DNA of 64,000 nucleotides from Myxococcota bacterium (GTDB lineage Bacteria; Myxococcota_A; UBA9160; UBA6930), in contig JANQOX010000025.1 in assembly GCA_028285625.1 (NCBI GenBank), positions 206,461 to 270,460 of the forward strand, given 5' to 3'. Numbering within the stretch: the stretch's first letter is position 1; every line of letters begins with the position of its first letter. Both the position numbers and the translations under genes were made by a program. Under the pieces are notes generated by a model, which made no database searches, had not been told where the DNA came from, and saw only the letters and a list, made by a program, of their open reading frames with translations. Below are positions 1 through 64,000 of this stretch, piece after piece.

Positions 1-489
1 ATCTCCGGCGGGTCGGCCGGGGGCTACACGGTGCTCTGCGCACTCACGTTTCGCGATGCGTTCGCGGTGGGCGCGAGCCGCTATGGCATCGGGGATCTCG
101 AGGCGCTGGCGCGTGACACGCACAAGTTCGAGTCACGCTACCTGGACGGCCTCGTCGGGGCCTGGCCCGAAGACAAGGCGCGTTACGTGGAGCGCTCGCC
201 GATCCACCACACGGCGGGGCTCTCGTGCCCGGTGATCTTCTTTCAGGGGGGCGAGGACCGCGTCGTGCCGCCGGCCCAGGCCGAAGCCATGGTCGCGGCG
301 TTGGCCGAGCGCGGCCTGCTGCACGCGTACGTGTTGTACCCGGACGAGGGCCACGGATTCCGACGCGCGGCCAACATCCAGCGGAGCCTCGAGGGCGAGC
401 TCTACTTCTACGGACGCGTGCTGGGGTTCGATCCGGGCGTCGATCCGGGGATCGAATTGTCGGGGGCGGCCTCTTCGTCCGCGTCGTAG
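1..489 (+). CDS. S9 family serine peptidase (prolyl oligopeptidase / acylaminoacyl-peptidase type), C-terminal catalytic part; 5' end outside window
   Basis: Frame 1 is open from base 1. Translation begins [12 protein letters not shown] (GxSxGG nucleophile elbow) and continues [14 protein letters not shown] ... YPDEGHGF, the usual S9 Asp/His context. Confidence 0.85.
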
Positions 490-1781
490 AGCGACACCAG
501 CCGTGCCACGAGGACGGCGGGGAAGAAGATGCCCAGTGAGGCCACGCCCGCCGCGAGCATGCGCGCAGGCTCGGTCACGGGCGTGATGTCGCCGTAGCCG
601 GTCGTGGTCAGGGTCATGAAGCTCAGATAGATGAGGTCCCACTCGTTCTGGCCGGTCGTGCCCGAGAGCGCACCCGGTTGCCACAACTCGATCAGCAGGA
701 AGGCGTTGGCGAACATCCAGCCGATCAGGAAGAAGGTCGCTGCTGCGGCCACCAGCGTCGATGAGGTGACCCGGCTGCCGCGGAACTCCCGGCTCGCGAT
801 GCCCAGGATCACGAGGCCGAGCAAGGTCACCTCGGCAGCGGCGCCCGTCGCGCGCACCGCCGTCGGAGCCGCCTCCCAGAGCGCCCCCGTCATCGCGGCG
901 AAGACCAACGCCAGGCCTGCGATGAGCGTGCCGCGCCCGCGGCGGACGGCCATGAGAGCCGCCACCAGCATGGCGCTCTCTGCCAGCGCCAGCAGCCGCC
1001 GTCCCTGACCCGTCTCGAAGGCTGCGCCGGCGACGACCGAGATCACGAGTGCCGCGAGGAGCCAGACCAGCGAGTTCCGGAGCGGGCTGGTGTCGCCGGG
1101 GCGGCGCTGCGGGAACCGGCCGCCCGCGGCGTAGAGCGACACGAGCCGCGCCACGACCATCGAGGGATACAGGATGCCCAGCATGCTCTCGAGAATGACC
1201 AGCGACCGGGCGAGGTCGGCCACGGGAACGATGTCGCCATAGCCCAGCGTCGTGAGCGTGACGAAGCTCATGTAGAGGAGCTCGGAACCGCGGTCGGCCG
1301 AATCCCCTCCGGACGAGAACGCCCCCGGAATGTAGAAGTCGACCAGCAGGAACAGCGTCGCGAACGCGGAAGCGAACAGCATCCAGGAGCACAGCGCGGC
1401 GACGACCGCGTCTTCGCCGATCCGCTCGAGCGTGCCGACGTAGCGAAGCACGTAGATCCCGCCCAGCGAGTAGAGCAGCGTGCGCGCGGCCAGGCCGACC
1501 GGCTCGGCCTCCGGAAGGCTCGGGATCCACAGGCTCGCGAAGGTCGGCAGTGCGAGGACCGCGCCCACGATGAACGCCACGCGCGAGCGGCTCACCGAGA
1601 CGAGGATGGCGATCAGGACGAAGCTCACCGCAAGCGAAGCCAGGGGCGTGGGCTCCGGGAGCAGACTGTCGAGCGAGGCCGCCGCGAGCAGGAAGGCGAG
1701 CGCCACGAAGAGCAGCCGGAAGCGGTAGGCCTCGAGGAGCGCCCAGCGCGATTCAGGACGATCGGGGCCGTGCTCGGTCAT
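408..1781 (-). CDS. Tandem two-pore-domain K+ channel-like membrane protein (two pore modules in one chain)
   Basis: 457 aa with two K+ selectivity filters: TLTTLGYGD (TLGYGD = nt 1233-1250) and TLTTTGYGD (TTGYGD = nt 588-605). Each is followed by a near-identical inner helix ([10 protein letters not shown] / [11 protein letters not shown]) and preceded by several hydrophobic helices. The 3' end overlaps the convergent S9 gene by 82 nt. Confidence 0.85.
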
Positions 1782-1788
1782 GTCCGCC

Positions 1789-3255
1789 TCACTTGTTTGC
1801 TCCGGCCGGGGGTGCGTCCGAACGGTCCGCCGGCCTGGTCTTCACGGGGACGTAGGGCACCTCGACGGCGATCTTGACCAGCTGGCCTTCGTCGAGCATG
1901 GGGTCCCCCCGAAGGCCGTTCATCACCGCCGTGTGAAGCAGCGGCATGGCGTTCTGCGTGCGCCTCGACAGTCCCGAGAGCGTCTCGTTGCCCGTGGCAA
2001 CCGCGATACGCACGCGCTTCTCCTTGACCTTGGCGAGCAGCGCGGGGGTCATGGGCCGGAAGCTCCGCGCGACGTTCCTGAAGAGCGTCTCGAAGCGCGC
2101 CTTCGAAGCGATGCCGACCACCCGGAGGATCTGCCCGCGCCAGGGGATGAAGGTCACCACCATGGTGAGGGGCACGCCCTGGGCACGGACGCCGCCCACC
2201 ACCCGCCAGGCGTCGCGGCCGGCGAGGCGCACGGCCTCGCTGCGGTCGATGCGGACGTGGTGCTCGTGGTTCTCGCCGATCCACTTTTCCGCGGCCTGCG
2301 CGGCATTGTTGCCGGGTCCGCCGTGCTCGACGAACGACTGCGCATCCCGGGTGGGCGCGATCGCGCCCGCGGCGGCGGGTGTGTTGAGGGTGCTCCATCC
2401 GTCGGGAAAGCGGATCGTGAAGCCCATGTCGGGATGCAGAAAGCGCGTTCCGTCGAAGACGCCTTCTGCGCCGCTCTCGCCCACGACGAGGTTCTTCATG
2501 CGGCGCAGGTGATCGGCCGCGCTCGAACTCACGCCCGGCGTGCGCGTCCACTGGATGCTCCCGGCCCTCTGGCCGGCCTCGGCAGCGCGTTCGCGCGTGC
2601 CCGGATGGGTGGCATAGAAGGTCGTGACCCGGAACGTGCCGGTGGTGATGCGCTCGAGGCCGTCGAGCGCGCGGAGGAACCCGACGATGCCAGCGGGGTC
2701 GTAGCCGGAGACCGCCGCGAGCCCCTGACCCATGCGGTCGGCCGTTCGCTCGAGGTCGCGGCTGTAGGCGACCAGCCACGGCTGCTGGAGGAACTGCAGG
2801 AATCGCGACCGAGCGGCCACCTGCTGCTGCGCCGCGGCATGGCGCGAAGCCACGTGGGCAATCTCGTGGCCGATCACCCCGGCGAGTTCGTCCTCGGTGT
2901 TGGAAAACAGCAACGCCCCGCGGCTCAGGAAGATGAAGCCACCGGGAAGCGCGAATGCATTCGGCTCCTGCTGGTCGACGATGTGGAAGGTGTAGTCGAA
3001 CCGGTAGCCCGGAGCGTTGCGGGCCAGCCGCTGGCCGATCTCGTCGACGTAGGCGAGCAGGGCCTCGTCGGTCACCAGGCCGAGCTGCGGGGCCATCTCC
3101 TCGACGGCTTCCTCGCCGACCGCCTCGTCGACGTGGGGCGCCGTCAGATCCGGGGGGGGGCCCTTGCCGGCGGGGGGCCTGCCGCACGCCAAGGCGCCGG
3201 TCAAAGCCGTGACCACGAGCAGGGCGAGAGCGATCGGAGCGCGCGGCCGTTCCAT
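1789..3255 (-). CDS. M48 family zinc metallopeptidase lipoprotein (BepA/Ste24-like), paralog 1
   Basis: Lipobox LTGALAC, then EPNAFALPGGFIFLSRG and HEIAHVASRH (HExxH). It sits 8 nt upstream of the K+ channel gene on the same strand. Confidence 0.9.
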   Translation of the reverse strand: MERPRAPIALALLVVTALTGALACGRPPAGKGPPPDLTAPHVDEAVGEEAVEEMAPQLGLVTDEALLAYVDEIGQRLARNAPGYRFDYTFHIVDQQEPNAFALPGGFIFLSRGALLFSNTEDELAGVIGHEIAHVASRHAAAQQQVAARSRFLQFLQQPWLVAYSRDLERTADRMGQGLAAVSGYDPAGIVGFLRALDGLERITTGTFRVTTFYATHPGTRERAAEAGQRAGSIQWTRTPGVSSSAADHLRRMKNLVVGESGAEGVFDGTRFLHPDMGFTIRFPDGWSTLNTPAAAGAIAPTRDAQSFVEHGGPGNNAAQAAEKWIGENHEHHVRIDRSEAVRLAGRDAWRVVGGVRAQGVPLTMVVTFIPWRGQILRVVGIASKARFETLFRNVARSFRPMTPALLAKVKEKRVRIAVATGNETLSGLSRRTQNAMPLLHTAVMNGLRGDPMLDEGQLVKIAVEVPYVPVKTRPADRSDAPPAGANK

Positions 3256-3299
3256 CGGCCCCTGAACGGTACCAACTGGCGTGGTACCTTGCGGCCCCC

Positions 3300-4760
3300 G
3301 TGTTCGATGTCGCAGAGCTGGGCAGCAAGGTGTCGAAGGCGGAGTTCGAGGCCGCGGCCCCCGGGCTGCGCGTCGACCTGCTGAACGCGCAGTTCGACCT
3401 GGCCGGCGCCCCTTTCAGCGTCCTGGTCGTGCTGCTCGGAGACGATCTCCACGGCGTCGACGCGGTGCTCGACCGGCTCCACGAGTGGATGGATGCCCGC
3501 TACATCGACACGCACGTGCTGCTCGAAGCCGAGGACGATGCCGACCGGCCGCCGTTCTGGCGCTTCTGGCGGGCGCTGCCGCCCAGGGGGCGGGTCGGGC
3601 TGTACGTGGGTGGCTGGCCACTCGACGCGTTGAGCCGATGCCTCGGGAGCGACCCCGCCGATGAGGCGGGCTTTGCGCGCGATCTCGATCACCACGAGCG
3701 CTTCGAGGCGGCGCTCGCAGCCGACGGGACGCTGCTTCTGAAGTTCTGGATCCACCTGCCGGAGAAGGAGCACAAGAAGCGACTGAAGCGGCGCGCCAAA
3801 CGCAAACTCCAGCTCGAGGATGCAGACTGGGAGGTCACGCGGCGCTACGAAGACGTGACCCGGCTGGGGGAGAAGCTGATTCAGCGCACCAGCACGTCGC
3901 GCGCGCCCTGGCTCGTCATCGAAGGGACGGATGACCGGCATCGCGACCTGACCGCCGCCCGGGCCGTACGCGACGCGATCCGAGGGCGGCTCGAGGACGG
4001 GGGCGAGACCCAGGCGACGTCGACCGTCTCGGTGGCGTCCGCGCCCGACGCCTTGTCGCAGGTGGACCTCGCCTCCGAGTTGCCGCGAGACGAGTACAAG
4101 CAGCGCCGAGATGCGGCGCAGGAGGCGCTCTTCCAGCTGGCGATCCGGGCGCGTGAGACACGCCGGTCGCCGGTGCTGGTCTTCGAGGGCTGGGATGCAG
4201 CGGGCAAGGGCGGGTGCATCCGGCGCATCACCCAGGCCCTACACGTGCGGGACTATCGCGTCGTGCCGATCGCGGCACCCACCGATGAAGAGCTGGCGCG
4301 GCACTACCTCTGGCGCTTCTGGCGCCAGCTGCCGTTTCCGGGGCGGCTGATCCTCTTCGACCGAAGCTGGTACGGGCGCGTGCTCGTCGAGCGCGTAGAG
4401 GGCTTCGCACGAGAGGACGAATGGCGGCGGGCCTACGATGAGATCAACGACTTCGAGCAGCAGCTCGCCGACGCGGGCATGCCCGTCATCAAGTTCTGGC
4501 TGCACCTCGACCCCGACGAGCAGCTGAGACGGTTTCGCGAGCGCGAGGCCACGGCCTACAAGAAGTACAAGATCACCGAAGAGGACTACCGCAACCGGGA
4601 CCGCTGGGACGAGTACGTCCTGGCCGTGAACGAGATGGTCGCTCGCACCAGCACGCTCTCGGCTCCTTGGACCCTGGTGCCCGCCAACGACAAGAGGTTC
4701 GCGCGGGTGCAGGTGTTGGAGACCGTCTGCGAGCGATTGAAGGAGGCGATGGACTCGTGA
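3300..4760 (+). CDS. ppk2: Two-domain polyphosphate kinase 2 (PPK2; polyphosphate:nucleotide phosphotransferase)
   Basis: The C-terminal domain has VFEGWDAAGKGGCIRRI (Walker A), YLWRFWRQLP and FDRSWYGRVLVERVEGF. The N-terminal PPK2-like domain has a degenerate P-loop (LLGDDLHGVDA) but keeps FWRFWRALPPRG. Confidence 0.9.
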   Translation: MFDVAELGSKVSKAEFEAAAPGLRVDLLNAQFDLAGAPFSVLVVLLGDDLHGVDAVLDRLHEWMDARYIDTHVLLEAEDDADRPPFWRFWRALPPRGRVGLYVGGWPLDALSRCLGSDPADEAGFARDLDHHERFEAALAADGTLLLKFWIHLPEKEHKKRLKRRAKRKLQLEDADWEVTRRYEDVTRLGEKLIQRTSTSRAPWLVIEGTDDRHRDLTAARAVRDAIRGRLEDGGETQATSTVSVASAPDALSQVDLASELPRDEYKQRRDAAQEALFQLAIRARETRRSPVLVFEGWDAAGKGGCIRRITQALHVRDYRVVPIAAPTDEELARHYLWRFWRQLPFPGRLILFDRSWYGRVLVERVEGFAREDEWRRAYDEINDFEQQLADAGMPVIKFWLHLDPDEQLRRFREREATAYKKYKITEEDYRNRDRWDEYVLAVNEMVARTSTLSAPWTLVPANDKRFARVQVLETVCERLKEAMDS

Positions 4761-6265
4761 GCGATCATCCCAGCCACCTCGTGCAGAGCGGGCGCGGGAG
4801 CGCCGCTCGTGGGTGGTGGCCGGTCGTGCTCGGTGCCCTGGTGGCAATCGGGCTCGGCTGCTCGACCAATCCCGCCACGGGCAAGCGCGAGTTCGTCCTG
4901 ATGGGGTCCGATACCGAGGTGGCCATCGGGGAGGAAGAGGCCGTGCGCATCGCGCGCACCATGGGCTTCGCCGACCACCCCACGGTCGGCCCCTACGTGC
5001 GGGCCGTTGGGGAGCGCCTGGCGGCCGTGTCGCCCCGGCAGGATGTGCACCACACCTTCCACGTGGTCGATACGCCGGAGCCCAACGCGTTCGCCCTGCC
5101 CGGGGGGCCGATCTACGTGTCGCGGGGCCTGCTCGCCCTGTTGAACGACGAAGACGAGCTTGCCGGGGTGCTCGCCCACGAGATCGGCCACGTGGCGGCA
5201 CGTCACGCCGTCCAGCGGGCGACCGTGGCCACTCCCTTCGCGATCCTGGCGGGGCTTCCCGCGGCGCTGGTGGGGCGTGTGAGCCAGACGCTGGGCGCGA
5301 TCGTGGCCGCCCCCGGAGCGCTGGCCGGCAACGTGGTGCTCGCGCCGTTCGGCCGTGAGCAGGAGCTCGAAGCCGACCAGCTCGGGGTCGCCATTGCGGC
5401 GCGTGCCGGCTACGACCCGCGCGGGCTGGCGCGGGCGCTCGCGACGCTCGAGCGCGAGGATCGGCTGCGCCATGGCGAAGCGCGCAAGGCGGACTTCTTT
5501 GCCAGCCACCCCACGAACCCCGCCCGCATCAAGAACGTGACCGAGCTGGCTGCGACGCTCACTCCGGTGGCCGCCGACTCGTTCGCAGCCGGCCGCGCCG
5601 GCTACCTGGGCGAGGTCGAGGGCCTGCTGGTCGGGCCCAACCCCGACGCCGGGGTCTTCGTGGACGCGCTCTATGTCCATCCGGATCTGGGCTTCACCGT
5701 GCAGTTTCCCGCCGGCTGGACCACGGAGAACCTGCCGGACCGCGTCGTGGCGTACGACGCCGACAAACAGGGCAAGGTGTTCGCCATGCTCCAGATCGTG
5801 GGAGCAGGCGACGACCCCGCCGCGGGGCCCGAACTCGACGGCCTGGCCGAGTCGCTCCGGAGCGACGTGAAGCTCGCCCCCTCAGGCGAGCGCCCCGCCG
5901 CCCGCTTGTTCACCACGCACCGCGGCACCGCCTTCCACCTGACGTGGCTGGCCCACCGGGGCCAGGTGTATCGGCTCTCGTGCGTCTCTCCGCTCTCCAA
6001 CTTCGAACGCTACCGGGAAGCGTTCGGCCAGCTCGACCGGAGCTTCGCCGAGCTCGACGATGCGGTGTTGGCCCAGGTGCTCGAGGGGCGGCTGCGGTTG
6101 GTGGAGGCCGAAGGAGGCGAACGCCTGCCCGACCTGCTGACCCGCGCCGGGACCGACTGGCGTCCCGAGCTGATGGCGGCGGCCAACGGCCTGGAAGAGA
6201 CCCACCCGCGCCTGCCGGCGGGCTTCCCGGTGAAGATCGTCCGGATGGAGCCGTATTCGCGCTAG
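4757..6265 (+). CDS. M48 family zinc metallopeptidase lipoprotein, paralog 2
   Basis: GTG at 4757 overlaps the PPK2 stop (GTGA). Lipobox VAIGLGC, then EPNAFALPGGPIYVSRG and HEIGHVAARH. The C-terminal domain is colinear with paralog 1 (HPDLGFTVQFPAGW vs HPDMGFTIRFPDGW). The track ORF start at 4667 lies inside ppk2 and was rejected. Confidence 0.85.
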   Translation: MSDHPSHLVQSGRGSAARGWWPVVLGALVAIGLGCSTNPATGKREFVLMGSDTEVAIGEEEAVRIARTMGFADHPTVGPYVRAVGERLAAVSPRQDVHHTFHVVDTPEPNAFALPGGPIYVSRGLLALLNDEDELAGVLAHEIGHVAARHAVQRATVATPFAILAGLPAALVGRVSQTLGAIVAAPGALAGNVVLAPFGREQELEADQLGVAIAARAGYDPRGLARALATLEREDRLRHGEARKADFFASHPTNPARIKNVTELAATLTPVAADSFAAGRAGYLGEVEGLLVGPNPDAGVFVDALYVHPDLGFTVQFPAGWTTENLPDRVVAYDADKQGKVFAMLQIVGAGDDPAAGPELDGLAESLRSDVKLAPSGERPAARLFTTHRGTAFHLTWLAHRGQVYRLSCVSPLSNFERYREAFGQLDRSFAELDDAVLAQVLEGRLRLVEAEGGERLPDLLTRAGTDWRPELMAAANGLEETHPRLPAGFPVKIVRMEPYSR

Positions 6266-6290
6266 CGCCCGAGTGCAGAAGGGTGCGCGC

Positions 6291-6875
6291 TCAGCGGTCG
6301 CGAGGATCGAAGGGCACCGTCACGGACTCGTCCGGCGTGGCGGCCTCGAGGCGGCGCAACCGCGCCTCGTCGTCGAGGCTTCGGAGCAGCGCTTCGGTCT
6401 CTCCGCGGCCGGATCGCGTGTCGAGCTCGAGCGCCGCGGCCGGCTGGCTCCCGAACAGGACGCGACGCGTGGTCGGGCCCAGCGGGCGCCCCAGTCGCCG
6501 CTCGACCTCGGCCGCGTCGATCGATCGGCTGCGTGCGTCGAGGTCGTCCTCGCGATCGATGCGCCGCTCGAGGTCGCGGATGGCCTGCGGCGAGGGATTG
6601 CGGCGGACGGCCTCGTAGGCGCTCTGGCGATCGAGGGTGCGGCCGGCGGCCCGCACCCCGTCGCGCGCCTCGAGGTTGCGCGCGGCGGTCGACTGGTCGA
6701 GTTGCTGCTGCTGGCGGGCGCGGATCTCCGCGGGGTGGCCCGACGACCGCGGCATGCCGGGTCGCATCGTCCGGCCCGACGAGAAGGGGTCGGCCGCTGC
6801 GGCCGGCCCGAGCCCGAGCAACGCCAGCGCAAGGCCCCAAGGAAGGAGGCGGCCCGGTCGCGCGTGAGAAGCCAT
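6291..6875 (-). CDS. Secreted hypothetical protein (charged, coiled-coil-like)
   Basis: N-terminal signal peptide LLPWGLALALLGLGPAAAA. High GC3. No recognisable domain. Confidence 0.55.
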   Translation of the reverse strand: MASHARPGRLLPWGLALALLGLGPAAAADPFSSGRTMRPGMPRSSGHPAEIRARQQQQLDQSTAARNLEARDGVRAAGRTLDRQSAYEAVRRNPSPQAIRDLERRIDREDDLDARSRSIDAAEVERRLGRPLGPTTRRVLFGSQPAAALELDTRSGRGETEALLRSLDDEARLRRLEAATPDESVTVPFDPRDR

Positions 6876-6953
6876 GGATCGAGGCTAACGCTTGGCTCCG
6901 AGCGTGCCGCCGCCCGATCTCGCCGCCGGGTCCCAGGCGTTACCCTGCGGCTC

Positions 6954-7874
6954 GTGCTGCGCCGGTTCGTCCCGATCGCCGTGTTCGCCCTGGCTGCAGG
7001 CTGCGCCACGCCCGAGCCGCTGACGCAGCTGCACGCCTACGTCTGGGCCGCCCAAGAAGAGGTGCGTGTCTTCCTGTGCCGATGGCCCGATGGCGCGCGG
7101 GTCGGCGTGTCCCTGCCGCAGCAGGGGCCCGAAGCCATGCGCGAGGCCGCGGCCGCCGCCCTGGCCGCGTGGCAGCGGGTGGACCTGCCGATCGATCTCG
7201 TCGAAGAAGTGCCCGAGCGCGCGCAGATCGAGGTGCGGCTGGTAGACGGTGCCATCCGCCGGGACGACGGCCGCGCCGGCAGTGGCCGCGGTTTCGCCGA
7301 CTGCCGCGTCGGCGAGGGCGGCCCCGACCAGCTTCACGGAGCGCGCGTCGAAGTCGCCGTGCGCTCGGCTCCGGACGCGCGCGGCCACATCCACGAGCAC
7401 ACGCCCGAAGTCGTGGCCGGCACCGTGCTTCACGAACTCGGGCACGCGCTCGGCTACCAGGGTCACCCGCGCGGCGGGCGTGACGAGCCCATGGTTCGCG
7501 AGGCCGATGCACTGAGGCGACTGGGACGCCGCGTGCTGGCCGGCAAGCGCATCGACTCGCCCGAGGTTCGGGCGCTCTACGCGCGGCCGACCGGTGCGAC
7601 GCTCTTGCGGGCCCCGGTGTCGCGCTGGCGAACCGAGCCCGTGGACCAGCTCGCACCGCTCGCGCGTGCCGATGGGTTGGAGGGGCCGTTCGTGCGATCG
7701 GGCGACGCCTGGGGCCGCATCCTATGGCGCGGCGCCGCAGGACAGGAGCTCGGGATCTGGCTCCCCAACCTGCTCGAGGCCTACGATGACCCCACACGCA
7801 TCCTGCTGGTGCCCGACCCGGCGAGCCGCGAGCGCATCGAGCGCGGTGCCGGCCTGGGTTCAGCCGGGCCGTGA
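6954..7874 (+). CDS. Zinc metalloprotease lipoprotein (HExxH, metzincin-like)
   Basis: A GTG start at 6954 gives M-LRRFVPIAVFALAAGC (lipobox). Motif VLHELGHALGYQGH. The first ~227 codons of the track ORF (from 6273) are antisense to the previous gene and were rejected. Confidence 0.75.
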   Translation: MLRRFVPIAVFALAAGCATPEPLTQLHAYVWAAQEEVRVFLCRWPDGARVGVSLPQQGPEAMREAAAAALAAWQRVDLPIDLVEEVPERAQIEVRLVDGAIRRDDGRAGSGRGFADCRVGEGGPDQLHGARVEVAVRSAPDARGHIHEHTPEVVAGTVLHELGHALGYQGHPRGGRDEPMVREADALRRLGRRVLAGKRIDSPEVRALYARPTGATLLRAPVSRWRTEPVDQLAPLARADGLEGPFVRSGDAWGRILWRGAAGQELGIWLPNLLEAYDDPTRILLVPDPASRERIERGAGLGSAGP

Positions 7875-9296
7875 CCGCCCGATCTCGGCCTCGACGACGG
7901 CGATGCGCTGCCGCCAGAGGGGCTCCTGCGGAGCGAGCGCGGAGGCCTTCTCGAGGTGCTCCGATGCGCGCTCGAGCTCGGGGGGGCTCTTCTTGAACAG
8001 GCACCAGCCGAGGGCGCCCTGGTAGTCGGCCTCTTCGGGCCAGAGCTCGACCGAGGGCTCCAGGAACTCGACGGCACCGAGAAAGTTGCCGGCCTTCATC
8101 AGGATCTCGGCCTTGCGGTAGAGCATCTCCGCCTGCGCGATGCGATCCGCATCCTCGACGGCATGGCCTTCGAGGGTCGCATCGTAGTCGCGTCGGGCGT
8201 CCGGGTCCGAGAGTGTGGTGTGTGCGCGTGTGATCTGGGCGAACACCTCGGTGGCGGCTTCCTTCACCTGGTGGAGCCCCTTCTGGGCGATCGCGTCGGG
8301 GTGGAGCCGCTTGGCGAGCTTCAGGTAGGCGCGCTTGATCTTGCCGGGAGGAACGTCGCGCGCCACGCCGAGCAGCTCGTAGTGGTCGATCTCCGAGAGT
8401 CGCGCGAGCAGTCCCTCGACCTCTTCGCGTAGCTTGCGCTGTGCGGGGTCTTCGTGGTCGGGGTCCGCCTCCTCGGTCCGGGCCCGGGTCTGCGCGGCCG
8501 CAGCGCCGTCGGCGCCGCCCGCGACGGCGATCTCGATCTCGGGCAGGAGCGCCAGCTCCTCCTCCGGCTCGGCCTCGACGGGCTCGAGTGTGGGGTCGGC
8601 CTCGCGGGGTGTCGCCTGCCAGGCGAGCAGGCCGAGCTGGTCGTAGACCACCAGCGCGGCGCCGGCGCGGGCCGCGTGCTCGCCCTTGACCATCGCGAAC
8701 GTGGCCATGCGGCCGTTCAACATGGCCCGGAGCGCATCGAGGTCCGGGGTGGCGGGCAGGAGTTTCTCCAGTGCGCCGGGATCGTCCGCGGGCTCCGGGA
8801 ACGCGCTCACCTTGTCGCCGAGCAGATCGAGCAGTTCGTGGGGTCGCCACCGGGCGAGCGTCTCGAAGGCCACGCCCGCGGGCTCGACCCCCACCAGCGG
8901 AACGTCCTCGCCCCCGGCGGCCGGCTCGAGCGAGAAGCTGCCCATCGTGAAGCCGCACAGCGACTGCAGGCAGGCCTGGGTGGCGGCCCGGATGCCGCCC
9001 ACGAGATCGCGCGGCGAGAGCTTGCGAAGCTGCGCGATCGCCTTGAGCTCGCCGTCGCCTGCGGCGCAGCGCGCCTTGATGCGGCCGAGGTCGGCTTCGT
9101 CCAGCAGGCCCTGGGTCACCAGCCGCTCTGCGAGCCCGTCTTCGGGTCGGCTCGACTCCGCGCGCAGCGCCATGCCCGACTCGAGGCTGATTCGCAGGCG
9201 CAAGGCACCCTGGGACACGGCAAGCACGCCGCTGAACCGCTCTCGCCGCAGACCGAGGATCAACAGCGGCGCAGGGGTCTTGGCCAGGTCACCCAT
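7860..9296 (-). CDS. DUF4388-like N-domain / J-domain / TPR protein (DnaJ-class co-chaperone)
   Basis: J domain DHYELLGVARDVPPGKIKRAYLKLAKRLHPD with an HPD motif. The C-terminus is TPR-like (AEILMKAGNFLGAVEFLEPSVELWPEEADYQGALGWCLFK). The N-terminus LLILGLRRERFSGVLAVSQG is typical of DUF4388. Confidence 0.85.
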   Translation of the reverse strand: MGDLAKTPAPLLILGLRRERFSGVLAVSQGALRLRISLESGMALRAESSRPEDGLAERLVTQGLLDEADLGRIKARCAAGDGELKAIAQLRKLSPRDLVGGIRAATQACLQSLCGFTMGSFSLEPAAGGEDVPLVGVEPAGVAFETLARWRPHELLDLLGDKVSAFPEPADDPGALEKLLPATPDLDALRAMLNGRMATFAMVKGEHAARAGAALVVYDQLGLLAWQATPREADPTLEPVEAEPEEELALLPEIEIAVAGGADGAAAAQTRARTEEADPDHEDPAQRKLREEVEGLLARLSEIDHYELLGVARDVPPGKIKRAYLKLAKRLHPDAIAQKGLHQVKEAATEVFAQITRAHTTLSDPDARRDYDATLEGHAVEDADRIAQAEMLYRKAEILMKAGNFLGAVEFLEPSVELWPEEADYQGALGWCLFKKSPPELERASEHLEKASALAPQEPLWRQRIAVVEAEIGRSRPG

Positions 9297-9300
9297 GGGG

Positions 9301-10299
9301 CTAGATCAGCTGCCTCTGGGCGTCGGCCACCTGGAACGCCACGGCGATGGCCTCCGGCAGATCCTTCTGCAGGACCAGGTGGGTCTGCTCGAGGTCCGCC
9401 ACCACCGGCGCGGAGAGCGGCGAGACGCCGGCCAGCACCGGCTCGGCTCCCCAGCCTTCGACGGCATCGATCACGCGCTCGAGCGCCGCGGCGCCGAAGC
9501 CCGGGTCGATCAGCGTCCCCGAGAGGTCGATCACGACCACGCGCACGCCCCGGGCGCCAGGGTCGCGGGCGATCAGCTCGAGGGCACGCATGGACTCTTC
9601 GGGGCCCGAAAAGGGCAGCACCATCACGGGGCCCCACACGTGGACCACGGGAGAACCGGCTTCGAACTGCTCGGGCTCTTCGGGCATCGGCTCGGCGTCG
9701 TCGAGCTGACGGGCCACGAGTTCGCGCAGCGCGCCGAAGGGCAGGGCGAGTGCGAGCGCCGCCCACGGATGGTCGTTCTCGGCCCAGTTCTCGGCTTCGC
9801 GCGCTTCGAAGTGGCAGGCGGGGTGGCCCGCCGCACAGCAGGTCTGCTCGAGCGCGAGCATCTCGGTGTCGTAGATGCCCGAGAGCCAGCCCGACGTGTA
9901 GCCCGAACTGACCGCGCACGAGGTCTGCTCGGCCGCGCCGCCGGCGTCGAGGATCGCATCGGCCTCGCGCCGCTCGGGCCAGCCTCCTGCCACGGCGACG
10001 GCGGTTCCCGCGGTCGGCGACGCGTGGATGGCCAGTCGCGGTGCGCACGGTGCGCCACCCAGCATCGCCGTTCGCTGGCCGAAGCCCGCGCGCAGCACCA
10101 GCGCAGCGTCCCGCAACCCGTGCAGGAACCCCAGCTGGAAGAGGGCCCCGAGCTTCTCCTCGGGGCTCAGGCGGTCCTCGAGCTCCGTGTGCACGGCGCC
10201 CAGAAACGCCGGGTCCAGCAGGAATCGCGGCTCGTCGCGCAGCGTGCTCTCGAGATCCAGCCCCAGGGCGGCCAGCTCGTCACTCAGTCGTCGGAGCAA
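9301..10299 (-). CDS. V4R domain + STAS domain signalling protein
   Basis: A TTG start at 10299 lies 7 nt after GGAGG and 2 nt after the upstream stop. V4R-type Cys motif SGYTSGWLSGIY...EQTCCAAGHPACHFEARE. C-terminal STAS (VRVVVIDLSGTLIDPGFGAAALERVIDAVEGWGAEPVLAGVSP). The N-terminal 104 codons of the track ORF overlap the upstream gene and were rejected. Confidence 0.75.
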   Translation of the reverse strand: MLRRLSDELAALGLDLESTLRDEPRFLLDPAFLGAVHTELEDRLSPEEKLGALFQLGFLHGLRDAALVLRAGFGQRTAMLGGAPCAPRLAIHASPTAGTAVAVAGGWPERREADAILDAGGAAEQTSCAVSSGYTSGWLSGIYDTEMLALEQTCCAAGHPACHFEAREAENWAENDHPWAALALALPFGALRELVARQLDDAEPMPEEPEQFEAGSPVVHVWGPVMVLPFSGPEESMRALELIARDPGARGVRVVVIDLSGTLIDPGFGAAALERVIDAVEGWGAEPVLAGVSPLSAPVVADLEQTHLVLQKDLPEAIAVAFQVADAQRQLI

Positions 10300-10301
10300 G
10301 C

Positions 10302-11429
10302 TCAGACCTCCAGGAACGCGTGGATGTCGAACTTCTGCTCCTTGCGCACGAAGCCCTCGCCTTCGTGCTCGAGCAGCTGCAGCATCGCGTCCACACAGGT
10401 GGGGTCGAACTGGCTGCCCGAGTACTTGTGCAGCTCGCGAATCACCACGTCCAGGTCGAGGCCCTTGCGGTAGGGCCGGTCGCTGGTCATGGCCTCGACC
10501 GTGTCGGCCACGAGGATGATCCGGGAGGGAAGCGGGATCTGATCGCCCCGCAGGCGCATGGGATAGCCGCGCTCGCAGCCGTCGTACCACTCGTGGTGGT
10601 GGCGGACGCACTCGACCACGTCGGCCAGGAAGTTCACCGGGGTGAGGATGCGCGCACCGATCTCCGGGTGCTGCTTGATCTCCTCGTACTCCTCGGGGGT
10701 GAGGCGGTCCGGCTTCGTGATGACGGCGTCCCGGACCCCGATCTTGCCCACGTCGTGGAGCAGGCCCGAGATGTAGACGCGCTCGATCAGCTCGCGCGGC
10801 AGGCCCAGCTCTCGGCCCATCTTCGAGGCGTAAACACCGACGCGCTCGGAGTGGCCCCGGGTATAGGCGTCCTTGGCGTCGACGGCCTCGGACAGCGCGC
10901 GAATCGTCTGGATGTACGCGATCCGCAGCTCCTGGTGCTTCTCGCTCACCTGCTTGGTCCGCTCGCGGACCTTGCCCTCCAGGTTGCGATTCATGTCCTG
11001 GAGCTTCAGGTTCTGCTCGCGCGTGACCTGGTTCAGCCGCTTGATCTCGTTCTTGAGGTCGAAGTGGTCGAAGGCCTGCCGCAGGATCGCCTTCAGCTCT
11101 TCATCGTTCCACGGCTTCGTGATCAGCCGGTAGATCTCACCGCGGTTGATCGCGTCGACGGCAACGCCCATCTCGGTGTACCCGGTGAGCATCATGCGCA
11201 CGAGGTCGGGGTGACGCGTGCGGATCGCCGCGAGCAGGTCGACGCCGCTCATCTCGGGCATGCGCTGGTCGGTCACCACCACCTGGGTGGGCGTGTTCTC
11301 GAGAATCTCGAGCGCCTCGCTGCCGCGCGACGCGGTGAGCACCTGCCACGGCTCGTTGCGCAGCAGGCGCTGCACGGCCTTCAGGATGTTCACCTCGTCG
11401 TCCACGAACAGGACGGTGTGCTCGGCCAT
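10302..11429 (-). CDS. Response regulator with HD-GYP c-di-GMP phosphodiesterase domain (RpfG-like)
   Basis: REC domain: VLFVDDEVNILK...VVVTDQRMPEMSGVDLL...MMLTGY. HD-GYP domain: HSERVGVYA, LLHDVGKIG, HHEWYDGCERGYP. The start MAEHTVLFVDD at 11429 is preceded by GAGGGGGA. Confidence 0.9.
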   Translation of the reverse strand: MAEHTVLFVDDEVNILKAVQRLLRNEPWQVLTASRGSEALEILENTPTQVVVTDQRMPEMSGVDLLAAIRTRHPDLVRMMLTGYTEMGVAVDAINRGEIYRLITKPWNDEELKAILRQAFDHFDLKNEIKRLNQVTREQNLKLQDMNRNLEGKVRERTKQVSEKHQELRIAYIQTIRALSEAVDAKDAYTRGHSERVGVYASKMGRELGLPRELIERVYISGLLHDVGKIGVRDAVITKPDRLTPEEYEEIKQHPEIGARILTPVNFLADVVECVRHHHEWYDGCERGYPMRLRGDQIPLPSRIILVADTVEAMTSDRPYRKGLDLDVVIRELHKYSGSQFDPTCVDAMLQLLEHEGEGFVRKEQKFDIHAFLEV

Positions 11430-11468
11430 TCGGGTCCCCCTCGGCGCGTGGCGCCGGGGGGCTTCCAA

Positions 11469-11484
11469 TACAAGGGTCGTGCCA
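11469..11484 (-). promoter_or_regulatory. Candidate sigma-54 (-24/-12) promoter for the HD-GYP operon
   Basis: The minus strand reads TGGCAC-GACCC-TTGTA (consensus TGGCAC-N5-TTGCW; the -12 element is GT rather than GC), about 40 nt upstream of the ATG at 11429. Confidence 0.4.
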
Positions 11485-11862
11485 TCCACGCCCGCTCGAT
11501 TCCGGGGCAGTTTGCTCCATGATTCCGAGGGTTTGGGGGGTTGCTTCGAAGTTGCCGGTCGAACCCTGGGTCCCGGCTTCGGGACGCCCCCCTGCAGCCC
11601 GCCGGAAGCGGACGCGCAGGCTGCTCATCGCCTTCCTGCAGCCTGCGCGACGGGGTGGGTGCACCGCAGGCGCCAAGTCCCCGGAACCCCACGGGCTGCG
11701 AGGCGCGTGTCGGTCTCACCGTCGGTGGGCGAGGGTTCTCCCGCAATCGCGTGATCCCGCGTGTGGGACTTCCCGGATGCGGGAGGTCGCCGTTGCGCGC
11801 GCGCTGCAGCGCTGATGCACCGTCGGTGCGCGGGCGCCGCGCATCGATCCGAGGGTGTGGGC

Positions 11863-12951
11863 TCACTCGTCCGTGGAGAGCCCCAGTCGCTCGCGTCGGT
11901 AGCTGCCGGACTGCACGGCCTCGCACCACTCCGGGTTGTCGAGGTACCAGCGAACGGTGCGCGCGATGCCCTCGTCGAAGGCCATGGCGGGTGACCAGCC
12001 GAGTTCGGTGCGCAGCTTGGTGTCGTCGATCGCGTAGCGGCGGTCATGGCCCGGCCGGTCGGCCACGAACGTCTTCAGGTCGGCATAGCCGGCCAGGCCT
12101 CGCGCCGAGGCGGCGGCGTTCTGGGCGATCGGAGCCTCCCGTTCGAGGACCTCGCAGAGCCGATCGATCACCTGCAGATTGGTGCGTTCGGCGCGCCCGC
12201 CGATGGCGTAGGTCTGGCCCGGGCGGCCCGCTTCGAGCACGCGACGGATGGCGGAGCAGTGGTCCTCGACGAACAGCCAGTCGCGCACGTTGAGGCCGTC
12301 GCCATAGATCGGCAGCGGCTTGCCCTCCAGTGCGTTCAGCAGCATCAGCGGCAGCATCTTCTCGGGGAACTGGTAGGGGCCGTAGTTGTTCGAGCAGTTG
12401 GTCACGAGCGCCGGCAGGCCGAACGTCTCGTGGTAGGCGTGCACCAGATGGTCGGCGCCGGCCTTCGAGGCCGAGTAGACCGAGCGCGGCGCGTAGGGCG
12501 TGGTCTCGGTGAAGTAGCCCTCGTCGCCGAGCGAGCCGTATACCTCGTCGGTCGAGACCTGCAGGTATCGGAAGGCTTCGGCTGCCTCGGCGTCGAGACT
12601 CGCCAGGTGGGCGCGTGCCGCCTCGAGCAGCTGCAGCGTGCCCAGGACGTTGGTGTGCACGAACTCCACCGGGCCGTCGATCGAGCGGTCGACGTGGCTC
12701 TCGGCGGCAAAGTTGACCACCGCGTCGGGGCGGTGCTCGCTGAAGACGGCATCCATGGCGGCGCGATCGGCGATGTCGGCCTCGACGAAGGCGAAGCGGG
12801 GGTCGTCCGAGATGTCGCGCAGGCTCTGCAGGTTGCCCGCGTACGTGAGCTTGTCCACCACCACCACGCGCGCGTCGGTCTCGGCGAGGGTGGTGCGTAC
12901 GAAATTCGAGCCGATGAAGCCGGCTCCGCCCGTGACGATCCAGGTGCCCAT
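11863..12951 (-). CDS. rfbB: dTDP-glucose 4,6-dehydratase
   Basis: [18 protein letters not shown] (Rossmann GxxGxxG), SHVDRS, STDEVYG and [11 protein letters not shown] (YxxxK). GAGGA lies 5 nt before the ATG at 12951. Confidence 0.92.
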
Positions 12952-12970
12952 GGGTGTCCTCAACGATTAC

Positions 12971-13903
12971 TCAGAGATAGGTGCCGGTGGTCCCGGTGCG
13001 CGGCATGCGCTTGCGGGTGAGGCGGAAGCGGTCGAGCTCCTCCACCAGGTCGTCGGTCTCGATGACGCCCACCTCTTCGCCGGCGCAGTCGTGGCGCGCC
13101 TTTCGGCGGAGCGCCCCGTGCATGAGGTGGATCCAGTCGGCGGTCGAGGGCTCGCGATAGCGGCTCACGACGTCGCGCCAGTCGACCTCGCCGAAGAGCG
13201 TGCGCCCGGCGCGCTTCTCGGCGGCGCGGGCGTGGATGCCGAGCGCCGCCACGATGTCGTCCGGAAAGGCGGGGGTCACTTCGACCACGCGCTCGAACCG
13301 GCCCGGCGCCACGAAGGCCGGGCGCAGGATGTCGGGGTGGCTGGTGGAGCCCAGGGTGAGCGTGTGGTCGAGCGCCGTCGCGCGGTCGATGAGCTCGACG
13401 AAGAAGTCCATGATCGGACCCACGGGCAGGTCGGTGCGACGCCCGCCGATCTCTTCGGCCTGGAAGAACTCGAGCTCGTGGAAGAAGACCGTGGTCTTGG
13501 GCATGTCCTCGAGCGTCTGGGACCAGGCCTGGAGCAGCTCGCCCACCTTGCCGCCGCTGTGCATCACCTCGAGCGCGAGACGTGGCATCTCGACCTCGAG
13601 AAAGGCGGTCCCCGCGCGGGTGGCGAGGGCCTCGGCCAGCAGGGTCTTGCCGCCTCCGGTCTCGCCGATCAGCAGCAGGCCGCTGGGCGGAAACGTCCCC
13701 CACTGGTCGTAGACCTCGGGGTTGGTCATGGCACAGGCGTAGGTGAGCACCTCGTCCTGGGCGACCTCGAGTCCGCCGATCTGCTCGCTGCCGACCTGGG
13801 GCGCGGCCGTCAGGCGGCTGGCCTTGGCCAGGGGCGGGAGCTTGCGCGTGGCACTGGTCCACAGGTTCTGCGCCCGCTCCTGTTCGATCGCCGCCTCGTT
13901 CAT
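12971..13903 (-). CDS. Stand-alone AAA+ ATPase module (FtsH/CDC48-type) with atypical Walker B
   Basis: Walker A LLLIGETGGGKTLLAEAL. The Walker B position reads TTVFFHELEF (His where Asp is expected). Second region of homology STSHPDILRPAFVAPGRFERVVEV. ATG at 13903 is preceded by GGAGG. The upstream 165 codons of the track ORF were rejected. Confidence 0.8.
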   Translation of the reverse strand: MNEAAIEQERAQNLWTSATRKLPPLAKASRLTAAPQVGSEQIGGLEVAQDEVLTYACAMTNPEVYDQWGTFPPSGLLLIGETGGGKTLLAEALATRAGTAFLEVEMPRLALEVMHSGGKVGELLQAWSQTLEDMPKTTVFFHELEFFQAEEIGGRRTDLPVGPIMDFFVELIDRATALDHTLTLGSTSHPDILRPAFVAPGRFERVVEVTPAFPDDIVAALGIHARAAEKRAGRTLFGEVDWRDVVSRYREPSTADWIHLMHGALRRKARHDCAGEEVGVIETDDLVEELDRFRLTRKRMPRTGTTGTYL

Positions 13904-14044
13904 GCCTTGCCTCCACCGGGCCCCATCGGGGCTACCGGAGCCCAGGATGGTACCGGACGCAATCGGCGAGCGGCCGTCGTCCCCCGAACCCCCACCGCCG
14001 CCCCGGGATGGCGGCCCGGGCCGGCCGCGGCCTAGGCTCGCCGC

Positions 14045-14692
14045 GTGGCCGCCAAGCGCATCGACGACGCCCTGCTCGAGCGCGCGAGGCGCAGCCTGGC
14101 CCGGCGTGATGCGGCCCTGCGCCCGGTGATCCGCGCCGCCGGGCCCTGTGGCCTGCACGGCCGCGAGGGGGCCTACGACTACCTGGTGCGCTCGATCCTC
14201 TACCAGCAGCTGGCCGGCAAGGCGGCGCGGGCCATCGAGCTTCGCTTCCAGGCCGACTTCGGCGGGCGGACGCCCCGGGCGCCCGAGCTGGCCGTGGCCC
14301 GGCGCGATCGGCTTCGCCGACTGGGGCTCTCGGGTCAGAAGGCCGACGCCGTGCGCGCCGTGGCGCGGGCCTTTCGGGACGGTGCGGTGCGGCCGCACGC
14401 GCTACCGCACATGAGCGATGAAGAGGTGATCGCCGCCGTGACCCCCATTCGCGGGGTGGGCGAGTGGACGGCACACATGCTGCTGATGTTCGCGCTGGGG
14501 CGCCCGGACGTCCTGCCGGTGGGCGACTACGGCGTGCGCAAGGCGGCCCAGGCGCTCTATGGCCTGTCGGAGCTGCCCGATCGCAGGGCCCTCGAAGCGA
14601 TCGGCGAGCCGTGGCGCCCGTACCGGAGCATCGCGTCCTGGTACCTCTGGCGCGCGACGGAGATGCCCAACGTCATGGCTAGCCCCCCCTGA
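14045..14692 (+). CDS. HhH-GPD DNA glycosylase (DNA-3-methyladenine glycosylase II / AlkA-like)
   Basis: YDYLVRSILYQQLAGKAA, LGLSGQKADAVR, IRGVGEWTAHMLLMFALGRPDVLPVGDYGVRK (helix-hairpin-helix plus catalytic Asp). Confidence 0.85.
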   Translation: MAAKRIDDALLERARRSLARRDAALRPVIRAAGPCGLHGREGAYDYLVRSILYQQLAGKAARAIELRFQADFGGRTPRAPELAVARRDRLRRLGLSGQKADAVRAVARAFRDGAVRPHALPHMSDEEVIAAVTPIRGVGEWTAHMLLMFALGRPDVLPVGDYGVRKAAQALYGLSELPDRRALEAIGEPWRPYRSIASWYLWRATEMPNVMASPP

Positions 14693-14766
14693 GCCGTTGG
14701 CGGGACCCCGCGCCTCGTGACTCGTTCGCAGGATCGCTAGGGTGGGTCGCAACCCAAGGAGACCCG

Positions 14767-15390
14767 ATGACCCCGCAGGCCCGACTCCGGAACCTCGGCG
14801 CACTGGTCGCGCTGGTGCTGCTCGCGACGGCCTGCAGCTCGACCAAGGTCGCGCGCGTCGAGCACACGCCGCTCGGCCGCACGAAGCTCAACAAGTGGGT
14901 GGTGGTGGCCGTGGCCGCCAACGAGACGAACCGCATGCGCTTCGAGCGCGTCTTCGCGCGCAAGCTTCGGGGCCGAGGCAATGACGCGACGGCGGGCGTC
15001 GACCTGTTCGGCCTCGGCAAGATCGACGAGAGCGAGGTGTCGGCCAAGGTCGAACTCGGCGCCATCGACGCCGGCATCGTCACCACGCTCACGAGCCAGG
15101 GCACCGAGCGTCAGCATTGGTCGGGTCGGCCCCCGGGCGCGCCCGAGTCGTTCGTGCGCGGCGGCTTCTACGCCGATTACGATACGAGCTGGGACCTGGT
15201 GACGACCCCCGGCTACACGCTCGAGCGCGAGGTGCTGCGCCTGCAGACCGTGGCCTACGACCTGAAGAAGGGCCGCGAGGTCTGGCGCATGACGTCGAAG
15301 ACCTTCTCGCCCAACGATCTCGAACGCGTGATCGACGAGGTCACCACCACGGCAGTCGAACGCCTGGCCAAGGACGGGATCACGCAGTGA
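14767..15390 (+). CDS. Lipoprotein, function unknown
   Basis: Signal peptide and lipobox ALVLLATAC. GGAG lies upstream of the ATG. High GC3. Confidence 0.7.
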   Translation: MTPQARLRNLGALVALVLLATACSSTKVARVEHTPLGRTKLNKWVVVAVAANETNRMRFERVFARKLRGRGNDATAGVDLFGLGKIDESEVSAKVELGAIDAGIVTTLTSQGTERQHWSGRPPGAPESFVRGGFYADYDTSWDLVTTPGYTLEREVLRLQTVAYDLKKGREVWRMTSKTFSPNDLERVIDEVTTTAVERLAKDGITQ

Positions 15391-15406
15391 GCCTGCGGAC
15401 GGGCGC

Positions 15407-15955
15407 GTGACGCTGTTCGGCCCAGGCGATCCCCCGCCGCCGCCCGAGCCCACGCTCTGGTACTTCGGCTACGGGAGCAACATGGAGCGCGGCACCTTCT
15501 TGGGCCGCCGGCAGATGAAGCCCGTCGAGGTCTGCCCGGCCGTCCTCGCCGATTGGGCCCTGTGCTTCGACCTGGGGATCGGGCCCGGCGAACGCGGAGT
15601 GGGCAACGTTCGCCGGGCCCCGGGGACCCTCACCTGGGGCGTGGCGTGGCGCATCACCCGCCGCCAGGCCCAGCACCTGGACCGGACCGAGGGCGTCCAC
15701 AAGGGCGGCTATCGGCGGCTGCCGGTGACGGTCCTGGCGGGCGATGGCCGGCCGCTCGAAGCCTTCACGTACCGCTCGGAGCACGGCCGCGCCGGGCGCA
15801 AGCCCTCGCGCCGCTACATGGGGCTTCTGCTACGCGGAGCGCGCGAGCATGGCCTGCCGGAGACGTGGGTGGAGCATCTGCGCGGGTTCGAGTTGGCGGT
15901 GGACGAGCGGACCGGGCAGGGCTCGCTCTTCGAGCCGGGCCGACGAAGCTCGTGA
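15407..15955 (+). CDS. Gamma-glutamylcyclotransferase (GGCT/AIG2-like) family protein
   Basis: Signature LWYFGYGSNMERGTF near the N-terminus, with GVAWRI...EG...Y downstream. Confidence 0.75.
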   Translation: MTLFGPGDPPPPPEPTLWYFGYGSNMERGTFLGRRQMKPVEVCPAVLADWALCFDLGIGPGERGVGNVRRAPGTLTWGVAWRITRRQAQHLDRTEGVHKGGYRRLPVTVLAGDGRPLEAFTYRSEHGRAGRKPSRRYMGLLLRGAREHGLPETWVEHLRGFELAVDERTGQGSLFEPGRRSS

Positions 15956-16950
15956 CGCGTTGGGCGCTACTGGCGGCGGCCGCGTTGGGCGCGGTGGCGT
16001 GTGCGAGTCCGTCCGAGCCGCCCGCCGAGCCGGAAGCGGCCACCCAGGCCGATCCGTCGGCCGAACCCGAGGCGGCCGCGCCCATCGCACTTCGCTTCGA
16101 CTGGCCCGACGGGTTGGTGCTGGACGTCGAGTATCGCCGCTGGTCGGAGCCCGCCGACGAGACCGCTCGGACGCTTCGCTACCGCATCGAAGTCTCGCGC
16201 CGCTTCCGCTCGAAGCGCATCGACGTGAGCGCGCCGCGGATTCTGGAGCCGGTTTCGCCCGAGGGCGCGGCGCGCACACTGGCCCCCCTGGTGCCGAGCT
16301 TCGTGGTGGGCCGTGACGGCCAGGTCGATCGCCTGGCGGATGCCGACGCGCATCGCGCGAAGATGCTGGCCTTGCTGGGCCCCGACGCGGACCCGGACGC
16401 GGTGCCCGTCTGGCTGGAGGAGTTGATGGCGGACGAGGCCCTGCTCGAGGGCGTACGCGACCGCTGGAGCCCCCTGGTCGGCGCCTGGGTGGGCGCCGAG
16501 ATGCAGCCCGACGTCCGCTACCAGGGCGACGACGAAGTGGTGGTGCCGCTCTTCGGGGGGCTCGCGATCCCGCTGGCGACAGACTACGGGCTCGGGCCGC
16601 TCGGCCCTTGCGATGCCCAACCCGATGGTCAGGGCCCGCGCTGCGTCGAACTCACCTACCGCGCACACCCCGATCCCGCGCGCTGGGAGACCTTTCTGGC
16701 CGAAGAGGTGCTACCCCGGCTCGGCCAGCGCGCGCCGGGGGCCCGGGTCGAGGACCTGCGCGTGGAGCACGAGATCCGGCTGGTGACCGAGCCCGAGGGT
16801 CTGCGCCCGCACGCCCTCGAGGTGACCCGCCGCGTGGTCGCGCGCACCCAGGACGAGCAGGGCCCCCACGACCTGCTGGCCCTCGACGACCGCCGCGTCT
16901 GGACGTTCAACGAGCCCGCGCCCGAACCGGAGTCCGACCCGGAAGAGTGA
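15952..16950 (+). CDS. Lipoprotein, function unknown
   Basis: GTG at 15952 overlaps the GGCT stop (GTGA). Lipobox LGAVAC, followed by a Pro/Glu/Ala-rich linker. The first 133 codons of the track ORF lie inside the GGCT gene and were rejected. Confidence 0.65.
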   Translation: MTRWALLAAAALGAVACASPSEPPAEPEAATQADPSAEPEAAAPIALRFDWPDGLVLDVEYRRWSEPADETARTLRYRIEVSRRFRSKRIDVSAPRILEPVSPEGAARTLAPLVPSFVVGRDGQVDRLADADAHRAKMLALLGPDADPDAVPVWLEELMADEALLEGVRDRWSPLVGAWVGAEMQPDVRYQGDDEVVVPLFGGLAIPLATDYGLGPLGPCDAQPDGQGPRCVELTYRAHPDPARWETFLAEEVLPRLGQRAPGARVEDLRVEHEIRLVTEPEGLRPHALEVTRRVVARTQDEQGPHDLLALDDRRVWTFNEPAPEPESDPEE

Positions 16951-16998
16951 CCGCGCCCTGGGGCCCGGCGAGCGACACCCGGATCCAGGCGCAGCCGA

Positions 16999-17026
16999 GT
17001 GACGACCGGGCCCGATCCGTCATACT
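16999..17026 (+). promoter_or_regulatory. Candidate sigma-70 promoter for tRNA-Glu
   Basis: GTGACG (-35), 16 nt spacer, CATACT (-10), about 35 nt upstream of the tRNA 5' end. Confidence 0.3.
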
Positions 17027-17060
17027 CCCCCCCGGCGCCGGCCAACGCCGGCCGCCCCGC

Positions 17061-17135
17061 GTCCCCATCGTCTAGAGGTTAGGACTCAGGCCTTTCAAGC
17101 CTGTAACACGGGTTCGATTCCCGTTGGGGACGCCA
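17061..17135 (+). tRNA. tRNA-Glu (anticodon UUC), CCA encoded
   Basis: Folded by hand. Acceptor stem GTCCCCA/TGGGGAC, D stem GTCT/GGAC, anticodon stem CAGGC/GCCTG with loop CT-TTC-AA, T arm ACGGG-TTCGATT-CCCGT, discriminator G, then CCA. Confidence 0.95.
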
Positions 17136-17335
17136 GCACATTCGCAAGTGGTTGAATCGCTTACGGATCTGGCGGTTCGTGAACACCACGTCTCGGCCTT
17201 CCTATATCAAAGGGGGCGTCGTGGTTGTCCTGCGCGGGCCGCGCATGCGAGGCGTCTCCCGTACTGGAGCCCTGAGCCTGCGGGACCGCAGTTAGCCTGA
17301 TCCTTGCGGCCGCGTCGTGGGTGCGAGTCGCGACC

Positions 17336-18199
17336 TCAGTTGTTTGCGGCGTCCAAGCCGCTTCGTCTCCACAGCGCCGCGAACAGGACAGCGAACAGGG
17401 CGATCCTGGTTGGCTCAGGAGTCGAGATAGCGTGACGGAAGTCGATGCCGCCGTCGCCGATCGCCGTGAAATCCTCGATTCGGTTCCCGTTCTCGTCCAG
17501 AACCTCCGTGATCCCGCCCCAGCTAATGGTGTTCCCGAACCTCGCGCTCGCGACGCCAAGTGCATCGCCGAGAAGTCCCCATGAGAGTGCGGACGCAATG
17601 ACTCTGGCTTCCATCTTTACTCTGACAGCGGTGAATTGCTCCGAGTTGACGAAGGTTAGTTCTTGGTCCCTGTTGTACGTGCTCGGATCCATCCAGTGGT
17701 GGTACGTGCTCGTCTCCACAAGGTTGTCGTTGATCCACACGTCGATCTCTAGGTCTGCCTCATATGTCGAAAAGGTCGACGACTCGTCCGCCGTGAGGAA
17801 TCCGTCAAGGTGGATTGAGACTGTCTGCTCCGACCAGGCCCCCGGAATCGCGGGGAGCAGTACGTACTCCCACTCAGTGAATGCGGACGCAACGCCCCGC
17901 GCGCCCGCTTGGATATTTGAGCTGGATTGAGCGAGAGCGGTCGCGGACACGCGAAGACTGCCGGTGCTGGCAGAGTGTGACGCGGAGGAACGGGCTTGAT
18001 GGCCGGCGCCAGCGGTGAAACGTGGGTGTCCAGAGTCGACAAGGCACCTTCCGGGCCGAAGATTGTCGGTCTCCTGGACGGGCTGGACGCCGCAGGTTGC
18101 ACTGGCAGCGCCGCCGTTCAAAGGCGCCGCCGATGTCATTGCCGGCGAGAAGATCCACGGCATCGCCAGGCCAACCAACAGAATTACGGCTCGGTGCAT
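17336..18199 (-). CDS. PEP-CTERM sorting-signal secreted protein
   Basis: Signal peptide MHRAVILLVGLAMPWIFSPAMTSAA. The C-terminus STPEPTRIALFAVLFAALWRRSG is PEP + TM + basic tail. Visibly lower GC and more A/T-ending codons than neighbouring genes. Confidence 0.8.
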   Translation of the reverse strand: MHRAVILLVGLAMPWIFSPAMTSAAPLNGGAASATCGVQPVQETDNLRPGRCLVDSGHPRFTAGAGHQARSSASHSASTGSLRVSATALAQSSSNIQAGARGVASAFTEWEYVLLPAIPGAWSEQTVSIHLDGFLTADESSTFSTYEADLEIDVWINDNLVETSTYHHWMDPSTYNRDQELTFVNSEQFTAVRVKMEARVIASALSWGLLGDALGVASARFGNTISWGGITEVLDENGNRIEDFTAIGDGGIDFRHAISTPEPTRIALFAVLFAALWRRSGLDAANN

Positions 18200-18569
18200 T
18201 TCGTCCTCGTGGGCTAGTTTGGGTTGAGGCGTTTCGACCCTGGTTGTATGTGGCCAGCGCCCTGGAAAGTGTCACTCCGCCCCGAATTTCGGCTGGCGCG
18301 ATCATGGCGGCCGTGACGGTCGCCAGGGCCTTTCGAGGCGTGTCCTCCAGCCGAAGCTGAAACTCGCGGCTCGCGGCGGAGGGCGTTGCAGGCCGCCTGG
18401 ACATCGGAGTCCGCGCGGCATCCAGCGGTGCACGGTGGTGCGGTCCACCCTGGCCAGCTCGCTGCACGCTCGGAGGCTCGGGCGGCCATGGCCGGCCAGG
18501 CGCTCCGGATCGCGTTGCGCCACAAATGGGCTCCGCAAGCCACGCTACGGGAGACCCCAGGAGAGTTGC

Positions 18570-19181
18570 ATGCGGAGCTATGCCCTGATGGGCTTGTTGC
18601 TGGTTGGAATGGCCGGATCTGCGGGGGCCGTCCCGATCGCGGATTTCACGGGACGCGACGTTTCGCTCTCCGTCACCACAACGTCCTCGGGAGGGCAGGG
18701 GTTCTTCGCCTCGTTGGCCAGTCCGGGGGTAGCCACCATCGGGGCCGGTCCCGAGTTCACCTTGCAGCTGGGCGCCAACGGGTTCACCACCCGGACCCTG
18801 CGCGTCGACTTCGAGGGATCCGGCTTGGTCCGGGCCTACGCCGACCAGCAGTTCGCCATCGGCAACACGAGCTTCGCCGACTTCTCGTTCGAGGTGGCGT
18901 TCACCATCGCCGGGGCGGCCCTCACCGGCGCGGTCGGAAGTGGCGACCTCGTTCGAGGATCTGCCTCCGTCGCGGGCCTCGACCCGGTGATCTGGACGTT
19001 CGTGAACGAGCAAGACAACGCGTTCGGGCGGATCATGACGTTGGGGCCGCTGGGCGGCGTTGTCCCGCAGATCCAACTCTCGGCCGAGCGCGTGCCGGGC
19101 CCCGCCGCCGCGCCGCTCCTCGGATTGGCCGGCCTCGCGGCACTCGCGCTACGCCGGAGGCGTCTCCATCGCCTCGCGTAG
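18570..19181 (+). CDS. PEP-CTERM-like (VPGP variant) secreted protein
   Basis: ATG at 18570 follows GGAGAG. Signal peptide MRSYALMGLLLVGMAGSAGA. C-terminus ERVPGPAAAPLLGLAGLAALALRRRR. Confidence 0.75.
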   Translation: MRSYALMGLLLVGMAGSAGAVPIADFTGRDVSLSVTTTSSGGQGFFASLASPGVATIGAGPEFTLQLGANGFTTRTLRVDFEGSGLVRAYADQQFAIGNTSFADFSFEVAFTIAGAALTGAVGSGDLVRGSASVAGLDPVIWTFVNEQDNAFGRIMTLGPLGGVVPQIQLSAERVPGPAAAPLLGLAGLAALALRRRRLHRLA

Positions 19182-19601
19182 CCGTTCGAACTGCTCGGTG
19201 TGCGCCGCTTCGGCCGTCCGCGCGGCGTAGCCAAGCAGCAGGCCGGGGGCCTCGATCTCTACCCTCTCGATCAGGCGGGTACCCGTTCCCTCTGCTGCGA
19301 GCACGAAGCGATTGACCAGGTGAACGCGCGCAGGCGCCCAGGCCTCGGCGAATAGCTCGGTCGGGGACACGACGCGCATCGTGGCCGTGTAGGTCGATCG
19401 CCAGGAGAACGGGCCGAGGGTGAGGCGCTCGAGCATCTCGCACCGTTGTGTGTCCGCATCTTCGGGATCGCGCGGCAGCTCGGTGATCCGGATCAACAGC
19501 GGGTGGAAGTCGCGGTAGTTCCGTAGGTCGCGCAGCTGCTCGTGGACCCGCTCGAGCGGGGCATCGATCAAGGTCTCGACGGTGAAGCGCGCGGTCTTCA
19601 T
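19149..19601 (-). CDS. SRPBCC (START/polyketide cyclase-like) family protein
   Basis: 150 aa. MKTARFTVETLIDAPLERVHEQLRDLRNYRDFHP is the typical SRPBCC N-terminus. Confidence 0.7.
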   Translation of the reverse strand: MKTARFTVETLIDAPLERVHEQLRDLRNYRDFHPLLIRITELPRDPEDADTQRCEMLERLTLGPFSWRSTYTATMRVVSPTELFAEAWAPARVHLVNRFVLAAEGTGTRLIERVEIEAPGLLLGYAARTAEAAHTEQFERLREAMETPPA

Positions 19602-19677
19602 GGCGCGCCGAGCTTACGCCGTGATCGCCCGGTCGGCCTGGATGCCGACCCCTGCGGCTGGCATCCTCTTCAGGGCC

Positions 19678-19944
19678 ATGAAACCGCTCCTCCCGCTCCT
19701 GCTGGTCCTGGGCCTGGCCTGTGCGTCTGGCCCGCTTGGGCCCGACGGCCAGCCCGACCCCGGCTCGGCGATCAAGACGACCGCGAGCGATCGCCCCGGC
19801 AGCGTGAACTGCGGCGCGAAGTGCCAGATGCGCCGCGGCCGAAACTGCCCCTGCGCCGGCGTGGCTGGCCACACGGGGCGTCCGAACCCGTCCGCACCGA
19901 AACCGGCCAGTCCAGAGTCCCAGGAGTCTCCTGAGGACGAGTAG
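19678..19944 (+). CDS. Small lipoprotein, function unknown
   Basis: MKPLLPLLLVLGLAC lipobox, 88 aa. The track ORF start at 19582 is antisense to the SRPBCC gene. Confidence 0.55.
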   Translation: MKPLLPLLLVLGLACASGPLGPDGQPDPGSAIKTTASDRPGSVNCGAKCQMRRGRNCPCAGVAGHTGRPNPSAPKPASPESQESPEDE

Positions 19945-19959
19945 CCGAGTCTCGCTCAG

Positions 19960-20790
19960 CTAGGCGCGCCGGCGGCGTCCGAAGGCGAACAGGCCGGCAG
20001 CCGCGAGCAGCCCAGCGAGTGTGGGCTCCGAGAGCGTGAAGGCGCGGATGTCCTGGGCGCCGGGCAGCGGCGCGACGGTCGTCAGGAGCCTCACGACCTG
20101 GCCCGATGCCGGGTTGTACTCGAACACGTGATCGTCGCGGAACGCGACGCCGTTGATCGCCTCGTCCGCCAGCGTCGAGAGCAGCAGGTTGCCGTTGCCG
20201 CGCTGGTAGACGGCCACGACGTCGGCGTCGCCATCGTCCCAGATGCCCGTCAGGTCGAAGGCGAGGGCGAAGCTGCCCGTGGTGCGGTCGTAGGTGAAGA
20301 GGTCCTCGTCCTGGAAGGTGAGGGCGCCGACCGACACCGTTCCGGTGGAGGAGAGCAGGAGCAGGTTGTCATCGATCACGTGCACCGCGTCGATGTCTAC
20401 GCCGCCTCCGCTGAGCAGGCCGCTCATGTCGGCGTAGATCGATGCGGTGTCCGTGGCGGGGTCGTACAGAAAGAGGTCCTCGTCCTGCACGGTGAGGTTG
20501 GGCCCCGCGAGATCGAGCGTGGCGCCGCCGGACGTGGACATCACGAAGGTGCCGTCCGGGAGCTTGTGCAGGGCGTCGATGTGCTCGTTGCCCGTGAAAA
20601 GGGCACCTTCCGTCACGACCACCTGCGCCGTGGTGTTCACGGGGGCGTCCGGGTCCCAGAAGAGGATGTCGCCATTGTCGGCGCCGGTGAAGTCGGCATT
20701 GTTCGACCAGTACATGTCGAGCGCGAAGGAGGGTGAGGCCAGCGCACCGAGCGCCACGCCGAGTGCCATGAGAGAGAGGAAGCGATTCAT
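19960..20790 (-). CDS. PEP-CTERM secreted protein with about four internal repeats (beta-propeller-like)
   Basis: Signal peptide MNRFLSLMALGVALGALASPSFA. Repeats GDILFWDPDAP / QDEDLFLYDPATD / QDEDLFTYDRTTG / RDDHVFEYNPASG. C-terminus LSEPTLAGLLAAAGLFAFGRRRRA. Confidence 0.8.
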   Translation of the reverse strand: MNRFLSLMALGVALGALASPSFALDMYWSNNADFTGADNGDILFWDPDAPVNTTAQVVVTEGALFTGNEHIDALHKLPDGTFVMSTSGGATLDLAGPNLTVQDEDLFLYDPATDTASIYADMSGLLSGGGVDIDAVHVIDDNLLLLSSTGTVSVGALTFQDEDLFTYDRTTGSFALAFDLTGIWDDGDADVVAVYQRGNGNLLLSTLADEAINGVAFRDDHVFEYNPASGQVVRLLTTVAPLPGAQDIRAFTLSEPTLAGLLAAAGLFAFGRRRRA

Positions 20791-20872
20791 GCCACGCAAC
20801 GAATCGGCAAGACACCGGCGGTCGTTGAGCGGCGGATCCGCAAGGCGGAGGGGTCTTGCCGGCAGCCTGCAC

Positions 20873-22078
20873 ATGAGTTGCCGGTCGCTTGCAGCACTCC
20901 TGCTCGGTCTGTGGTTCGTACTCGGTTGGGCTGCCCGCGCAGAGACGCCGGGCGACGCCTATCTGCTGGAGGACCCGCGCCTCGAGCCGATCTCGATCGA
21001 GGCACTGCTCGCCCAGCCGCCGCGGTTTCGCTTTCCGCCCGGAGAACGCGTGGTCTGGCAGGTCCGCTACCTGGGCATCCCCGTCGGTCGCGTCACGAAG
21101 CGGGTGGCCCGCTTCGTCGAGCTGGATGGCCAGCGTCTGGCCCACGTCGTGGCCACCGCGCGCACCAACGAGGTGTTCTCGCTTCTCTACAAGCTCGACG
21201 ACCGCGCCGAAGCCTGGATCGACGTCGACACCCTGCGTACGGTGCAGACGGCGACGCTGACCCGCCACCGCAGCGCGCGCGAGGTCTATGAGGAGGTCGC
21301 CTTCGACTGGGAGTCGCGCCTCGTCCACGTGCTCGAGGACAAGCGCAGCAAGCGGGTTCGCGAACTCAGCCTCGGCCTTGGCGATCACCTGCACGACACG
21401 TTCGACCTGGTGTACGCGATCCGCGCGCTGTCTCTCGAGGACGGCCAGCATGCGGCGTTTCCGGTGTACGCCTCGGGCAAGATCTATGGCCTCGAGCTAC
21501 GCGCGCGTCGCACCACGCCAGTGGTGCACCCCGTGCTGGGCACCGTGGAGGCGGTCGAGCTGCGACCCCGCAACCTGCTCGACGGCGAGCCGCAGTCGGA
21601 CGGCCGTGGTCGGATCGTGATGTCGGCCGAGGGGCGCCACGTGCCGCTCTCGCTCCGGGGCTGGATGCGCGCCTACACCGGGATCCGGATCGGGGGGATC
21701 ACAGGCGACCTCCTCGCCTACGAGCCGGGCGATCCCGCCTGGGAGGCGCTTCCGCTGCGCGCCGAGGCCCCCCGGAGCGGGTTGCCGCAGACCGAGAACG
21801 GCCGCCTGATCGCGCGCCCCACCCGAGAGCTGAGGGCGGCTCGCGAGCGCACGGGCGTTGCGCGGGTCGACCGCAAGCACTGGTCGATCAGCCTCGAGAG
21901 CCTCGTCACGTGCGATCCGCCGGCGAGCGTGTCGCGGTTCGCGCGTACGCCGGGCCAGCGGGGGGTCGAGGCGCCGCCCTGTCGTGCGCCCGTGATGGCC
22001 GACCGGCCGGGTCCGGCCCTGGCGGAGGGCCGGGTCGATGGGCTCGCCGAAGGCCAGCCCGGAGGGTTCGGGAGCTAA
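20873..22078 (+). CDS. DUF3108 domain protein (secreted)
   Basis: ATG at 20873. Signal peptide MSCRSLAALLLGLWFVLGWAARA. WQVRYLGIPVGRV and the following beta-rich region are typical of DUF3108. Confidence 0.7.
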   Translation: MSCRSLAALLLGLWFVLGWAARAETPGDAYLLEDPRLEPISIEALLAQPPRFRFPPGERVVWQVRYLGIPVGRVTKRVARFVELDGQRLAHVVATARTNEVFSLLYKLDDRAEAWIDVDTLRTVQTATLTRHRSAREVYEEVAFDWESRLVHVLEDKRSKRVRELSLGLGDHLHDTFDLVYAIRALSLEDGQHAAFPVYASGKIYGLELRARRTTPVVHPVLGTVEAVELRPRNLLDGEPQSDGRGRIVMSAEGRHVPLSLRGWMRAYTGIRIGGITGDLLAYEPGDPAWEALPLRAEAPRSGLPQTENGRLIARPTRELRAARERTGVARVDRKHWSISLESLVTCDPPASVSRFARTPGQRGVEAPPCRAPVMADRPGPALAEGRVDGLAEGQPGGFGS

Positions 22079-23835
22079 CGCTCGACCTCGAGCAGTTCGG
22101 CCCAGGCGCCGTCGGACTCGCCGGCCAGGCAGTGCACCAGCTTGTCCGCGGTCATGGGTTCGGCCAGCAAGAACCCCTGGGCCCGGTGACAGCCCAGGTC
22201 GCGCACGGCGTGAAGCTGCTCTCGCGTCTCGACGCCCTCGGCCACGACGTTGCAGCCGAGCCCGCGCGCCATCGTCAGCATGCCTTCGACCACCGCGCGG
22301 TCGAGCGAGGACGAGGGCAGGCCCGCCACGAACGTGCGGTCGATCTTCAGCGCATCGAGCGGCAGCCGCCGCAGGGCCTGGATGGTCGCGAAGCCCGTTC
22401 CGAAGTCGTCCAGTGCGGCTCGCACCCCCGCGCGCCGCAGCCTGCGCAGGTTCTCGATGCCGCGCTCCTTCTCGTGGATCGCCACGCTCTCGGTGATCTC
22501 CAGCTCGAGCAGCGCCGGGTCGAACGCCTGGTCGCGCAGCACCGAGTTCACGAGATCGGGAAAGCGCGCGTCGGCGAGTTGCTGTCCCGAGACATTCACG
22601 GCGATCGGCAGCGGTCCATGGCCGGCTGCGGAGATCTCGACGATCTCCTTCACCGCCTGGCGCAGCACCCACTCGCCGATGGCCCCGATCATGCCCAGCC
22701 GCTCGGCCTCCTCGACCAGGCGCGCCGGGCTTCCGCCGGGCCCATCCGGGGCTTCCCAGCGAAGCAGGGCTTCGGCGCCCACGATCTCGCCCGTCGTGAG
22801 ATCGACCTGCGGCTGGTAGTTCAGCGTCAGTTCGTTCCGATCGAGCGCCCTGCGTAGGAGCGCCCCCGACCGCATGCCCAGCGCGAGCTGCGGTCGCATG
22901 CCGTGGGCGTAGAAGGCGTGGCGATCACCGCCACTGCCCTTGGCCTCGCCCATCGCCAGCTCGGCGTGGCGCAGCAGCGTGTCGGCGTCGTCACCGTCGT
23001 CGGGAAAGCGTGCGATGCCCAGCGTCGATTGGACGCGGTGTTCGACGTCGCCTACGACGATCGGCTCGGCGAGGGATTCGATCAGGCGCCTGGCCACGAC
23101 CTCGAGCCCGTCTCGGCTGCTCGGGTCCTGGGCCATCATCACGAACTCGTCACCCCCCAGGCGCGCCAGGACGTCGCTCGAACGGGAGGCTTCGCTCATG
23201 CGTCGGGCCAGGGTGCGGAGCAGTTCGTCGCCCACGGCGTGCCCGTGGCGGTCGTTCACCTGGTGGAACGCGTCGAGGTCGACGAAGAGCACCGCCAGCG
23301 GGGTGCCCGCACGGCGCGCCCTGGGCAGGGCCTCTTCGAGGCGCTCGAGAAACGCGTAACGATTGAGTAGTCCGGTGAGCGCGTCGTGGGTGGCGAGAAA
23401 GTACTCCTGCCGGCGAGCGTCGCGAAGGTCGCGCAGGACCCGGTGGCGCTCGATCGCGTTCAGCACCATGCCGACGAAGCTGCGTCCGCCACGGCCCTTG
23501 ACCGCGTACTCCTGTGCGCCGAGGCCTACGGCGTCGAGCGCGAGATCCTGGTCGTCGCGATCCGACATCACGATCACGGGGATCGAGGGCGCGGCTTCCT
23601 TGGCCCGCATCAGCGCCGTCATGCCATGGCCGTCGGGCAACGACAGGTCGAGCAGGAACACCTGGTAGCCGCCGGCCGCCGTGGCGTGCAACGCCTCTTC
23701 GAGCGTGCGGACCCGGTGGCACGAGAAGCGGAACTCGTCGTGGTCCTCCAGCAGGCTCTGGAGCGCCTGCGCGTCCGCATCGTCGTCCTCGGCGAGCAGG
23801 ACGCGGATCACGGGCCGGGAGAGGCGGGACTCCAT
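22075..23835 (-). CDS. Response regulator REC-GGDEF-EAL (c-di-GMP turnover)
   Basis: REC domain: VLLAEDDDAD...FLLDLSLPDGHG. Intact GGDEF: LARLGGDEFVMMA. EAL domain: YQPQVDL...GAEALLRW, DDFGTGFA. Confidence 0.92.
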   Translation of the reverse strand: MESRLSRPVIRVLLAEDDDADAQALQSLLEDHDEFRFSCHRVRTLEEALHATAAGGYQVFLLDLSLPDGHGMTALMRAKEAAPSIPVIVMSDRDDQDLALDAVGLGAQEYAVKGRGGRSFVGMVLNAIERHRVLRDLRDARRQEYFLATHDALTGLLNRYAFLERLEEALPRARRAGTPLAVLFVDLDAFHQVNDRHGHAVGDELLRTLARRMSEASRSSDVLARLGGDEFVMMAQDPSSRDGLEVVARRLIESLAEPIVVGDVEHRVQSTLGIARFPDDGDDADTLLRHAELAMGEAKGSGGDRHAFYAHGMRPQLALGMRSGALLRRALDRNELTLNYQPQVDLTTGEIVGAEALLRWEAPDGPGGSPARLVEEAERLGMIGAIGEWVLRQAVKEIVEISAAGHGPLPIAVNVSGQQLADARFPDLVNSVLRDQAFDPALLELEITESVAIHEKERGIENLRRLRRAGVRAALDDFGTGFATIQALRRLPLDALKIDRTFVAGLPSSSLDRAVVEGMLTMARGLGCNVVAEGVETREQLHAVRDLGCHRAQGFLLAEPMTADKLVHCLAGESDGAWAELLEVER

Positions 23836-23991
23836 GCACGGGGCATCGGCCTCCGGCAGGCCGGAACTTGACCCCGGGGTGGCCCCGTGGGGAAGGCTGA
23901 AGGTCCGATGAGGCCAGGTCGCGCGGAGGAGGGCCCGCCCCTAATCTCGCCCGCGAACGGCCTACCGCCCCTTCCGTCCGTTTCCGATCGG

Positions 23992-24014
23992 CAGACGCCC
24001 TCGGAGGGCGTCTG
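23992..24014. promoter_or_regulatory. Perfect 11+1+11 inverted repeat in the divergent promoter / 5' leader of the desaturase gene
   Basis: CAGACGCCCTC-G-GAGGGCGTCTG, checked base by base. It ends 24 nt before the GTG start at 24038 and just before the GAGGGGGG SD. Confidence 0.35.
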
Positions 24015-24037
24015 GGGTGGCCTGAGGGGGGCATGCC

Positions 24038-25042
24038 GTGAACACCGGCTACGTCGTGACGACCGAGCCCAATCCCCATTTTGCGCGGGGGGCCGAGATC
24101 CGGCGCTTGTACCCCGAGGTCAAGCGCTGGTTCGGCCGCGACCCGTTCTCGCAGGTGTGCGTTCTCGGCGTGGTCGGCCTTCAGCTCGCCATGGCCTTTC
24201 TGCTCCGCGACGCCGGCTGGGGCTGGGTCGCCTTGGCCGCCTGGTGCATCGGGGCTTTCGCGAGCCACTCGCTGTTCGTGCTGATCCACGATGCGGCACA
24301 CAATCTGATCGGCCGCGGCTCCAAGGCCAACCGGTGGTGGGGCATTGCCTGCAACGTGGGCCAGGGCTTTCCGAGCGCCATGCCGTTCCGCACGTTCCAC
24401 CTGCTCCACCACTCGCACCTCGACGAGTACGACTGGGATGGCGATCTGGCCTTCCACGCCGAGGCGCGCTTCGTGGGCAACTCGCCGTGGCGCAAGGCAC
24501 TCTGGCTGGCGGCGTTTCCCCTGATCGAGATCGTTCGGCCCGAGCGAATCGATCGCCCGACCTGGGACCGCTGGCAGTGGGTCAACCTCGCGGTGATCGT
24601 GGCGACCGACCTGGCGATCCTGTGGGTCGCCGGGCCGCAGGGACTCGCCTACGTGCTGCTCTCGACCATCTTCGGACTGGGACTGCATCCCACCGGCGCA
24701 CGTTGGGTGCAGGAGCACTACACGTTCGAGCCAGGCCAGGAGACCTACAGCTACTACGGTCCGATCAACAAGGTGGCGTTCAACATCGGATACCACAACG
24801 AGCATCACGACCTGCCGGCGGTGCCGTGGCGGCACCTGCCCAAGGTGCGGGCGACGGCGCCCGAGTTCTACGACGGCCTGTACGCGCATCGCTCGTACGT
24901 GCGACTGCTGGTGCGCTTTCTCACCGATCGCAACGTCGATCTGTTCAGTCGGATCACACGCGAGCGCCCTCGTCGCGGCGCGCGCGCCCAGGGCGAAGCC
25001 CCCGCGGCCTCCCACGCCGAGGCGCCCGAGGCCGCCGCCTAG
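24038..25042 (+). CDS. Sphingolipid delta-4 desaturase (DEGS / Lipid_DES + fatty acid desaturase) family protein
   Basis: Three His boxes: HDAAHN, HLLHHSH, HNEHHD. GLHPTGARWVQEHY and FNIGYHNEHHDLPAVPW resemble the DEGS1 signatures as I recall them. The N-terminus PHFARGAEIRRLYPEVKRWF resembles the Lipid_DES N-domain. Confidence 0.85.
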   Translation: MNTGYVVTTEPNPHFARGAEIRRLYPEVKRWFGRDPFSQVCVLGVVGLQLAMAFLLRDAGWGWVALAAWCIGAFASHSLFVLIHDAAHNLIGRGSKANRWWGIACNVGQGFPSAMPFRTFHLLHHSHLDEYDWDGDLAFHAEARFVGNSPWRKALWLAAFPLIEIVRPERIDRPTWDRWQWVNLAVIVATDLAILWVAGPQGLAYVLLSTIFGLGLHPTGARWVQEHYTFEPGQETYSYYGPINKVAFNIGYHNEHHDLPAVPWRHLPKVRATAPEFYDGLYAHRSYVRLLVRFLTDRNVDLFSRITRERPRRGARAQGEAPAASHAEAPEAAA

Positions 25043-25125
25043 CCCGACGCCCTCGGTTCGGCAGCTTGGCGGACGATGAAGAGCGTTGTTGCATGTGCGC
25101 GCGTCGCGCCTAGATTGCGCGCGCC

Positions 25126-25962
25126 ATGAAGTCGCGCGTGTTCGTCGCCTTGCTCGTCTCCGTCTGCCTTGCCGGTTGCACGGCCGTCGGTGTCGATCCC
25201 GTGGGCATGCCGCTCCGGCCTTCTCAGGCAGCACATCAGCTCACGGTGGTCTCCTGGAATGCCCAGAAGGGGTCAGACCCGCGCTTCACCCGCGACCTGC
25301 AGTCGCTCCTGCGCGCCGAGACGCCGGACCTGGTGTTCCTGCAAGAGGCGCGAGCAGAGCTGGCCGAAGGGGTCGGCCTCCCGGGCCTGTTCGCACGCAG
25401 CTGGTCCTACCCGTGGCCGGGTGGGAAGACGGTGGGCGTGCTCACGCTCTCGCGCAGTCCGGCCCTCCGCGCCCGTCCGGTACGCAGCCCGAGCCGTGAG
25501 TTCGGATGGACCGCGCCGAAGATGTCGCTGGTGTCCGAGCACCGCCTCCCGGGCGGTCGCAGCCTGCTGGCTGCCAACGTGCACCTGCTCAACTTCGAGC
25601 GGTTCGGGACGAGGCAGCTCGACGGCCAGCTCGAGGGGCTCATCGGTCGCCTGGCGGCCCACGAGGGCCCGATCGTGATCGCGGGGGACTTCAATGCGTG
25701 GAGCCCGGCCCGGCTGGCTCGGGTGGCGGAGCTCGCGTCCGGGCTGGGGCTCCAGGAGGTTCAGGGCTTCGGGCTGGGCCGGCGCACGGGCGATCTGGGC
25801 CAGGGCTGGGCGAACCGGCTGCTCGGCGTCGACCCGAGCCTGGCGCTCGACCGCGTCTACTACCGCGAACTCGTGCTGCTCGGCGCCAAGGTGCTCGACT
25901 ACCGCTCGTCCGACCACGCACCGCTGTCGGTCACATTCGGGTTGGAGGCTCCGCGGAGCTGA
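25126..25962 (+). CDS. Endonuclease/exonuclease/phosphatase (EEP) family lipoprotein
   Basis: Lipobox VCLAGC. EEP motifs VVSWNAQKG, VFLQEA, IAGDFNAW, SDHAPLSV. Confidence 0.85.
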   Translation: MKSRVFVALLVSVCLAGCTAVGVDPVGMPLRPSQAAHQLTVVSWNAQKGSDPRFTRDLQSLLRAETPDLVFLQEARAELAEGVGLPGLFARSWSYPWPGGKTVGVLTLSRSPALRARPVRSPSREFGWTAPKMSLVSEHRLPGGRSLLAANVHLLNFERFGTRQLDGQLEGLIGRLAAHEGPIVIAGDFNAWSPARLARVAELASGLGLQEVQGFGLGRRTGDLGQGWANRLLGVDPSLALDRVYYRELVLLGAKVLDYRSSDHAPLSVTFGLEAPRS

Positions 25963-26034
25963 CGCCAGCTGGCGCGAGACCCGGGCGAACCGAGCCGGTC
26001 GCGGTTACCGTGCGGCGTGGAGGATTCGCACCGA

Positions 26035-26610
26035 ATGAACCGAATCGCCCGTGCTGTCGCGCCCGTTCTCGCGGCCTTTCTGGCCCTTGGCTGCGAGAGC
26101 CTGCTGCCGCACCAGCGGACCCATCTCGATTCGCCCTGGGCCGAGTTCGACGACGCGCTGGCGGCGTTCCATGCGATCGAGGTTGGCGAGACACGGCAGG
26201 AAGACCTGGCGCACCTCGGCATCGACCCCTACCGAAGCGACAACGTCGAGATCCTCACGTACATGGACGTGTTCCAGAAGTTCGTGCCCAACGACGGCAT
26301 CCGTCTCGACCAGCAGTCCGTGGGCGTCCAGGATTGCATCGCCGCGCGTGAGCGCTGCCTGGGTCTCCAGATCGAACCGTTCCGCGAGTACGGGCGCGAA
26401 TACGGCAACTTCTGGTCGAACTTCTTCCGCTTCCGCGAGCAGACCGAGATCGCCGGCTGGGTGTTCGAGTCGACCGTCGTGATGGTGGACGACGTGGTGG
26501 TCTACAAGCTGTGGGAGGGCAATCCCACCGTGATGAAGCGGCAGGACAAGGTCAAGCCGCTCGGGCCCTTCCAGGACATCGACATCAAGATGAAGCTGGA
26601 GTTCCCCTAG
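26035..26610 (+). CDS. Lipoprotein, function unknown
   Basis: MNRIARAVAPVLAAFLALGC lipobox. GGAGGA lies upstream. Confidence 0.7.
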   Translation: MNRIARAVAPVLAAFLALGCESLLPHQRTHLDSPWAEFDDALAAFHAIEVGETRQEDLAHLGIDPYRSDNVEILTYMDVFQKFVPNDGIRLDQQSVGVQDCIAARERCLGLQIEPFREYGREYGNFWSNFFRFREQTEIAGWVFESTVVMVDDVVVYKLWEGNPTVMKRQDKVKPLGPFQDIDIKMKLEFP

Positions 26611-26631
26611 CGCGGGTGCCTCGGCACCGCG
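26611..26631. terminator. Weak bulged hairpin between convergent genes (possible bidirectional terminator)
   Basis: CGCGGGTGCC-TC-GGCACCGCG: a GGTGC/GCACC core plus 3 bp after a bulge. No U-tract. Confidence 0.3.
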
Positions 26632-26643
26632 TGGGGTCTCGCC

Positions 26644-26931
26644 CTACTCGGGACGGATCTGCGTCCAGCCGTCGTCGAGCATGCAGCGCATGAAGACATT
26701 GCCGCGCTGATCGACCGACTGGCGCTCTCGACGCTCGGTGCGGGTGGTGACGTCATCCGCTTCGGCCTTCTCGAGGCAGCGCGCGAAGGCGGCCTCGCGG
26801 TCGGCGTCGCTCGCACCGGGCTTGGTCCATACCGGCTCGGCCGGGACTTCGGCGCAGGCGCCCCAGAGCAGGGCTCCAGCGAGCAATGCAAGCGCGGTCC
26901 ATCGATTCCTGCGCGCGGTCCATCGACTCAT
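26644..26931 (-). CDS. Small lipoprotein, function unknown
   Basis: MSRWTARRNRWTALALLAGALLWGAC lipobox, 95 aa. Confidence 0.6.
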   Translation of the reverse strand: MSRWTARRNRWTALALLAGALLWGACAEVPAEPVWTKPGASDADREAAFARCLEKAEADDVTTRTERRERQSVDQRGNVFMRCMLDDGWTQIRPE

Positions 26932-26997
26932 GCGTCTCCCTCGCAACAACCGCGGAGGCTACCACAGCGCGGCGTCGGCTCTGGCTGGGTCGGGGGC

Positions 26998-27288
26998 TCA
27001 GTCGCCCGGATGCACTTCGCATCGAAGGTTGCCGTCGTCGCCCAGTTCGCAACGGGGGTCTTCCGACGGGTACGCCGGCTCGATGTCGAGCGTGCGGCGC
27101 ACCAGCGGGCAGACCAGGTGGTCGCCGCTGACCCAGCAGCCCTTCCCGACCTGGGGCGCCTTGGCCTCGAACGAGCACGCGCACTCGCAGGGCGGCGCCT
27201 CGACGTTCACCACGGGCGGCGGCGTCTCGCACGCCACGACGAGTGCAAGACAGGACAGCAGCAGAACCGTCGATGCGAGTCGAACCAT
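26998..27288 (-). CDS. Small Cys-rich lipoprotein
   Basis: MVRLASTVLLLSCLALVVAC lipobox, then 8 further Cys (CECAC, GCW, VCP, RCE, RCE). It is only the 3' end of the 469-aa track ORF. Confidence 0.6.
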   Translation of the reverse strand: MVRLASTVLLLSCLALVVACETPPPVVNVEAPPCECACSFEAKAPQVGKGCWVSGDHLVCPLVRRTLDIEPAYPSEDPRCELGDDGNLRCEVHPGD

Positions 27289-27302
27289 GCTCGGATCTCT
27301 CT

Positions 27303-28652
27303 TTAGTCTTGGGTCATAGGGGGTTGATCTGAAACGGCTTTTGGGAGCCGCCAGGCCAGCAGCGCCATGCCCAGCGCTCCGGAGACGGCCGAGGCCACCA
27401 GGACCCCGATCTTGGCGGCATCCAGGGCGGGCCCATCCAGGGCGAGCCCGGAGATGAACAGCGACATCGTGAAGCCGATGCCTGCCAGGCAACCCGCCGC
27501 AAGAATCAGGCTCCAAGAGATCTCTTTGGGCCGCTGGGCAAGGCCGAGCGCCACCGCCGCAGCGGAAAAGCTCACGATGCCGAGTGGCTTGCCCACGACG
27601 AGTCCCAGCCCGACGCTGGCCGCGACCGGGTCGCGCAACGCATCGAGGTCGAAGGCGACACCCGCATTGGCGAGGGCGAACACGGGCATGATTCCGAAGC
27701 TCACCCAGGGGTGGAGTGCCGCCTCCAGCCGCTCGAGGGGTGAGATGGACTCGCGCATGGTGGTCTCGACCTGTCGGGCCACCTGCATGCGCGCTTGGGT
27801 CCAGCCCGAGCCGCGCAGGAAGGCCCCCGCGCGGTCGAGCGTGTCGTGAAGAAGACTGGCGCTCACCCACTCGCGGGCGGGCGTCATCAGCCCGAGGATC
27901 ACGCCCGCGATCGTGGCGTGGATGCCCGACTCGTGGAACTCCAGCCACACGATGCCGCCGAGGAAGACGTAGACCCCGACGCTGCGAACGCCGGCCAGTG
28001 CGAGCACGCGGACGGTCGCGATGACGGCGATGGCCAGGCCGAGCGCAAACAGATCGATGCGATCGGTGTATCCGATCGCGATCACCAGGATCGCGCCGAT
28101 GTCGTCGGCGATGGCGAGGCTCACCAGCAGCACGCGCAGGGAGGCTGGGACGCGAGAGCCGAGCAGCGCCAGGCATCCCACCACGAACGCGATGTCCGTG
28201 GCCATGGGGATGCCCCAGCCCCGGGCCGCCGGCTCGCCCGCCTGGGTCGCGAGATACAGGCCTGCTGGGACGATCATGCCGCCGAGCGCGGCGGCGATGG
28301 GCAGCGCGGCGCGGCGCAGGTCGCGCAGCTCGCCCAGCACGAGCTCGCGCTTGACCTCGAGGCCCATCACGAAGAAGAAGATCCCCATGAGGCCGTCGTT
28401 GATCCAATGCTTGAGAGAGTGGCTCATCTCCAACGAGCCCACGCCGAACGAGACCGGTGTCTTCCAGAACGCTGCGTAGGCGTCGGCCCAGGGCGAGTTG
28501 GCCAGGATCAGCGCGATCACGGTGGCCACGGCGAGCACGACGCCACCCGCGGACTCCACGTGGAGGAACCGCGTGAACGGCTCCAGGAAGCGGTCGATCG
28601 GCTGGTCGGGGAGCCTGGGATCTCCCGTCTCGTGACCGGACGGCGGGCTCAG
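27303..28652 (-). CDS. nhaA: Na+/H+ antiporter NhaA
   Basis: FLHVESAGGVVLAVATVIALILANSPW, HWINDGLMGIFFFVMGLEVKRE and WGIPMATDIAF are NhaA signatures. The start is uncertain: either CTG at 28652 overlapping the upstream stop (CTGA) or GTG at 28559. Confidence 0.9.
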   Translation of the reverse strand: MSPPSGHETGDPRLPDQPIDRFLEPFTRFLHVESAGGVVLAVATVIALILANSPWADAYAAFWKTPVSFGVGSLEMSHSLKHWINDGLMGIFFFVMGLEVKRELVLGELRDLRRAALPIAAALGGMIVPAGLYLATQAGEPAARGWGIPMATDIAFVVGCLALLGSRVPASLRVLLVSLAIADDIGAILVIAIGYTDRIDLFALGLAIAVIATVRVLALAGVRSVGVYVFLGGIVWLEFHESGIHATIAGVILGLMTPAREWVSASLLHDTLDRAGAFLRGSGWTQARMQVARQVETTMRESISPLERLEAALHPWVSFGIMPVFALANAGVAFDLDALRDPVAASVGLGLVVGKPLGIVSFSAAAVALGLAQRPKEISWSLILAAGCLAGIGFTMSLFISGLALDGPALDAAKIGVLVASAVSGALGMALLAWRLPKAVSDQPPMTQD

Positions 28653-29011
28653 GGCGCTTGCCGGATCTCGTCGCGGCTGAGCAGGCCGTCGCTGTCGGTG
28701 TCGGCGGCGTTGAAGTCGCGCGACCGCGCCTCGAGGAACTCGTTCATCTGCAGCCGGCCGTCGCCGTCGGTGTCCGCGCCCGCGATGGTTTCGGGCGTGA
28801 GGCCGGCCTCGCCGGGTTCGAGCGCGCCGTTCTTGTTGCCGTCTTCGAACAGGAACACGTCGAGCTGCCGTGCCTGGTACTCGGCGTGGTCGACGGCGCC
28901 GTCTTCGTTGCGATCGGTGGCCTCGAAGGCCCCCGTGTCGCCCAGCGCGGGCGACGCGAACCCGAGCCAGGCCAGGGCCAGCGCGGCGGACAAGATGCGA
29001 ATCGGGGTCAT
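28649..29011 (-). CDS. Periplasmic EF-hand calcium-binding protein
   Basis: ATG at 29011 follows GGAGGA. Signal peptide MTPIRILSAALALAWLGFASPALG. Three EF loops: DRNEDGAVDHAE, DTDGDGRLQMNE, DTDSDGLLSRDE. Confidence 0.8.
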   Translation of the reverse strand: MTPIRILSAALALAWLGFASPALGDTGAFEATDRNEDGAVDHAEYQARQLDVFLFEDGNKNGALEPGEAGLTPETIAGADTDGDGRLQMNEFLEARSRDFNAADTDSDGLLSRDEIRQAP

Positions 29012-29040
29012 CGGATCCTCCAAGAGCCTGCGTGAGCCGG

Positions 29041-29514
29041 TCACTCGACCACCTTCCACGAGCCGTCGGGCTGGCGGCAGGCCGTGCCGTATCCCATCTG
29101 GCGTTCGCCAGCGACCCAGATCTCCTGGGTGAACTCGCGGCAGTACTGGCCGTTCGGCTGCTGGTAGGTGCGGGTCGGCGTGAACGAGCCCGAGGCGCCG
29201 CTGTCGGGGTTGTTCCAGGGCGTGGCCGTGCCCGTGGGCGCGGTCTCGAGCGAGCGCTGGGCCGCCTGCTGGGAGATCTGGCGGTCTCGCTGGTCGAGCA
29301 CGGCGCCCCCTGCGGCGCCGAGCAGGCCGCCCGCGGCCACGCCAGCCAGGATCGCATCCGTGTCACCGCCCCCGATGGCGGCGCCGAGCAGGCCGCCGGC
29401 CACGGCACCGCCGAGCCCGCCGGCGGCGGTCTTGTTGGTGCGGCCGGTCTCGTTCGTGGGCGAGACGCAGGCCAACGCGCCAACCAGCGCGACGGCCACG
29501 AGCGCCAGTCTCAT
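29041..29514 (-). CDS. Glycine-zipper / 17-kDa surface antigen-type lipoprotein
   Basis: Lipobox LVGALAC. Gly-zipper GGLGGAVAGGLLGAAIGGG...AAGGLLGAAGGA. C-terminus YCREFTQEIWVAGERQMGYGTACRQPDGSWKV. It is only the 3' end of an 866-aa shadow ORF. Confidence 0.8.
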   Translation of the reverse strand: MRLALVAVALVGALACVSPTNETGRTNKTAAGGLGGAVAGGLLGAAIGGGDTDAILAGVAAGGLLGAAGGAVLDQRDRQISQQAAQRSLETAPTGTATPWNNPDSGASGSFTPTRTYQQPNGQYCREFTQEIWVAGERQMGYGTACRQPDGSWKVVE

Positions 29515-29694
29515 GCGCGGTCCGTGCGAATGCGCCCTCGCCGGGCCCGCTGTGGTCTGTCGCGGGGTCTTTCGAAGCTCGAAGTCCGTCGTGCTGCGCG
29601 ATCGCATTGGGGGTTCCTCCCTCCAAGAGTTGCGAAGCCGAATCAACCTAGCAGTCGGACGGGGCACCCCCCATGAACATTCACGGCGTGGGAG

Positions 29695-31701
29695 GTGCCT
29701 TCGGGCTGCCGCTCCGGGGGGTTGCCGCTGCGAGCCCCGCGGGCGGTCCGTATGCTGTCGCCGGTGGGGGGAGTTCGGAACGGGGAGGCGGAGCGAGGCG
29801 CCGTCAGGCGCGCGCGTGCGGCGGCGCTGGCGGCCGCGGCGCTGCTGGGCCTCTTGCTCGTGGTCCTGCCGGGCCCCTGGACGCTCGAGAGCGGCGCAGG
29901 GTTTCCTTCGCCCTCGGGCCGGCCGCTTCGGGACACGGTGTTTGCGGCGGTCTACTGGGTTGCCGCCGGCGAACTGTTCGTGGTGTTGCTGTTGGCTGCG
30001 ACGGCTTCGCTGTGGGCCCGCGAACCCGAGCGCGCGCCTTCCGCACCAGGGTGGCCGCGGCTGCCGCGAACCGGCTGGCTCGCCTTGTTTGCCTGCGCGG
30101 TGCTCGCCGTGGGGCTGCGACTGCCCCTGGCCGGAAGCAGCCTCTGGTGGGACGAAGCGTGGTCCATGCGCCGGGTCGTCACGGGGCAGGCGGTGCCCAG
30201 CGCCGAAGATCCCACGCAGCTCGAGGTGAAGCGGCCGCCCTGGTCGCGTCCCTTCTTCGACTACCGCAAGCCCACGAACCACGTCGTCTACAACGCGATG
30301 GGTCGCGCGAGCGTCGAGGTGGCCCAGACCGTGCGCGGATCGCCGCCGTGGGTCTTCGACGAGTTGGCATTCCGGTTGCCCGCACTGGTCGCCTCGGCGC
30401 TGGCGGTGATCGCGATGGGGCTCCTGGTGACGCGAATGGGCTGGCCCGCACTCGCACCCGTGGCGGCGCTGTTGCTGGCGGTGCATCCCTGGCACGTGCG
30501 CTACGGCGCCGAGGCCCGCGCCTATGGGCTCGTCCTGTTGTTCGCGCTGGCAGCGGCGCTTGCGCTCCAGGGCGCACTGGCCCGCGGGCGTTGGCGCGAC
30601 TGGCTGGCGTTCGGCGCGACGCAGCTGGCGCTGCTCTGGACGCAGCCGAGTGCCATCTACCTGGTCGTGTGCTTCGGCGTCGGGGCGGCGCTGCGCGTCG
30701 CGTTGGGGGCGGGGCCGGTACGCGACCGGGCCATCGGGCTGGGCCGGCTGGCCGTTTCGGGCGTTGCAGCCGCCCTGGTGTTCGCCCTGGTGATGGCGCC
30801 GAACATCGCGCAGTCGTTGGCCTGGACCGACGTGTTCCAGGAGCAGCAACGCATCTACGCCGCGGTGTTGCGAGACCTGTGGGTCAACGTGGCGATCGGC
30901 ATGCAGGACTGGACGGGAGTCGAGGCCCAGCCGCCGGAGGCCTACGCGACGCTTCCGGTGCTCGCGGCCGAGCGTCCTTGGGTGGTGCCCTTCGTCAACG
31001 GGCTGCTTCCGCTGGTCTGCGGTGCGGGCCTGGTGCGGCTGGCGTGGCGCTCGCGCGATGCGCGCACGGTGTTGCTGGTGATGCTCGGGGGGATGGCCCT
31101 CGCTCTCTACGTCACCCATGCGCGGCAGATGTACTACTACCACCGCTTCGTCATCTACGCGCTCGTTCCCCTGGTCGCGGGTCTCGTGGCCGGCTGGGAC
31201 CTGCCGGTGGCGGCGCTCACGAAGACGCGCGCCCAGCGCGCGGTGCGCGCGGCCTGGCTGCTCGCCGGGGTCGCGGCCTACCAGGCCGTCGTGTGGCCGC
31301 AGACGCGACTGCTGCTGACGCGGCCGGTCGCGCCGATGCGCGAGGTCGGGGCGTATCTGCGTGGGCTCTCCGGCGACGACCCGACCCGCGTGCTGCGCGG
31401 TGGGCTCGGCCTCGGCGGCGAGATGCCCGCCCTCTACGACCCGTGGCTTCGGTCGCTCCAGACCGAGGAGGCCTTCCAGGCGCTCCTGGCCGAGGCCGAG
31501 CGCACGGGGGCCCCGCTCGTGATCGCCTACGCCTACCGCGGGCAGAACGAGCCGCGTTTCCCGGCCGCCTTCGCGCTGCTGGACGACCCGGAACACTTCG
31601 AGCCGATGGCCGAGTGGCGTGGTGTAGAGATCGCGCACCACTACCGCGTGTTCTGTGCGCGGTCCGACTGTGACCGGGTGCGCGGCCCGGAGCGCGAGTG
31701 A
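29695..31701 (+). CDS. GT-C fold membrane glycosyltransferase (ArnT/PMT, GT39/83-like)
   Basis: About 12 or more hydrophobic helices. First-loop motif GSSLWWDEAWS is typical of PMT_2/ArnT-like enzymes, and there is a large C-terminal soluble domain. The start is uncertain (29695 or ATG at 29752). Confidence 0.65.
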   Translation: MPSGCRSGGLPLRAPRAVRMLSPVGGVRNGEAERGAVRRARAAALAAAALLGLLLVVLPGPWTLESGAGFPSPSGRPLRDTVFAAVYWVAAGELFVVLLLAATASLWAREPERAPSAPGWPRLPRTGWLALFACAVLAVGLRLPLAGSSLWWDEAWSMRRVVTGQAVPSAEDPTQLEVKRPPWSRPFFDYRKPTNHVVYNAMGRASVEVAQTVRGSPPWVFDELAFRLPALVASALAVIAMGLLVTRMGWPALAPVAALLLAVHPWHVRYGAEARAYGLVLLFALAAALALQGALARGRWRDWLAFGATQLALLWTQPSAIYLVVCFGVGAALRVALGAGPVRDRAIGLGRLAVSGVAAALVFALVMAPNIAQSLAWTDVFQEQQRIYAAVLRDLWVNVAIGMQDWTGVEAQPPEAYATLPVLAAERPWVVPFVNGLLPLVCGAGLVRLAWRSRDARTVLLVMLGGMALALYVTHARQMYYYHRFVIYALVPLVAGLVAGWDLPVAALTKTRAQRAVRAAWLLAGVAAYQAVVWPQTRLLLTRPVAPMREVGAYLRGLSGDDPTRVLRGGLGLGGEMPALYDPWLRSLQTEEAFQALLAEAERTGAPLVIAYAYRGQNEPRFPAAFALLDDPEHFEPMAEWRGVEIAHHYRVFCARSDCDRVRGPERE

Positions 31702-33308
31702 CGACCCCGCCAGCGTCCACTAGCTTCGGTCCTCGCATGGGCGAGGGGGTACCCGCGGGATCGGGCGCGCGCGCCGCGGTAGCACGATCGCGGGCCGTGC
31801 TCGCGGCCATCCTGCTACTGGCTGCCGTCGTACGCACGATCCGCTGGCACCAGACGGGCGCGATCTTCAACGATGGCCCGGTCTTCCTCGCCGTGGCCGA
31901 GCTCCTGCGCGAGGGACGCTTCGCCGAGGCGCTGGGCCACCCGTTCCACCCGCTCTACTCGGCTCTGGTCGCGCTGGTGCACGGCGTGGTGCCGGACCTG
32001 GAGACGGCGGCGCTCGTCGTGTCGATCGGTGCGGGGACGGCCGCCGTGGCCTGCCTCCATGCGCTCGTCCGCCGTGCCTTCGACCCGACGACGGCGCTGG
32101 TGGCGGCCTTCTTCCTCGCGGTGCATCCGGGTGCGATCGAGTACTCGGGCGACATCCAGAGCGAGCCGCTCTATCTGGCGCTCTTCCTGGCCTGCGCCGC
32201 CGCGCTGTGGCAGGGCCTGACGACCCGGCGCGCGGCCCCGTTGCTGCTCGCCGGCGTGCTGGGCGGGGCCGCCTACCTGACGAGGCCCGAAGGTCTCGGC
32301 ATCGTGCTGGTGGCCGGGGCGGGGCTGGGTTGGGCGGCATTGTGCAAGCGCCTTGCTTGGGGGCAGGCGGTGGCCCTGGGTAGCGCGCTCGCTCTGGGTC
32401 TGGTGCTCACCGCGGGGCCCTACCTCGGTTGGCTGCGCATCGACGGCGGGAGCTTCGAGGTCTCGGGCAAGAAGCAGCTCGGCGTGGTGGCCGGCGTCGT
32501 CGAAGAGCCCTTCCAGGGCGAAGACCCGCTGGCCGCGAACCCCCAGCAGCCGTGGGTGCGCGACGCCGACGACCCGGCCCCGGACTCGCCACAGGCGCGT
32601 CCCCCGCGGCCGGAGCCCTCCACGTGGGAGCGGGCCCTCGATGCCGTCCTCGACACGTTCCAGACCCACTTCCGGTCGCTCCGTTACGAGCTGGCGCTGA
32701 TCGGGTTGGCCGGCCTGGTGTTGGCCCGCCCGCGTCCGGGGCGACGGGCGGCCATGGTGCTGTCCGTGGTGGCTGCGTACGCGGCTTTGCTGCTGCTGCT
32801 GCGCTTCAACGTGGGCTATGTGAGCGGCCGGCACACCCTGCCGTCGGTGACGCTGGTCTTCGGCTACGTGGCGGCCGCAGCGCTGGTGGTCACGGCCCGG
32901 GGTAGTCTCGGCGCAAGGGGCCGGGGGGTCGTGCTGGCAGTCCTGCTCGCCATCGTTGCGGGAGTCGGGCTCACCAAGGCGCTCAAGCCCAGTCGGCTCG
33001 AGGCCGTGGCCGAGCGGCGCGCGGCCTCCTGGCTGGCCCAGGCCGAGCCGGACGCCGTGGTGGCGGCGCGCAAGCGCCGGACCGCCTACTACGCCGATGC
33101 GCCCTGGGTGAAGCTCGCGACGGCCGCCTATCCGGGCGGGCTTCGCGCACTCGGTGCGACCCACCTGATCCTCGCCGACGACGACGTGGGGGACTACGCC
33201 AAGCTCGGCCCGCTGGAGCCGCCCCGGATGCGCCTGCTGCACCAGGAGCAGGCACACGGGGTGACCGCGTCGGTCTACGGGCTCTGGCCCGAGGGCGAGA
33301 GCCAGTAG
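31698..33308 (+). CDS. GT-C fold membrane glycosyltransferase-like protein (second, diverged copy)
   Basis: The GTG start overlaps the upstream stop (GTGA). Polytopic membrane protein with a loop AIFNDGPVFLAVAELL at the position of the DE motif. The function call is tentative. Confidence 0.55.
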   Translation: MTTPPASTSFGPRMGEGVPAGSGARAAVARSRAVLAAILLLAAVVRTIRWHQTGAIFNDGPVFLAVAELLREGRFAEALGHPFHPLYSALVALVHGVVPDLETAALVVSIGAGTAAVACLHALVRRAFDPTTALVAAFFLAVHPGAIEYSGDIQSEPLYLALFLACAAALWQGLTTRRAAPLLLAGVLGGAAYLTRPEGLGIVLVAGAGLGWAALCKRLAWGQAVALGSALALGLVLTAGPYLGWLRIDGGSFEVSGKKQLGVVAGVVEEPFQGEDPLAANPQQPWVRDADDPAPDSPQARPPRPEPSTWERALDAVLDTFQTHFRSLRYELALIGLAGLVLARPRPGRRAAMVLSVVAAYAALLLLLRFNVGYVSGRHTLPSVTLVFGYVAAAALVVTARGSLGARGRGVVLAVLLAIVAGVGLTKALKPSRLEAVAERRAASWLAQAEPDAVVAARKRRTAYYADAPWVKLATAAYPGGLRALGATHLILADDDVGDYAKLGPLEPPRMRLLHQEQAHGVTASVYGLWPEGESQ

Positions 33309-33319
33309 ACCGGTAGCGG

Positions 33320-34627
33320 CTATTCGCCGAGGCCGTATGCGGTCTCGGAGTGCTCCGCGAGGTCGAGGCCCGTGGCTTCGCTCTCCTCGTCGACCCGGAG
33401 GTCGCCCATTACCATCTTCATGGCGAACAGGATCGCCAGCGTGGCCAGCGGCGCGAAGACCGCCGTGAACGCGACGCCCTCGAGCTGGATCAGAAGCTGG
33501 CCACCGCGGCTCGCGATCTCGCCGGCCTCCATGGCGTAGTCACTGAGGAAGAGCGCAGCGGCGATGGCGCCCCAGGTGCCTCCGATGCCGTGCACCCCGA
33601 ACACGTCGAGCGAGTCGTCGTAGCCGAGGCGCGGCTTGAGGAGCATGACCGCCACGTAGCAGATGACGGCCGATCCGGCGCCGACGCCGATGGCGCCCGC
33701 CGGCGAGACCGCGGCGCATGCCGGGGTAATGGCGACCAGGCCGGCCACCGCGGCCGTGGCCCCGCCCAGGACCGTGGGCTTGCCGTGCTGGAACCACTCG
33801 ATGGCGACCCAGACGAGGATCGCCGAGGCGGCCGCCGTGTTCGTGTTGATGAACGCCAGGCCGGCGATGCCGTCGGCGGCGAGCTCGCTCCCCGCGTTGA
33901 ACCCGAACCAGCCGACCCAGAGCAGGGCGGCGCCGATCACCGCGAACGGCAGGTTGTGCGGCGCCATCTGCTCCTTGCCGAAGCCGCGCCGCTTGCCCAG
34001 GTAGATCGCCGCGACCAGGGCGGAGAATCCGCTCGACATGTGGACGACCAGGCCGCCCGCGAAGTCGATCGCGCCGGACTCGCCGATCCAGCCGCCGCCC
34101 CAGACCATGTGGGCCAGCGGCGCGTAGACCACCAGCAGCCAGATGGCGATGAACACGAGGTAGGCGCTGAAGCGCATGCGTTCGGCGAAGGCACCGAGCA
34201 TGAGCGCGGGCGTGATGATCGCGAACATGCCCTGGAACATCACGAAGACGTACTCGGGGATGGTTCCCGAAATCGTCTCGGGCGTGGCGTGCGAGAGCAT
34301 CAACATCGAGAAGTCGCCGATGAGGGCATTGCCCTCGCCGAAGGCCAGCGAGTAGCCGACCACGACCCAGAGGACCCCGGCCAGGCCCGCCGAGATCAGG
34401 CACTGCATGAAGACCGACAGCACGTTCTTGCCGCGGACGAGGCCGCCGTAGAAGAGCGCGAGCCCGGGCAGGGTCATCATCAGGACCAGCGCGGTGCTGG
34501 TGAGCATCCACGCCGTGTCGCCGGCGGACAGTTGGTCCTCCGCAGCCGCGGGGGCGGCCTGCACGAGCGCGACGAGCGCCGCGAGCAGCGTGAGCCAGGC
34601 GGGGTGGTGGAGCCTACGAGTTGACAT
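33320..34627 (-). CDS. amtB: Ammonium transporter AmtB
   Basis: Signal peptide, then DTAWMLTSTALVLMMTLPGLALFYGG, FAIITPALMLGAFAER, DFAGGLVVHMSSG, LDVFGVHGIGGTWG. It is only the 3' 436 codons of the 844-aa track ORF. Confidence 0.95.
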   Translation of the reverse strand: MSTRRLHHPAWLTLLAALVALVQAAPAAAEDQLSAGDTAWMLTSTALVLMMTLPGLALFYGGLVRGKNVLSVFMQCLISAGLAGVLWVVVGYSLAFGEGNALIGDFSMLMLSHATPETISGTIPEYVFVMFQGMFAIITPALMLGAFAERMRFSAYLVFIAIWLLVVYAPLAHMVWGGGWIGESGAIDFAGGLVVHMSSGFSALVAAIYLGKRRGFGKEQMAPHNLPFAVIGAALLWVGWFGFNAGSELAADGIAGLAFINTNTAAASAILVWVAIEWFQHGKPTVLGGATAAVAGLVAITPACAAVSPAGAIGVGAGSAVICYVAVMLLKPRLGYDDSLDVFGVHGIGGTWGAIAAALFLSDYAMEAGEIASRGGQLLIQLEGVAFTAVFAPLATLAILFAMKMVMGDLRVDEESEATGLDLAEHSETAYGLGE

Positions 34628-34674
34628 GGCTGTGTCCTTCCGAGCACGGTGGGCCTCTTGCGGCGCAGTCGAGG

Positions 34675-34690
34675 AGCAAGACCTGTGCCA
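34675..34690 (-). promoter_or_regulatory. Sigma-54 promoter upstream of amtB
   Basis: The minus strand reads TGGCAC-AGGTC-TTGCT, an exact match to TGGCAC-N5-TTGCW. The -12 element lies about 49 nt upstream of the amtB ATG. Confidence 0.65.
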
Positions 34691-34823
34691 GCGGGAGCGC
34701 ACGTGGGGCGACTTCAGCCGGGTCCGATGCCCGTGCTGCCCGCGAAACGAGCACCCCCTGCCTGATTGCTGGGCAGACCTCTCGCGCCACCGTCCCTCGC
34801 CGCTGCTGCCGTATGCTCGTGGT

Positions 34824-35366
34824 GTGGAGCACCGCGCAGGGCCGCCGCAGATCCTTCCCTTCGAGGGGATGGAGCCCCGGGTCGACCCGAGCGCCTGGGT
34901 GGCCCCGGGAGCGACGGTCGTGGGCGACGTGGTGATCGGCCCCGACACCAGCATCTGGTACGCGTGCGTCGTGCGGGGCGACGTGCACCGGGTCCGAATC
35001 GGGGCGCGCAGCAACGTCCAGGATGGCAGCGTGATCCACGTGACACGCGATCGCTTCGCGGCGGAGATCGGAGACGAGGTCACGATCGGCCATCGCGCGG
35101 TGGTCCATGGATGCAGGGTTGGCGACGGCGCGCTGGTCGGAATCGGCGCCGTGGTGCTCGATGGCGCCGAGGTGGGCGAGGGAGCCTTGGTGGGCGCAGG
35201 AGCGCTGGTGGCCCCGGGTGCGACGGTGCCGCCCCGCACGCTCGTTCTCGGCACCCCGGCGCGCCCGGTACGCGAACTGAGCGACGAAGAACGGAAGCTC
35301 CAGCGCGAGCGCACCCTGCAGTACGTCGAGACGGCGCGCCAGCATGCCAAGGCCATCGCTCGTTGA
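34824..35366 (+). CDS. Gamma-carbonic anhydrase-like / hexapeptide-repeat (LbH) protein (YrdA/PaaY family)
   Basis: PFEGMEPRVDPSAWVAPGATVVGDVVIGPDTSIWYACVVRGD, NVQDGSVIHV and repeated hexapeptides. GTG at 34824 gives the usual ~180 aa. Confidence 0.85.
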   Translation: MEHRAGPPQILPFEGMEPRVDPSAWVAPGATVVGDVVIGPDTSIWYACVVRGDVHRVRIGARSNVQDGSVIHVTRDRFAAEIGDEVTIGHRAVVHGCRVGDGALVGIGAVVLDGAEVGEGALVGAGALVAPGATVPPRTLVLGTPARPVRELSDEERKLQRERTLQYVETARQHAKAIAR

Positions 35367-35848
35367 TTCCGGGGCGGGCGAGCCGGCCGGCCCTCGAAGC
35401 CCGGCACTTCTGGCGGTGGCTGGCCTTCGCCAGCCTCTCGTGCGGCGTGCTCGCCGGCTCGGCCATGGCCGACCCGGCCCCCGACCCGGGTCACCCCTAC
35501 TGTGCGGCCGCGCTGGCCGACCATCCAGGGCTCGCACCCGTGGCCGCGCTTCGCGCGGAGGAGTCCGAGCGATGGAAGCGCGCGCGTGCCGCCGCGCGCG
35601 AGGGACGAAAGTCGCTGCGCCGCTCGCTCGGGGCCGGGCCGAGCTCGCGCGTGCTGGCCGGCGACTTCGAGCGCGCCGACGGGGTGAACCGGCAGTCGAT
35701 GAGCGAGGCGCGCACATTCTGCGAGTGCCGCGCGCGCCTGGGCGACCCGGATGGGGCCCCTTGCGACCGGCTCTACTACGGCGTGCCGTCGCTGCCTGCG
35801 AGCCAGTCGATCCCTGCCGAGGCGAGCGCCAGCGACAGCGGCTCGTAG
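35363..35848 (+). CDS. Hypothetical secreted protein
   Basis: TTG at 35363 overlaps the upstream stop (TTGA). Signal peptide FWRWLAFASLSCGVLAGSAMA. High GC3. The 3' end overlaps the convergent amidohydrolase gene by 73 nt. Confidence 0.5.
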   Translation: MIPGRASRPALEARHFWRWLAFASLSCGVLAGSAMADPAPDPGHPYCAAALADHPGLAPVAALRAEESERWKRARAAAREGRKSLRRSLGAGPSSRVLAGDFERADGVNRQSMSEARTFCECRARLGDPDGAPCDRLYYGVPSLPASQSIPAEASASDSGS

Positions 35849-37191
35849 GGCCACCCGCCGAAGTGCGCGCGGGCACGATCGAGGGCTTCGTCCAGTACCT
35901 CCACCGGATACAGGCGCCCGTCGGCGACCACCGCCAGAAGCGAATCGAGCGCGTCGAGGTCACGCGTGGGATCGCGGGCGAAGACCAGCAGGTCGGCGGG
36001 CGCACCCACGCGAAGCCGCCCCAGGTCGGCGATGCCGAGCGCCTGGCCGGCCCGCCAGGTCGCCGCCGACCACGCGCCCTCGGGACCGAGGCCGGCCCAG
36101 GCCAGCTCGTGGAGCTCTTCCTGCAGGGCCGCGCCAGGAACCAATCCAGGGTTCATCGTGTCGGTACCGGCGATCACCGGGACCCCCGCGGCATGCAGCT
36201 CCCGCACGGCGATGCGCATGGCCTCGAGGCGTCCCGGCATGCCCATCTGCGCTTGCATCAGGACGTTGCGACGGGGATGCCAGAGGACTTCGCGATGGTA
36301 CCGGGGCAGGAGCTCCGCGTAGCGTCCGTGCTGCGGTTCGGCCCCGCTGCGCAGGGCCGACTCGAGGTCTCTCAGGCGTGCGAAGGGCGCCAGGGTGGGC
36401 GTATGCGAGATTCCGAACTGCTTCGACTGCGCCACGTAGCGCGCCACGACGGCGTCCGAGACCCCCGACCAGTTCAGGGAGAGGCCCATCAGGTGCTGGA
36501 CTTCGGCGCCGGGCAGGAGCTCGATCGGCAGTCCCCACGGAACGTGGGCCACCACCGGCAAGCCGTGCTGCTCCGCCGCCTCGAGAATGCCGCGTGTCGC
36601 TCCCGGGGTGAGTTCGTTGTAGATCTTGAGGCAGTCGACCCCGCTGCGCGCCAGCTCGGCGACGACGGCCTCCGCAGCGGCCTGGTCGCGCACCACGCGT
36701 GCGCCCGGCCAGACCGGCGGGTCGCCGTCGAGCCAGGGTCCGCAGCGCAGGGTTCGGGGGCCAGCGAGCCGTCCGCTGGCCACCGCCCGAGCGTGGCGCC
36801 CCAAGACCGAGGGCAGGGCGCTTCCGGTGTCGCGCACGGTCGTCACACCGAAACGCAGGAACAGCAGGGCGAAGAGTTCGCGTTCGCCCACCGCGACGAC
36901 CGGCGGGTGGTGCACGTGGGCATCGACGAGCCCCGGCAGGACGAAGCTCCCCGCGTAGCGTGCATCGCCCGACCCGGGAGGCGCCGGAGTCAACTCGCGG
37001 ATGCGATCGTCGCCGCGAATGACGTGTCCCCGCCGTCGCGTTCCCTCGGGCTCCACCAGGGTCACCCCCGAGAGCACGAAGCCGCGCTCGGGCACGGCGA
37101 GCTTCGGCGGCCGCAGCAGCCACGCGAGCACGCCGGACAGGACGGTGAGTACGGCGAGCACGACGGGCAGGGCCCGGAGCAGACGCCTCAT
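35776..37191 (-). CDS. Metal-dependent amidohydrolase family protein (membrane-anchored)
   Basis: N-terminal TM segment. LPGLVDAHVHH (HxH), IAGTDT, GRLRVGAPADLLVF. Confidence 0.85.
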   Translation of the reverse strand: MRRLLRALPVVLAVLTVLSGVLAWLLRPPKLAVPERGFVLSGVTLVEPEGTRRRGHVIRGDDRIRELTPAPPGSGDARYAGSFVLPGLVDAHVHHPPVVAVGERELFALLFLRFGVTTVRDTGSALPSVLGRHARAVASGRLAGPRTLRCGPWLDGDPPVWPGARVVRDQAAAEAVVAELARSGVDCLKIYNELTPGATRGILEAAEQHGLPVVAHVPWGLPIELLPGAEVQHLMGLSLNWSGVSDAVVARYVAQSKQFGISHTPTLAPFARLRDLESALRSGAEPQHGRYAELLPRYHREVLWHPRRNVLMQAQMGMPGRLEAMRIAVRELHAAGVPVIAGTDTMNPGLVPGAALQEELHELAWAGLGPEGAWSAATWRAGQALGIADLGRLRVGAPADLLVFARDPTRDLDALDSLLAVVADGRLYPVEVLDEALDRARAHFGGWPYEPLSLALASAGIDWLAGSDGTP

Positions 37192-37210
37192 GGGTTGGCC
37201 CCTCGTCCGT

Positions 37211-38092
37211 TCACGGTGCGACTCCGACCATGCGCAGGATCAGGGGCAGGGTGACGAAGCCCAGCAAGGTGGAGAGCAGCACGATGCTCGCGATCTCTTC
37301 CGGGGCGCGGCCGTAGCGCTGCGCGAAGACGTGGTTGAAGACGGCGGCCGGCATCGCGGCCTGTACGACGAGGACGCCGCGCGCGTCGCCCTCGAGCCCG
37401 AACAGTGCGGCGCAGACCAGACCCGAGGCGAGCCCGAGCCCCAGGCGCAGGCCCGCGATCGCGCTTGCGCGCCCGAGCCGCGTGATGCGCAGCTCGGCAA
37501 GGGACACCCCCAGCGACAGCAGCATGAGCGGGATCGCCAGGTCACCCAGCAGGTGCGTCGTGGCCAGTAGCCAGCCGGGCACGGCGAGGTCGAGGCCCAA
37601 CGTGGCGACGGCCGCTGCCACGGCCCAGACGAGGGGCGTGCGCAGCAGCGCCAGCGGGTCGAATCGGCCCGACCAGAGGACGGGGCCGACGACGAAGTTC
37701 AAGACCGCGCAGACGGCGAAGTAGGCGATGGCCAGGGGCAGGGCCTGCTCACCGAAGGCGAACAGGCAGACCGGGATGCCGATGTTCCCCGCGTTGTTGA
37801 ACACGATCGGGGAGAGGTAGGTGTGGCGTGGGAGCCTAGCCAGACGCAGCAAGGCCCATCCGGCGACGGCCACGGCGACGAAGCTGAGTACCGCTGCGGA
37901 GGTCATGGTCGCCATCGCGGCGGGGTCCATCTCCAGGCCGACGAGACGCGAGTACACGAGGCAGGGCGCCGCGAGGTCCGAGTTGAGCGTGCCTGCCGCA
38001 TTGCGGTCGAAGGGGCGGCCGGCGCGCGACCACACCCAGCCGGCCGCGGCACACAGGAACACCGGCGCGAGGACGGAGAGAATCGAACCCAC
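37211..38092 (-). CDS. AEC (auxin efflux carrier) family transporter
   Basis: 293 aa, about 10 TM. NNAGNIGIPV and the C-terminal half AMPAAVFNHVFAQRYG are typical of AEC/Mem_trans. Confidence 0.85.
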   Translation of the reverse strand: MGSILSVLAPVFLCAAAGWVWSRAGRPFDRNAAGTLNSDLAAPCLVYSRLVGLEMDPAAMATMTSAAVLSFVAVAVAGWALLRLARLPRHTYLSPIVFNNAGNIGIPVCLFAFGEQALPLAIAYFAVCAVLNFVVGPVLWSGRFDPLALLRTPLVWAVAAAVATLGLDLAVPGWLLATTHLLGDLAIPLMLLSLGVSLAELRITRLGRASAIAGLRLGLGLASGLVCAALFGLEGDARGVLVVQAAMPAAVFNHVFAQRYGRAPEEIASIVLLSTLLGFVTLPLILRMVGVAP

Positions 38093-38104
38093 GGCTCGGC
38101 CGGG

Positions 38105-38554
38105 CTAGTCGCCGAGCAGCTCGGAGGCCAGCCGGCGGGCGAGTCCGCCGTCCACGTCGCCCTTGTGCGCCTTCATCAGGGCGCCCATCACCTTGCCGAG
38201 TTCGCGTTTGCTGGTGGCGCCGCTGTCGGCGATGGCCGCCTCGACCCAGCTGCGGGTCTGCGCCTCGTCGGCGAGGCTCGGCAGGAAGGTCTCGATCACG
38301 GCCAGCTCGCCACGTTCGACTTCGGCCCGCTCCGGCCGGTCGGCCTGTTCGAAGGCTTCGACGCTTTCGCGGCGCTGCTTCGCCAGCCTGCGGAGCGAAG
38401 CGATGGCGACCTCGTCGTCCAGGGTCTCTGCGCCGTCCTTCTTCATCTCCACCAGGAACGCGGCGCGGATCTGCCGCAGTGCGGCGACCCGCGCGGTGTC
38501 GCGCGCACGCAGCGCATCGGTGAGCTGCTGGCTCACGTCATCGACCAGGGCCAT
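38105..38554 (-). CDS. GatB/YqeY domain protein
   Basis: LTDALRARD...RL..LR.I.AAF, LRRLAKQRRESVEAF, GKVMGALMKAHKGDVDG. Confidence 0.85.
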   Translation of the reverse strand: MALVDDVSQQLTDALRARDTARVAALRQIRAAFLVEMKKDGAETLDDEVAIASLRRLAKQRRESVEAFEQADRPERAEVERGELAVIETFLPSLADEAQTRSWVEAAIADSGATSKRELGKVMGALMKAHKGDVDGGLARRLASELLGD

Positions 38555-38591
38555 GGCGTCTCCTTCGCGCGCGAGCTTAGCGACCCCGGGC

Positions 38592-38960
38592 CTAGCCCTG
38601 GGGCGATCGCGCGAGAGCCAGCAGGGACAGCCAGCCTGCGATCAGCAGCAGGCCGCCCAGCGGAGTCACGGGGCCCAGCACCCGCGGGCCGCCGAGACAG
38701 AGGGCATAGATCGACCCTGAGAACAGGAAGATGCCCCCGGTGAAGAGCGCCCCTTGCAGGGTGATGCTTCGCTCGGCGGCGCCCGCGTAGAGCGCCAACG
38801 CCAGGAGCACCACCGCGTGCAGCAGATGGTACTGGGCCGCCGTACGCCAGCTCTCGAGCTGCGCGGGGGTGAGGCGGCTCTCGAGCCCATGCGCGCCGAA
38901 GGCCCCGGCGACCACCGCGAGCGTGCCGAGCACGGCGCTCGTCGCCAGCCAGAGGCTCAC
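38592..38960 (-). CDS. DUF423 (YgdD-like) small membrane protein
   Basis: GTG at 38960 overlaps the upstream stop (GTGA). AGAFGAHGLE...AAQYHLLHA...LFSGSIY. Confidence 0.8.
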   Translation of the reverse strand: MSLWLATSAVLGTLAVVAGAFGAHGLESRLTPAQLESWRTAAQYHLLHAVVLLALALYAGAAERSITLQGALFTGGIFLFSGSIYALCLGGPRVLGPVTPLGGLLLIAGWLSLLALARSPQG

Positions 38961-40138
38961 GGGATCACCTGCGCGTCGCGCAACGCCGCGACTTCGTCGC
39001 GGTGGAAGCCGATCTCCGCAAGCACCTGCTCCGTGTGCTGGCCATGGGTAGGGGCGGGGTCGGGCAGCTCGGTGGGTGTGCGATCGAAGTGGGCCGCGGG
39101 GCGCGGCTCGCGCAGGCGTCCGGCCACCGGGTGTTCGCGTTCGACCACGAGGTCGTTCTCGACGATCTGCGGGTGCGAGGCGAGTTCGTCGCGGCGAAGG
39201 ACCGGGGCACACGGCACCTGGGCGGCGTCGAGCCGCTCGAGCCACTCGGCGCTGGGGCGTTCCAGGAAGGCCCCAGCCATGAGTTCGAGCCGGGCATCGG
39301 CGTGGATCACCCGCCCCGACGCCGTCTGGAAGCGCTCGTCGTCGAGCCACTCGGGGTGGCCCGTGGCATGGGCCATGCCGTGCCATTCGGCGTCGCTGAC
39401 CGCACCGGCGGTGATGTAGCCGTCGCGGGTCTCGAAGATCAGGTCCTGGGCCAGCTGGGCGCGAGGCGCATGCTCGCGGCCCACGAAGGTGTGGCCGGCC
39501 ATGGCCTCGGGCCAGAGGAAGGCCACGGTCGCGTCGAGCATGGCCAGGCGGACGTGCTGCCCGGCACCGGTTCGCTCGCGGGCGAGCAGGGCCGCCGTAA
39601 TGGCCTGGGCCGCCGTGAGAGCGGTGAGCTTGTCGGGAATGATCAGACGCATCATCCGCGGGCGGCCAGTGTCGCGGTCCGCCTGGATGTCAGCGAGGCC
39701 GGACAGCGCCTGGATCACCGGGTCGTAGACGCGCTTGCCCGCATAGGGCCCGGTCTCTCCGAAGCCGCTGATCGAGACGTAGACGAGCTCGGGTGCCACC
39801 GCGCGCAGGGCGTCCTCGCCGAGGCCCATGCGTTCGGCCGTGCCGGGGCGGAAGTTCTGGACGAAGACGTCGGCGGTGGCCACCAATCGCCGCAGTGCGT
39901 CGAGGCCGCCTTCCTGCTTCAGGTCGAGCACCACCGAGCGCTTGCCGCGATTGGCATGCAGGAACGTCGGCGACAGTCCGTCCTTGCGCGCACCCATGGC
40001 GCGTACCAGATCGCCCGTGCCGGGTGCTTCGACCTTGATCACGTCGGCGCCCTGGTCGGCGAGCATGCGCGTCGCGATCGGTCCGGAGATCATCTGCGTG
40101 GTGTCGACGATCCGGTAGCCGGCCAAGGGTCCGTTCAT
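38957..40138 (-). CDS. CoA-transferase family III (CaiB/BaiF) protein
   Basis: PLAGYRIVDTTQMISGPIATRMLADQGADVIKVE and the catalytic-Asp region LIIPDK... Confidence 0.9.
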   Translation of the reverse strand: MNGPLAGYRIVDTTQMISGPIATRMLADQGADVIKVEAPGTGDLVRAMGARKDGLSPTFLHANRGKRSVVLDLKQEGGLDALRRLVATADVFVQNFRPGTAERMGLGEDALRAVAPELVYVSISGFGETGPYAGKRVYDPVIQALSGLADIQADRDTGRPRMMRLIIPDKLTALTAAQAITAALLARERTGAGQHVRLAMLDATVAFLWPEAMAGHTFVGREHAPRAQLAQDLIFETRDGYITAGAVSDAEWHGMAHATGHPEWLDDERFQTASGRVIHADARLELMAGAFLERPSAEWLERLDAAQVPCAPVLRRDELASHPQIVENDLVVEREHPVAGRLREPRPAAHFDRTPTELPDPAPTHGQHTEQVLAEIGFHRDEVAALRDAQVIP

Positions 40139-40147
40139 GCGGGCAGT

Positions 40148-41296
40148 CTAGCCCCGGGGCGTGAGCTCGGGGGGGTCGGGGCGCGGGAGGCGTTCGGCCA
40201 CGGGGCGCAGGGCGGGCAGCGGATCCGTGCGTCCCAGCTGATACCAGTAGGCGGTGCTCGAGTAGTCGTTGCGCAACGCGTTGGCGTGACCCGTTTCGAT
40301 GGTGACGCGGATCGACTTCTCGAAGCGGATCGGGTCTTCGACGTGGAACCGGTACATCGAGTTCTTGCCGCCCCAGGGCCAACCGGCGTTCCCGCTGTAG
40401 AGGGTGATCCCGTGGTAGGGCGCGGCGTACTCCTGGGTCGGGCAGAAGGCGGTGTTGAAGTAGTCCTCGGTGCCGGTTCCGTGCAGTCGCGGGGGCCACG
40501 GTTCGTCGTCGACGAAGATCATGTCGTCGCCCTCGCCGTACCAGTCGTTCACCTGGCGCTCGAAGACGTCGACGTTGAGTACGCAGCCCACGTACTGTCC
40601 GGTGCCGCGGGCCTCGAGCAGGGTGTAGTTGCGCGCGCCGTCCAGGTTCGGCTCGAACCACGGGCCCGGGTCCTTGGGCCCTCCGCCGAACGCGAGCCCA
40701 GCACCCACGGGCCGTCGCTCGTCCAGCCCGTAATCGCTCCGGCCCCAGCCCTTTTCGGCCGCGACGCCCGCCGTCTCGGGAACGCGGTTCCACCACGCGT
40801 GGAAGCGCGCGAGGTCGTCGGGCAAGCCGTCGTAGGTCTCGTAGTCGACGTAGTAGAAGAAGATCAGCATGCCCTCGCTCTGGTTCTCGACCTCGAAGCG
40901 CGCGCCCCGCGCGAAGGGCATGGGAAACCAGCAGTTCATGCTCTTGCCGTCTTCGGGGCTCATCTGGAGCGGGAGCGAGACGAAGTTGCGCCGCCGTCCG
41001 AAGCCCAGCCCGAAGAAGTCGCCGAGTGGCGCCTCGACGCTCGGCGACGCCTCGCCGTCCCACCACATGCGGAGCACCGCCTTGCACAGGATCAGCGGGT
41101 CGTCCGGAATCGACGCCACCGTGACCCAGACGTGCTTCACGCATCCGGCGCCGTCGATCTCGCCCAACGACGCCTTCTCGCCGGCGGGTACCCGGAGCGC
41201 GTCGAGGTTGCCGCCCCGGCGGTCGTAGGACGACAGCCGGTGTCGGCGGAAGTCTCGCAGGCGGGCGAGATCGGCGAGGGATCCTTGACCGAGCAT
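40148..41296 (-). CDS. DUF2961 (GH172-like) family protein
   Basis: SSYDRRGGN, GCVKHVWVT, MWWDGE..PSVEAPLGDFFG, NCWFPMPF, FFYYVDYE, HGTGTEDYFN. Confidence 0.8.
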   Translation of the reverse strand: MLGQGSLADLARLRDFRRHRLSSYDRRGGNLDALRVPAGEKASLGEIDGAGCVKHVWVTVASIPDDPLILCKAVLRMWWDGEASPSVEAPLGDFFGLGFGRRRNFVSLPLQMSPEDGKSMNCWFPMPFARGARFEVENQSEGMLIFFYYVDYETYDGLPDDLARFHAWWNRVPETAGVAAEKGWGRSDYGLDERRPVGAGLAFGGGPKDPGPWFEPNLDGARNYTLLEARGTGQYVGCVLNVDVFERQVNDWYGEGDDMIFVDDEPWPPRLHGTGTEDYFNTAFCPTQEYAAPYHGITLYSGNAGWPWGGKNSMYRFHVEDPIRFEKSIRVTIETGHANALRNDYSSTAYWYQLGRTDPLPALRPVAERLPRPDPPELTPRG

Positions 41297-41365
41297 GGGG
41301 CTCCTCCTCGGCTTCAGTGTGGCACGGGTGGCCCCGGCCGCGCCGCGGCGTGAGGGGCGCTGCGC

Positions 41366-42397
41366 TCAGTCGCTGGCGACGGCCGCCACCAGCGCGAGGT
41401 CGCGCTCGCGCACCGACGCCAGGTCGAACTTGCGCGCCGAGGCGGCCATCCGGGTCAGCCCGGCCGCGAGTGTCATGGGCGGCTCGGTTTCGCCCTTCTT
41501 CGCACGGTGGAAGCGCACCGGGTTGATCCGGGCGACCACGTAGTTGCGCACGTAGGGCGACTTGAACCCGCGTTCCTTGAGGCCTTCGATGATCTCCTTC
41601 ACGCGCGCGTCGATCTCGAGCAGCCGGGCCGCCTGACCCTCGCGCTCGCGAAGCGTCGCGCGCAGGGTCTTGTCGCGGAATCGATCGAGCTTCTTCAAGA
41701 ACGGTGAGTAGGCGCCGCCCGCGAATCGGCCCTGCTGCTCGTAGACGAGGCCCAGGGTGAGCAGCTCGGGCGCCTCGAACTCGCTGGTGAAGGCGCTCTC
41801 CTTGGCGCGCGGACTGCGCTCGGCGAGCGCGCGCGCCATGCGGATCACCTCGAGGCTGCGGTCCTTCAGGTTGTGCGCCTTCTCCGTATTGAGCGCGAGG
41901 ATGCGGAACGCGAGGTCCTCGTCCGGCGAGACCAGGCAGGTGATCTGCCGGAGCCCGAGCACCTTCGAGGCCGCCAGGCGGTGGCGCCCGTTGGGCGTCC
42001 AGAAACCGCCCTGGGCGCCGCGCACGACGATCAGCGGATCGAGGAACGAGCCACTCTCCTCGATCTTCTGGGCGAGCCGCTTGGTGTGCGTGGGAGAGAG
42101 GTCGCGCTGGAAGGGCGTGGGCTCGACGGCGCCGCGCGGGAGCGAGGCCAGCAGCAGCGCACGGCCCGAGAGCGGCTCGCGGTAGGCGCCGATGGGGGCG
42201 CCGCCGGCGTTCTCGACCTCGGCCACCAGCGGGGCGAGCGCCGGGTCGTCGAGCCCGATGCGCACGTCGGCGGCTTCGAGGCCCCGGTCCTCTTTGCTGG
42301 GCGTGAGGCGCTTGCGCGCCGTGCTCTTGCGCGTGGCCTTGCGGCGCGCGGACTTCTTCGACGCGGTCTTCTTGCGGGTGGACTTGCGGGCTGCCAT
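41366..42397 (-). CDS. ParB/sulfiredoxin-like domain protein with Lys/Arg-rich N-terminal tail
   Basis: N-terminus MAARKSTRKKTASKKSARRKATRKSTARKR. ParB N-domain-like core PTPFQRDLSPTHTKRL...DPLIVV...WTPNGRHRLAA. No parA neighbour. Confidence 0.7.
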   Translation of the reverse strand: MAARKSTRKKTASKKSARRKATRKSTARKRLTPSKEDRGLEAADVRIGLDDPALAPLVAEVENAGGAPIGAYREPLSGRALLLASLPRGAVEPTPFQRDLSPTHTKRLAQKIEESGSFLDPLIVVRGAQGGFWTPNGRHRLAASKVLGLRQITCLVSPDEDLAFRILALNTEKAHNLKDRSLEVIRMARALAERSPRAKESAFTSEFEAPELLTLGLVYEQQGRFAGGAYSPFLKKLDRFRDKTLRATLREREGQAARLLEIDARVKEIIEGLKERGFKSPYVRNYVVARINPVRFHRAKKGETEPPMTLAAGLTRMAASARKFDLASVRERDLALVAAVASD

Positions 42398-42482
42398 GAC
42401 GCGAGGGTACGCCGGCGACCCGACGGTTGCCGGCAGCCTGCGTCCAGCCTGCTGTCAGCGCGTTCTCACGCGCGGCCCGTTC

Positions 42483-42644
42483 TCAGCGCGTGGCGCTGCG
42501 CAGCTCCTCGATGCGCTGCACGCGCATCTCGGCGGAGGCCGGCCGGCAGCTCGGGCAGACCGGCGCGTTGCGCCAGGGGTCGGAAGACTCGTGGAGCCGC
42601 TCGCAGAGCACACAGCTCACCAGGATGAAGGGGAGGCTTGCCAT
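42483..42644 (-). CDS. Small zinc-ribbon protein (53 aa), absent from the ORF track because it is under 60 aa
   Basis: Hand translation: MASLPFILVSCVLCERLHESSDPWRNAPVCPSCRPASAEMRVQRIEELRSATR, with two CxxC pairs. High GC3. It lies 52 nt downstream of the amidohydrolase_2 gene on the same strand. No clear SD. Confidence 0.45.
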   Translation of the reverse strand: MASLPFILVSCVLCERLHESSDPWRNAPVCPSCRPASAEMRVQRIEELRSATR

Positions 42645-42696
42645 AGGGCACTCGTTTCGACGCCCGTGGAAGGCCTCTTGAGAATCTCCCCCGGGG

Positions 42697-43533
42697 TCAG
42701 GCCGGGTGCGGTCCCTTCGGTTGCCGCGGTGCGAAGAGCAGACGCTCGGCGTTCTGGTAGAGGTACTTGTCGAGCACGCCCTCGCGGAAGTCGATCTTGG
42801 ACGCCTCGTCCACGCAGCGCTTGAACGACAGCACCGGGTGGTCGGATGCGAACAGCACCTTGTCCTGCCCGCGCGTGTTCATGTAGTGGATGAGCTCCTG
42901 CGGGAGGTACTTGGGCGCGTACGCCGACGTCATCAGGTGCAGGTTGCGGTACTTGATCATCAGCCGGATCGCGACGCCCCACCACGGATCGGCACCGTGG
43001 GCCATGCACAGCCGCAGGTCGGGAAACTGCAGGCACACGCGGTCGAGGTACATGGGGTTCTGGCACTCGCCCGGAACGGGCGGGCCGGGGATGCCCGTGT
43101 TGATCGAGAGCGGCAGGTCGAGCTCGGTGCACTTCACGTAGAGCGGGTAGTAGAGCGGGTCGGTGGGCGGCCGGTCCACGGCAAAGGGCACCACGCGCGC
43201 CAGCACCACCGGCAGGTCGCGCACCATCTCTTCGAGCCGCCAGACCTCCTTCATCTGCCCGGTGGGCTGCAGGTTCACGGCGTAGGCGAAGCGGTCGGGG
43301 TGCTTGGCATGAAAGGCCAGGATCGCGTCGGAGGGGCGCCCCACGCCCAGCGACAGGATGCACCGCTCGATTCCGGCCTCGTCCATGTCGGCCACGAGCT
43401 GGTCGACGGCGATGCTCTGGAGGAACTCGTCGCCGCCCTTGAAGTAGTCCTCTTTCACGCGGACGAGCCACTCGGGCGGCTTGCCCTCGCCCATGTTCAC
43501 GTTCACCCAGCAGTCGATGGCGCGCAGACTCAC
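42697..43533 (-). CDS. Amidohydrolase_2 (ACMSD/TIM-barrel metal hydrolase-decarboxylase) family protein
   Basis: AIDCWVNVNM, DEAGIERCILS, CMAHGADPWW, VLFASDHP. Confidence 0.85.
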   Translation of the reverse strand: MSLRAIDCWVNVNMGEGKPPEWLVRVKEDYFKGGDEFLQSIAVDQLVADMDEAGIERCILSLGVGRPSDAILAFHAKHPDRFAYAVNLQPTGQMKEVWRLEEMVRDLPVVLARVVPFAVDRPPTDPLYYPLYVKCTELDLPLSINTGIPGPPVPGECQNPMYLDRVCLQFPDLRLCMAHGADPWWGVAIRLMIKYRNLHLMTSAYAPKYLPQELIHYMNTRGQDKVLFASDHPVLSFKRCVDEASKIDFREGVLDKYLYQNAERLLFAPRQPKGPHPA

Positions 43534-43607
43534 TCAGCCTTCTCCTCGCTCGAACGCGCGCATGGTATCGCGCGGGCAGGCCATGGTGGGCCGGGCCCGG
43601 AGTCGCC

Positions 43608-44069
43608 TCAGGTGCCGTGGTCTTCGGACTCTCCGGCCTCTGCGTCCGGGGCTTCGAACGAGCTCTCCACGGCCAGTGCCACCTCTTGACCGAAGGCGAT
43701 CTCGAGGGTGTGGTCGTCAGGGTCGGAGATGAGCGCCCAGTAGCCGACCGGGTAGCCGGCATCGACGGGGCCGTAGACCGTGCGCCCCTCCTGCTTGGCT
43801 GCGGCCACCAGGCCGTCGACTTCTTCGCGTGAGCCCAGGCCTACGCCCAGGTGGGCGAGCGGGAGCAGCGGCGTCCGCACCTCTTCGACCTCGATCAGCA
43901 CCACCACGAAGGGGCGCGTGCCATCGCTGATCCACGCCACGCGGGAGCCCGGCTTCGGATCCTCTCGCCGGTGAACGACCTTCATGGCGGCGTAGCGCTC
44001 GTAGAAGGCGAGACTCGCGTCGAGGTCGCGAACCGGAAGCGCCACGTGGGTGAGGCCGCGGTCGATCAT
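43608..44069 (-). CDS. VOC (glyoxalase/bleomycin-resistance/dioxygenase) family protein
   Basis: ATG at 44069 overlaps the upstream stop (ATGA). LTHVALPVRDLDASLAFYERY ... HLGVGL ... DPDDHTLEI. It is only the 3' third of the track ORF. Confidence 0.85.
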   Translation of the reverse strand: MIDRGLTHVALPVRDLDASLAFYERYAAMKVVHRREDPKPGSRVAWISDGTRPFVVVLIEVEEVRTPLLPLAHLGVGLGSREEVDGLVAAAKQEGRTVYGPVDAGYPVGYWALISDPDDHTLEIAFGQEVALAVESSFEAPDAEAGESEDHGT

Positions 44070-44863
44070 GTGTCGAACTCCAAGCGCGCCTCGCCCGCCT
44101 CGACCACGACGGCCGGTCGGTCGATCATCCGGCAGGGACGGCCCCCGCGCTCTCGGCCCGTCTCCAGGTCGAAGGTATACCCGTGCCAGGGGCAGGTGAC
44201 CGCACCGTCTCGCAGGTCGGTCTGCGCGAGGGGCCCGCCCAGGTGCGGGCAAGCAGTGGGGTGGGCATGCAGCCCTTCGCCCGCGCGCACCACGCGGTAT
44301 CGGCGACCGTGGGCGATGACCTCGTGGGGAAGCCGCAGGGCCTCCACGGGTCCGAGCGCGACGGGGTCGCGCCCGCTGGGCGGTCGCGCCAGCGCCCCGT
44401 CGTCCAGTGCGCGCTGGCGTTCGCGCATCATGTCCTCGTCCTCGTCCCAGAGCGTCGTGTAGAGGCTGACGTAGCCCTGGCCCACCCCGTCGCGGTGCTC
44501 GGGCGCGATGCCCGGGACGAGGAACGCAACGCGGATACCGGTCTCGGCGTCGCCCTGGGGCGTGACCTCGGTCCAGATCTCGGTTCCGGCCCCGGCGCCC
44601 TCGGTGGTGCGCGTCACGTAGCGGCTGGCCTCGCGATCGACGAGCAGCTCGATCGCGATCTCGGGGTGCGGCGGCCTTGCCAGCGACACGCGTGCCCGCC
44701 AGCCCCAGCGGCCCGCGCCCTCGCACTGGATCGTCTGGAATGCGTCCGCATGAAGCCACGGAAGGTGCTCCCAGTCGAGCACGTTCTCCCAGACCCGCTC
44801 GGCCGAGGCGCGAACCGTCCGCTCGTACGTGGCCACCGTCGGGATCTCGGGGTCGGGGGTCAT
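44066..44863 (-). CDS. SRPBCC domain - Rieske [2Fe-2S] domain fusion protein
   Basis: ATG at 44863 overlaps the upstream stop (ATGA). The N-terminus ERTVRASAERVWENVLDWEHLPWLH is SRPBCC-like. The C-terminal Rieske motif is CPHLGGPL...CPWHGYTF. Confidence 0.8.
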   Translation of the reverse strand: MTPDPEIPTVATYERTVRASAERVWENVLDWEHLPWLHADAFQTIQCEGAGRWGWRARVSLARPPHPEIAIELLVDREASRYVTRTTEGAGAGTEIWTEVTPQGDAETGIRVAFLVPGIAPEHRDGVGQGYVSLYTTLWDEDEDMMRERQRALDDGALARPPSGRDPVALGPVEALRLPHEVIAHGRRYRVVRAGEGLHAHPTACPHLGGPLAQTDLRDGAVTCPWHGYTFDLETGRERGGRPCRMIDRPAVVVEAGEARLEFDT

Positions 44864-46077
44864 CCGGTCCGGCGAAGCCACGCGGCCATCTCCTCCAGGG
44901 CGGGCTCGCGGCCCGTCTCGACCGGAAACCCATAGTGATCGCCCGAGAAGCTCGCGCGCTCGAGCGACCCGGTGGCCAGCGAGCGGGCGATCAGGTCCTG
45001 ATCCCCGGGTAGGATGCAGTTGTCGGCGCTATAGCCGATCTGCAGGCACGGCAGCGTCATCTTCTGGCCGGTGTGCGCGATCTCGGCGCGCGAGGTGTGG
45101 CTCGACCATGTCGAAAGCCAGGCCTCCGGCGAGACGACCCGTGCGAACCCCACCGGGCCGTAGTTGATGAGGTCGGGCCGCACGCCGAACAGCGACCCGT
45201 AGTCGCGCTCGGAAGGATCGAGGGAGAGGTCGACGCAACGCGGGTCGGCATCGGTTCGATACACCAGCAGGAAGTCGGTGGCGATGGCAGCGCGGGCATC
45301 CTCGGGCGAAGGACCGTTCCGCAGCCGCTTGCGCGCGGCATCGCGCCGGGCGATGCGCTCGCGGGCCCGCTCGTCGATGCGCGCCATGCGGGCCCGCTGG
45401 GCGGCCCGGTAGCGCTCCAGGAAGTCGGCGGCGTAGCGGCTCGACTCGGGTGGTGTCGCAAAGCCGTTGTGTCCGGCGTACAGATCGAGAGCGGGGTCGC
45501 ACGACACCGGGTCGGCCTCGTCGATGACCGACGGATCGATCGCATGCGCAAGGAAGTGCCCCTCGCCGGGGTGCGCGGCGAGGTAGATCATGGCGTCGGC
45601 TGCGGGCATCGCGAGCTGGGTGAGATCGCAGGGGTCGCCGGCAGGCGTGTCACGCAGGCGCTCCGCCTCGGGGGCGAGGGCCTGCGATAGGTAGAAGGTG
45701 TAGAGCGATCCACCGCCGGAGTTGCCGCAGAGCACCACGCGATCGAAGCGCGGCCGCACGGCCGAGATGCCCGCCGCTACGTCGAAGAGCACGCGCTCGT
45801 GGATCAGCATCATGTCGTTGCCGACCCAGCGGCTGTTCTGACAGAGCACGGCGAAGCCGGCATCGACGAGCAGGGGCACGGCGTAGTGCTGGGAGAAGTC
45901 CGCGCGCGGGTGCATCAGGCACACCACCGTGTCCTCGCCCCCGCGCGCATACAGCCAGCCGTGGGAGATGGCCCGATCGGCCGTCTCGAACTCGAGGGGC
46001 TCGCATGTCGTGCCCGACGGGAGCGGCCGGTGCCACTGCACGGTCTTGTACGGGTTGTCGTAGCGCCCGATCCGCAA
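44860..46077 (-). CDS. Alpha/beta hydrolase fold protein
   Basis: Nucleophile elbow VLCGNSGGGSLY. HP...D upstream (oxyanion region VVCLMHPRADF). Confidence 0.75.
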   Translation of the reverse strand: MRIGRYDNPYKTVQWHRPLPSGTTCEPLEFETADRAISHGWLYARGGEDTVVCLMHPRADFSQHYAVPLLVDAGFAVLCQNSRWVGNDMMLIHERVLFDVAAGISAVRPRFDRVVLCGNSGGGSLYTFYLSQALAPEAERLRDTPAGDPCDLTQLAMPAADAMIYLAAHPGEGHFLAHAIDPSVIDEADPVSCDPALDLYAGHNGFATPPESSRYAADFLERYRAAQRARMARIDERARERIARRDAARKRLRNGPSPEDARAAIATDFLLVYRTDADPRCVDLSLDPSERDYGSLFGVRPDLINYGPVGFARVVSPEAWLSTWSSHTSRAEIAHTGQKMTLPCLQIGYSADNCILPGDQDLIARSLATGSLERASFSGDHYGFPVETGREPALEEMAAWLRRTG

Positions 46078-46128
46078 ATCAGGCCCCCCACGTCTCGGGG
46101 GCGCCCCCCGAGGCTGCCACGCGTGCGG

Positions 46129-47670
46129 TCATACGATGCGGTTCTCGTGGCCCGTCCAGTAGCGGTCCTTCAGCAGGCGCTTGTAGAGCTTGCCGGTGGG
46201 GTGTCGGGGGAGCTCTGCCTCGAAGTCGACGGTGCGCGGGCACTTGATGTGGCTGAGCTGCGAACGGCAGTAGTCGATCAGCTCCTGGGCCAGGGCCTCG
46301 TCGGCTTCGGCCATGTCCACCGGCTGGACGACGGCTTTCACCTCCTCGCCGAAGTCCTCGTTGGGTACGCCGATCACGGCCACGTCGTAGACCTTGGGGT
46401 GCGTGATCAGGACGTTCTCCGCCTCCTGTGGGTAGATGTTGACCCCGCCCGAGATGATCATGTGGGCCTTGCGATCGGTGAGATAGAGCCAGCCGTCCGC
46501 ATCCACGTAGCCGACGTCGCCGAGGGTGGTGTAGCCCTGCTTGCTGCGCGAGCCGGCGGTCTTGTCCGGCGCCTTGTGGTACTCGAACTCGACGTCGCTC
46601 TCGAAGTAGATGGTGCCGATCTCGCCGGCGGGCAGCTCGTTGCCGTCTTCGTCGAGGACGTGCACGACCGCGTTGATGGGCTTGCCCACCGAGCCCTTGT
46701 GTTCGAGCCACTCGTTGGAGTCGATGCGGCAGAACCCGTTGCCCTCGGTTCCGGCGTAGTACTCGTGGATGACGGGGCCCCACCACTCGATCATCTGCTC
46801 CTTCACCGGGATGGGGCAGGGCGCGGCGGCATGGATTGCGGCCTGCATGCTCGACACGTCGAAGCGTGCGCGGTCTTCTTCAGGGAGCTTCAGCATGCGC
46901 ACGAACATCGTGGGTACCCACTGGCTGTGGGTGGCGCGGTGGGTCTCGATGCAGCGCAGCGCGTCGAGCGCGTCGAAGTGCTCCATCACCACCACCTGGG
47001 CTCCCACGCGCAAGAAGCTCATGGTGAAGGCCAGAGGCGCCGCGTGGTAGAGCGGTGCGGGCGAGAGGTAGATCGCGTCGGGGCTGGCCCCGTACATGAC
47101 CATGATCCCCGCGGCGAGCGCCGGGTTGGTGCCGAAGGGCGTGCGCTGGAGCGGGTGCTTCACCCCCTTCGGGCGCCCGGTGGTGCCCGACGAGTACAGC
47201 ATCGACGCGCCTTCCCACTCCTCGGCCAGCGGCTCGGCGGGCTGCCCGTCGCGGGCGGTTTCGTAGGAGGCGTAGGCGCCGCGTTCGCCGCCGAGCAGGT
47301 AGCGCTGCTCGAGCCCGGGGCACTTGTCGGCGAGCGCATCGGCCAGTTCGCTCATCTTCTCCGAGGTGAGGAACACGCGGGCATCGCAGTCGTCGAGGAT
47401 GTACTCGACCTCGGGCGGCGTGAGGCGCGAGCTGATCGCGGTGAAGTAGAGCCCCGAGCGCTGGGCTGCCCAGCAGATCTCGTGGTAGCGGGCATTGTTC
47501 TCCATGCAGAGCGCGATGTGGTCGCCGTGCCGCAGCCCCAGCGAATGGAAGAGCTGCGCCGCCTGGTTGGAGCGGTCGTTCAACTCACCGAAGCTCACGC
47601 GTTCGCCGGAGCCGGCCATCACCAGAGCGGTCTTGTCGGGGGTCTTCGCGGCGTGCTCGCCCAGATGCAT
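46129..47670 (-). CDS. Acyl-CoA synthetase / AMP-dependent ligase
   Basis: The start MHLGEHAAKTPDKTAL is at 47670. AMP-binding motif MLYSSGTTGRPKGV, plus YYAGTEG, GDVGYVDADGWLYLTDR and PTGKLYKR. Confidence 0.92.
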   Translation of the reverse strand: MHLGEHAAKTPDKTALVMAGSGERVSFGELNDRSNQAAQLFHSLGLRHGDHIALCMENNARYHEICWAAQRSGLYFTAISSRLTPPEVEYILDDCDARVFLTSEKMSELADALADKCPGLEQRYLLGGERGAYASYETARDGQPAEPLAEEWEGASMLYSSGTTGRPKGVKHPLQRTPFGTNPALAAGIMVMYGASPDAIYLSPAPLYHAAPLAFTMSFLRVGAQVVVMEHFDALDALRCIETHRATHSQWVPTMFVRMLKLPEEDRARFDVSSMQAAIHAAAPCPIPVKEQMIEWWGPVIHEYYAGTEGNGFCRIDSNEWLEHKGSVGKPINAVVHVLDEDGNELPAGEIGTIYFESDVEFEYHKAPDKTAGSRSKQGYTTLGDVGYVDADGWLYLTDRKAHMIISGGVNIYPQEAENVLITHPKVYDVAVIGVPNEDFGEEVKAVVQPVDMAEADEALAQELIDYCRSQLSHIKCPRTVDFEAELPRHPTGKLYKRLLKDRYWTGHENRIV

Positions 47671-47833
47671 CGGACGTCTCCCTCTGGCAGTGTCGTCGGG
47701 TGTCGTGGATCGCCCGGCAGGCCCCAACGGCTCGTGCCGGGCTCGCCAGTATACGCCGGGAGTCGGTCCGCGGGTCGAGGCCCGGGGCCAGTAGCCGTGG
47801 GCACTGCGGCCCACCGGGCGCTATCAGAGGGGC

Positions 47834-48433
47834 GTGCTGAAGCTCCGATCCGCCACCGATCCGGCCTGGGCCGCGCGGGCTGCGGCGCATCTCGACGAGA
47901 TTCTCGTGGATCACGCGCACTGCGAGCGCAAGGCGGCGGGGCAGGCGGTCACGCTGCTCTTCCAGTATCCCGATCAGCCTGCGCTGCAGCAGCCGCTATC
48001 GGAGCTGGCGCGCGAAGAACTGACGCACTTCGAGGCCGTTCTCGCCGAGCTCGGTCGCCGCAACCTCGCGTTCGGGCGCCAGCGGGCCAGCGCCTACGGA
48101 GGCCGGCTGCGCAAGGCCGTCCGGCGAGACGAGCCCGCGCGCCTGCTCGACATCCTGCTCTGCGGCGCGCTGATCGAAGCGCGAAGCTGCGAGCGCCTGG
48201 GGCTGCTGTCGGACGCCCTGGCCGCCGACCCCGCTGAGGCGGGTCTGGCCGCGTTCTATCGCGGCCTTCACCGCGCCGAGGCCCGGCACCACGGTCTGTA
48301 CGTCGAACTCGCGTGTGCGGTCGCACCACGCGATGTCGTCGCACGGCGACTCGACGATCTGGCCGAGGAAGAGGCGCGGGCCCTGGCCGAAGCGGGGGGG
48401 CTCGCGCGCATCCACGCCAACGTGGACGGGTAG
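47834..48433 (+). CDS. miaE: tRNA-(ms2io6A37)-hydroxylase MiaE family di-iron protein
   Basis: LVDHAHCERKAA, EELTHFE, LIEARSCERL, AEARHH (ExxH-type ligand motifs). Confidence 0.85.
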   Translation: MLKLRSATDPAWAARAAAHLDEILVDHAHCERKAAGQAVTLLFQYPDQPALQQPLSELAREELTHFEAVLAELGRRNLAFGRQRASAYGGRLRKAVRRDEPARLLDILLCGALIEARSCERLGLLSDALAADPAEAGLAAFYRGLHRAEARHHGLYVELACAVAPRDVVARRLDDLAEEEARALAEAGGLARIHANVDG

Positions 48434-48456
48434 GGCCGGCGCTCGCGTCCGAAGCG

Positions 48457-49362
48457 CTACGGGCTCGCCGGAGCCGGCTGCGGCTCGCGCACCGTACGCG
48501 CGATCAGGTCGTCCTTGCAGTGGGTGCACAGGCCGTGGGTGAACGCGGCCTTCGAGTGGGCCTCGAGGTAGCCCTCGAGCTGTGTCCAGTACCCCTGGTC
48601 GTCGCGGATGCTCTTGCAGGACGAGCAGATCGGAAGCAGGCCCGAGAGCTCGCGGACTTCGGAGACCAGGCGGATCACCGCAGCGAACACCCAGGTCGCC
48701 AACGCGATGCCGGCGGCGAGCAGGCTGCCCCCCACCCACCAGGCCACGCGCTCGTCCCTTCGCGCGGCGTTGGCGGCGTCGTCAGCCGCGGCTCCTGCCG
48801 ACGCGAGCAGTGCGCCCAGGGCGGTTTCGAGCCCGTCTTCGAGCGCCACGGCCTGGTGCGCGGCGGCGACCGCCCGGCCGCGTTCACCCGCGTCGAGCAG
48901 GGCAAAGGCCTCGCGGACGCGCGCCGCATAGGCGTTGTGGGCGGCATCGAGTCGCGCGATCTGCCGGGTCATCGTCTCCGCGCCCGGGTCCTGCGCGCGC
49001 ACCGCGTCCTTGGCCAGGCCGCGTGCTTCCTGGAGCTGGGACCAGATCGTGGCGGCGCGGGCTGCGTGTTCGTCCCGCGCGGCGGCGTAAGCGGCCTGAG
49101 CGTCGGCGGATCGGTGCCGGTCGTCCGCATGCCGGATCGCCCGCTCGAGCAGAACCGCCTGCTCGTGGTAGGCGTCGTTGACCCCCACGGCGATGGTCAG
49201 CAGCGGCACGTCGCGGGCGGTGACGCGCGCCAGGGCCTGGGAGGCCCGGGCGCGCGTCCCTAGCGCCGCACCGATGGCGACCGTCATGAACAGCAGCAGG
49301 CCCAGCAACAGGGCCAGGATCTTGGTCCGGATGGCCACAACCTCTCTCCTGCCTCGAAGCAT
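48457..49362 (-). CDS. Membrane sensor: four-helix-bundle-like periplasmic region + TM + C-terminal Cys4 motif
   Basis: TM1 ILALLLGLLLFMTVAIGAAL, an Ala-rich helical ectodomain, TM2 WWVGGSLLAAGIALATWVFAAVI. C-terminus LPICSSCKSIRDDQGYWTQLEGYLEAHSKAAFTHGLCTHC. Confidence 0.7.
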   Translation of the reverse strand: MLRGRREVVAIRTKILALLLGLLLFMTVAIGAALGTRARASQALARVTARDVPLLTIAVGVNDAYHEQAVLLERAIRHADDRHRSADAQAAYAAARDEHAARAATIWSQLQEARGLAKDAVRAQDPGAETMTRQIARLDAAHNAYAARVREAFALLDAGERGRAVAAAHQAVALEDGLETALGALLASAGAAADDAANAARRDERVAWWVGGSLLAAGIALATWVFAAVIRLVSEVRELSGLLPICSSCKSIRDDQGYWTQLEGYLEAHSKAAFTHGLCTHCKDDLIARTVREPQPAPASP

Positions 49363-49465
49363 AGACGCAGCGCGTTAAGCGTCAATGTACGCAGAAGGGC
49401 TCGTAACGTGCTGGAATCATTCACCTGTGCTCTGCGCCGTGACGCGGCGCGAAACGTCCCGGCGG

Positions 49466-50839
49466 CTACCGGGTCGCGAGCGAGCCCAGGCGGGCAACGG
49501 CTGGGGGGCAGGCGAGGCCGGCGTCCAGGTCGTAATCCCCGGCGCCGTGGAGCACCTCGACGTTGCCGTCTGCAATGAGTCGGATCCGCTGGGCGCCCGC
49601 GCCGTTCACGGGCTGGTCGCCCTCGAGCCGGATGTCGCCGCCGGCCCGCACCACGAGGCCTTCGAAGTCGAGACCGCGTACCGGCACGAGTACGTCCGAA
49701 GCCCCGATCACCGTCACGCGTTCTCGTCCGTCGCCGCCTACCGGCTCGAGACCGACCACGGGCTGACCGGCTTTCACGACGATCGGCACCGTGCTCACGA
49801 AGGTGAGGCCGCGCATGCCGACGGGTCCGTTCGGGCTGACCTTCGTGTTCACGGCGGGGTTGTGCCAGCGAAGCGAAGCCGCCGAGAGACCATCGTCCGG
49901 CGCTTCGTAGAAGATCACCGTCGGCTGCTCGCCGGCGGGCTCGATGGCCGTGAGGTCGAAGAATGCGGTGCGGGCGAAGCTACGTCCCTGCGTCGCCTGT
50001 TCGGCACCCACGCCGTAGTAGACGCCATCGGGGGACGATCCCTCCGTATAGATGACATCGGCGGCGGCGCGTAGCTCGTCGAGGAGTGTGGCGTCGACCG
50101 GCCGGATGTCATCGAGTCTCGGGGCCTGTGATTCGGCGTCGGCCAAGGCCGCCGGGCGCACGTTGGCGAATCGTTCGACGGTGGGGCCGAAGATTCCGAA
50201 CGTGATCACCTGATCGGCCTCGAAGATCGATCCCTCCGCGGACCATGCCGTCTCGCGGATCTGCGGCGAGCCCGAGACGATCACGTCGCCGTTGGCGTGG
50301 ACGAGCCCGCCACGCAGTGCACCGCCGGTGCTGCCGTCGAGAAAGAGCCGCACCTCTCCGCCCGGGTCGAGCGAGATGAGGCCGTAGTTGCGCAGGTGCG
50401 CGACCGACGCGGCGGAGACCCTGACGCCATCGCGCCGTCCGCCGCGAAGCAGGGTCGGGACCACACGCGAGAGGCGAATGCGGTAGGCGTTGCCGACGGC
50501 GTCTTCCGGGAAGCCGGGCGATCCCGCGGCGACGAACTCGGAGCCGTCCGCGAACGCATCGCGCATGTCGTTCTCGTCGAACCAGCCGCGCGTGATTTCG
50601 AGCACGTCCTCGTCGCGCGCTCCGGCGGCCTGCGCCATCACGCGCACGGCGGCCTCGGGGTCGTCGTCACACAGCGCCTGCGCGCCCGCCAGCGCCGCCG
50701 CGCGGGACGCGGTGGCCAGGCGGCCGCGCTCGGCGAACAGCACGCCGGTATCGGTGACGAGGCCCAGCAGCAGTACGCCGAGCAGAAGCAGGAGTGCCGC
50801 GGAGACGGCGATGCTGCCGGTCTGGCGTCGGCGCAGCAT
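49466..50839 (-). CDS. tadG: TadG-like Flp-pilus assembly protein
   Basis: The start is MLRRRQTGS at 50839. TadE/G-like N-terminus GSIAVSAALLLLLGVLLLGLVTDTGVLFAERGRLATASRAAALAGA, followed by a large beta-rich domain. Confidence 0.7.
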   Translation of the reverse strand: MLRRRQTGSIAVSAALLLLLGVLLLGLVTDTGVLFAERGRLATASRAAALAGAQALCDDDPEAAVRVMAQAAGARDEDVLEITRGWFDENDMRDAFADGSEFVAAGSPGFPEDAVGNAYRIRLSRVVPTLLRGGRRDGVRVSAASVAHLRNYGLISLDPGGEVRLFLDGSTGGALRGGLVHANGDVIVSGSPQIRETAWSAEGSIFEADQVITFGIFGPTVERFANVRPAALADAESQAPRLDDIRPVDATLLDELRAAADVIYTEGSSPDGVYYGVGAEQATQGRSFARTAFFDLTAIEPAGEQPTVIFYEAPDDGLSAASLRWHNPAVNTKVSPNGPVGMRGLTFVSTVPIVVKAGQPVVGLEPVGGDGRERVTVIGASDVLVPVRGLDFEGLVVRAGGDIRLEGDQPVNGAGAQRIRLIADGNVEVLHGAGDYDLDAGLACPPAVARLGSLATR

Positions 50840-50862
50840 GGGGCGTCGGCAGCGCGAGGCGC

Positions 50863-51171
50863 TCACCTCAGCTGGCGCACCTGTTGCGAAGCGCTTGGTT
50901 GGACCTCGGGCTCCTCGAGCAGGGACTCGACGTAGCGTTCTTCGTAGACGCGGTTCGCGACCTCGCCCGGTAGCCCCTCGGCCGGCGTCGCGTCCTGGGC
51001 CCCGGACGGGTTCACGACCTGGGCTTGGAAGGCATCCCGGTAGGCGTCGCCGTAATCGTCGCTGATGTGCCGCTTCGGCCCTGCGCAGGCCAGCGCCAGG
51101 AGCGCGGCGCAGCCGAGCAGCGCACAGGTCGTTCGAGAGGCCGTTCGCGGTCTGGTGTGGTTCGGGATCAT
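50863..51171 (-). CDS. Small lipoprotein within the tad locus
   Basis: The ATG shares one base with the tadD stop (TGATG). Lipobox LLALAC. 102 aa. Confidence 0.6.
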   Translation of the reverse strand: MIPNHTRPRTASRTTCALLGCAALLALACAGPKRHISDDYGDAYRDAFQAQVVNPSGAQDATPAEGLPGEVANRVYEERYVESLLEEPEVQPSASQQVRQLR

Positions 51172-51947
51172 CAAGGGGTCTCCTCTCGGGGCTCGAGTCG
51201 TGCGAGGTTGCGGCGCGCCGGGGCGAAACGGGGGTCGAGCTCGACGGCGTCGCGATAGCGGGCTCGCGCGCGATCGGTGTCGCCGCGCAGTTCGAGAACC
51301 GCACCGAGGTCGTTCATCGCCGCGGCGAGCGGGCGGCCTTGGGACAGGACCCGCAGCGCTTCGTCTTCGCGCCCCAGCAGGGTCAGCGAAGCCGCCAGAT
51401 TGATGCGCGCCGGGGCGAAATCGGGATCGAGCGACAGGGCGCGCTCGAAGTGCTTGCGCGCGGTGGCAGGTTCTCCGGCCGCCAGTCGCGAGAAGCCCAG
51501 GTCGTTGTGGAACGCCGGACGCGCCGGATCGAGTGCGATCGCCCGCAGGTAGGCCGACTGCGCATCTTCGGCCCGGCCGAGCTGGTCGAGGGTGAGGCCG
51601 AGTCCATGGTGGGCGCGCGCATGGGAGGGGTCGGCGTCGACCAGCCGTGAGAAGGTGTCCTCGGCTTCTTCCAGCCGGCCTTCTTCGCGCAGTGAGATGG
51701 CGCGCAGGTGCTGGACTTCCGCGTCGTCGTCGGGAGCGCGTTCGAGCTGGACGAGGGCCACGTCGTGCAGGCCGCGCCGCACCAGCTCGCGCGCTAGCGA
51801 GACCACCTGGGCGTCGCTCGGGGCGTCGACCACCGGCACCTCCGGCTCGTTCGGGGTCGCGCACGCGAAGGTGAGCGCTGCGACGCATGCGGCGGTCGCG
51901 CCGCGCCACGCGCGGCTCGCAGGGTGTCGGGCTCGGACGCGTCTCAT
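51171..51947 (-). CDS. tadD: TPR-repeat lipoprotein, TadD-like
   Basis: Lipobox ALTFAC. At least five TPR-like repeats (AHHGLGLTLDQLGRAEDAQSAYLRAIALDP etc.). Confidence 0.75.
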   Translation of the reverse strand: MRRVRARHPASRAWRGATAACVAALTFACATPNEPEVPVVDAPSDAQVVSLARELVRRGLHDVALVQLERAPDDDAEVQHLRAISLREEGRLEEAEDTFSRLVDADPSHARAHHGLGLTLDQLGRAEDAQSAYLRAIALDPARPAFHNDLGFSRLAAGEPATARKHFERALSLDPDFAPARINLAASLTLLGREDEALRVLSQGRPLAAAMNDLGAVLELRGDTDRARARYRDAVELDPRFAPARRNLARLEPREETP

Positions 51948-52831
51948 TGGAATCGCTCCATCAGCCGGATCAGGCCAGGCCCCGCCACCACGATGAGCAG
52001 AGCGGGGAGGATGAACAGGATCATGGGGAAGGTGATGCGCACGGGGGTTCGCGCGCCCTTCTCCTGCGCCGCCTGGCGTCGCTCGGTCCGAAGCGCGGCG
52101 GCTTGCACGCGCAGTGCTTCGCTCACGTCGGTGCCGTAGCGCTGCGACTGCAGCAGCACCGTCACGACGGCGTCGACCGCACGGACCCCGCAGCGCTCGC
52201 GGAGGTGATCGAGCGCACGCTCCCGCGAGAGTCCCCCTCGAATCTCGCGCAGGGCGTGCCGCAGTTCGGCGGAGAAGACGGGTGCCACATGCTCGAGTTC
52301 GCCGCTGGCACGCTCCGCGGCCGACTCGAAGCCGAGCCCGCCTTCCATCGCCACCAGCACCAGGTCGAGCAGGTCAGGGAGCTCCTCGACGATGCGCGCC
52401 CGTCGGTGGTCGCGCATCAGGCGAACCACGATCGCCGGGCCCAGGTAGCCCACCGCGGCGAGCGCCAGCGCCCAGGCGAGCGCCTGGGAGCCCGCCGTCG
52501 GGATCATCGCCAGCGCGGGCAAGGCGAGGACGGCCGCGGTGAGCAAGCGTGCCCCGTAGAAGGCCGGGAGTGCATCGTCCTGGGCCCATCCAGCTTCGGC
52601 CAGCCGGGCGCGAGCCTCGCGCTGCTCTTGCGGATCCGAGGGGACGCCGGCGTTGCCGATGCGCGCGAGCGCGTCTCGCAACCCGCGATCCGGCGCAGCC
52701 CGGTCGCCGCTCAGTTCGTGAACCAGGTTGCGGCGCCGCAGGAAACGACGGACGACGGCATCGGCGGCCAGAATCGCGCTGGCGCCGCCGGCGAAGGCCA
52801 CGAACCCGAGTGCCAGGGTCGATGCACTCAT
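51944..52831 (-). CDS. tadC: Flp pilus assembly inner-membrane protein TadC (T2SS F family)
   Basis: T2SSF domain ELPDLLDLVLVAMEGGLGFESA...LLQSQRYGTDVSEALR. C-terminal TM pair. 4-nt overlaps on both sides. Confidence 0.85.
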   Translation of the reverse strand: MSASTLALGFVAFAGGASAILAADAVVRRFLRRRNLVHELSGDRAAPDRGLRDALARIGNAGVPSDPQEQREARARLAEAGWAQDDALPAFYGARLLTAAVLALPALAMIPTAGSQALAWALALAAVGYLGPAIVVRLMRDHRRARIVEELPDLLDLVLVAMEGGLGFESAAERASGELEHVAPVFSAELRHALREIRGGLSRERALDHLRERCGVRAVDAVVTVLLQSQRYGTDVSEALRVQAAALRTERRQAAQEKGARTPVRITFPMILFILPALLIVVAGPGLIRLMERFQ

Positions 52832-53748
52832 ACGCGTACCCGCGAGAGTGCACGCATGGCCATGAAGCCCACGCCCTCGAGCACGAGTGCTGCCAGCAGC
52901 AGGGCCCGGCCCGTGGGCGCCTCGAAGAGCGGCGCCACGTAGGCGGGGCGCAAGAGCGCGATGCCCACCATGAACACGAGCGGCAGGAGCGCCAGGACGA
53001 TTGCGGTGGCGCGTCCTTCAGCGGTGACCGCACGCACGTCGCGCCGAAACACCACGCGCTCACGCAGGGTGGCGGCGAGCCGCTCGAGGATGTGGGCCAG
53101 GTTGCCGCCGGTTTCACGCTGCAGCACCAGCGCGGCCACCAGGAAGCGCACCTCGGCCACGCCCGGGTAGCGTTCGGCCAGCCCGCGAACCGCCCGCTCG
53201 AAGGGCGCGCCCAGTCGGAACTCTTCCTCCACCCGTCGCAGCGCACGGCCCACCGGATCGGGCATGCGTTCCCCCGCTTCGCGCAGCGCGGCATCCATGG
53301 GCTGGCCCGAGCGGATCGCCCGCGCGACCACGTCGATCGCCTCGGGTAGCTGGGCCTGAAGGGCCTCTTCGCGGCGGCCGCGCCGCGCTCGAAGGGAGGC
53401 ACAGCCGCCGAGGGGCGTGGCGATGCCTGCCAGGAGCGCCCAGCCGATCGAGCCGGATAGGGCGAGCGCGATGGTACCCAGGGCGATGGAGAGCCCGCCG
53501 AGGGCGGCCAGGAAGCGGGAGGGAGCCATCGCGATCCCGGCGCCGTCGAGAAGTGTCGGCAGCGACAGCCACACGGCCAGCGTCTCGAGCGGCGGGGTGG
53601 CCGCAGGATCCGGTTCGTGCGCAAGTTGGGGGCGCAACGGCGCGAGCGCTTCGATCACCTGGGTGCGGCGGCGGCTGCGCAGGTCGGCACGCCACAGCCA
53701 CACCCCCAGGGCGAGCAGGGTCAGCGCCGTCACGGCCGCGACGATCAC
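52828..53748 (-). CDS. tadB: Flp pilus assembly inner-membrane protein TadB (T2SS F family)
   Basis: QLPEAIDVVARAIRSGQPMDAAL...LVLQRETGGNLAHILERLA. Confidence 0.85.
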   Translation of the reverse strand: MIVAAVTALTLLALGVWLWRADLRSRRRTQVIEALAPLRPQLAHEPDPAATPPLETLAVWLSLPTLLDGAGIAMAPSRFLAALGGLSIALGTIALALSGSIGWALLAGIATPLGGCASLRARRGRREEALQAQLPEAIDVVARAIRSGQPMDAALREAGERMPDPVGRALRRVEEEFRLGAPFERAVRGLAERYPGVAEVRFLVAALVLQRETGGNLAHILERLAATLRERVVFRRDVRAVTAEGRATAIVLALLPLVFMVGIALLRPAYVAPLFEAPTGRALLLAALVLEGVGFMAMRALSRVRV

Positions 53749-55109
53749 GGCGCCCGCCTCGGTGCCGATGCCTTCTCGAAGGCGAGCAGGCCGTCGGGCA
53801 GGGCGTGGCCGGTGGCGGCCAGCCGATCCTCGAAGCGCGAGGCCTCGCCCAGGCCGCGGAAGGTGCCGAACACCCGGCCCTCGTCGTCGACGCCGCGCTG
53901 CTCGAAGACGATCCGTTCTTCGAGGCGCGCGCGTTCGCCGTCCATCCCGACCATCTCCGAGATCGAGACGATGCGCCGGCTCCCGTCGGAGAAGCGTGCG
54001 AGCTGAACGACCACGTCGACGGCGCTGGCGATCAGGCGGCGGACGGCCTGCTCCGAGAACCCCGAGGTGCCCATGCTGGCCATCACCTCGATGCGCGAAA
54101 GGGCATCGCGTGGGTTGTTCGCGTGGACCGTGCTCATCGAGCCCGGGTGGCCCGTGTTCATCGCCTGCAGCATGTCCATGACCTCGGCGCCGCGGGCCTC
54201 GCCGACGATGATGCGATCCGGGCGCATGCGCAGACTGTTCTTCACCAGGTCCGAGAGCTGGACCTCGCCACGCCCTTCGAGGTTGGGCGGGCGAGACTCC
54301 AGCGTGACCACGTGGGGCTGGCGAAGCCGAAGCTCGGCGCTGTCCTCGATGGTGAGGATCCGCTCGGTCGGAGGGATGTAGTCGGAGAGCGCATTCAGCA
54401 GCGTGGTCTTGCCCGAGCCGGTGCCTCCCGAGATCAGCACGTTCAGCCGGGCCCCGACGGCGGCGGCGAGGTAGCGCTGCATCTCGTCGGTGAAGGCGCC
54501 CCCGTCGAGCAGGTCGTCGGCGCCGAGCGGGTCGCGCCCGAACTTGCGGATCGAGATGGCGGGGCCCCCGAGCGCGAGAGGCGGCAGGATCACGTTCACC
54601 CGCGAGCCGTCGGCGAGCCGCGCGTCGACCATGGGCGAGGCCTCATCCACGCGCCGGCCCACGGCCGCCACGATGCGGTCGATCACCTGGCGCAGGTGCG
54701 CCGCATCGCGGAACCGCACGTCGGTGCGGTGGAGGACGCCGGAGCGTTCGACGTAGACGTCGTCGGGCCCGTTCACGAGCACGTCCTGCACCTCGGGATC
54801 GCGAATCAACGTCTCGAGCGGACCGAGGCCGAGGACCTCGTCGACCAGCTCGCTCACCAGGCGCGCACGCTCGCCCCGGTTGAGCGGGACGTGGGTCTCG
54901 CTGGCGATCTGGACCAGCGCTTCGCGGACCTCGCGTTCGAGCGCTCCGCGGTCGCGCGGACCGGCGGCATCGAGATCGAGCGAGGCGACCAGGGCCTCGT
55001 GCACGCGATCCTTCAGCAGGTCGAACTCGCTGGTCGCGTCGAGGACCTGCGCGGCGGCCTCGGTGGGCAGGGCAGCGTCGCCACCCCGAAGACGTTCGGC
55101 GAGCCTCAT
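53745..55109 (-). CDS. cpaF: Flp pilus assembly ATPase CpaF/TadA
   Basis: ATG at 55109 overlaps the cpaE stop. LISGGTGSGKTTLLNAL (Walker A), RILTIEDSAEL, RMRPDRIIVGEARG, GHPGSMSTVHAN. Confidence 0.93.
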   Translation of the reverse strand: MRLAERLRGGDAALPTEAAAQVLDATSEFDLLKDRVHEALVASLDLDAAGPRDRGALEREVREALVQIASETHVPLNRGERARLVSELVDEVLGLGPLETLIRDPEVQDVLVNGPDDVYVERSGVLHRTDVRFRDAAHLRQVIDRIVAAVGRRVDEASPMVDARLADGSRVNVILPPLALGGPAISIRKFGRDPLGADDLLDGGAFTDEMQRYLAAAVGARLNVLISGGTGSGKTTLLNALSDYIPPTERILTIEDSAELRLRQPHVVTLESRPPNLEGRGEVQLSDLVKNSLRMRPDRIIVGEARGAEVMDMLQAMNTGHPGSMSTVHANNPRDALSRIEVMASMGTSGFSEQAVRRLIASAVDVVVQLARFSDGSRRIVSISEMVGMDGERARLEERIVFEQRGVDDEGRVFGTFRGLGEASRFEDRLAATGHALPDGLLAFEKASAPRRAP

Positions 55110-56254
55110 TGCCCGGTTCCGCCGAACAGCCGGCGCCACCACGCGGTGGCCTCGGGCTGGGCCTGTCCGAGCAGGTGGGCGGCGAGGGCGTCGATCGCGC
55201 GCGAGGCGTCCGCCTCGGCGTCGATCCGGCCGATCGGCCGGCGTTCGCGCGCCGCAGCTGCCCACAAAGAGCGGTCCTCGGCGATCTGCGCGACGGGCTC
55301 GTACCCGATGATGCGCTCGAGGTCAGCGGGCCGGATGTCGTCGCCGGCCGCAGTGCGCGTGAGCACGACCTCGACCGCTGCCGTCGCCCCGATCTCGTTC
55401 ACGAACTCGAGCGCGGCCTGGGCGCGGCGCAGGCTCGCCGGAGAGGGCGTCACCACCAGCAGGATCCGGTCGGCGGCCTCGAGCGCGCAGAGCACGGGAC
55501 GCGAGAAGTCGTGCGGCAGGTCGAGCACCAGATGGTCGAGGTGGGATCGCAGCGTCGCGAGCAGCGAGGCCAGCGGTCCTGCGCCCACGCCCTCGGCATC
55601 CTGAACGGCGCCTTCGCAGGTGGAGAAGCGGAAGCCGTCGCCCTCGTACCGCGCGAGCGTTGCGTCGAGCAGTTCGCGATCGAGTCGGTCGAGACGGCCG
55701 AGGAGCTCGTGGGGCCCGGCCGGGCAGGGGCCCGCGAGCCAGCTTCCCAAGCCGCCTACGTACAGGTCGAGATCGAGCAGGAGGACCTCGCCCCCGCTGC
55801 GCACGTGCAGCCGGTCGGCGAGGGCCGCGCAGAGGCTCGTCGAGCCCGCGCCACCCGAGGGCGCGAATACGGCCGTGACCGTGGCGCCCGACTGGCCCGT
55901 GACGTCGAGACAACGGTCGACCGCCGAGCGAAGCGCGCCCGCTGCGCCGTCGCGTGTGGCGAGGTCGCGTGCGCCGGCGCGAAACGCGGCGAGGACGACC
56001 TCGGTGGGGGCTTCGTCCGCGAGCGCGAGGATCGGGAGCTCCGGTGCGGCCTCGCGTAGCCGAGCGACCCAGCCGAGCGCGCGTTGGGCGTCGGGCGCGA
56101 GGTCGACCACCACGAGCTTCGCGCCGCCTTCGGCAACCCGGCCCAACGCCTGCTCGACCGTCTCGGCAGCCGCGAAGGGGCCCGCGTCGTTTCCGAGCTC
56201 GCCCATCAGCCAGCGCAGGCTCGCCTGCTTCTCGGAAAGGACGACCAGGCTCAT
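55106..56254 (-). CDS. cpaE: CpaE/TadZ-like protein (REC-like N-domain + MinD/ParA-like domain with degenerate P-loop)
   Basis: N-terminal receiver-like KLVVVDLAPD...PILALAD. At the P-loop position it reads VFAPSGGAGSTSL instead of KGGxGKT. The rest is colinear with MinD/ParA-like proteins (VLLLDLDL...LVLDLPH). Confidence 0.75.
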   Translation of the reverse strand: MSLVVLSEKQASLRWLMGELGNDAGPFAAAETVEQALGRVAEGGAKLVVVDLAPDAQRALGWVARLREAAPELPILALADEAPTEVVLAAFRAGARDLATRDGAAGALRSAVDRCLDVTGQSGATVTAVFAPSGGAGSTSLCAALADRLHVRSGGEVLLLDLDLYVGGLGSWLAGPCPAGPHELLGRLDRLDRELLDATLARYEGDGFRFSTCEGAVQDAEGVGAGPLASLLATLRSHLDHLVLDLPHDFSRPVLCALEAADRILLVVTPSPASLRRAQAALEFVNEIGATAAVEVVLTRTAAGDDIRPADLERIIGYEPVAQIAEDRSLWAAAARERRPIGRIDAEADASRAIDALAAHLLGQAQPEATAWWRRLFGGTGQ

Positions 56255-57651
56255 TCGGAGAACCCGAAGGGCCCGCTGAACTCGGGCGTGCCGGTGGCGC
56301 GGACGGGCTCGTCCTCGCGCGGCGGCGCCATCGTCCGGTTCAAGAGGAAGAAGTCGACGTCCGACACGTCACCCGCCCAGTCGTCGCCAGGCAGCGCCGG
56401 TTCGCGGTCGACGGCGCGCGCCAGTCGCGCGGTCACGGCGATCACCAGCTCGGTTTCGTCGGTGCGCGCCTCCTTGCGGGTGAAGAGCGTGCCCAGGCCA
56501 GGGATGTCGCCGAGGAAGGGCAGCCGACCATCCGCCAGCGAGTTCTCCTCCTGGAGCAGGCCCGCCATCACGAACGTCTGGCCGTCCTTCAGCTGCAGCG
56601 TGGCGGCCGCGCGGCGCGTGCGGACACCCGGGACCGCTACCCCGCCCGAGACGGTGCCGAGAGATTCGTCGGTGTTGCTCACCTCGGGCTCGACGCGCAG
56701 GCTGATCGTCTCGGGCGCGACCACGGTCGGCGTGAACCGCAGCAGCGTGCCGAACTCCTTGAACTCGATCGACGTCACGCCGTCGCGCACCGCCACCGGC
56801 ACCGCGAACTCGCCCCCGACCAGGAAGCTCGCCTGCTGGCCGCTCATCGAGACCAGGGTCGGGCTCGCCAGCAGCCGGGCGAAGCCCTGCTCGCGAAGCA
56901 GACTCAGCACCGAGAGGAAGTCGTCGTCGAAGGCGGCGATCTGGAAGGCGGACGCGAACGGCGTGAGCGCGGTGAGGGCCGACTGGATGATGGTGTCCTC
57001 GGCCGAGGTGGCCTCGCCGGAGACGTCGCCGGCCGGAATCACGCCCAGCGTGAACTCGTCACTGATCAAGAACGACAAGCCCATCCGCCGAAGGCCGGAC
57101 CGCGAGACCTCGGCGACCCGAACCTGGAGCTGCACCTGCTGATCGCCCCCGACGCGCATCAGGTTCGTGACCTGCGCGCCCAGGGCCTTGGCCACGGCGA
57201 GCACCCGCTGCTGGTGCTCCATGCTGGGCACCGTACCGTCGAGCAACACCCCGTCGCGCCCGGGCAGTACGCGGACATCGCCCTCCGGGACGAGTTCCTG
57301 GAGGCGTCGATCGATCGACGCCGCGAGGCCGTCGGGCAGGGAGACCTCGAGCTCATACACGTCCACTCGCGCTTCGCCGTGCCACAGGATCAGGTTCGTC
57401 GCGCCCACGCCGCCGCTGGCCGTGACCAGGATCTGGGTGGGGGTGAGCAGACTCACGTCGGCGATCGACGGGTCGGCCACGGACATGCGCGAGATCGGTG
57501 TGCTGGTGCGCAGCACCAACGACTTGCCGCGCTCGACCGAGAGCTGCTTGGGTGCCGCCGCATCCACCAGGTCGGCTGCGGACGGTCGCCAGGGCGTTGC
57601 CAGCAGCAGTCCCAGCACGAGCACGGCGGAGAGAATCGGTCGTGCGATCAT
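56251..57651 (-). CDS. cpaC: Flp pilus secretin CpaC/RcpA
   Basis: Signal peptide. Pilus N-terminal region (ISRMSVADPSIADV). Secretin core LASPTLVSMSGQQASFLVGGEFAVPV ... LPFLGDIPGLGTLF. Confidence 0.9.
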   Translation of the reverse strand: MIARPILSAVLVLGLLLATPWRPSAADLVDAAAPKQLSVERGKSLVLRTSTPISRMSVADPSIADVSLLTPTQILVTASGGVGATNLILWHGEARVDVYELEVSLPDGLAASIDRRLQELVPEGDVRVLPGRDGVLLDGTVPSMEHQQRVLAVAKALGAQVTNLMRVGGDQQVQLQVRVAEVSRSGLRRMGLSFLISDEFTLGVIPAGDVSGEATSAEDTIIQSALTALTPFASAFQIAAFDDDFLSVLSLLREQGFARLLASPTLVSMSGQQASFLVGGEFAVPVAVRDGVTSIEFKEFGTLLRFTPTVVAPETISLRVEPEVSNTDESLGTVSGGVAVPGVRTRRAAATLQLKDGQTFVMAGLLQEENSLADGRLPFLGDIPGLGTLFTRKEARTDETELVIAVTARLARAVDREPALPGDDWAGDVSDVDFFLLNRTMAPPREDEPVRATGTPEFSGPFGFSE

Positions 57652-58670
57652 TCGTAGAAGGTCCGTTCGCTGCGCCGTCCGCCACGGACGACCTCGACGC
57701 GCGAGGTGGCGCGCCGTTTGGTGAGCAGGTCGGTGAGCGCCTGGCCGCGCGTGGCCACCTGGCCGGTGTCGTCCTGGTTGCGACCCAAGAGCCGCAGCAG
57801 GCTGCGAGACGTCGCGTCGGTCGCGACGGCGAGCCGCTCGGCATCTTCGGGAGGCACGAGCAGGGTGACCCGCCGGGCGGGCTGGGGCCGGTCGACGCCG
57901 CCCTCGAAGGTCTGCTCGGTGGCGAGCACCTCGACGTCCTGCAGGATCAGCCGCGAGACCATGCGCGTGGCACTCACCTGGCCGGGAGCGCCGGGTGCCG
58001 TGTTGCCTCCGCTCGCGAAGGTGCTGAACGGAGAGGTGAGGATCACGTCCACGCGGTCGCCGGGTCGCAATACGCCCGCGATGCCATCGGTCTCGCGCAC
58101 TTCGATGGTGATGGCGCGCAGGCCCGGCGGAATGTCGTCGACCAGGGTGCGGTCGCGCTCCACCAGGGTCGATGCGCCGCTCTCCCGCGTGAAGGCCAGC
58201 TCTCGAGCGCCGATCGGGCCCTCGTCCGAGGGGTTGCGGACCAGCAGCGCAAAGCGCGCGCCTTCGGCGGCCGCGACGGACATGGCCTGCTCGGGTGTGG
58301 CCAGGATCGAGACGGGCAGGGCGCCCCCGCGCCGCGACGGGGCCTCGCCAACGGCATGCACCGTCACGTCCTCGAGCAGCAGTCGCGAGACGCGGTCGCC
58401 GTCGGCAGACGGAAGCTCCGAGGTGGCTACGACGTCCACGCGGTCGCCCGGAGACAGCGCGCCCCCGTGGCCGCCGACCCGCTCGATGGGCAGGGCCACG
58501 GCGCGCATGCCCACCGGAATCTCCCGCTCGACCGTCTCGGCGTCCTCGTCGGGCGGCGCTGCAGCCACGGGGGGCGTCGCCGTGTCGGACGGCCCGATTG
58601 CCACGCGCACGGCGACCAGCCCGACCAGCAGGGCCGCCAGCAATACGATCCAGGTGCGAGCGCTGGGCAT
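57648..58670 (-). CDS. cpaB: CpaB/RcpC family pilus assembly protein with duplicated RcpC-type module
   Basis: N-terminal TM segment. Module 1: IPVGMRAVALPIERVGG..LSPGDRVDVVATS...LLEDVTVHAVGE...TPEQAMSVAAAE. Module 2: IPPGLRAITIEVRETDGIAGVLRPGDRVDVILTS...ILQDVEVLATEQ...PPEDAERLAVATD. Confidence 0.8.
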   Translation of the reverse strand: MPSARTWIVLLAALLVGLVAVRVAIGPSDTATPPVAAAPPDEDAETVEREIPVGMRAVALPIERVGGHGGALSPGDRVDVVATSELPSADGDRVSRLLLEDVTVHAVGEAPSRRGGALPVSILATPEQAMSVAAAEGARFALLVRNPSDEGPIGARELAFTRESGASTLVERDRTLVDDIPPGLRAITIEVRETDGIAGVLRPGDRVDVILTSPFSTFASGGNTAPGAPGQVSATRMVSRLILQDVEVLATEQTFEGGVDRPQPARRVTLLVPPEDAERLAVATDATSRSLLRLLGRNQDDTGQVATRGQALTDLLTKRRATSRVEVVRGGRRSERTFYE

Positions 58671-58680
58671 GGAAGCGTCC

Positions 58681-59094
58681 TCATCGAAGCGGGACCACGG
58701 AGACCGCAGACAGCGACTGCGGGATCAAGGCGTCGGGCAGGTAGCCGACGAGGGGTTCGTAGGGCAGCCGCTCCACCGCGACGCGCAGACGGCGCGGAGC
58801 GGCGGCGGCCTGCGGCAGCTCTTCGACGACGATCGCGTCGGCCGGGAGATCGCCAATCCAGTACGACTCGCGTAGCGCCGTCCTCGCGAACTGCGCCGGG
58901 TCTTCGCCCAGCCAGTCGCGTGCGGTTCCGCCGGACTGCGCACCGGAGTCGACCGCCTGGACGAGCACGAGTCGCGTGGTGAGGAGCCAGCCGAACTCGA
59001 GCATTGCGAAGACCACGAGCAGCAGCGCGGGAAGCACGATCGCGAACTCGAGTGCCGCCGTGCCTGCGCGCCGTCGTCGATCGCGCCGCGTCAC
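58681..59094 (-). CDS. tadE: TadE-like pseudopilin
   Basis: GTG at 59094 overlaps the cpaA stop (GTGA). GTAALEFAIVLPALLLVVFAMLEFGWLL. Confidence 0.8.
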   Translation of the reverse strand: MTRRDRRRRAGTAALEFAIVLPALLLVVFAMLEFGWLLTTRLVLVQAVDSGAQSGGTARDWLGEDPAQFARTALRESYWIGDLPADAIVVEELPQAAAAPRRLRVAVERLPYEPLVGYLPDALIPQSLSAVSVVPLR

Positions 59095-59594
59095 CAGAGG
59101 TCTCCGAGCGCCAACCAGGCCGTGAACCCGGCGGCCAGGGCCACGGCGTAGGGCAGGGTGTGCGCCGTGGGCTCGGCGTTGGCGCGGCCCGCCTCTCCCG
59201 TCGCAAGCAGCGTCGCGAGGTCGCGAAACGGGCGCGCCGGATCGACCCTTCGGCGGCGAACCAGCGCGACGCCCAGGGCCAGCAGGGCTCCCGCCACTGC
59301 GGAGTAGGCGAAGACCGCGATCACCGAGGTCGTGCCCAACCAGGCGCCGAGTGCCGCGAGCAGCTTCACGTCGCCGCCGCCCATGCCACCCAGTGCGAAC
59401 GGCCCGATCAGCAGCAGCCCACCGACGACGAGGCCCGCGAGCGGCACGCCGACGGGTGTTCCCGCGAGCGCATGAAACGCCAACGCGGTGATCGCCGAGC
59501 AGGCGACCAGCACGTTCGGGATCCGCCGCGCCTTCAGGTCGGTATGGACCGCGACCGCCAGCGTGGCTGCGCACGCTGCCACGATCAGGCTCAC
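59091..59594 (-). CDS. cpaA: Prepilin peptidase CpaA/TadV (A24 family)
   Basis: HTDLKARRIPN and GMGGGDVKLLAALGAW (two catalytic Asp contexts). 167 aa, polytopic. Confidence 0.88.
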   Translation of the reverse strand: MSLIVAACAATLAVAVHTDLKARRIPNVLVACSAITALAFHALAGTPVGVPLAGLVVGGLLLIGPFALGGMGGGDVKLLAALGAWLGTTSVIAVFAYSAVAGALLALGVALVRRRRVDPARPFRDLATLLATGEAGRANAEPTAHTLPYAVALAAGFTAWLALGDLW

Positions 59595-59803
59595 CGGGTG
59601 GTCTGCTCGCTCGCGATCTGGTTCTCGGCGTCGTCGAGCCGGTCGGTGAGCGCGTCGAATACGTTCTCGATCCGGTCGCCGAACGTCCCGAGGGCCACGA
59701 TCAGCACCGCGCCGATCAGGCCGGCGATCAGCCCGTATTCGATCGCGGTCACGCCGCTCTCGTCGTCTCGAAGTCGTTGCAGGAGCTCACGGAGTCTTCG
59801 CAT
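59591..59803 (-). CDS. flp: Flp family type IVb pilin
   Basis: MRRLRELLQRLRDDESG/VTAIEYGLIAGLIGAVLIVAL: Flp leader plus the G/xTAIEYGLIA processing motif. GGAGAA lies 5 nt before the ATG at 59803. The stop overlaps the cpaA start. Confidence 0.9.
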   Translation of the reverse strand: MRRLRELLQRLRDDESGVTAIEYGLIAGLIGAVLIVALGTFGDRIENVFDALTDRLDDAENQIASEQTTR

Positions 59804-60131
59804 CGGGTTCTCCATCCTGTTTGGTGGTTCCGGCCGCGGGAGCGGCAGGCGAGTAGACCTCTCGCGCGAGAGGGCGCCCTCCCAGGAGCAGCACGACGGT
59901 CACCGGTTCCTGGGTCTCGGCCGTCTCGCGGTAGCGCGTCGCGACTTCACGCATCACGTCCCGGGCCTCGCCCGCGTGGGCCGGCTTCACCCGAATCCAG
60001 AGCTCGTGCTGCGGCCGCACCTCGAGGCTCGCGAGAGGCAGGTCGGACGTCCGCGCCTTCAGGTCGGGCGACTCCGCGAGCGAGGCGCTCGCGAGTCCGC
60101 ACGCGATCAGGACGATCCACGCTGCTCTCAT
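59787..60131 (-). CDS. Small secreted protein, function unknown
   Basis: The ATG overlaps the upstream stop (ATGA). Signal peptide MRAAWIVLIACGLASASLA. High GC3. The 3' end overlaps the flp start by 17 nt. Confidence 0.6.
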   Translation of the reverse strand: MRAAWIVLIACGLASASLAESPDLKARTSDLPLASLEVRPQHELWIRVKPAHAGEARDVMREVATRYRETAETQEPVTVVLLLGGRPLAREVYSPAAPAAGTTKQDGEPDAKTP

Positions 60132-60937
60132 GCCCGGCCCCTGGCACGTCGACGACGCACGAACGACCAGGCCAGCGCGGCGAGGCCGGCTTCGAAGCCC
60201 AGGCCGCAGGCGCGCCCGACGCCTTCCTTGTTGATGTGCCCACCGCTGCTGCACTGGGGGTCGGGGGTCGCGCCTCCGATGCCCCCGTCCCAGTCGATGC
60301 GGCCATCGTTGTCGTTGTCGATCTCGTCGTCGCACTGGGGCGACTCGTTGAATCCGATTGCGTTGAAGCAGCCGGGGTCGGCCGTGTCGACGAGGCCGTC
60401 GCCATCGTTGTCGACGCCGTCGTTGCACGCGCGCACCGGAAAGCTGAGCCCGGCGCCAGACGCCGTGGGCACCGCGGCGCCGGCCAGGTATTGCCCGTTG
60501 GCGATCACGCCGAAGCCCTGGACGCCGGTCGCGAACGTGATGTCGGCGATGTCGTCGGGCACGGCACCGAGCGCGAGCTGGAACGTGATCGTACCGAGCA
60601 CCGTCGGGCTGGTGATGGGGGCCGCGATGCCCTGGTCGGCGCCGTTGAAGGCATCGAGCTGGCCTGGGATCGTCTGGACCATCGGGCCGAACGCATCACC
60701 CTGCACCGGGGCCGGTGGCGTGTTGGTGTACGAGCCGGTCCAGGTGACCTTCGTCTCGTCCACGGCGAACGAGAAGTTGTAGGCCGCGAGATCCACCGTG
60801 CCGCCCTGCGGGTCGAGCACGACGTCTACGGTGAGGTCGCCGTCGGGGTTGTCGAGGAGAACCACCCAGGACGCTGCGGGCTGTGCCGCCAGGACCAGGG
60901 TGGCCGCTACGGTGAGAAGTCGAATAAGGGTGTGCAT
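60128..60937 (-). CDS. Secreted protein with CxDGxDNDxDG Ca-binding-type Cys repeats and a Cys-containing C-terminal TM/Arg-rich sorting-like tail
   Basis: Signal peptide MHTLIRLLTVAATLVLAAQPAAS. Repeats ACNDGVDNDGDGLVDTADPGC and QCDDEIDNDNDGRIDWD...DPQC. C-terminus RACGLGFEAGLAALAWSFVRRRRARG. Confidence 0.75.
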   Translation of the reverse strand: MHTLIRLLTVAATLVLAAQPAASWVVLLDNPDGDLTVDVVLDPQGGTVDLAAYNFSFAVDETKVTWTGSYTNTPPAPVQGDAFGPMVQTIPGQLDAFNGADQGIAAPITSPTVLGTITFQLALGAVPDDIADITFATGVQGFGVIANGQYLAGAAVPTASGAGLSFPVRACNDGVDNDGDGLVDTADPGCFNAIGFNESPQCDDEIDNDNDGRIDWDGGIGGATPDPQCSSGGHINKEGVGRACGLGFEAGLAALAWSFVRRRRARGRA

Positions 60938-62391
60938 CAGAACCAGGGCTCCGCGGTCAGCCATCGCGGCCGGAAGAGGAAGTAGTCGCCGAGGTCGACG
61001 AAACCGTCGCCGTTCATGTCGCGGTCTTCGTTTCCGGGCGAAGGCGCCTCGAGATAGCTCGAGGCGAAGTCGAAGAAGTCGGCGAGGTCGACGAAGCCAT
61101 CGTTGTTGAGGTCGGCGTCGGCCACGTTGCCGGTGCCGTCTCCATCGAAGTCCTCCTGACCGGGGTTCGGCGTGAAGAAGGCGTTGTCGGCGGAATCGGG
61201 GATGCCGTCTCCGTCCTGGTCCGGCGCGCCCGCCGGGAAGTACATGGTGAACCGCGGCGTGACACCCGGCCCCCAGAAGTCCTGGCCCGCCGCGGTGCAG
61301 CTTCCGCCGTCCACCGTGGTCGGGTTCCACAGCACGCCGAGGCTCGCGCCCCACGAGTTGTAGATCGCGCCGGTGGCGGGGTCGTCTTCGCAGCTGTCGG
61401 GGGCGAGCTCCTTGTACTCGGAGCCGTTGCCTTCGTCGACGGGCGCTCCCCCGCCGGCAACGCGCGCCACGACCGAGGCTTCGATCACCGCCGCATAGCC
61501 GGTTTCCGTACCGGCGCCTCCCCCGAAGGCGTCGCCACCGCCGATGTGGACGTTGCCCTCAGCGTCGAAGCCGAGGCTCGAGGCCGACAGCACGTTGCTG
61601 GCCAGCAGTGCGCCGTCCACGCCGTAGTCGAGCGGTGTCCCTGTGCCGAGCGCGTTGAAGACCTGTGCCGAGCTGAAGTAGCGGATCTCGCCGGTCTGGC
61701 CGGGCGGCGCAAAGCCGAGTCCGGTGACCAGATTGCCGAACGGATCGATCCCGATCGCGCCCGATGCACCTGGGATGTTCTGGATGAGCGCGCCGCCCGG
61801 ATCGTTCGGCACCGACGTGTCGATGGCGCCGATTCCCGAAATGCAGGGGATGCCCTGACCGCAGGACCAGAGCCCACCGGTGAGCACCAGCAGGTCGTTG
61901 CCGAGCCACTCGCCCTCCTGGTAGTTGATCGGGTACGCCTGTACGCCGGGCGCCGTATCGAGCACGGGCGGATTGGTGGTATCGAGCGCGCTGGTCGGAA
62001 TCACCAGCAGGTCCTGGGCGAAACCCAAGCCGAGCGCGATCTTCGTGCCATCGGGCGAGATCCGCACGAAGGCCGGGTCCATCACGCCCTGAGTCGTGCC
62101 GACCGGGATGAACGCGCTCGCGCCGTGGTTCTTCTGCAGGTAGAGCGTCTGATCCATGGCGACCAGCGACAGTCCGTCGACCGGGAAGTTGCCGATCTGC
62201 TCGCCCGCCGTCGGGGGAAACTGGTCGACGACGGCGACGAATCCGCTCTGGATCGTCGGGAACGACACCTCCTGGGTCGAGCCTTGCGCGGTTCCGTAGT
62301 CGTCGAAGTCGTCTGCGTGTGCGGTCGCGGCCAGCGCGAGCCCCACGATCGCGATCAAGAGTCGCAACGGGTTCCTCCTCGAACGTTGCAT
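60937..62391 (-). CDS. Secreted protein: beta-propeller-like N-region + thrombospondin-type-3 / dockerin-like Ca-binding repeats
   Basis: ATG at 62391 follows GGAGGAGG. Signal peptide LLIAIVGLALAATAHA. DQDGDGIPDSADN, DFDGDGTGNVADADLNNDGFVDLADFFDF, DRDMNGDGFVDLGDYFLF. Confidence 0.8.
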   Translation of the reverse strand: MQRSRRNPLRLLIAIVGLALAATAHADDFDDYGTAQGSTQEVSFPTIQSGFVAVVDQFPPTAGEQIGNFPVDGLSLVAMDQTLYLQKNHGASAFIPVGTTQGVMDPAFVRISPDGTKIALGLGFAQDLLVIPTSALDTTNPPVLDTAPGVQAYPINYQEGEWLGNDLLVLTGGLWSCGQGIPCISGIGAIDTSVPNDPGGALIQNIPGASGAIGIDPFGNLVTGLGFAPPGQTGEIRYFSSAQVFNALGTGTPLDYGVDGALLASNVLSASSLGFDAEGNVHIGGGDAFGGGAGTETGYAAVIEASVVARVAGGGAPVDEGNGSEYKELAPDSCEDDPATGAIYNSWGASLGVLWNPTTVDGGSCTAAGQDFWGPGVTPRFTMYFPAGAPDQDGDGIPDSADNAFFTPNPGQEDFDGDGTGNVADADLNNDGFVDLADFFDFASSYLEAPSPGNEDRDMNGDGFVDLGDYFLFRPRWLTAEPWF

Positions 62392-62434
62392 CTGCCACCT
62401 CCTCCCCAAGCTTGTCAACAAGAGGTCGCCGTGG

Positions 62435-62462
62435 GCGGGCCGCACCCGACGGTGCGGCCCGC
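62435..62462 (-). terminator. Perfect 12-bp GC-rich stem-loop just after the PEP-CTERM gene stop (terminator/attenuator candidate)
   Basis: The minus strand reads GCGGGCCGCACC-GUCG-GGUGCGGCCCGC, starting 19 nt after the stop at 62481. It is followed by CCACGGCGACCUCUUGUUG, so there is no clean U-tract. Confidence 0.5.
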
Positions 62463-62480
62463 TCACGGGTGGATCGGCCC

Positions 62481-63356
62481 TCAGTCGCGTCGGCTCCGGA
62501 GCCACACGACCGCCAGCGCTGCGAGGCCGAAGCCCAGCGCGGGCTCGGGCACTGCAGCGCCCGTGGCGGCGCTCGACACGACCACCGCGTCCAGCTCGAA
62601 ATTGAGCGACGTGCCCGCGTTGCCATCGTCGGCCACGCTGAATCGCACGTAGGCAACCTGGCTGAGGCCCGTGCCCGACAGGTCGAGCCAGGTCCCGCCG
62701 CCCGAGCCACCGAACGCCGCGACCGTCGAGGCGTAGTCGAGGCCGTCGAATGTGCCGAGGCTGCCCGAGCCCAGGAACGGCAAGCCGAAGTCGGCGCCCA
62801 CCGCCCCAGCCGGCTTCGAGGTGTCGAAGGGACCCGCGTTCAGCCAGAAGATGGACGGCAGGTCGAAAAGGATCGGCGCGCCTCCGTTGAGGGCCACGAA
62901 GGTCTGGCCGTCCTCGCTCACCTCCACCACGGCGGAGTCGAGCCCGAAGGCGAAGGCGGGGCTGAAGTTCTGGCCCGTGGGAAACGACGCGTCGGCGAGT
63001 CCCACGTTCGCCACCACGCCCAGCTCGAGCCCGGCGCCCACCACCGCGAAGTCGCGGAGCTGGATCGTGAGGTGGCCGCCCTCGCCGATGGACACCAGCT
63101 CGTCGGCCTCGAACCCGGGGTTGAAGGGCGACAGGACATTGTCGAAGCCCGCGTCCTCACCCACGATCCCACTCGGCAGCCGCTTCGCCGAATCGGGGTT
63201 GGTGAGTCCGGCCGCTGCCGTCGTCCCCGGGTCGTAGCTCACGACCCGCTTGCCGAAGGACAGCGCGTTCGCATTGCCCCCAATCAGCAGCCCGGCGGCC
63301 GCCATCGTCCAAACCAACGCCTGCGCGCAATTCACCCGTCGCAATAGCCTGTGCAT
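62481..63356 (-). CDS. PEP-CTERM sorting-signal surface protein (first gene after the cobalamin riboswitch)
   Basis: Signal peptide MHRLLRRVNCAQALVWTMAAAGLLIGGNANA. Canonical C-terminus AAVPEPALGFGLAALAVVWLRSRRD. The central region is beta-rich with no domain I can name. Confidence 0.85.
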   Translation of the reverse strand: MHRLLRRVNCAQALVWTMAAAGLLIGGNANALSFGKRVVSYDPGTTAAAGLTNPDSAKRLPSGIVGEDAGFDNVLSPFNPGFEADELVSIGEGGHLTIQLRDFAVVGAGLELGVVANVGLADASFPTGQNFSPAFAFGLDSAVVEVSEDGQTFVALNGGAPILFDLPSIFWLNAGPFDTSKPAGAVGADFGLPFLGSGSLGTFDGLDYASTVAAFGGSGGGTWLDLSGTGLSQVAYVRFSVADDGNAGTSLNFELDAVVVSSAATGAAVPEPALGFGLAALAVVWLRSRRD

Positions 63357-63501
63357 CGTGTTCCCCGACGGGACCGGGCCTGCATAGCGAAACGACGGCC
63401 GTGTAACGGTCGCCATCTGCATCATCCACGGGCCGCGGCCCTGTCTTTCTCGTTCAGATAGTGAAGAGGCTTCCCTTTACGCGAGGGGGCCGCCTCGATT
63501 C

Positions 63502-63696
63502 GGTAGGCAGGTCTTCTGGCTTACGACGGTCGGGACGGACCTTCCCGGTTCACAGGCCGAGTCCAGTGGTCCTACGATGTCCCTCCCCCGGCCCGTGGGC
63601 CGGCGAAGACTCCGGTTCCTCCAAGGAGAATCGGTGTCCGGTCGCACACAGCGGCGCGTCCACGGCGGATTCTCACCGCCTTCCCTGACACCTACC
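63502..63696 (-). promoter_or_regulatory. Cobalamin (AdoCbl-type) riboswitch aptamer
   Basis: The minus strand reads GGTAGG(P1)-TGTC-AGGGAAG-GCGGTGAGAATCCGCC-GTGGACGCGCCGCTGT ... GACCACTGG...CCGGGAAGGTC ... AAGCCAGAAGACCTGCC-TACC(P1'). All conserved core blocks and the B12 box are present. It lies 145 nt upstream of the ATG at 63356. Confidence 0.88.
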
Positions 63697-63703
63697 GCGC
63701 GAC

Positions 63704-63732
63704 AGGAAATCACACGGCCTGCAAACCGTCAA
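63704..63732 (-). promoter_or_regulatory. Candidate sigma-70 promoter for the riboswitch leader
   Basis: The minus strand has TTGACG (-35, 63732-63727), a 17-nt spacer and TTTCCT (weak -10, 63709-63704). This would place the TSS at about the P1 5' end. Confidence 0.3.
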
Positions 63733-63766
63733 CGCTGAGCGGCCGCTGCAGGGGATGTCGCGCCGA

Positions 63767-64000
63767 CTAGCTGCCCGCGAGCACGCCGTCGAGCGCCTCG
63801 CGAAGTCGCTCGACGCTGGCCGCGCGGGCGTTGTGCCCCATCAGCCCGATCCGCCAGATCTGGCCTGCCAGCTTGCCGAGGCCCCCACCCACTTCGATGC
63901 CGTGGTCGTCGAGCAGGCGCCGCCGGACGTCGGCCTCGCCGACCCGGCCGACGGTGTCGGGGAGGCGGAGCGTCGTGAGGGGAGGCAGGCGAACCGCCGC
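63767..64000 (-). CDS. Class V aminotransferase (serine-pyruvate / alanine-glyoxylate type), C-terminal fragment; 5' end outside window
   Basis: Hand translation of the minus strand ends ...DDHGIEVGGGLGKLAGQIWRIGLMGHNARAASVERLREALDGVLAGS*, the typical AGXT-family C-terminus (G.GLG.L.G...RIGLMG). Confidence 0.75.
   Translation of the reverse strand, partial: AAVRLPPLTTLRLPDTVGRVGEADVRRRLLDDHGIEVGGGLGKLAGQIWRIGLMGHNARAASVERLREALDGVLAGS

Follow-up and report, generated by a model that had tools for sequence, protein, structure and literature searches.

A gene at one end of the 64-kb window (the whole stretch of bacterial DNA analysed here) encodes two potassium channel pore modules within a single chain, which raises the question of what such a gene makes in a bacterium and how it came about. 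Multi-pore-domain K+ channel subunits (K2P, TPK, TOK and tandem Kv-like) are found only in eukaryotes in textbook accounts. The first-pass annotation of this locus also called the two-pore K+ design eukaryotic, in agreement with reviews that deny two-pore-domain K+ channels to prokaryotes, where a 2005 survey of 270 genomes found none (PMC2234077); the host here is a bacterium. A paper on plant TPK channels describes bacteria as 'predominantly' single-pore and mentions second pores for a few photosynthetic bacteria (PMC8619664). Our literature search on prokaryotic or bacterial K2P or two-pore K+ channels returned no published description of one. As set out below, we think it quite likely that the gene encodes a tandem two-pore K+ channel subunit, formed when a SynK-type 6TM gene was duplicated head-to-tail and fused.

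Anatomy of the protein and its locus

The first-pass annotation placed two canonical pore modules in one 457-aa chain, and both filters can be read directly from the sequence (Table 1). Pfam agrees, with two Ion_trans_2 (PF07885) stretches (E 1.6e-25; score 89 bits, cut-off 22.5). The modules have the parts that mark the K+ channel pore superfamily (Ion_trans_2/VIC), namely outer and pore helices, TxGYG(D) and an inner helix, and the helices that follow the two filters are near-identical, as had been noticed. Position 2 of filter 2 (TTGYGD) is Thr, where Val, Ile or Leu is usual. AF2 modelled the full chain with a pLDDT of 85.8 and a pTM of 0.86, giving seven helices per half, and a model of one half reached a pLDDT of 92.2. 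Together, AF2 and hydropathy indicate 12 membrane helices plus two pore helices, with four hydrophobic helices ahead of each pore, within the four to five counted earlier. The loop between outer helix and pore helix has 10 residues in repeat 1 (aa 151-160) and 12 in repeat 2.

The only arginines in S4 are R100 and R113, and those in S4' are R310 and R331; neither helix shows RxxR periodicity, and S2 and S3 carry no acidic countercharges. A Pfam scan of the channel protein found no RCK/TrkA domain, no cyclic-nucleotide-binding domain and no TrkH, so that, with inspection of S4, the reported lack of RCK/TrkA, cyclic-nucleotide and S4 Arg-repeat signatures is borne out. The Lys and Arg residues in loops all lie on the predicted cytoplasmic side, with none in external loops. 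The topology would be N-in/C-in, and a cytoplasmic linker can therefore join the repeats; its 14 residues, three of them Arg, would bridge S6 in the first repeat and S1 in the second.

Table 1. Features of the channel gene and its surroundings (positions in the window)
Feature	Position	Strand	Details
Predicted tandem two-pore (12TM/2P) K+ channel subunit	408..1781	-	Complete ORF, 457 aa + stop, ATG start
Repeat 1 S1-S4-like bundle, aa 12-117	1431..1748	-	Helices 12-38, 47-62, 67-85, 92-117 (AF2)
Repeat 1 pore module	1128..1415	-	Outer helix aa 123-150, pore helix 161-176, filter, inner helix 189-218
Selectivity filter 1, T-L-G-Y-G-D, aa 178-183	1233..1250	-	Read from sequence
Predicted cytoplasmic inter-repeat linker, aa 219-232	1086..1127	-	AF2 coil between helices 189-218 and 233-254
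Repeat 2 S1'-S4'-like bundle, aa 233-332	786..1085	-	Helices 233-254, 259-279, 283-301, 307-332 (AF2); aligns with repeat 1
Repeat 2 pore module	471..764	-	Outer helix aa 340-367, pore helix 380-391, filter, inner helix 404-437
Selectivity filter 2, T-T-G-Y-G-D, aa 393-398	588..605	-	Read from sequence
C-terminal tail, aa 438-457 + stop	408..470	-	pLDDT 54-62; tail missing from homologues
Candidate Shine-Dalgarno GAGG	1787..1790	-	5 nt upstream of ATG; overlaps TGA stop of M48 gene
M48 peptidase, 488 aa, lipoprotein-like N-terminus	1789..3255	-	Pfam PF01435; co-oriented, upstream of channel
S9 (prolyl oligopeptidase family) gene, 3' part	1..489	+	Pfam PF00326; convergent, runs off window start

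The channel gene has a GC3 of 0.91, like the genes around it. A foreign origin for it was considered and rejected, since its GC and GC3 match those of the surroundings (70% GC). Elsewhere in the window, the best hits of CpaF (60-69% identity) are to 'Deltaproteobacteria' and Desulfobacterota MAGs, and the host is taken to be an uncultured delta-type or Myxococcota-like bacterium. The M48 peptidase gene lies co-oriented upstream, as first described, but the gap between the two reads as 7 nt rather than 8 (M48 stop codon at 1789-1791, channel ATG at 1781). No promoter or terminator match was found between these genes, which are probably co-transcribed. We rejected a conserved M48-channel operon because the neighbours differ at homologous loci (L002-L004, L082-L086), and the link is local only. 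The sole recurring neighbour is a PPK2 gene, found near the channel gene in one relative (L082). On the other side, the channel gene and the convergent S9 gene overlap by 82 nt (408-489), a stretch that includes the whole non-conserved C-terminal tail of the channel; a 644-aa gene is called at the place of the S9 gene on the contig record L001.

A duplicated SynK-type repeat

Aligned with each other, the two halves of the protein are 39% identical over 176 residues (E 4e-28), far past chance. By this alignment the two pore modules are products of an internal duplication, the origin proposed in the first-pass annotation. BLASTP of SynK against the two halves gave E values of 7e-16 and 6e-15, and hhalign matched SynK (residues 8-223) to the repeat-unit profile over 210 columns (probability 99.9%, E 9e-37). 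Judged by these profiles, the repeat unit is a member of the SynK-type 'core-only' 6TM K+ channel family. SynK itself comes from Synechocystis sp. PCC 6803 (Zanetti et al. 2010, PMC2853561). This 'core-only' six-TM channel is selective for K+ when expressed in CHO cells, complements E. coli deficient in K+ uptake, and occurs as SDS-resistant multimers of up to tetramer size. Like the window repeat, it has six helices plus a P-loop, TLGYGD as its filter, a hinge Gly and an S6 that ends in ...VARLVSLY, and it lacks both evenly spaced S4 charges and a regulatory domain in the cytoplasm. The difference lies in the chain: SynK is one 234-aa unit that must tetramerise, whereas the window protein holds two diverged units.

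Structural comparison was informative for the half rather than the whole. A Foldseek search of the whole chain against the PDB gave no significant global match (E >= 0.056, TM <= 0.30), and is uninformative because no solved chain has a two-repeat, non-swapped layout. The best PDB matches of the half model were non-domain-swapped 6TM K/CNG channels such as SthK, hERG, AKT1 and GORK, at a probability of 1.00, TM of 0.41-0.55 and E of about 1e-3, which amounts to moderate likeness. Against domain-swapped Kv channels and KvAP the half reached TM 0.30-0.33, values that apply to the monomer model only; its S4-S5 link has five residues. In a PDB sequence-profile search the pore regions matched KirBac3.1, KvLm, NaK, KcsA, K2P1 and TOK; matches were confined to the pore, and the S1-S4 region had no detectable solved relative. 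NCBIfam gave sub-threshold matches only, to Kch and to a methanogen hyperpolarisation-activated channel, and therefore no curated family.

The tandem arrangement extends well beyond this locus. About 30 tandem cluster representatives with uninterrupted two-pore ORFs were collected from independent NCBI, JGI, ENA and Logan assemblies. One search yielded about 19 tandem homologues, 17 full-length co-linear representatives were found among 1.84 billion proteins searched, and a pattern-based contig scan located uninterrupted tandem ORFs in at least three species genomes. JGI, ENA and Logan contigs also carry such ORFs. Across the tandem family a GG..PF motif is conserved in the linker. Filter 1 reads TTLGYGD in 28 of 30 two-pore members and filter 2 reads TTTG[F/Y]G[D/E] in 26 of 30; in one relative (P0019) the second filter is damaged (TTTGFCD). 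Both pores keep the pore-helix aromatics and the hinge Gly, and the halves are equally conserved (S1-S4, 0.44 and 0.43; pore, 0.64 and 0.62).

In the tree, the N-halves group in one clade and the C-halves in another (bootstrap 73% and 94%), the two mirroring each other in topology, which points to a single old duplication behind the family. The closest relatives of the window protein are bacterial tandem and single-pore proteins. Single-pore relatives are plentiful (3,041 representatives at E<=1e-30), and free-standing single genes exist that resemble the N-half only or the C-half only. Outside this family, at least four other lineages fused a SynK-type unit independently, with halves that are sisters (bootstrap 93-100%). 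One such tandem is an intact 480-aa ORF in the isolate Bradyrhizobium sp. 1(2017), on a revised complete chromosome; some others have non-canonical filters, GLGD and GIGD (P0058, P0066). Since the fusion has occurred repeatedly and independently, we argue that such proteins are functional. On this evidence, bacteria have the tandem 12TM/2P design rarely but have arrived at it repeatedly. We lean towards a history in which SynK-type 6TM genes underwent tandem duplication at least five times independently, and in which one old lineage, mainly of Myxococcota-like bacteria, fixed an asymmetric GYG/GFG ring.

Proposed channel and competing explanations

Beyond the sequence anatomy, we infer the stoichiometry, K+ conduction and gating mode of the tandem protein. 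It would most likely form an obligate-dimer, pseudo-fourfold K+ channel that has neither a ligand sensor nor a voltage sensor. Each half would contribute an uncharged S1-S4-like bundle, the short S4-S5 link, an outer helix, a pore helix, TxGYGD and an inner helix with its hinge glycine. As a K+ pore needs four P-loops, two chains would build one pore, with P1 and P2 presumably alternating around the axis. The family-wide difference between P1 (TLGYGD) and P2 (TTG[F/Y]G[D/E]) suggests that the filter is consequently a 2+2 heteromeric ring, an asymmetry that would be the same in kind as that of K2P and TOK and reached independently. Because S4 lacks gating charges and the cytoplasmic side has no ligand-binding domain, our guess is that gating is intrinsic, most likely residing in the pore (inner-helix bundle, filter or both) together with the lipid-facing S1-S4 bundles. 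The least certain step is the role in the cell, which may be that of a K+-selective, leak-type or weakly regulated conductance setting membrane potential or K+ balance.

A two-pore ORF could also arise as an artefact, if an error in sequencing, assembly or annotation (a lost stop or a frameshift) had merged two adjacent single-pore genes. Single genes like each half do exist on their own, and in Bradyrhizobium sp. 1(2017) an older 220-aa GenBank protein (QIO37371.1) clusters at 90% with the RefSeq protein of 480 aa (WP_246741101.1), which shows that gene calls at such loci can go both ways; on the revised chromosome, however, that ORF is unbroken. The window gene keeps one frame with uniform GC3, and the identical protein is present on two contig records. 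The tandem representatives from all four sources are likewise fused, with their linker motif conserved, and the species genomes agree. The homologue survey thus upholds the fusion as genuine, as the first-pass annotation had supposed, and these sequences leave a mis-join effectively refuted and barely credible. A real tandem might still assemble as something other than a simple homodimer: as one chain with two single-pore SynK-type subunits, as a heterodimer with a tandem paralogue, or as a tetramer of tandem chains that has two pores or leaves one pore module outside. The abundance of single-pore relatives, some of them like one half only, would supply partners, but no second ORF with a K+ filter was found within the window, and the two pore modules show the same degree of conservation and keep their filters intact, which fits a pore lined by both. 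All known natural two-P-loop K+ channels (K2P, TOK, TPK) assemble as dimers, and so do K+ channel dimers concatenated by engineering. We therefore hold these other assemblies to be unlikely and retain the homodimer.

The protein might instead be something other than a K+-selective channel, for example a non-selective or non-conducting protein, or a membrane sensor or scaffold. The GLGD and GIGD filters of some independent tandems and the Thr in filter 2 point that way. Against this, both filters keep T-x-G-Y/F-G-D, with the pore-helix aromatics and hinge Gly, and the single-unit homologue SynK is K+-selective by experiment (PMC2853561), which makes the loss of K+ selectivity or conduction rather improbable. 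It is highly improbable that the protein belongs to the true K2P/TPK lineage, either by horizontal transfer or as its direct ancestor. The two P-loops per chain would fit, as would the pairing, shared with many K2Ps, of Tyr in P1 with a frequent Phe in P2; the SynK family, Kcv, TPK and K2P also have in common a pore helix of the Y-F type (PMC2853561). However, the chain has 12 helices rather than four and no cap domain, the K2P structures in the PDB match it in the pore only and no more strongly than KirBac, KvLm and NaK do, the halves nest among bacterial single-pore proteins, and the base composition is native.

Implications and relation to known channels

If the gene encodes a tandem SynK-type channel, the view in reviews that prokaryotes are without two-pore-domain K+ channels would no longer stand. 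The protein would provide a bacterial model, and possibly an evolutionary precedent, for the passage from tetramer to pseudo-symmetric dimer seen in K2P, TPK, TOK and TPC. A conserved family together with repeated fusions would mark the change from homotetramer to pseudo-symmetric dimer as one that happens easily and repeatedly, and not as a eukaryotic invention. For structural biology, it would offer a prokaryotic protein of modest size, about 430-460 aa and free of soluble domains, in which the effects of GYG beside GFG P-loops on selectivity and filter gating, and the role of an uncharged S1-S4 bundle, could be studied.

K2P channels have a 4TM/2P layout (M1-P1-M2-M3-P2-M4) and, in animals, a helical extracellular cap in the M1-P1 loop. 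K2P/KCNK and plant TPK channels resemble the window protein in having two P-loops per chain, from which a pseudo-fourfold dimer is expected, in lacking a voltage sensor, and in having unequal P1 and P2, with Y in P1 and often F in P2. The window protein differs in its 12 helices against four, its lack of a cap and its M1-P loop of 10 residues, and K2P chains match it in the generic pore only (E 6e-5 or weaker, no better than KirBac/KvLm). The K2P architecture named in the first-pass annotation does not hold: the chain is 12TM/2P, its relatives are SynK-type bacterial proteins and not K2Ps, and its origin would be bacterial and independent of K2P/TPK. TrkH/KtrB/HKT proteins are the known prokaryotic case in which one polypeptide combines several P-loops like those of K+ channels. 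They are transporters with partner subunits, built from four 2TM M-P-M repeats with degenerate single-Gly filters, whereas the window protein has two 6TM repeats, full TxGYGD filters and Pfam Ion_trans_2.

Fungal TOK1 (8TM/2P) likewise has two P-loops per chain, with filters that differ, and forms a dimeric K+ channel (PMC13323377). Its pore was detected here by sequence; TOK joins a 6TM unit to a 2TM unit, whereas the window protein joins two complete 6TM units. TPC1-3 and the protist tandem Kv-like/CNBD channels come closer in layout, being 2 x 6TM (12TM/2P) proteins for which a dimer is expected (Pozdnyakov et al. 2020, PMC7576140). These are eukaryotic and have charged S4 sensors, some with EF-hands or CNBDs, in contrast to the uncharged S4 of the window protein; TPCs are moreover Na+/Ca2+-selective and domain-swapped, whereas the window protein has canonical K+ filters, a five-residue S4-S5 link and best matches among non-swapped channels. 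Overall, the interpretation in the first-pass annotation is supported in part, and the layout has more in common with TPCs and the protist tandem Kv-like channels than with K2P.

Repeat unit and architecture of the tandem channel candidate

Pfam placed two Ion_trans_2 stretches (E 1.6e-25) in the candidate tandem channel of the window, and alignment of its two halves spanned 176 residues at 39% identity (E 4e-28). The internal duplication, proposed in the first-pass annotation from the sequence alone, is therefore certain. Both filter motifs reported there were exact on direct reading, as were their nucleotide positions, and two absences that it described were borne out: Pfam found no RCK/TrkA or cyclic-nucleotide-binding domain in the protein, and the fourth helix of each half carries only two Arg with no RxxR periodicity, i.e. 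no voltage-sensor repeat. There are no acidic residues in S2 and S3.

Sequence searches of the PDB with this protein matched the pore only (including KirBac3.1, KvLm, TOK, K2P, NaK and KcsA), and no NCBIfam model scored above its cut-off. SynK of Synechocystis PCC 6803 is described as a K+ channel of the ‘core-only’ six-TM kind, which lacks both regulatory domains and S4 charges at even intervals. It was shown to be selective for K+ in CHO cells, to rescue E. coli LB2003 and to form multimers that resist SDS and reach the size of a tetramer (PMC2853561). Using a SynK query rebuilt from Figure S1 of PMC2853561, hhalign against the profile of the repeat unit aligned 210 columns (probability 99.9%, E 9e-37), and SynK was 32-33% identical to each half (E 7e-16 and 6e-15). 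By homology, the repeat unit is a SynK-type core-only channel, and its predicted conduction of K+ is thereby linked to a homologue that has been characterised by experiment. The whole protein falls within the K+ channel pore superfamily and, by its repeat unit, within the SynK core-only 6TM family as a tandem variant.

AlphaFold2 models of the full chain (tandem alignment; pLDDT 85.8, pTM 0.86) and of residues 1-225 (100-sequence alignment; pLDDT 92.2) were obtained, with seven helices per half, the first four being followed by the outer, pore and inner helices. Loop Lys/Arg are confined to the side predicted to be cytoplasmic, a distribution that fits a six-TM N-in/C-in topology for each half with a 14-residue cytoplasmic linker. 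Helix 4 is linked to the outer helix by 5 residues. Foldseek matched the half model exclusively to six-TM channels of the non-domain-swapped type in the PDB (SthK, LliK, hERG, Eag1, AKT1, GORK, SKOR and CNGA3; probability 1.00, TM 0.41-0.55, E 1e-3 to 1e-2). Superposition on domain-swapped Kv and KvAP was poor (TM ~0.3), and for the model of the whole chain the PDB gave nothing significant. A cap is absent, as the loops from outer helix to pore helix span just 10-12 residues. As modelled, the protein is 12TM/2P, built of two S1-S6 units, and we hold its architecture at the sequence level to be very nearly certain.

Tandem relatives and origin of the fusion

Among 5.8 billion proteins, a first, word-indexed homologue search picked out the protein itself, then ~19 tandem relatives (351-456 aa, 33-42% identity) and, ranked after these, single-pore relatives of ~255 aa. 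In a second search, 1.84 billion cluster representatives were scanned exhaustively with a profile. Two-pore proteins that were full-length and co-linear numbered 17 (409-457 aa, E 1e-158 to 1e-101), besides two fragments; nearly all of the 3,041 representatives at E<=1e-30 were single-pore proteins of 200-250 aa. Public annotation calls the tandem proteins just ‘ion channel’ or ‘potassium channel family protein’, while ‘two pore domain potassium channel family protein’ sits on single-pore relatives instead.

An annotation or assembly artefact, such as the mis-joined gene pair that the first-pass annotation thought homologues might reveal, is extremely improbable. Relatives carry uninterrupted tandem ORFs in at least three species-level genomes (two MAGs of Myxococcota and a third labelled Spirochaetaceae) and on independent JGI, ENA and Logan contigs. 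In the window, the ORF shares its GC (~70%) and third-position GC (0.91) with neighbouring genes, so the whole of it is native coding sequence in a single frame. Read from these sequences, it is not a mis-join of adjacent genes.

An 18-sequence alignment showed conservation of the two filters, the two hinge glycines and a GG..PF motif in the linker. The first pore loop (P1) reads TTLGYGD in 28 of 30 two-pore members and the second (P2) TTTG[F/Y]G[D/E] in 26 of 30, with Phe in 19. Conservation was equal in the two halves (S1-S4, 0.44 vs 0.43; pore, 0.64 vs 0.62); neither is decaying. Filter 2 of a Myxococcota MAG relative, P0019 (MGI9430969.1), is TTTGFCD, with Cys for the last filter Gly, which either reflects a sequencing error or marks a second pore that is disabled or unusual.

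In neighbour-joining trees of the halves, the core tandem family (the window protein and its co-linear two-pore relatives) formed an N-half and a C-half clade (bootstrap 73% and 94%) with mirrored internal topologies, which indicates a single old duplication followed by co-divergence. Free-standing single-pore genes resembling either half also exist, and the proteins P0068 and P0060 cluster with the N-halves and C-halves, respectively; such genes could be pre-fusion relatives or later fission products. Another relative, P0070, seems to be chimeric, its front being of the N-half type and its back of the single type.

Seven more two-pore proteins (P0055, P0056, P0057, P0058, P0063, P0066 and P0069) had their own halves nearest each other (28-68% identity), as sisters at 93-100% bootstrap in four of the seven, which are therefore independent duplications of the SynK-type unit. 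One independent tandem comes from a cultured isolate, Bradyrhizobium sp. 1(2017) (WP_246741101.1, 480 aa, halves ~61% identical), with an intact ORF on a complete chromosome; others are from Myxococcota and Eremiobacterota MAGs. Directly upstream of the Bradyrhizobium gene is a two-domain phospholipase-D-like gene, and among earlier GenBank entries for this strain is a 220-aa protein of the same 90% cluster, named ‘two pore domain potassium channel family protein’. Two metagenomic tandems have non-canonical filters (P0058, GTLGLGD and AALGLGD; P0066, GTLGIGD and ASLGLGD), and their ion selectivity may be altered.

Gene neighbourhood

The channel gene lies 7 nt (not 8 nt, as first given) downstream of an M48 lipoprotein-like peptidase gene. 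Because this gap is so short and holds no promoter or terminator match, the two genes are probably co-transcribed. At its 3′ end the channel gene shares 82 nt with the 3′ end of an S9 peptidase gene that runs convergently, and the C-terminal tail encoded there is non-conserved and modelled with low confidence. Neither the M48 pairing nor the S9 overlap was kept at the relatives' loci examined, so functional coupling with the neighbours is not inferred. M48 paralogues flank a PPK2 polyphosphate kinase gene; PPK2 also adjoins the tandem channel gene on a relative's contig (L082) and is the sole recurring neighbour.

The window is ordinary chromosome, with genes including DnaJ-DUF4388, an HD-GYP regulator, GGDEF-EAL, Amt and a Tad pilus locus. 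The first three are ordinary signalling content and fit a Myxococcota-like host. In the 844-aa Ammonium_transp ORF the domain is confined to residues 448-840, which leaves either a 447-residue N-terminal extension or an over-extended start in high-GC DNA. The best relatives of CpaF, from ‘Deltaproteobacteria’ and Desulfobacterota MAGs, are only 60-69% identical, so the host lacks a close sequenced relative. We place it among uncultured bacteria of delta type, probably related to Myxococcota.

Coordinates of the channel gene, its neighbours and related loci (window positions unless a locus is named)
Feature	Position	Strand	Remarks
Channel ORF	408..1781	minus	457 residues, ATG start
GAGG Shine-Dalgarno of channel gene	5 nt 5′ of ATG	minus	overlaps TGA of preceding M48 peptidase gene
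Filter 1, T-L-G-Y-G-D	1233-1250	minus	residues 178-183; direct reading
Filter 2, T-T-G-Y-G-D	588-605	minus	residues 393-398; direct reading
Overlap with S9 peptidase gene	408-489
M48 peptidase paralogue	1789-3255	minus
PPK2 gene	3300-4760	plus	486 aa
M48 peptidase paralogue	~4757-6265	plus
DUF4388-DnaJ fusion and response-regulator HD-GYP protein	7860-9296 and 10302-11489	minus
REC-GGDEF-EAL protein	22075-23835
Ammonium_transp ORF	33320-35854	minus
Tad/Flp pilus assembly cluster	53745-58670	minus	CpaF ATPase, secretin with pilus N-terminal domain, RcpC/CpaB
PPK2 gene beside tandem relative	L082 6407-7873
Bradyrhizobium tandem gene	L087 4001-5443		locus L087 is chromosome CP050022.2, 3207268-3216710; SynK-type, independently arisen
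Free-standing single-pore genes	L088 1176-1817; L089 679-1359

Predicted assembly and comparison with known channels

A K+ pore requires four P-loops. Since each chain has two, two chains would together build a single pore of pseudo-fourfold symmetry, in which P1 and P2 alternate; judging from this anatomy and from the assembly of all known two-P-loop K+ channels, the protein should assemble in this way. The fixed P1/P2 difference would imply a 2+2 heteromeric filter ring. Given the absence of both a ligand-binding domain and gating charges, the pore itself and the lipid-facing S1-S4 bundles are the most likely seat of gating; this is the weakest step of the account.

We consider a dimeric K+ channel the probable explanation. 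A different assembly, for instance with single-pore paralogues or with two pores, is unlikely, and a non-K+-selective or non-conducting protein distinctly so. Descent from, or ancestry of, eukaryotic K2P/TPK channels is very improbable. The first-pass view of a prokaryotic two-pore-domain K+ channel arising by internal duplication stands, but its K2P label does not: K2P membership was rejected on helix number (12TM/2P, not 4TM/2P), the missing cap domain and the lack of K2P sequence kinship.

A plant-TPK study contains a hint of a second pore in a few bacterial proteins (PMC8619664), and our literature searches found no description of, or experiment on, a bacterial protein of this tandem type. 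In its predicted working mode the protein is, like K2P, a two-pore-domain channel, and the GYG/GFG filter asymmetry of K2P parallels the P1/P2 difference reached independently in the tandem family. The unequal filters of TOK (PMC13323377) are a further parallel of independent origin. TPCs and protist tandem Kv-like channels (PMC7576140) equal the window protein in layout, but they have charged sensors, whereas the window protein is without these, and bacterial.

Follow-up and report, generated by a model that had tools for sequence, protein, structure and literature searches.

A four-gene surface-protein module adjoins a Tad/Flp pilus locus in a Myxococcota bacterium and accompanies one Tad subtype in relatives

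Why do genes for exported surface proteins directly precede a pilus locus in a Myxococcota bacterium, and do the two sets belong together? We addressed this question in a 64-kb stretch of DNA (the window, part of a 718-kb contig), in which a minus-strand chain of genes spans positions 49466 to 63356. A preliminary description had counted 17 genes in this chain, and a recount gave 16. Their predicted products are, in order from the upstream end:

62481..63356, minus strand: p1, exported PEP-CTERM surface protein, 291 aa (ATG at 63356; the public gene call starts at 63416)
60937..62391, minus strand: p2, secreted 7-bladed beta-propeller, 484 aa, with C-terminal TSP3 and dockerin-like Ca-binding repeats
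60128..60937, minus strand: p3, exported beta-rich protein, 269 aa, with two acidic double-disulfide repeats and a C-terminal Cys/hydrophobic/Arg-rich anchor
59787..60131, minus strand: p4, small exported/membrane-anchored protein, 114 aa, with a conserved ~60-aa beta-beta-alpha-beta-beta domain
59591..59803, minus strand: flp, Flp prepilin, 70 aa (Flp_Fap 1.3e-15, 57.3 bits, cutoff 32.2; motif G/VTAIEY)
59091..59594, minus strand: cpaA/tadV, prepilin peptidase (Peptidase_A24 2.6e-17, 63.6 bits)
58681..59094, minus strand: tadE, minor pilin (pseudopilin; TadE 6.1e-12, 45.9 bits; leader G/TAALEF)
57648..58670, minus strand: cpaB/rcpC (RcpC 1.6e-40, 138 bits, in two stretches)
56251..57651, minus strand: cpaC/rcpA, secretin (Secretin 4e-40, 137.6 bits; T2SS-T3SS_pil_N 4.7e-17)
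55106..56254, minus strand: cpaE/tadZ, ParA/MinD-like ATPase with receiver-like N-domain (AAA_31 27.1 bits, cutoff 27; CBP_BcsQ 25.6, cutoff 21.3; TadZ_N 21.4, below its cutoff of 26.4)
53745..55109, minus strand: cpaF/tadA, motor ATPase (T2SSE 3.6e-66, 223.8 bits)
52828..53748, minus strand: tadB, platform protein (T2SSF 3.7e-20, 72.6 bits)
51944..52831, minus strand: tadC, platform protein (T2SSF 5.8e-16, 59 bits)
51171..51947, minus strand: tadD, TPR lipoprotein (TPR_2 4.9e-27 and other TPR families)
50863..51171, minus strand: small conserved lipoprotein, 102 aa, with homologues after tadD in 13 related loci
49466..50839, minus strand: tadG, large minor pilin-like protein, 457 aa (PF13400 'Tad' 21.8 bits; alternative GTG start at 50866)

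The 12 downstream genes make up a complete Tad/Flp (type IVc) pilus locus of a Desulfobacterota-type subtype. Curated Pfam cutoffs were passed for Flp_Fap, Peptidase_A24, TadE, RcpC, Secretin, T2SS-T3SS_pil_N, T2SSE, T2SSF (twice) and TPR. TadG fell 0.5 bit short of the PF13400 cutoff (22.3), its homologues carry PF13400 and Tad_C among precomputed matches, and tblastn found it in 12 related loci. CpaF is 55-63% identical to Desulfobacterales CpaF. The gene set (Flp, A24 peptidase, RcpC/CpaB, RcpA/CpaC, TadZ/CpaE, TadA/CpaF, TadB, TadC, TadD, TadE and TadG) and its usual order are those of the Caulobacter cpa and Aggregatibacter tad loci. It differs from these in three respects. First, neither RcpB/CpaD nor a second small minor pilin (TadF) was found in the locus by profile search, in agreement with the preliminary description, which had recognized no rcpB or tadF. 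Second, a lipoprotein of ~100 aa follows tadD; all homologues in the 13 related loci carry a lipobox and the motif LPG..A..IY.KRY, no consistent Pfam family was matched, and we regard this protein as specific to this Tad subtype. Third, the p1-p4 module adjoins the locus and is fused upstream of flp in the window.

All four module proteins have ordinary Sec-type signal peptides, and none has a G/XXXXE[YF] prepilin leader. The C-terminal tail of p1, VPEPALGFGLAALAVVWLRSRRD, combines a PEP motif, a TM helix and an Arg cluster and scored 17.5 bits on TIGR02595 PEP_CTERM (cutoff 16). Its 186 homologues are mostly PEP-CTERM proteins of Planctomycetota, and profile comparison (hhalign, probability 99.1%) relates it to p1-like genes that adjoin p2 in L008, L012, L085 and L087. 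Canonical PEP-CTERM tails also occur on the p3 homologues of relatives, which have arrays of 8-10 PEP-CTERM genes; in L090 the module is flanked by the tad genes on one side and by a PEP-CTERM-type locus for EPS export on the other. Known PEP-CTERM genes, in contrast, are tied to EPS and exosortase loci and not to pilus machines, and no exosortase match was obtained among the ~20 other ORFs of the window.

The model of p2 (AF2; pLDDT 92.9, pTM 0.90) is a propeller whose Foldseek matches in the PDB, YCF48 and WD40 among them, are 7-blade propellers of a generic kind (E ~1e-6). In the window copy, TSP_3 (E = 1.8e-4) and Dockerin_1 (13.2 bits, cutoff 22.9) both remained below cutoff, whereas Dockerin_1 (PF00404) is present in many of the ~57 full-length homologues, which bear the name 'dockerin type I domain-containing protein'. 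Non-cellulosomal dockerin proteins are the nearest comparison for this part of p2: the window copy contains two DxNxDGxVD Ca loops, and the model shows a helix after each one. Unlike in cohesin-dockerin pairs, no cohesin is recognizable in p3 or elsewhere in the locus; the p3 family gave no cohesin match in Pfam (E <= 10, 7 members) or by PDB profile search.

For p3, the acidic disulfide repeat model NF033662 reached 40.5 bits (cutoff 41). Its N-domain, modelled at low confidence (AF2; pLDDT 30-60), is homologous to PEP-CTERM proteins found directly after p2 in many related loci. The tail, ACGLGFEAGLAALAWSFVRRRR, has Cys instead of PEP and matched no sorting-signal model. The p3 homologue of L008 resembles PepA (NF033554, E = 1e-8, residues 27-206, below cutoff), the PEP-CTERM flocculation protein of Zoogloea and Aquincola (PMC9850573). 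The p4 signature GEIWIRI..P...RDIMAQVADLYR...VTV.LWVGGRP.AR..Y is common to 61 representative homologues. No Pfam family matched p4, and the domain as modelled in the homologue P0128 (pLDDT 92-98) matched nothing in the PDB; by these searches the domain family is undescribed.

The preliminary description had portrayed the genes as welded together by 1- or 4-nt overlaps at nearly every junction. All junctions that it named are present, as is the placement of flp, which starts within p4 and ends within cpaA:

p1/p2: 89-nt spacer, no overlap; GC-rich hairpin at 62429..62468, minus strand
p2/p3: 60937, TGATG, 1 nt (alternative ATG at 60964, 28 nt)
p3/p4: 60131, ATGA
p4/flp: ATG at 59803, 17-nt overlap (alternative ATG at 59815, 29 nt)
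flp/cpaA: 59594, GTGA (alternative GTG at 59582, the Logan gene call, 8-nt gap)
cpaA/tadE: 59094, GTGA
tadE/cpaB: no overlap, 10-nt gap
57651, 56254, 55109, 52831 and 51947: further ATGA junctions
cpaF/tadB: 53748, GTGA
tadD/lipoprotein: 51171, TGATG
lipoprotein/tadG: 50866, GTGA (or ATG at 50839, 23-nt gap)

A -1/-4 overlap is possible at 12 of the 15 chain junctions; among the remaining same-strand junctions of the window, the figure is 3 of 20 (Fisher P = 1.7e-4). A conservative count of 10/15 still gave P = 0.004 against the rest of the window. The overlap density thus exceeds chance for this genome. The flp start at 59803 is preceded by GGAG 6 nt upstream, within the p4 coding sequence. 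From p2 to tadG, the scan found no terminator-like or unusually stable structure, nor were there sigma-70 or sigma-54 consensus sites, although such promoter scans are of little value at 71% GC. The welding does not extend to p1, which is set apart by the spacer. The hairpin there consists of a perfect 12-bp stem (GCGGGCCGCACC/GGUGCGGCCCGC) and an outer 5-bp stem, and the spacer fold is exceptionally stable (dG -54.6 kcal/mol for 101 nt, z = -3.7, 0 of 200 shuffles as stable). It was not called by the terminator scan because no T-run lies 3' of it, and it possibly represents a U-tract-less terminator, an attenuator or a processing site.

As a functional signature, the overlaps did not hold up in the comparison with relatives. 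At orthologous loci, -1/-4 overlaps are possible at only ~2-5 of ~10 junctions, and tadB/tadC is the only junction at -4 in most loci compared. Coupling is not conserved, because in relatives the module usually either converges on tadG from the other strand or is parted from flp by intervening genes. We therefore interpret the overlaps as compaction of this genome and not as a conserved feature.

What is conserved is the adjacency. Homologues of p2, p3 and p4, often with a p1-like gene, lie beside the orthologous Tad subtype on ~20 Desulfobacterota-type contigs with GC contents of 41-71%. A genome scan anchored on CpaF recovered p2, p3 or p4 at 8 of the 13 loci that share the subtype and at none of 67 other tad loci (Fisher P = 4e-8, a value that, like the other Fisher tests, overstates the case because related loci are not phylogenetically independent). 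PEP-CTERM tails follow the same trend (8/13 loci vs. 5/67). In a metagenome scan anchored on p4, every sufficiently flanked contig carried tad genes (L093, L097, L098, L101, L102 and L105), and on almost every long contig p4 has tadG or flp as its neighbor. A p3-like or unclassified PEP-CTERM gene directly follows p2 at ~14 loci. Four arrangements preserve the adjacency. The module lies upstream in the same direction in the window, L093 and L107, converges on tadG in 14 loci, follows tadG in the same direction in L089 and L105, and is joined to an inverted tadG in L011.

There are exceptions on both sides. Tad genes lay within 10 kb in 5 of 8 p2-anchored look-ups and in none of the remaining three (Sorangium, L085; L086; L087), so that a p2/p1-like pair can work without an adjacent tad locus. 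Conversely, p2-p4 were not found at five loci of the subtype (L005, L010, L013, L014 and L052); the L010 contig ends ~0.85 kb after tadG, and L013 and L014 do contain PEP-CTERM genes. The synteny comparison that the preliminary description had called for nevertheless supports a genetic linkage between the module and this Tad subtype, and supports that the upstream genes are not random neighbors of the tad locus.

We propose that the chain is one compact operon combining a type IVc pilus machine with a lineage-conserved accessory module of exported surface proteins, a reading to which we assign a probability of roughly 0.62. The module is most likely a co-expressed adhesion/aggregation module.

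An unlikely alternative, though the likeliest of the three considered, is that p1-p4 form an independent exosortase/PEP-CTERM operon that stands beside tad by shared ancestry (an 'adhesion island'), with the overlaps reflecting compaction and read-through without functional coupling. This would fit the lack of conserved overlaps and the mostly opposite-strand module in relatives, the hairpin between p1 and p2, the p2/p1-like pair standing alone in Sorangium, and a p1 family that is widespread in Planctomycetota without a tad link. However, rearrangements of four or more kinds have left the adjacency intact, on contigs of 41-71% GC and at CpaF identities of only 55-63%, p4 occurs almost exclusively at the tad border, and in the window it overlaps flp.

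In a further, rather improbable model, the module proteins would cross the outer membrane by way of the Tad machine, a T2SS relative. The pilus, as it grows, would take p2 with it, in the manner of TcpF and CofJ with type IVb pili; alternatively, p1 and p3, once sorted, would depend on the CpaC secretin for surface exposure. Binding to the tip minor pilin is how soluble colonization factors from type IVb pilus operons are secreted (PMC9565799, PMC6048534, PMC10120004), and surface delivery of MYXO-CTERM and rhombosortase substrates depends on a T2SS (bioRxiv 10.1101/2023.06.07.544157). Like TcpF and CofJ, p2 is soluble, Sec-exported and encoded in a type IV-family pilus operon near minor-pilin genes; it differs in sharing no sequence or fold relation with them, in its dockerin-like module, in being followed by the gene of an anchored candidate partner and in its putative secretion via a Tad machine. 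It is specifically beside tadG, the tip minor pilin, that module and PEP-CTERM genes are grouped, and in L011 tadG is co-oriented with p2-p3-p4. The conserved aromatic motif DFxxY at the mature N-terminus of the p2 family (Y32 in 53/53 sequences) could correspond, in this model, to the flexible aromatic signal by which TcpF/CofJ-like partners bind the tip minor pilin. In one homologue, P0242, the propeller is fused to a prepilin-type N-terminus. Yet DFxxY is probably part of the fold, because it is internal in P0242 and has ordered structure in the AF2 model (helix at residues 28-31; pLDDT rising from ~73 at 21-30 to ~91 at 31-40). The three contigs with p2 and a p1-like gene but no nearby tad genes also speak against this model, and no Tad system is known to secrete proteins.

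That the upstream proteins are Flp filament subunits or tip adhesins is hardly credible, even though p1-p4 lie directly upstream of flp, P0242 is a pilin-propeller fusion, and the propeller and Ca-binding sites of p2 recall the type IVa tip protein PilY1. A PilY1-like role of p2 is ruled against by the lack of a PilY1/PilC match in Pfam, the absence of PilY1 from its top 50 PDB structural matches and the lack of a pilin-like segment in p2. With no class III leader on p1-p4, and with TadE and TadG already in the locus as members of the TadE/TadF/TadG minor pilins that build Tad tips (PMC12075869), this part of the preliminary description is largely refuted by sequence; its association of the upstream proteins with the pilus stands as genetic linkage on ~20 contigs.

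In the compact operon that we favor, transcription would start upstream of p2 or p1, and termination-reinitiation at the overlaps of genes compacted in this high-GC genome would allow all products to be made together; flp, for strong expression, would retain a Shine-Dalgarno sequence of its own. CpaB and CpaC are the outer-membrane conduit, and CpaE, CpaF, TadB and TadC the motor and platform. An exosortase would sort p1 to the cell surface via its PEP-CTERM tail, and p3 may be sorted via its unrecognized Cys/TM/Arg tail. The soluble Ca-binding propeller p2 would be kept at the surface via its dockerin-like module, with p3 as its most likely partner, a candidate by its next-gene position. At the module/tad border, p4 may face the periplasm and assist either the machine or the export of the module. 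First contact would fall to the pilus, after which the sorted proteins and the propeller would make cells adhere to a surface or matrix and aggregate with each other; in floc-forming bacteria, PepA and similar PEP-CTERM proteins act in this way (PMC9850573). Since the same four-gene set adjoins the same subtype in ~20 other uncultured bacteria, module and pilus probably cooperate in attachment or clumping.

The stretch from 49466 to 63356 of the window has a GC content of 68-74% and carries 16 consecutive genes on the minus strand; the preliminary description had announced seventeen in its heading, although its own list names 16. A Pfam search of the downstream genes of this chain identified a complete Tad/Flp pilus locus. 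Four genes for exported proteins (p1 to p4) precede flp.

Genes of the chain and one motif (positions in the window)
62481-63356, minus strand, p1, PEP-CTERM protein with Sec signal peptide, tail above the NCBIfam PEP_CTERM cutoff
60937-62391, minus strand, p2, beta-propeller protein with signal peptide, AF2 model with pLDDT 92.9
62296-62313, minus strand, DFxxY motif, residues 27-32 of p2
60128-60937, minus strand, p3, acidic Cys-repeat protein with signal peptide and beta-rich N-domain
59787-60131, minus strand, p4, small protein, exported or anchored
59591-59803, minus strand, flp (Pfam)
59091-59594, minus strand, cpaA/tadV (Pfam)
58681-59094, minus strand, tadE (Pfam)
57648-58670, minus strand, cpaB/rcpC (Pfam)
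56251-57651, minus strand, cpaC/rcpA, secretin (Pfam)
55106-56254, minus strand, cpaE/tadZ-like (Pfam)
53745-55109, minus strand, cpaF/tadA (Pfam)
52828-53748, minus strand, tadB (Pfam)
51944-52831, minus strand, tadC (Pfam)
51171-51947, minus strand, tadD, TPR protein (Pfam)
50863-51171, minus strand, lipoprotein of 102 aa
49466-50839, minus strand, tadG

Taken alone, the Tad locus is ordinary. As the preliminary description had noted, neither RcpB/CpaD nor a second small minor pilin (TadF) could be recognised in it. The lipoprotein of about 100 aa that follows tadD, with a lipobox and the motif LPG..A..IY.KRY, is kept across the subtype (the window and 13 related loci) and falls outside the described families; possibly it replaces the absent RcpB/CpaD. 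Its assignment to DUF3613 or CpaD was rejected, as isolated weak matches were inconsistent over 10 homologues.

To compare tad loci without bias for the p2, p3 and p4 genes (referred to here as the module, which often includes a p1-like gene), one genome per species was scanned with CpaF as query; a CpaB query on the genome collection had found no relative. The scan returned 80 tad loci, 13 of which (L005-L016 and L052; CpaF identity 55-63%) have their genes arranged as in the window and share with it the small lipoprotein and/or the TadG type. These 13 loci come mostly from Desulfobacterales MAGs and from Desulfosarcina cetonica JCM 12296 (L006, a locus with the module). Homologues of p2, p3 and/or p4 lie just past tadG in 8 of the 13, whereas none were detected in the 67 other loci (Acidobacteriota, Planctomycetota, Betaproteobacteria and others; P = 4e-8, for loci that are related to one another). 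PEP-CTERM tails showed the same bias (8/13 loci of the subtype versus 5/67 others). Scanning metagenomes with the p4 alignment yielded 15 contigs, and all of those with enough flank to be judged (L093, L097, L098, L101, L102 and L105) adjoin the same Tad subtype. Starting from p2 homologues, tad genes were found within 10 kb in five of eight contexts (L088, L089, L090, L106 and L107) and in none of the remaining three (Sorangium L085, L087 and planctomycete-like L086). The pair of p2 and p1-like genes is therefore not obligatorily linked to tad.

The position of the module relative to the pilus genes varies. As in the window, it lies upstream of and co-directional with flp in L107 and in L093 (p1-like, PEP-CTERM, p2, p3, p4, DUF1573, flp and onwards). 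It is convergent with tadG in 14 loci and follows tadG co-directionally in L089 and L105, while in L011 tadG is inverted and co-oriented with p2-p3-p4. Throughout, p4 is nearly always found at the tad border, and p2 is nearly always followed directly by a p3-like or unclassified PEP-CTERM gene. An adjacency that outlasts rearrangement over contigs of 41-71% GC argues for a functional coupling of the module and this Tad subtype. The closest CpaF relatives of the window are from Desulfobacterales (55-63% identity), yet its GC content of 71% and the Sorangium-like matches of p2 make a host lineage in the Myxococcota, or another one, possible.

A DUF1573/Ig-like gene, absent from the chain of the window, recurs between module and tad genes in relatives, in L093 between p4 and flp.

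DUF1573/Ig-like genes in related loci
L006, 15881-17167
L015, 15724-16464
L016, 15684-16424
L089, 15015-16052
L093, 10143-10907

In L088 (12285-19147, a Desulfobulbus MAG), the module is split by one gene for an rve integrase and by two copies of a DDE transposase, p2 fragments are duplicated, and three p3-like genes and a preceding eight-gene PEP-CTERM array are present.

Homologues of p1 (n = 186) are mainly Planctomycetota PEP-CTERM proteins. The p1 family as such is not tad-linked, since its Planctomycetota contexts (L002-L004) lack tad genes; the gene after the p1 homologue in L002 was considered as a p2 relative and gave no BLASTP match. Next to p2 in L008, L012, L085 and L087 are proteins that contain a p1-like domain (hhalign probability 99.1%).

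About 57 full-length homologues of p2 were found, among others in Sorangium, Desulfobulbus, Syntrophobacteraceae and Desulfosarcina, many of them with an annotation or a score as type I dockerin proteins; in p2 of the window, TSP_3 and Dockerin_1 stay below the Pfam cutoffs. In the AF2 model, TSP3-like loops for Ca binding and a pair of loop-helix repeats come after a seven-bladed beta-propeller; the PDB matches of the model are generic propellers. Directly after the signal-peptide cleavage site, the family carries DFxxY (F in 45 of 53 sequences; Y, Y32 in p2, in 53 of 53), which superficially resembles the TcpF secretion signal FxxxY. Since the motif is internal in P0242, a homologue fused to a pilin-like N-terminus, and lies in a structured part of the model, it probably belongs to the predicted fold and not to a secretion signal. 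P0242 itself (L086, 10001-12094) combines a prepilin-type N-terminus (N_methyl, DUF1559-like) with the p2 propeller and has no dockerin; the next gene encodes 128 aa with a p4-like C-terminal pattern, and tad genes are missing within 10 kb.

The two acidic double-disulfide repeats of p3 reached 40.5 bits, where the cutoff is 41. Its C-terminus (60128-60220, minus strand; ACGLGFEAGLAALAWSFVRRRR) has a tripartite sorting-signal layout of Cys, hydrophobic helix and RRRR, with Cys where p1 carries PEP (VPEPALGFGLAALAVVWLRSRR), and was matched by no PEP-CTERM, MYXO-CTERM or other sorting-signal model. The protein P0128 shares this tail, while Desulfobacterota homologues of p3 carry a canonical PEP-CTERM; the tail may be a lineage-specific variant sorting signal. 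A role of p3 as cohesin found no support from Pfam (7 members), a PDB profile search or the low-confidence AF2 model of the N-domain. P0128, the closest relative found, joins p3-like and p4-like parts in one ORF of 365 aa (p3 tail, p4 signal/anchor, p4 domain); whether this is a real fusion or a frameshift, the adjacency of p3 and p4 is kept.

For p4, a word-indexed search returned p4 alone, and a full HMMER search identified 61 representatives sharing a C-terminal domain of about 60 aa, which is preceded by a membrane anchor and then a variable linker. The domain belongs to no Pfam family. The model of the homologue P0128 predicts it with high confidence (pLDDT 92-98) as beta-beta-alpha-beta-beta, a fold for which a PDB search gave nothing at E < 0.3.

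Every stop/start overlap listed in the preliminary description was present, as was the start of flp inside the preceding ORF (ATG 59803, overlapping p4 by 17 nt, with GGAG 6 nt upstream). A 1- or 4-nt overlap is possible at 12 of the 15 junctions, two of which depend on start choice (flp/cpaA, GTG 59594 or 59582; lipoprotein/tadG, GTG 50866 or ATG 50839); the tadE/cpaB gap is 10 nt. A 4-nt overlap is allowed at only 3 of 20 same-strand junctions in the remaining window (P = 1.7e-4; P = 0.004 by a conservative count), and overlaps are allowed at about 2-5 of about 10 junctions in orthologous loci, with tadB/tadC recurring in most. The compaction is therefore real and above genome background, and the tight packing is a trait of this genome's copy and not of the system. 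From p2 to tadG, simple scans revealed no sigma-70 or sigma-54 consensus, terminator-like site or unusually stable structure, which is weak evidence at 71% GC; candidates for an internal promoter of either type, for a terminator or for a structured element behind flp did not exceed chance. The only long spacer (89 nt) separates p1 and p2 and contains a 12-bp perfect GC stem (z = -3.7), so that p1 may be a partly or wholly separate unit. This hairpin (62429-62468, minus strand) also has an outer stem and could be a terminator without U-tract, an attenuator or an mRNA-stabilising element. Downstream of it, just 5' of the p2 start, lie a TTGACA hexamer and the Shine-Dalgarno sequence GGGAGGAGG.

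The genes below 49466 are metabolic and unrelated, including MiaE, an acyl-CoA ligase-type enzyme, a Rieske protein, amidohydrolases and, next after tadG, a 301-aa membrane protein (48457-49362, minus strand) with the C-terminal Cys motif LPICSSCKSIRDDQGYW...HGLCTHC, no Pfam or NCBIfam match and its own promoter-like site (TTGACG-16-TATGCT, 49385-49358); a small hairpin precedes this gene. A second ORF with a PEP-CTERM-like tail (17339-18271, minus strand; STPEPTRIALFAVLFAALWRRSG) suggests wider use of an exosortase system in the genome. About 26 kb from the chain, a response-regulator/GGDEF/EAL protein for c-di-GMP turnover (22075-23835, minus strand) might regulate surface behaviour.

The observation behind the proposal that the upstream proteins are pilus cargo, tip adhesins or matrix partners holds, and its interpretation is supported in part. 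Tip adhesins are unlikely: Tad tips are made of TadE/TadF/TadG-type minor pilins (PMC12075869), TadE and TadG are both encoded here, and none of the four proteins carries a prepilin leader. We propose instead that p1 would be held at the cell surface by its PEP-CTERM tail and p3 probably by its own. The soluble, Ca-binding propeller p2 would stay there through its dockerin-like module, with p3 as the most plausible partner and p4 as an accessory facing the periplasm, and pilus and p1 to p4 would jointly mediate attachment and aggregation. Such a role would fit the resemblance of the L008 p3 homologue to the flocculation protein PepA (below threshold) and the PEP-CTERM-type EPS locus flanking the module in L090.

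In type IVb pilus systems, soluble partners encoded in the operon are secreted via binding to the tip minor pilin (PMC9565799, PMC6048534, PMC10120004), and a T2SS is needed for MYXO-CTERM and rhombosortase substrates to reach the surface (bioRxiv 10.1101/2023.06.07.544157). This Tad subtype could serve as the sought-after route by which PEP-CTERM-type proteins, and the dockerin-bearing propeller, are exported across or displayed on the outer membrane, with p4 as adaptor between sorting pathway and pilus. We regard this as improbable; it would fit the regular position of the module, and of further PEP-CTERM genes, beside tadG and the secretin machine. If true, it would describe a hybrid of pilus and type II-like secretion whose task is to build an adhesive cell surface.

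In the searchable literature, no description of a link between Tad and PEP-CTERM/dockerin surface proteins was found; none of the Tad papers listed connects Tad with exosortase, and a full-text search never found dockerin mentioned together with PEP-CTERM. Four elements are new here: an accessory module that is conserved, the previously undescribed p4 family, a lipoprotein specific to the subtype, and the Tad link to PEP-CTERM/dockerin surface proteins. Both Tad pili and PEP-CTERM/exosortase proteins are widely used by bacteria for attachment and flocculation, and research on the two has run separately. The linkage of a Tad subtype with PEP-CTERM proteins, a dockerin propeller and p4 provides concrete, testable candidates for cooperation between pilus and surface or matrix proteins in uncultured sediment and sludge bacteria of the sulfate-reducer type and their relatives.

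Follow-up and report, generated by a model that had tools for sequence, protein, structure and literature searches.

A cobalamin riboswitch in front of a remote BtuH relative points to a probable B12-scavenging surface system in environmental bacteria

What does a cobalamin riboswitch govern when the gene behind it encodes a secreted protein with a PEP-CTERM-type tail, and when further secreted proteins and a tad pilus locus follow? Few microbes make B12 and most need it, and scavenging therefore shapes communities. To our knowledge, the surface capture proteins BtuG, BtuH and BtuJ have been characterised almost only in gut Bacteroides. We analysed the locus within a stretch of 64,000 nucleotides (hereafter the window), for which a sequence-only reading had offered two explanations: a new kind of surface protein that captures corrinoids, or the use of B12 as an environmental cue for surface adhesion. 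The features are given below with the evidence for each in brackets.

63489..63710, minus strand: cobalamin riboswitch aptamer, RF00174 (covariance-model match and motif positions)
63357..63488, minus strand: leader and expression platform (motif reading, terminator scan, folding)
62481..63356, minus strand: G1, secreted protein of 291 aa (ORF, profiles, AF2 model, riboswitch linkage)
62429..62468, minus strand: hairpin in the 89-nt spacer between G1 and G2 (folding)
60937..62391, minus strand: G2, secreted protein of 484 aa (domains, model, family linkage)
60128..60937, minus strand: G3, secreted protein of 269 aa (NF033662, recurrence)
59787..60131, minus strand: G4, protein of 114 aa with an N-terminal hydrophobic segment (homologs in relatives)
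59591..59803, minus strand: Flp pilin gene (PF04964, E 1.1e-15)
51944..59582, minus strand: tad genes for TadV prepilin peptidase, TadE, RcpC/CpaB, secretin CpaC, a CpaE-like protein, CpaF ATPase, TadB and TadC (Pfam)
49466..51304, minus strand: TadG-like protein with a weak Tad domain (PF13400, E 3.6e-4, below cut-off), probably the end of the gene string

Scanning the whole window with cmscan and Rfam 15 returned one RF00174 match at 63710-63489 on the minus strand, which scored 51.8 bits (E 5e-10) against a gathering score of 31.5 bits; the sole other hit was a tRNA. The match spans model positions 1-189 and is untruncated. P1 is formed by GGUAGG (63696-63691) and CCUACC (63507-63502), the B12 box is AGCCAGAAGACCUGCC (63521-63506), and AGGGAAG, GGUGAGAAUCC and CCACUGG...CCGGGAAGGUC match the RF00174 consensus in the cmscan alignment, whose posterior probability is low solely across an insertion of ~51 nt in the peripheral P6 region. 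All conserved blocks of the cobalamin riboswitch had been reported on this strand, and both the full-model alignment and the score above the gathering threshold bear this out. On covariance-model evidence the element is thus confirmed as a genuine cobalamin riboswitch aptamer, probably with a ligand of the AdoCbl type.

How might this aptamer act on G1? The leader contains a hairpin at 63497-63482 (CGAGG-CGGCCC-CCUCG), a second, GC hairpin near 63440-63428 and an imperfect hairpin that is followed by UUUCGCUAU. SD-like GGGGAA is found at 63366-63361, 5' of the G1 start codon. A terminator scan of the minus strand, window leader included, found no terminator pattern, in agreement with the earlier description of an expression platform that lacks a canonical terminator, and a sigma-70 promoter scan of the minus strand found no site. 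The leader folds no more stably than shuffled sequences (z-score -0.28), SD accessibility is nearly equal in bound-like and free-like folds with no clear SD-sequestering helix, and inspection by eye for L5-L13 kissing-loop complementarity gave nothing convincing. In the relatives L079 and L083, canonical intrinsic terminators lie between the aptamer and G1. We infer OFF polarity for the riboswitch in the window.

G1 starts with the ATG at 63356, 145 nt past P1, and bears a Sec-type signal (..GGNANA/LS). Its tail, AVPEPALGFGLAALAVVWLRSRRD, reads as a C-terminal PEP motif, a hydrophobic helix and a basic cluster. ORF, signal and tail therefore agree with the initial description of a 291-aa secreted, PEP-CTERM-tailed protein, although the curated PEP-CTERM HMM (PF07589 / TIGR02595) did not match the G1 tail even at E up to 10; the Pfam PEP-CTERM model matches 25/30 members of the G1 family. 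We expect G1 to be located at the cell surface. Pfam and NCBIfam searches of G1 found no domain, and a cluster look-up returned no names. A record exists for a 311-aa call of G1 (P0001), from a Logan contig of 10 kb that is identical to the window, and none for the 291-aa start. The family comprises ~1,100 clusters at 50% identity, and Asn117 (N117) is invariant across it. The AF2 model of G1 (pLDDT 92) shows a beta-sandwich domain. We also considered whether G1 is a DUF4465 protein and found no support for this, as neither G1 nor 30 relatives matched PF14717 and hhalign gave a probability of 11%.

Profile searches connected the G1 domain to known B12 binders. When a combined G1 profile (A3) was compared with 177,635 PDB sequences, it matched 8blw_B (E 7.8e-7) and 7biz_A (E 1.1e-3) and no other entry below E 1, the next match being at E 1.4. 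8blw_B is BtuG1, matched in its C-terminal BtuH-like domain, and 7biz_A is BtuH2 of B. thetaiotaomicron. The same two entries were returned by the delta-only profile A4 (E 9.2e-5 and 0.02), and no PDB match was obtained with a PVC-only G1 profile or with single sequences; BtuH is reached solely by profiles that include delta-type members. In a Foldseek search of the PDB with the AF2 model, 8blw_B was the top hit and the only one with E <1e-3, and the 7biz chains ranked 8 and 12; the TM-scores of G1 against the BtuH domain are low (0.32-0.33), a weak superposition. In the A3 profile alignment, N117 of G1 aligns with Asn399 of BtuH2, which contacts the phosphate of B12 and belongs to a contact set of Gln333, Asn399, Phe401, His476, Tyr510, Trp511, Trp577 and Leu578 (PMC8941943). 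Phe401 and Gln333 are not conserved in the G1 family, the confident alignment is restricted to the N-terminal half, and no equivalents could be placed for His476, Tyr510, Trp511 and Trp577. Judged by profile, the G1 domain is remotely homologous to the B12-binding domain of BtuH, and G1 may well bind corrinoids. By these profiles and the weak Foldseek match, the link to known surface B12 binders goes beyond the functional analogy that had been claimed.

Does the pairing of riboswitch and G1 recur elsewhere? Of 69 independent loci of the G1 family (A1) in Planctomycetota and Verrucomicrobiota (PVC), 65 carry a same-strand RF00174 upstream of the gene, and in the remaining four the upstream sequence extends for no more than 420 nt. 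The regulated module of the 65 loci contains a pilin-like DUF1559 protein and no pilus machinery. G2, G3 and G4 are missing from all 69 PVC loci and are therefore outside the universal core. No adjoining btuB or btuFCD was seen at the loci inspected, namely the window string and the PVC loci. In relatives, the riboswitch targets in the neighbourhood are nrdAB, nrdD and metE/metH. The genes flanking the PVC modules (sigma-70, shikimate dehydrogenase, BioD-like, MoxR/DUF58/TgpA) look unrelated.

G2 is similarly linked. In the G2 family, RF00174 precedes the gene string in 6/8 loci; among metagenome loci whose upstream sequence reaches 1 kb or more, it was found in 31/39 (23/25 at >=35% identity). 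The nhmmer riboswitch detector used for the metagenome loci recovered 34/34 held-out loci, and Rfam confirmed eight loci. A recurrence of the riboswitch upstream of homologs of both proteins, which had been proposed as a check, was thus observed. G2 relatives also occur in Sorangium and Desulfobacterota, and in delta-type loci they adjoin G1 relatives. For the window, a DUF4388-DnaJ protein suggests a source resembling Myxococcota. In the related locus L078, two RF00174 aptamers precede a cassette that includes G2 and whose first gene encodes a DUF4465/BtuJ protein with the same sorting tail at its C-terminus. BtuJ1 and BtuJ2 are DUF4465 proteins, secreted jelly-roll proteins whose binding of B12 has been demonstrated experimentally and which also occur outside Bacteroidota (bioRxiv 10.1101/2025.08.21.671476). 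In the literature we found no paper that ties PEP-CTERM or DUF1559 to cobalamin riboswitches. The recurrent pairing of the riboswitch with G1-type genes in many unrelated environmental bacteria points to what may be an undescribed B12-scavenging surface system.

Building on the aptamer, its conserved linkage, the BtuH homology and the terminator platforms of relatives, we consider it fairly probable that an OFF switch induces a corrinoid-capture surface module when B12 is scarce. A functional cobalamin riboswitch, probably of the AdoCbl type, would at low intracellular corrinoid let RNA polymerase or ribosomes pass the leader so that G1 is made. G1 would be exported by Sec, sorted to the cell surface by its PEP-CTERM-type tail and take corrinoids from the surroundings with its BtuH-like beta-sandwich domain. 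G2, with its propeller and dockerin, as well as G3 and G4 would be accessory to G1 within this conserved cassette, and the flp-tad genes would probably be expressed at a lower level by read-through. Surface corrinoid capture, the first of the two original explanations, is strongly supported by the comparative evidence (the G1 linkage in 65/69 loci, the frequent G2 linkage and DUF4465 in a cassette), but the proteins are not wholly the "new kind" that had been suggested.

The proteins behind G1 raise the question of how far riboswitch control extends. G2 (model pLDDT 88.6) combines a seven-bladed-type beta-propeller with TSP3 repeats and, at its C-terminus, two Ca-binding loops that resemble a dockerin. 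The start codon of G3 overlaps the stop codon of G2 (ATGA). G3 scored 41.5 bits for the acidic double-disulfide repeat NF033662 (cut-off 41), and its C-terminal tail is hydrophobic and basic; both proteins match what had been read from them. The G3 family (fam 2) recurs in L072, L073 and L078, and G4 homologs are found in the cassette relatives L079, L080, L083-L085, L089, L092, L098 and L110. Between G1 and G2, the 89-nt spacer (folding energy -54.6 kcal/mol) forms a perfect GC-rich stem of 12 bp with a 5-bp extension, followed by CGACCUCUUGUUG, a U-containing tract. This hairpin is a candidate for a partial terminator or an RNA-stabilising element. Given how strong the hairpin is, it is uncertain whether the riboswitch also controls the genes from G2 to tad.

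The riboswitch might therefore govern G1 alone, with the hairpin as terminator and with G2-G4 and tad as an operon of their own, placed next to G1 by chance or through a loose functional tie. A comparable hairpin stands 3' of G1 in L079/L090, G2 has a strong SD of its own (GGGGAGGAGGUGG), and G2 relatives are often preceded immediately by an RF00174 of their own, all of which would fit such a division. However, the spacer hairpin has no proper U-tract and did not pass as a terminator in the scan, and the sigma-70 scan found no promoter-like site before G2 on the minus strand. Moreover, the G1-G2 pair is conserved across many lineages (19/59 loci), and G2 is itself linked to B12 riboswitches elsewhere. 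We regard control of G1 alone as possible but rather unlikely.

The tad genes bear on the second original explanation. Pfam hits were obtained for all expected components (Flp, A24 peptidase, TadE, RcpC, secretin, CpaE-like, T2SSE, two T2SSF and TadG-like), so the locus is complete, as had been stated. If B12 were a cue for attachment, the riboswitch would gate the Tad pilus together with G1-G4, which would serve as adhesins or matrix proteins and not bind corrinoids, and cells starved of B12 would settle on surfaces or on partners that produce it. The window and its two closest relatives L079 and L083 (~46% identity) share the order riboswitch, G1, G2, G4, flp-tad, no strong internal terminator was found in the L079 cassette, and from G2 to TadC every junction is an overlap or a gap of no more than 10 nt; G2 through tad would be co-transcribed. 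The dockerin and TSP3 modules of G2 are typical of adhesive proteins. In related cassettes (L075, L076, L078, L085, L089, L098 and L106), RF00174 also forms tandems with c-di-GMP-I riboswitches. Tandem AdoCbl/c-di-GMP-I logic gates were described in Desulfobacca acetoxidans, with the AdoCbl element predicted to be an OFF switch, gene function not given and a link between pili and B12 speculated (Sherlock et al., 2022, PMC9481103); the assertion that nothing of either kind had been described is mostly right, with these tandems as the exception. Against an attachment cue stand the 65 PVC loci, where DUF1559 is the only pilus-like component, the homology of G1 to a B12-binding domain, DUF4465 in a cassette and the strong hairpin between G1 and the remaining genes. 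Tad genes accompany G2 in only 5/22 loci with enough downstream sequence, and the Tad link is lineage-restricted. The collinear tad genes and the c-di-GMP tandems thus keep part of the adhesion proposal standing, but as a replacement for corrinoid capture we think it doubtful; the two are not exclusive.

A bolder variant of corrinoid capture, which we likewise hold to be improbable, would build it on a type IV filament instead of a TonB-dependent receptor, with AdoCbl riboswitches, in relatives together with c-di-GMP, gating the whole machine. The binders G1, DUF4465 and G2 would be carried by a fibre or passed on to it. In the window lineage this fibre would be the Tad pilus, in Planctomycetota and Verrucomicrobiota a DUF1559 pseudopilin, and retraction or pseudopilus action would carry B12 across the outer layers. 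In one protein (P0177), a prepilin N-terminus is fused directly to a G2-type propeller.

Cobalamin riboswitches control cobalt transporters, and capture of cobalt, cobinamide precursors or another tetrapyrrole would fit such control in B12 producers, the acidic Ca-binding-type repeats of G2 and G3 and a BtuH2 ligand-contact set that is mapped only in part, but it is very improbable given that the sole solved homologs bind B12, that the conserved Asn matches the contact to the nucleotide-loop phosphate and that co-occurring DUF4465 points to corrinoids.

Under the preferred reading of surface corrinoid capture, these loci would add a large uncharacterised family of distant BtuH relatives under near-obligate cobalamin-riboswitch control. 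Its members occur in Planctomycetota and Verrucomicrobiota from soil, freshwater and the sea as well as in bacteria that resemble Myxococcota or Desulfobacterota. Unlike in Bacteroides, they are accompanied by pilin-like proteins, dockerin proteins or Tad pili, with no adjacent TonB-dependent transporter seen, and they are candidates for B12 acquisition in phyla in which the outer-membrane step is unknown. The AdoCbl/c-di-GMP logic gates, to which no function had been assigned earlier, gain a probable gene content.

How does the locus compare with known systems? The E. coli btuB leader belongs to the same aptamer family, conserved block for block, but its target is a TonB-dependent transporter whereas that in the window is a predicted surface binder; the window relatives L079 and L083 also differ from it in using intrinsic terminators. 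The tandem arrangement of D. acetoxidans is found in cassette relatives, whereas the window has the cobalamin aptamer alone. In Bacteroides, BtuG is a seven-bladed beta-propeller that forms a lid on BtuB. Its proposed role as an analogue holds insofar as G2 is a secreted beta-propeller encoded beside a BtuH-like protein, and BtuG1 joins a propeller to a BtuH domain in one protein (PMC10404256). A specific similarity found no support, since BtuG is absent from the top 50 Foldseek hits of G2, where generic propellers (G-beta, Ycf48, Drp35) appear. Unlike BtuG, G2 bears TSP3 and dockerin modules and lacks a BtuB partner. BtuJ has its counterpart in the DUF4465 protein with a G1-like sorting tail in L078. 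With BtuH, G1 shares a homologous beta-sandwich domain by profile and as best Foldseek hit, the motifs S-hGxxGG-h-T-h-F, D-F-x-V-x-G-N, V-x-V-S-x-D...W and Y/F-V-K/R-I, and the proposed role of a surface-exposed accessory protein from a cobalamin-riboswitch-controlled locus, at an identity below pairwise detection (pairwise searches were negative). BtuH is a lipoprotein with N-terminal PKD or propeller domains, encoded beside btuB/btuFCD in Bacteroidota. In contrast, G1 is a single domain between a Sec signal and a PEP-CTERM-type tail with no adjacent transporter genes, and its partners are DUF1559 pilin-like proteins in the PVC loci and propeller-dockerin proteins and Tad pili in the window lineage.

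Searching the entire window against Rfam 15 returned a single cobalamin-riboswitch match, RF00174, which scores 51.8 bits (gathering score 31.5; E 5e-10) over the full model. The cobalamin riboswitch claimed by the sequence-only reading is real, and the conserved blocks listed there were found in place, including the P1 helix and the B12 box. An insertion of ~51 nt in the peripheral P6 region lowers the score; peripheral P6 extensions are typical for AdoCbl-class aptamers.

63710-63489, minus strand: cobalamin riboswitch, RF00174
63696-63691 and 63507-63502, minus strand: P1 helix, GGUAGG paired with CCUACC
63521-63506, minus strand: B12 box

A gene fragment on the aptamer strand (63765-64000, minus) ends 55 nt before the aptamer. 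It had no Pfam match, though its C-terminus resembles class V aminotransferases. Since no promoter was detected, read-through from this gene could reach the riboswitch.

The controlled gene, G1 (62481-63356, minus strand), starts with the ATG at 63356 on the aptamer strand, 145 nt past P1, and encodes 291 aa with a Sec-type signal peptide and the PEP-CTERM-type C-terminal tail AVPEPALGFGLAALAVVWLRSRRD. No domain was found in Pfam and NCBIfam searches. Combining these databases with the public 10-kb contig L001, which is identical to the window, we obtained the gene order given here, and the locus is as first described. G1 is followed by an 89-nt spacer, G2 (60937-62391; 484 aa), G3 (60128-60937; 269 aa, carrying an acidic double-disulfide repeat), G4 (59787-60131; 114 aa) and then flp-tad: Flp pilin, A24 prepilin peptidase, TadE, RcpC/CpaB, secretin, CpaE-like, CpaF, TadB, TadC and TadG-like. 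All junctions from G2 to TadC overlap or span <=10 nt. The predicted G2 fold (pLDDT 88.6) is a beta-propeller; TSP3 repeats and a dockerin-like Ca-loop pair come after it.

63366-63361, minus strand: GGGGAA before the G1 start
62429-62468, minus strand: very stable GC hairpin in the G1-G2 spacer

G1 relatives are numerous, ~290 aa long and mainly derived from MAGs of Planctomycetota and Verrucomicrobiota. Among 1.84 billion representatives, HMMER found 1,105 clusters at E <=1e-3 and 691 at <=1e-10. The sequence-only reading had proposed looking for RF00174 upstream of G1 and G2 homologs, and recurrence was found for both. Sampling one genome per GTDB species yielded 69 G1-family loci, 65 of which carried a same-strand RF00174 upstream at the Rfam gathering threshold; the remaining four had <=420 nt of upstream sequence on the contig. 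The regulated unit comprises two or three genes: the G1-family protein, a prepilin-type DUF1559/H-X9-DG protein (~60 loci) and often a third one that combines a dockerin with a PEP-CTERM tail. Genes flanking the Planctomycetota and Verrucomicrobiota (PVC) loci appear unrelated, and btuB and btuFCD were absent from the conserved neighbour families of the 69 loci. In L002 (3508-3739, 4725-4930) and L063 (3226-3435, 4447-4641), the DUF1559-like and G1-family genes have one cobalamin riboswitch each rather than a shared one. The Acido-Lenti-1 RNA motif RF01687 recurs in Pirellulales-type loci, ~0.9-1 kb past the G1-family gene; L047 has it immediately before the riboswitch.

L011, 6835-6879: RF01687
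L013, 6706-6750: RF01687
L034, 6824-6868: RF01687
L062, 6952-6996: RF01687
L047, 9-55: RF01687

Relatives of G2, G3 and G4 were not found in PVC loci. G2 has ~60 relatives at ~45% identity, including Sorangium, Desulfobulbus, Desulfosarcina, Syntrophobacteraceae and MAGs, and a same-strand RF00174 preceded the gene string in 6/8 contexts examined. Scanning metagenomes with the G2 alignment added 59 loci, which were searched with an nhmmer aptamer model built from Rfam hits; the model recovered 34/34 held-out loci. Of the 39 loci with >=1 kb upstream, 31 had the aptamer there on the same strand, as did 23/25 at >=35% identity; Rfam agreed with every nhmmer call in eight loci. In the six riboswitch-linked contexts, neighbouring genes belong to the classic B12 regulon: nrdAB with its own second riboswitch in L071 (Sorangium), nrdD behind a divergent riboswitch and a split metH in L074, metE in L077. 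Two RF00174 aptamers plus one of the c-di-GMP-I class head the L078 cassette, and behind them comes a member of DUF4465 (Pfam E 1.6e-49), a family for which B12 binding was recently shown by experiment (bioRxiv 10.1101/2025.08.21.671476). Homology of G1 itself to DUF4465 was tested and is unsupported. L106 (1021-4327) and L107 hold four cobalamin riboswitches within 3.3 kb, two per strand, with a G2 relative ~5.5 kb downstream.

These Sorangium/Desulfobacterota-like (delta-type) cassettes also contain G1 paralogs (hmmsearch E 5e-20 to 1e-7), often directly adjoining the G2 homolog, as well as G3- and G4-like proteins, and most of these share the tail VPVPAAVWLLGSGLLGLVGxRRR. Judged by this shared content, the G1-G2-G3-G4 string of the window is a conserved cassette in compact form.

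How the riboswitch probably acts is suggested by the relatives L079 and L083 (G2 identity 45-47% to the window), which keep the window's order: riboswitch, G1, G2, G4, Flp, TadV and remaining tad. L079 has a near-consensus promoter, TTGACA-17-TATACT, just before the aptamer and a 15-bp intrinsic terminator with a T7 tail between aptamer and G1, with no further strong plus-strand terminator through TadC; L083 has two 12-bp terminators past the aptamer. These terminators predict a transcriptional OFF switch in both relatives. In the GC-rich window the terminator scan found no such element, in line with the earlier remark that a canonical terminator is missing; the leader was not unusually structured and modelled SD accessibility barely changed. 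Candidate platforms are a non-canonical terminator near 63395-63375 (an imperfect hairpin, then UUUCGCUAU), Rho-dependent termination, and long-range pairing of a C-rich tract past P1 with the SD. The stable spacer hairpin and its counterpart after G1 in L079/L090 suggest that G1 would be produced in excess, with G2 through tad expressed by read-through or separately.

What might such a protein do? The AF2 model of G1 (pLDDT 92) is a beta-sandwich. In Foldseek its sole PDB match below E 1e-3 was 8blw_B, and both 7biz chains were in the top 12, the others being discoidin and CBM32 jelly-rolls; the TM-scores were low, making this weak if taken alone. 8blw_B is BtuG1, whose ~250-residue C-terminal extension is a BtuH-like B12-binding domain (PMC10404256), and 7BIZ is BtuH2 with bound B12 (PMC8941943). 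Run over the complete set of 177,635 distinct PDB sequences, a profile combining PVC and delta-type G1 members matched exactly BtuG1 (E 7.8e-7, inside the H-domain, chain residues 410-517) and BtuH2 (E 1.1e-3), the next match being at E 1.4. A delta-only profile again found both (E 9.2e-5 and 0.02); single G1 sequences or a PVC-only profile matched nothing in the PDB. The alignment to BtuH takes in the motifs most conserved across the G1 family. It places the family's invariant Asn, N117 of the window's G1, on BtuH2 Asn399, assuming a chain-to-protein numbering offset of 100 inferred from residue numbers in PMC8941943; Asn399 touches the nucleotide-loop phosphate of B12 (PMC8941943). No mapping of the C-terminal BtuH2 ligand contacts onto G1 was obtained. 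The riboswitch target appears to represent a branch of the BtuH B12-binding family that is widespread and undescribed, and the proposed corrinoid capture is well supported computationally.

The alternative that B12 is a cue for adhesion, with the riboswitch gating surface attachment, gains support from a tad operon conserved and collinear with the cassette and from seven related loci where RF00174 and c-di-GMP riboswitches form tandems. However, Tad genes lie beside G2 in just 5/22 loci with enough downstream sequence, and the PVC module lacks pilus machinery. The partners of RF00174 in these tandems, which precede relatives of the G1/G2 cassette, are c-di-GMP-I riboswitches or the GGC/UAU variants.

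L075, 1128-1544: RF00174 + c-di-GMP riboswitch tandem
L078, 161-1115: RF00174 + c-di-GMP riboswitch tandem
L085, 1206-1542: RF00174 + c-di-GMP riboswitch tandem
L089, 1483-1968: RF00174 + c-di-GMP riboswitch tandem
L098, 314-676: RF00174 + c-di-GMP riboswitch tandem
L106, 3929-4327: RF00174 + c-di-GMP riboswitch tandem
L076, 9057-9578: RF00174 + c-di-GMP riboswitch tandem

The window encodes a response-regulator GGDEF-EAL protein (c-di-GMP turnover; 22075-23835, minus strand), which may be relevant given the c-di-GMP riboswitch gating of cassette relatives, and a DUF4388-DnaJ protein (7860-9296, minus strand). The latter, taken with the occurrence of G2 relatives in Sorangium and Desulfobacterota, is a hint of a Myxococcota-like organism of high GC content as the source.

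Corrinoid capture and filaments may also be combined. A type IV filament component recurs beside the binders, DUF1559 pilin-like in PVC and Tad in this lineage, hence the more novel, speculative idea of filament-assisted B12 capture. A further instance is P0177 of L074 (5001-6629), encoded directly after RF00174, in which a G2-type beta-propeller carries a prepilin N-terminus, GFTLIELLVV. In that locus nrdD has a second, divergent RF00174 in front of it, and the split metH lies downstream.

A full-text literature search found no paper linking PEP-CTERM or DUF1559 proteins to cobalamin riboswitches. AdoCbl/c-di-GMP-I tandems acting as 'NOT A AND B' gates are described in Desulfobacca acetoxidans by Sherlock et al., 2022 (PMC9481103), who left the gated genes uncharacterised and speculated on pili; the heterotypic tandem is far commoner here than the 2-3 cases counted in that work. 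BtuH homologs were reported from gut Bacteroidetes and three Firmicutes (PMC8941943). Compared with BtuH, the G1 branch differs by new anchoring and new partners.
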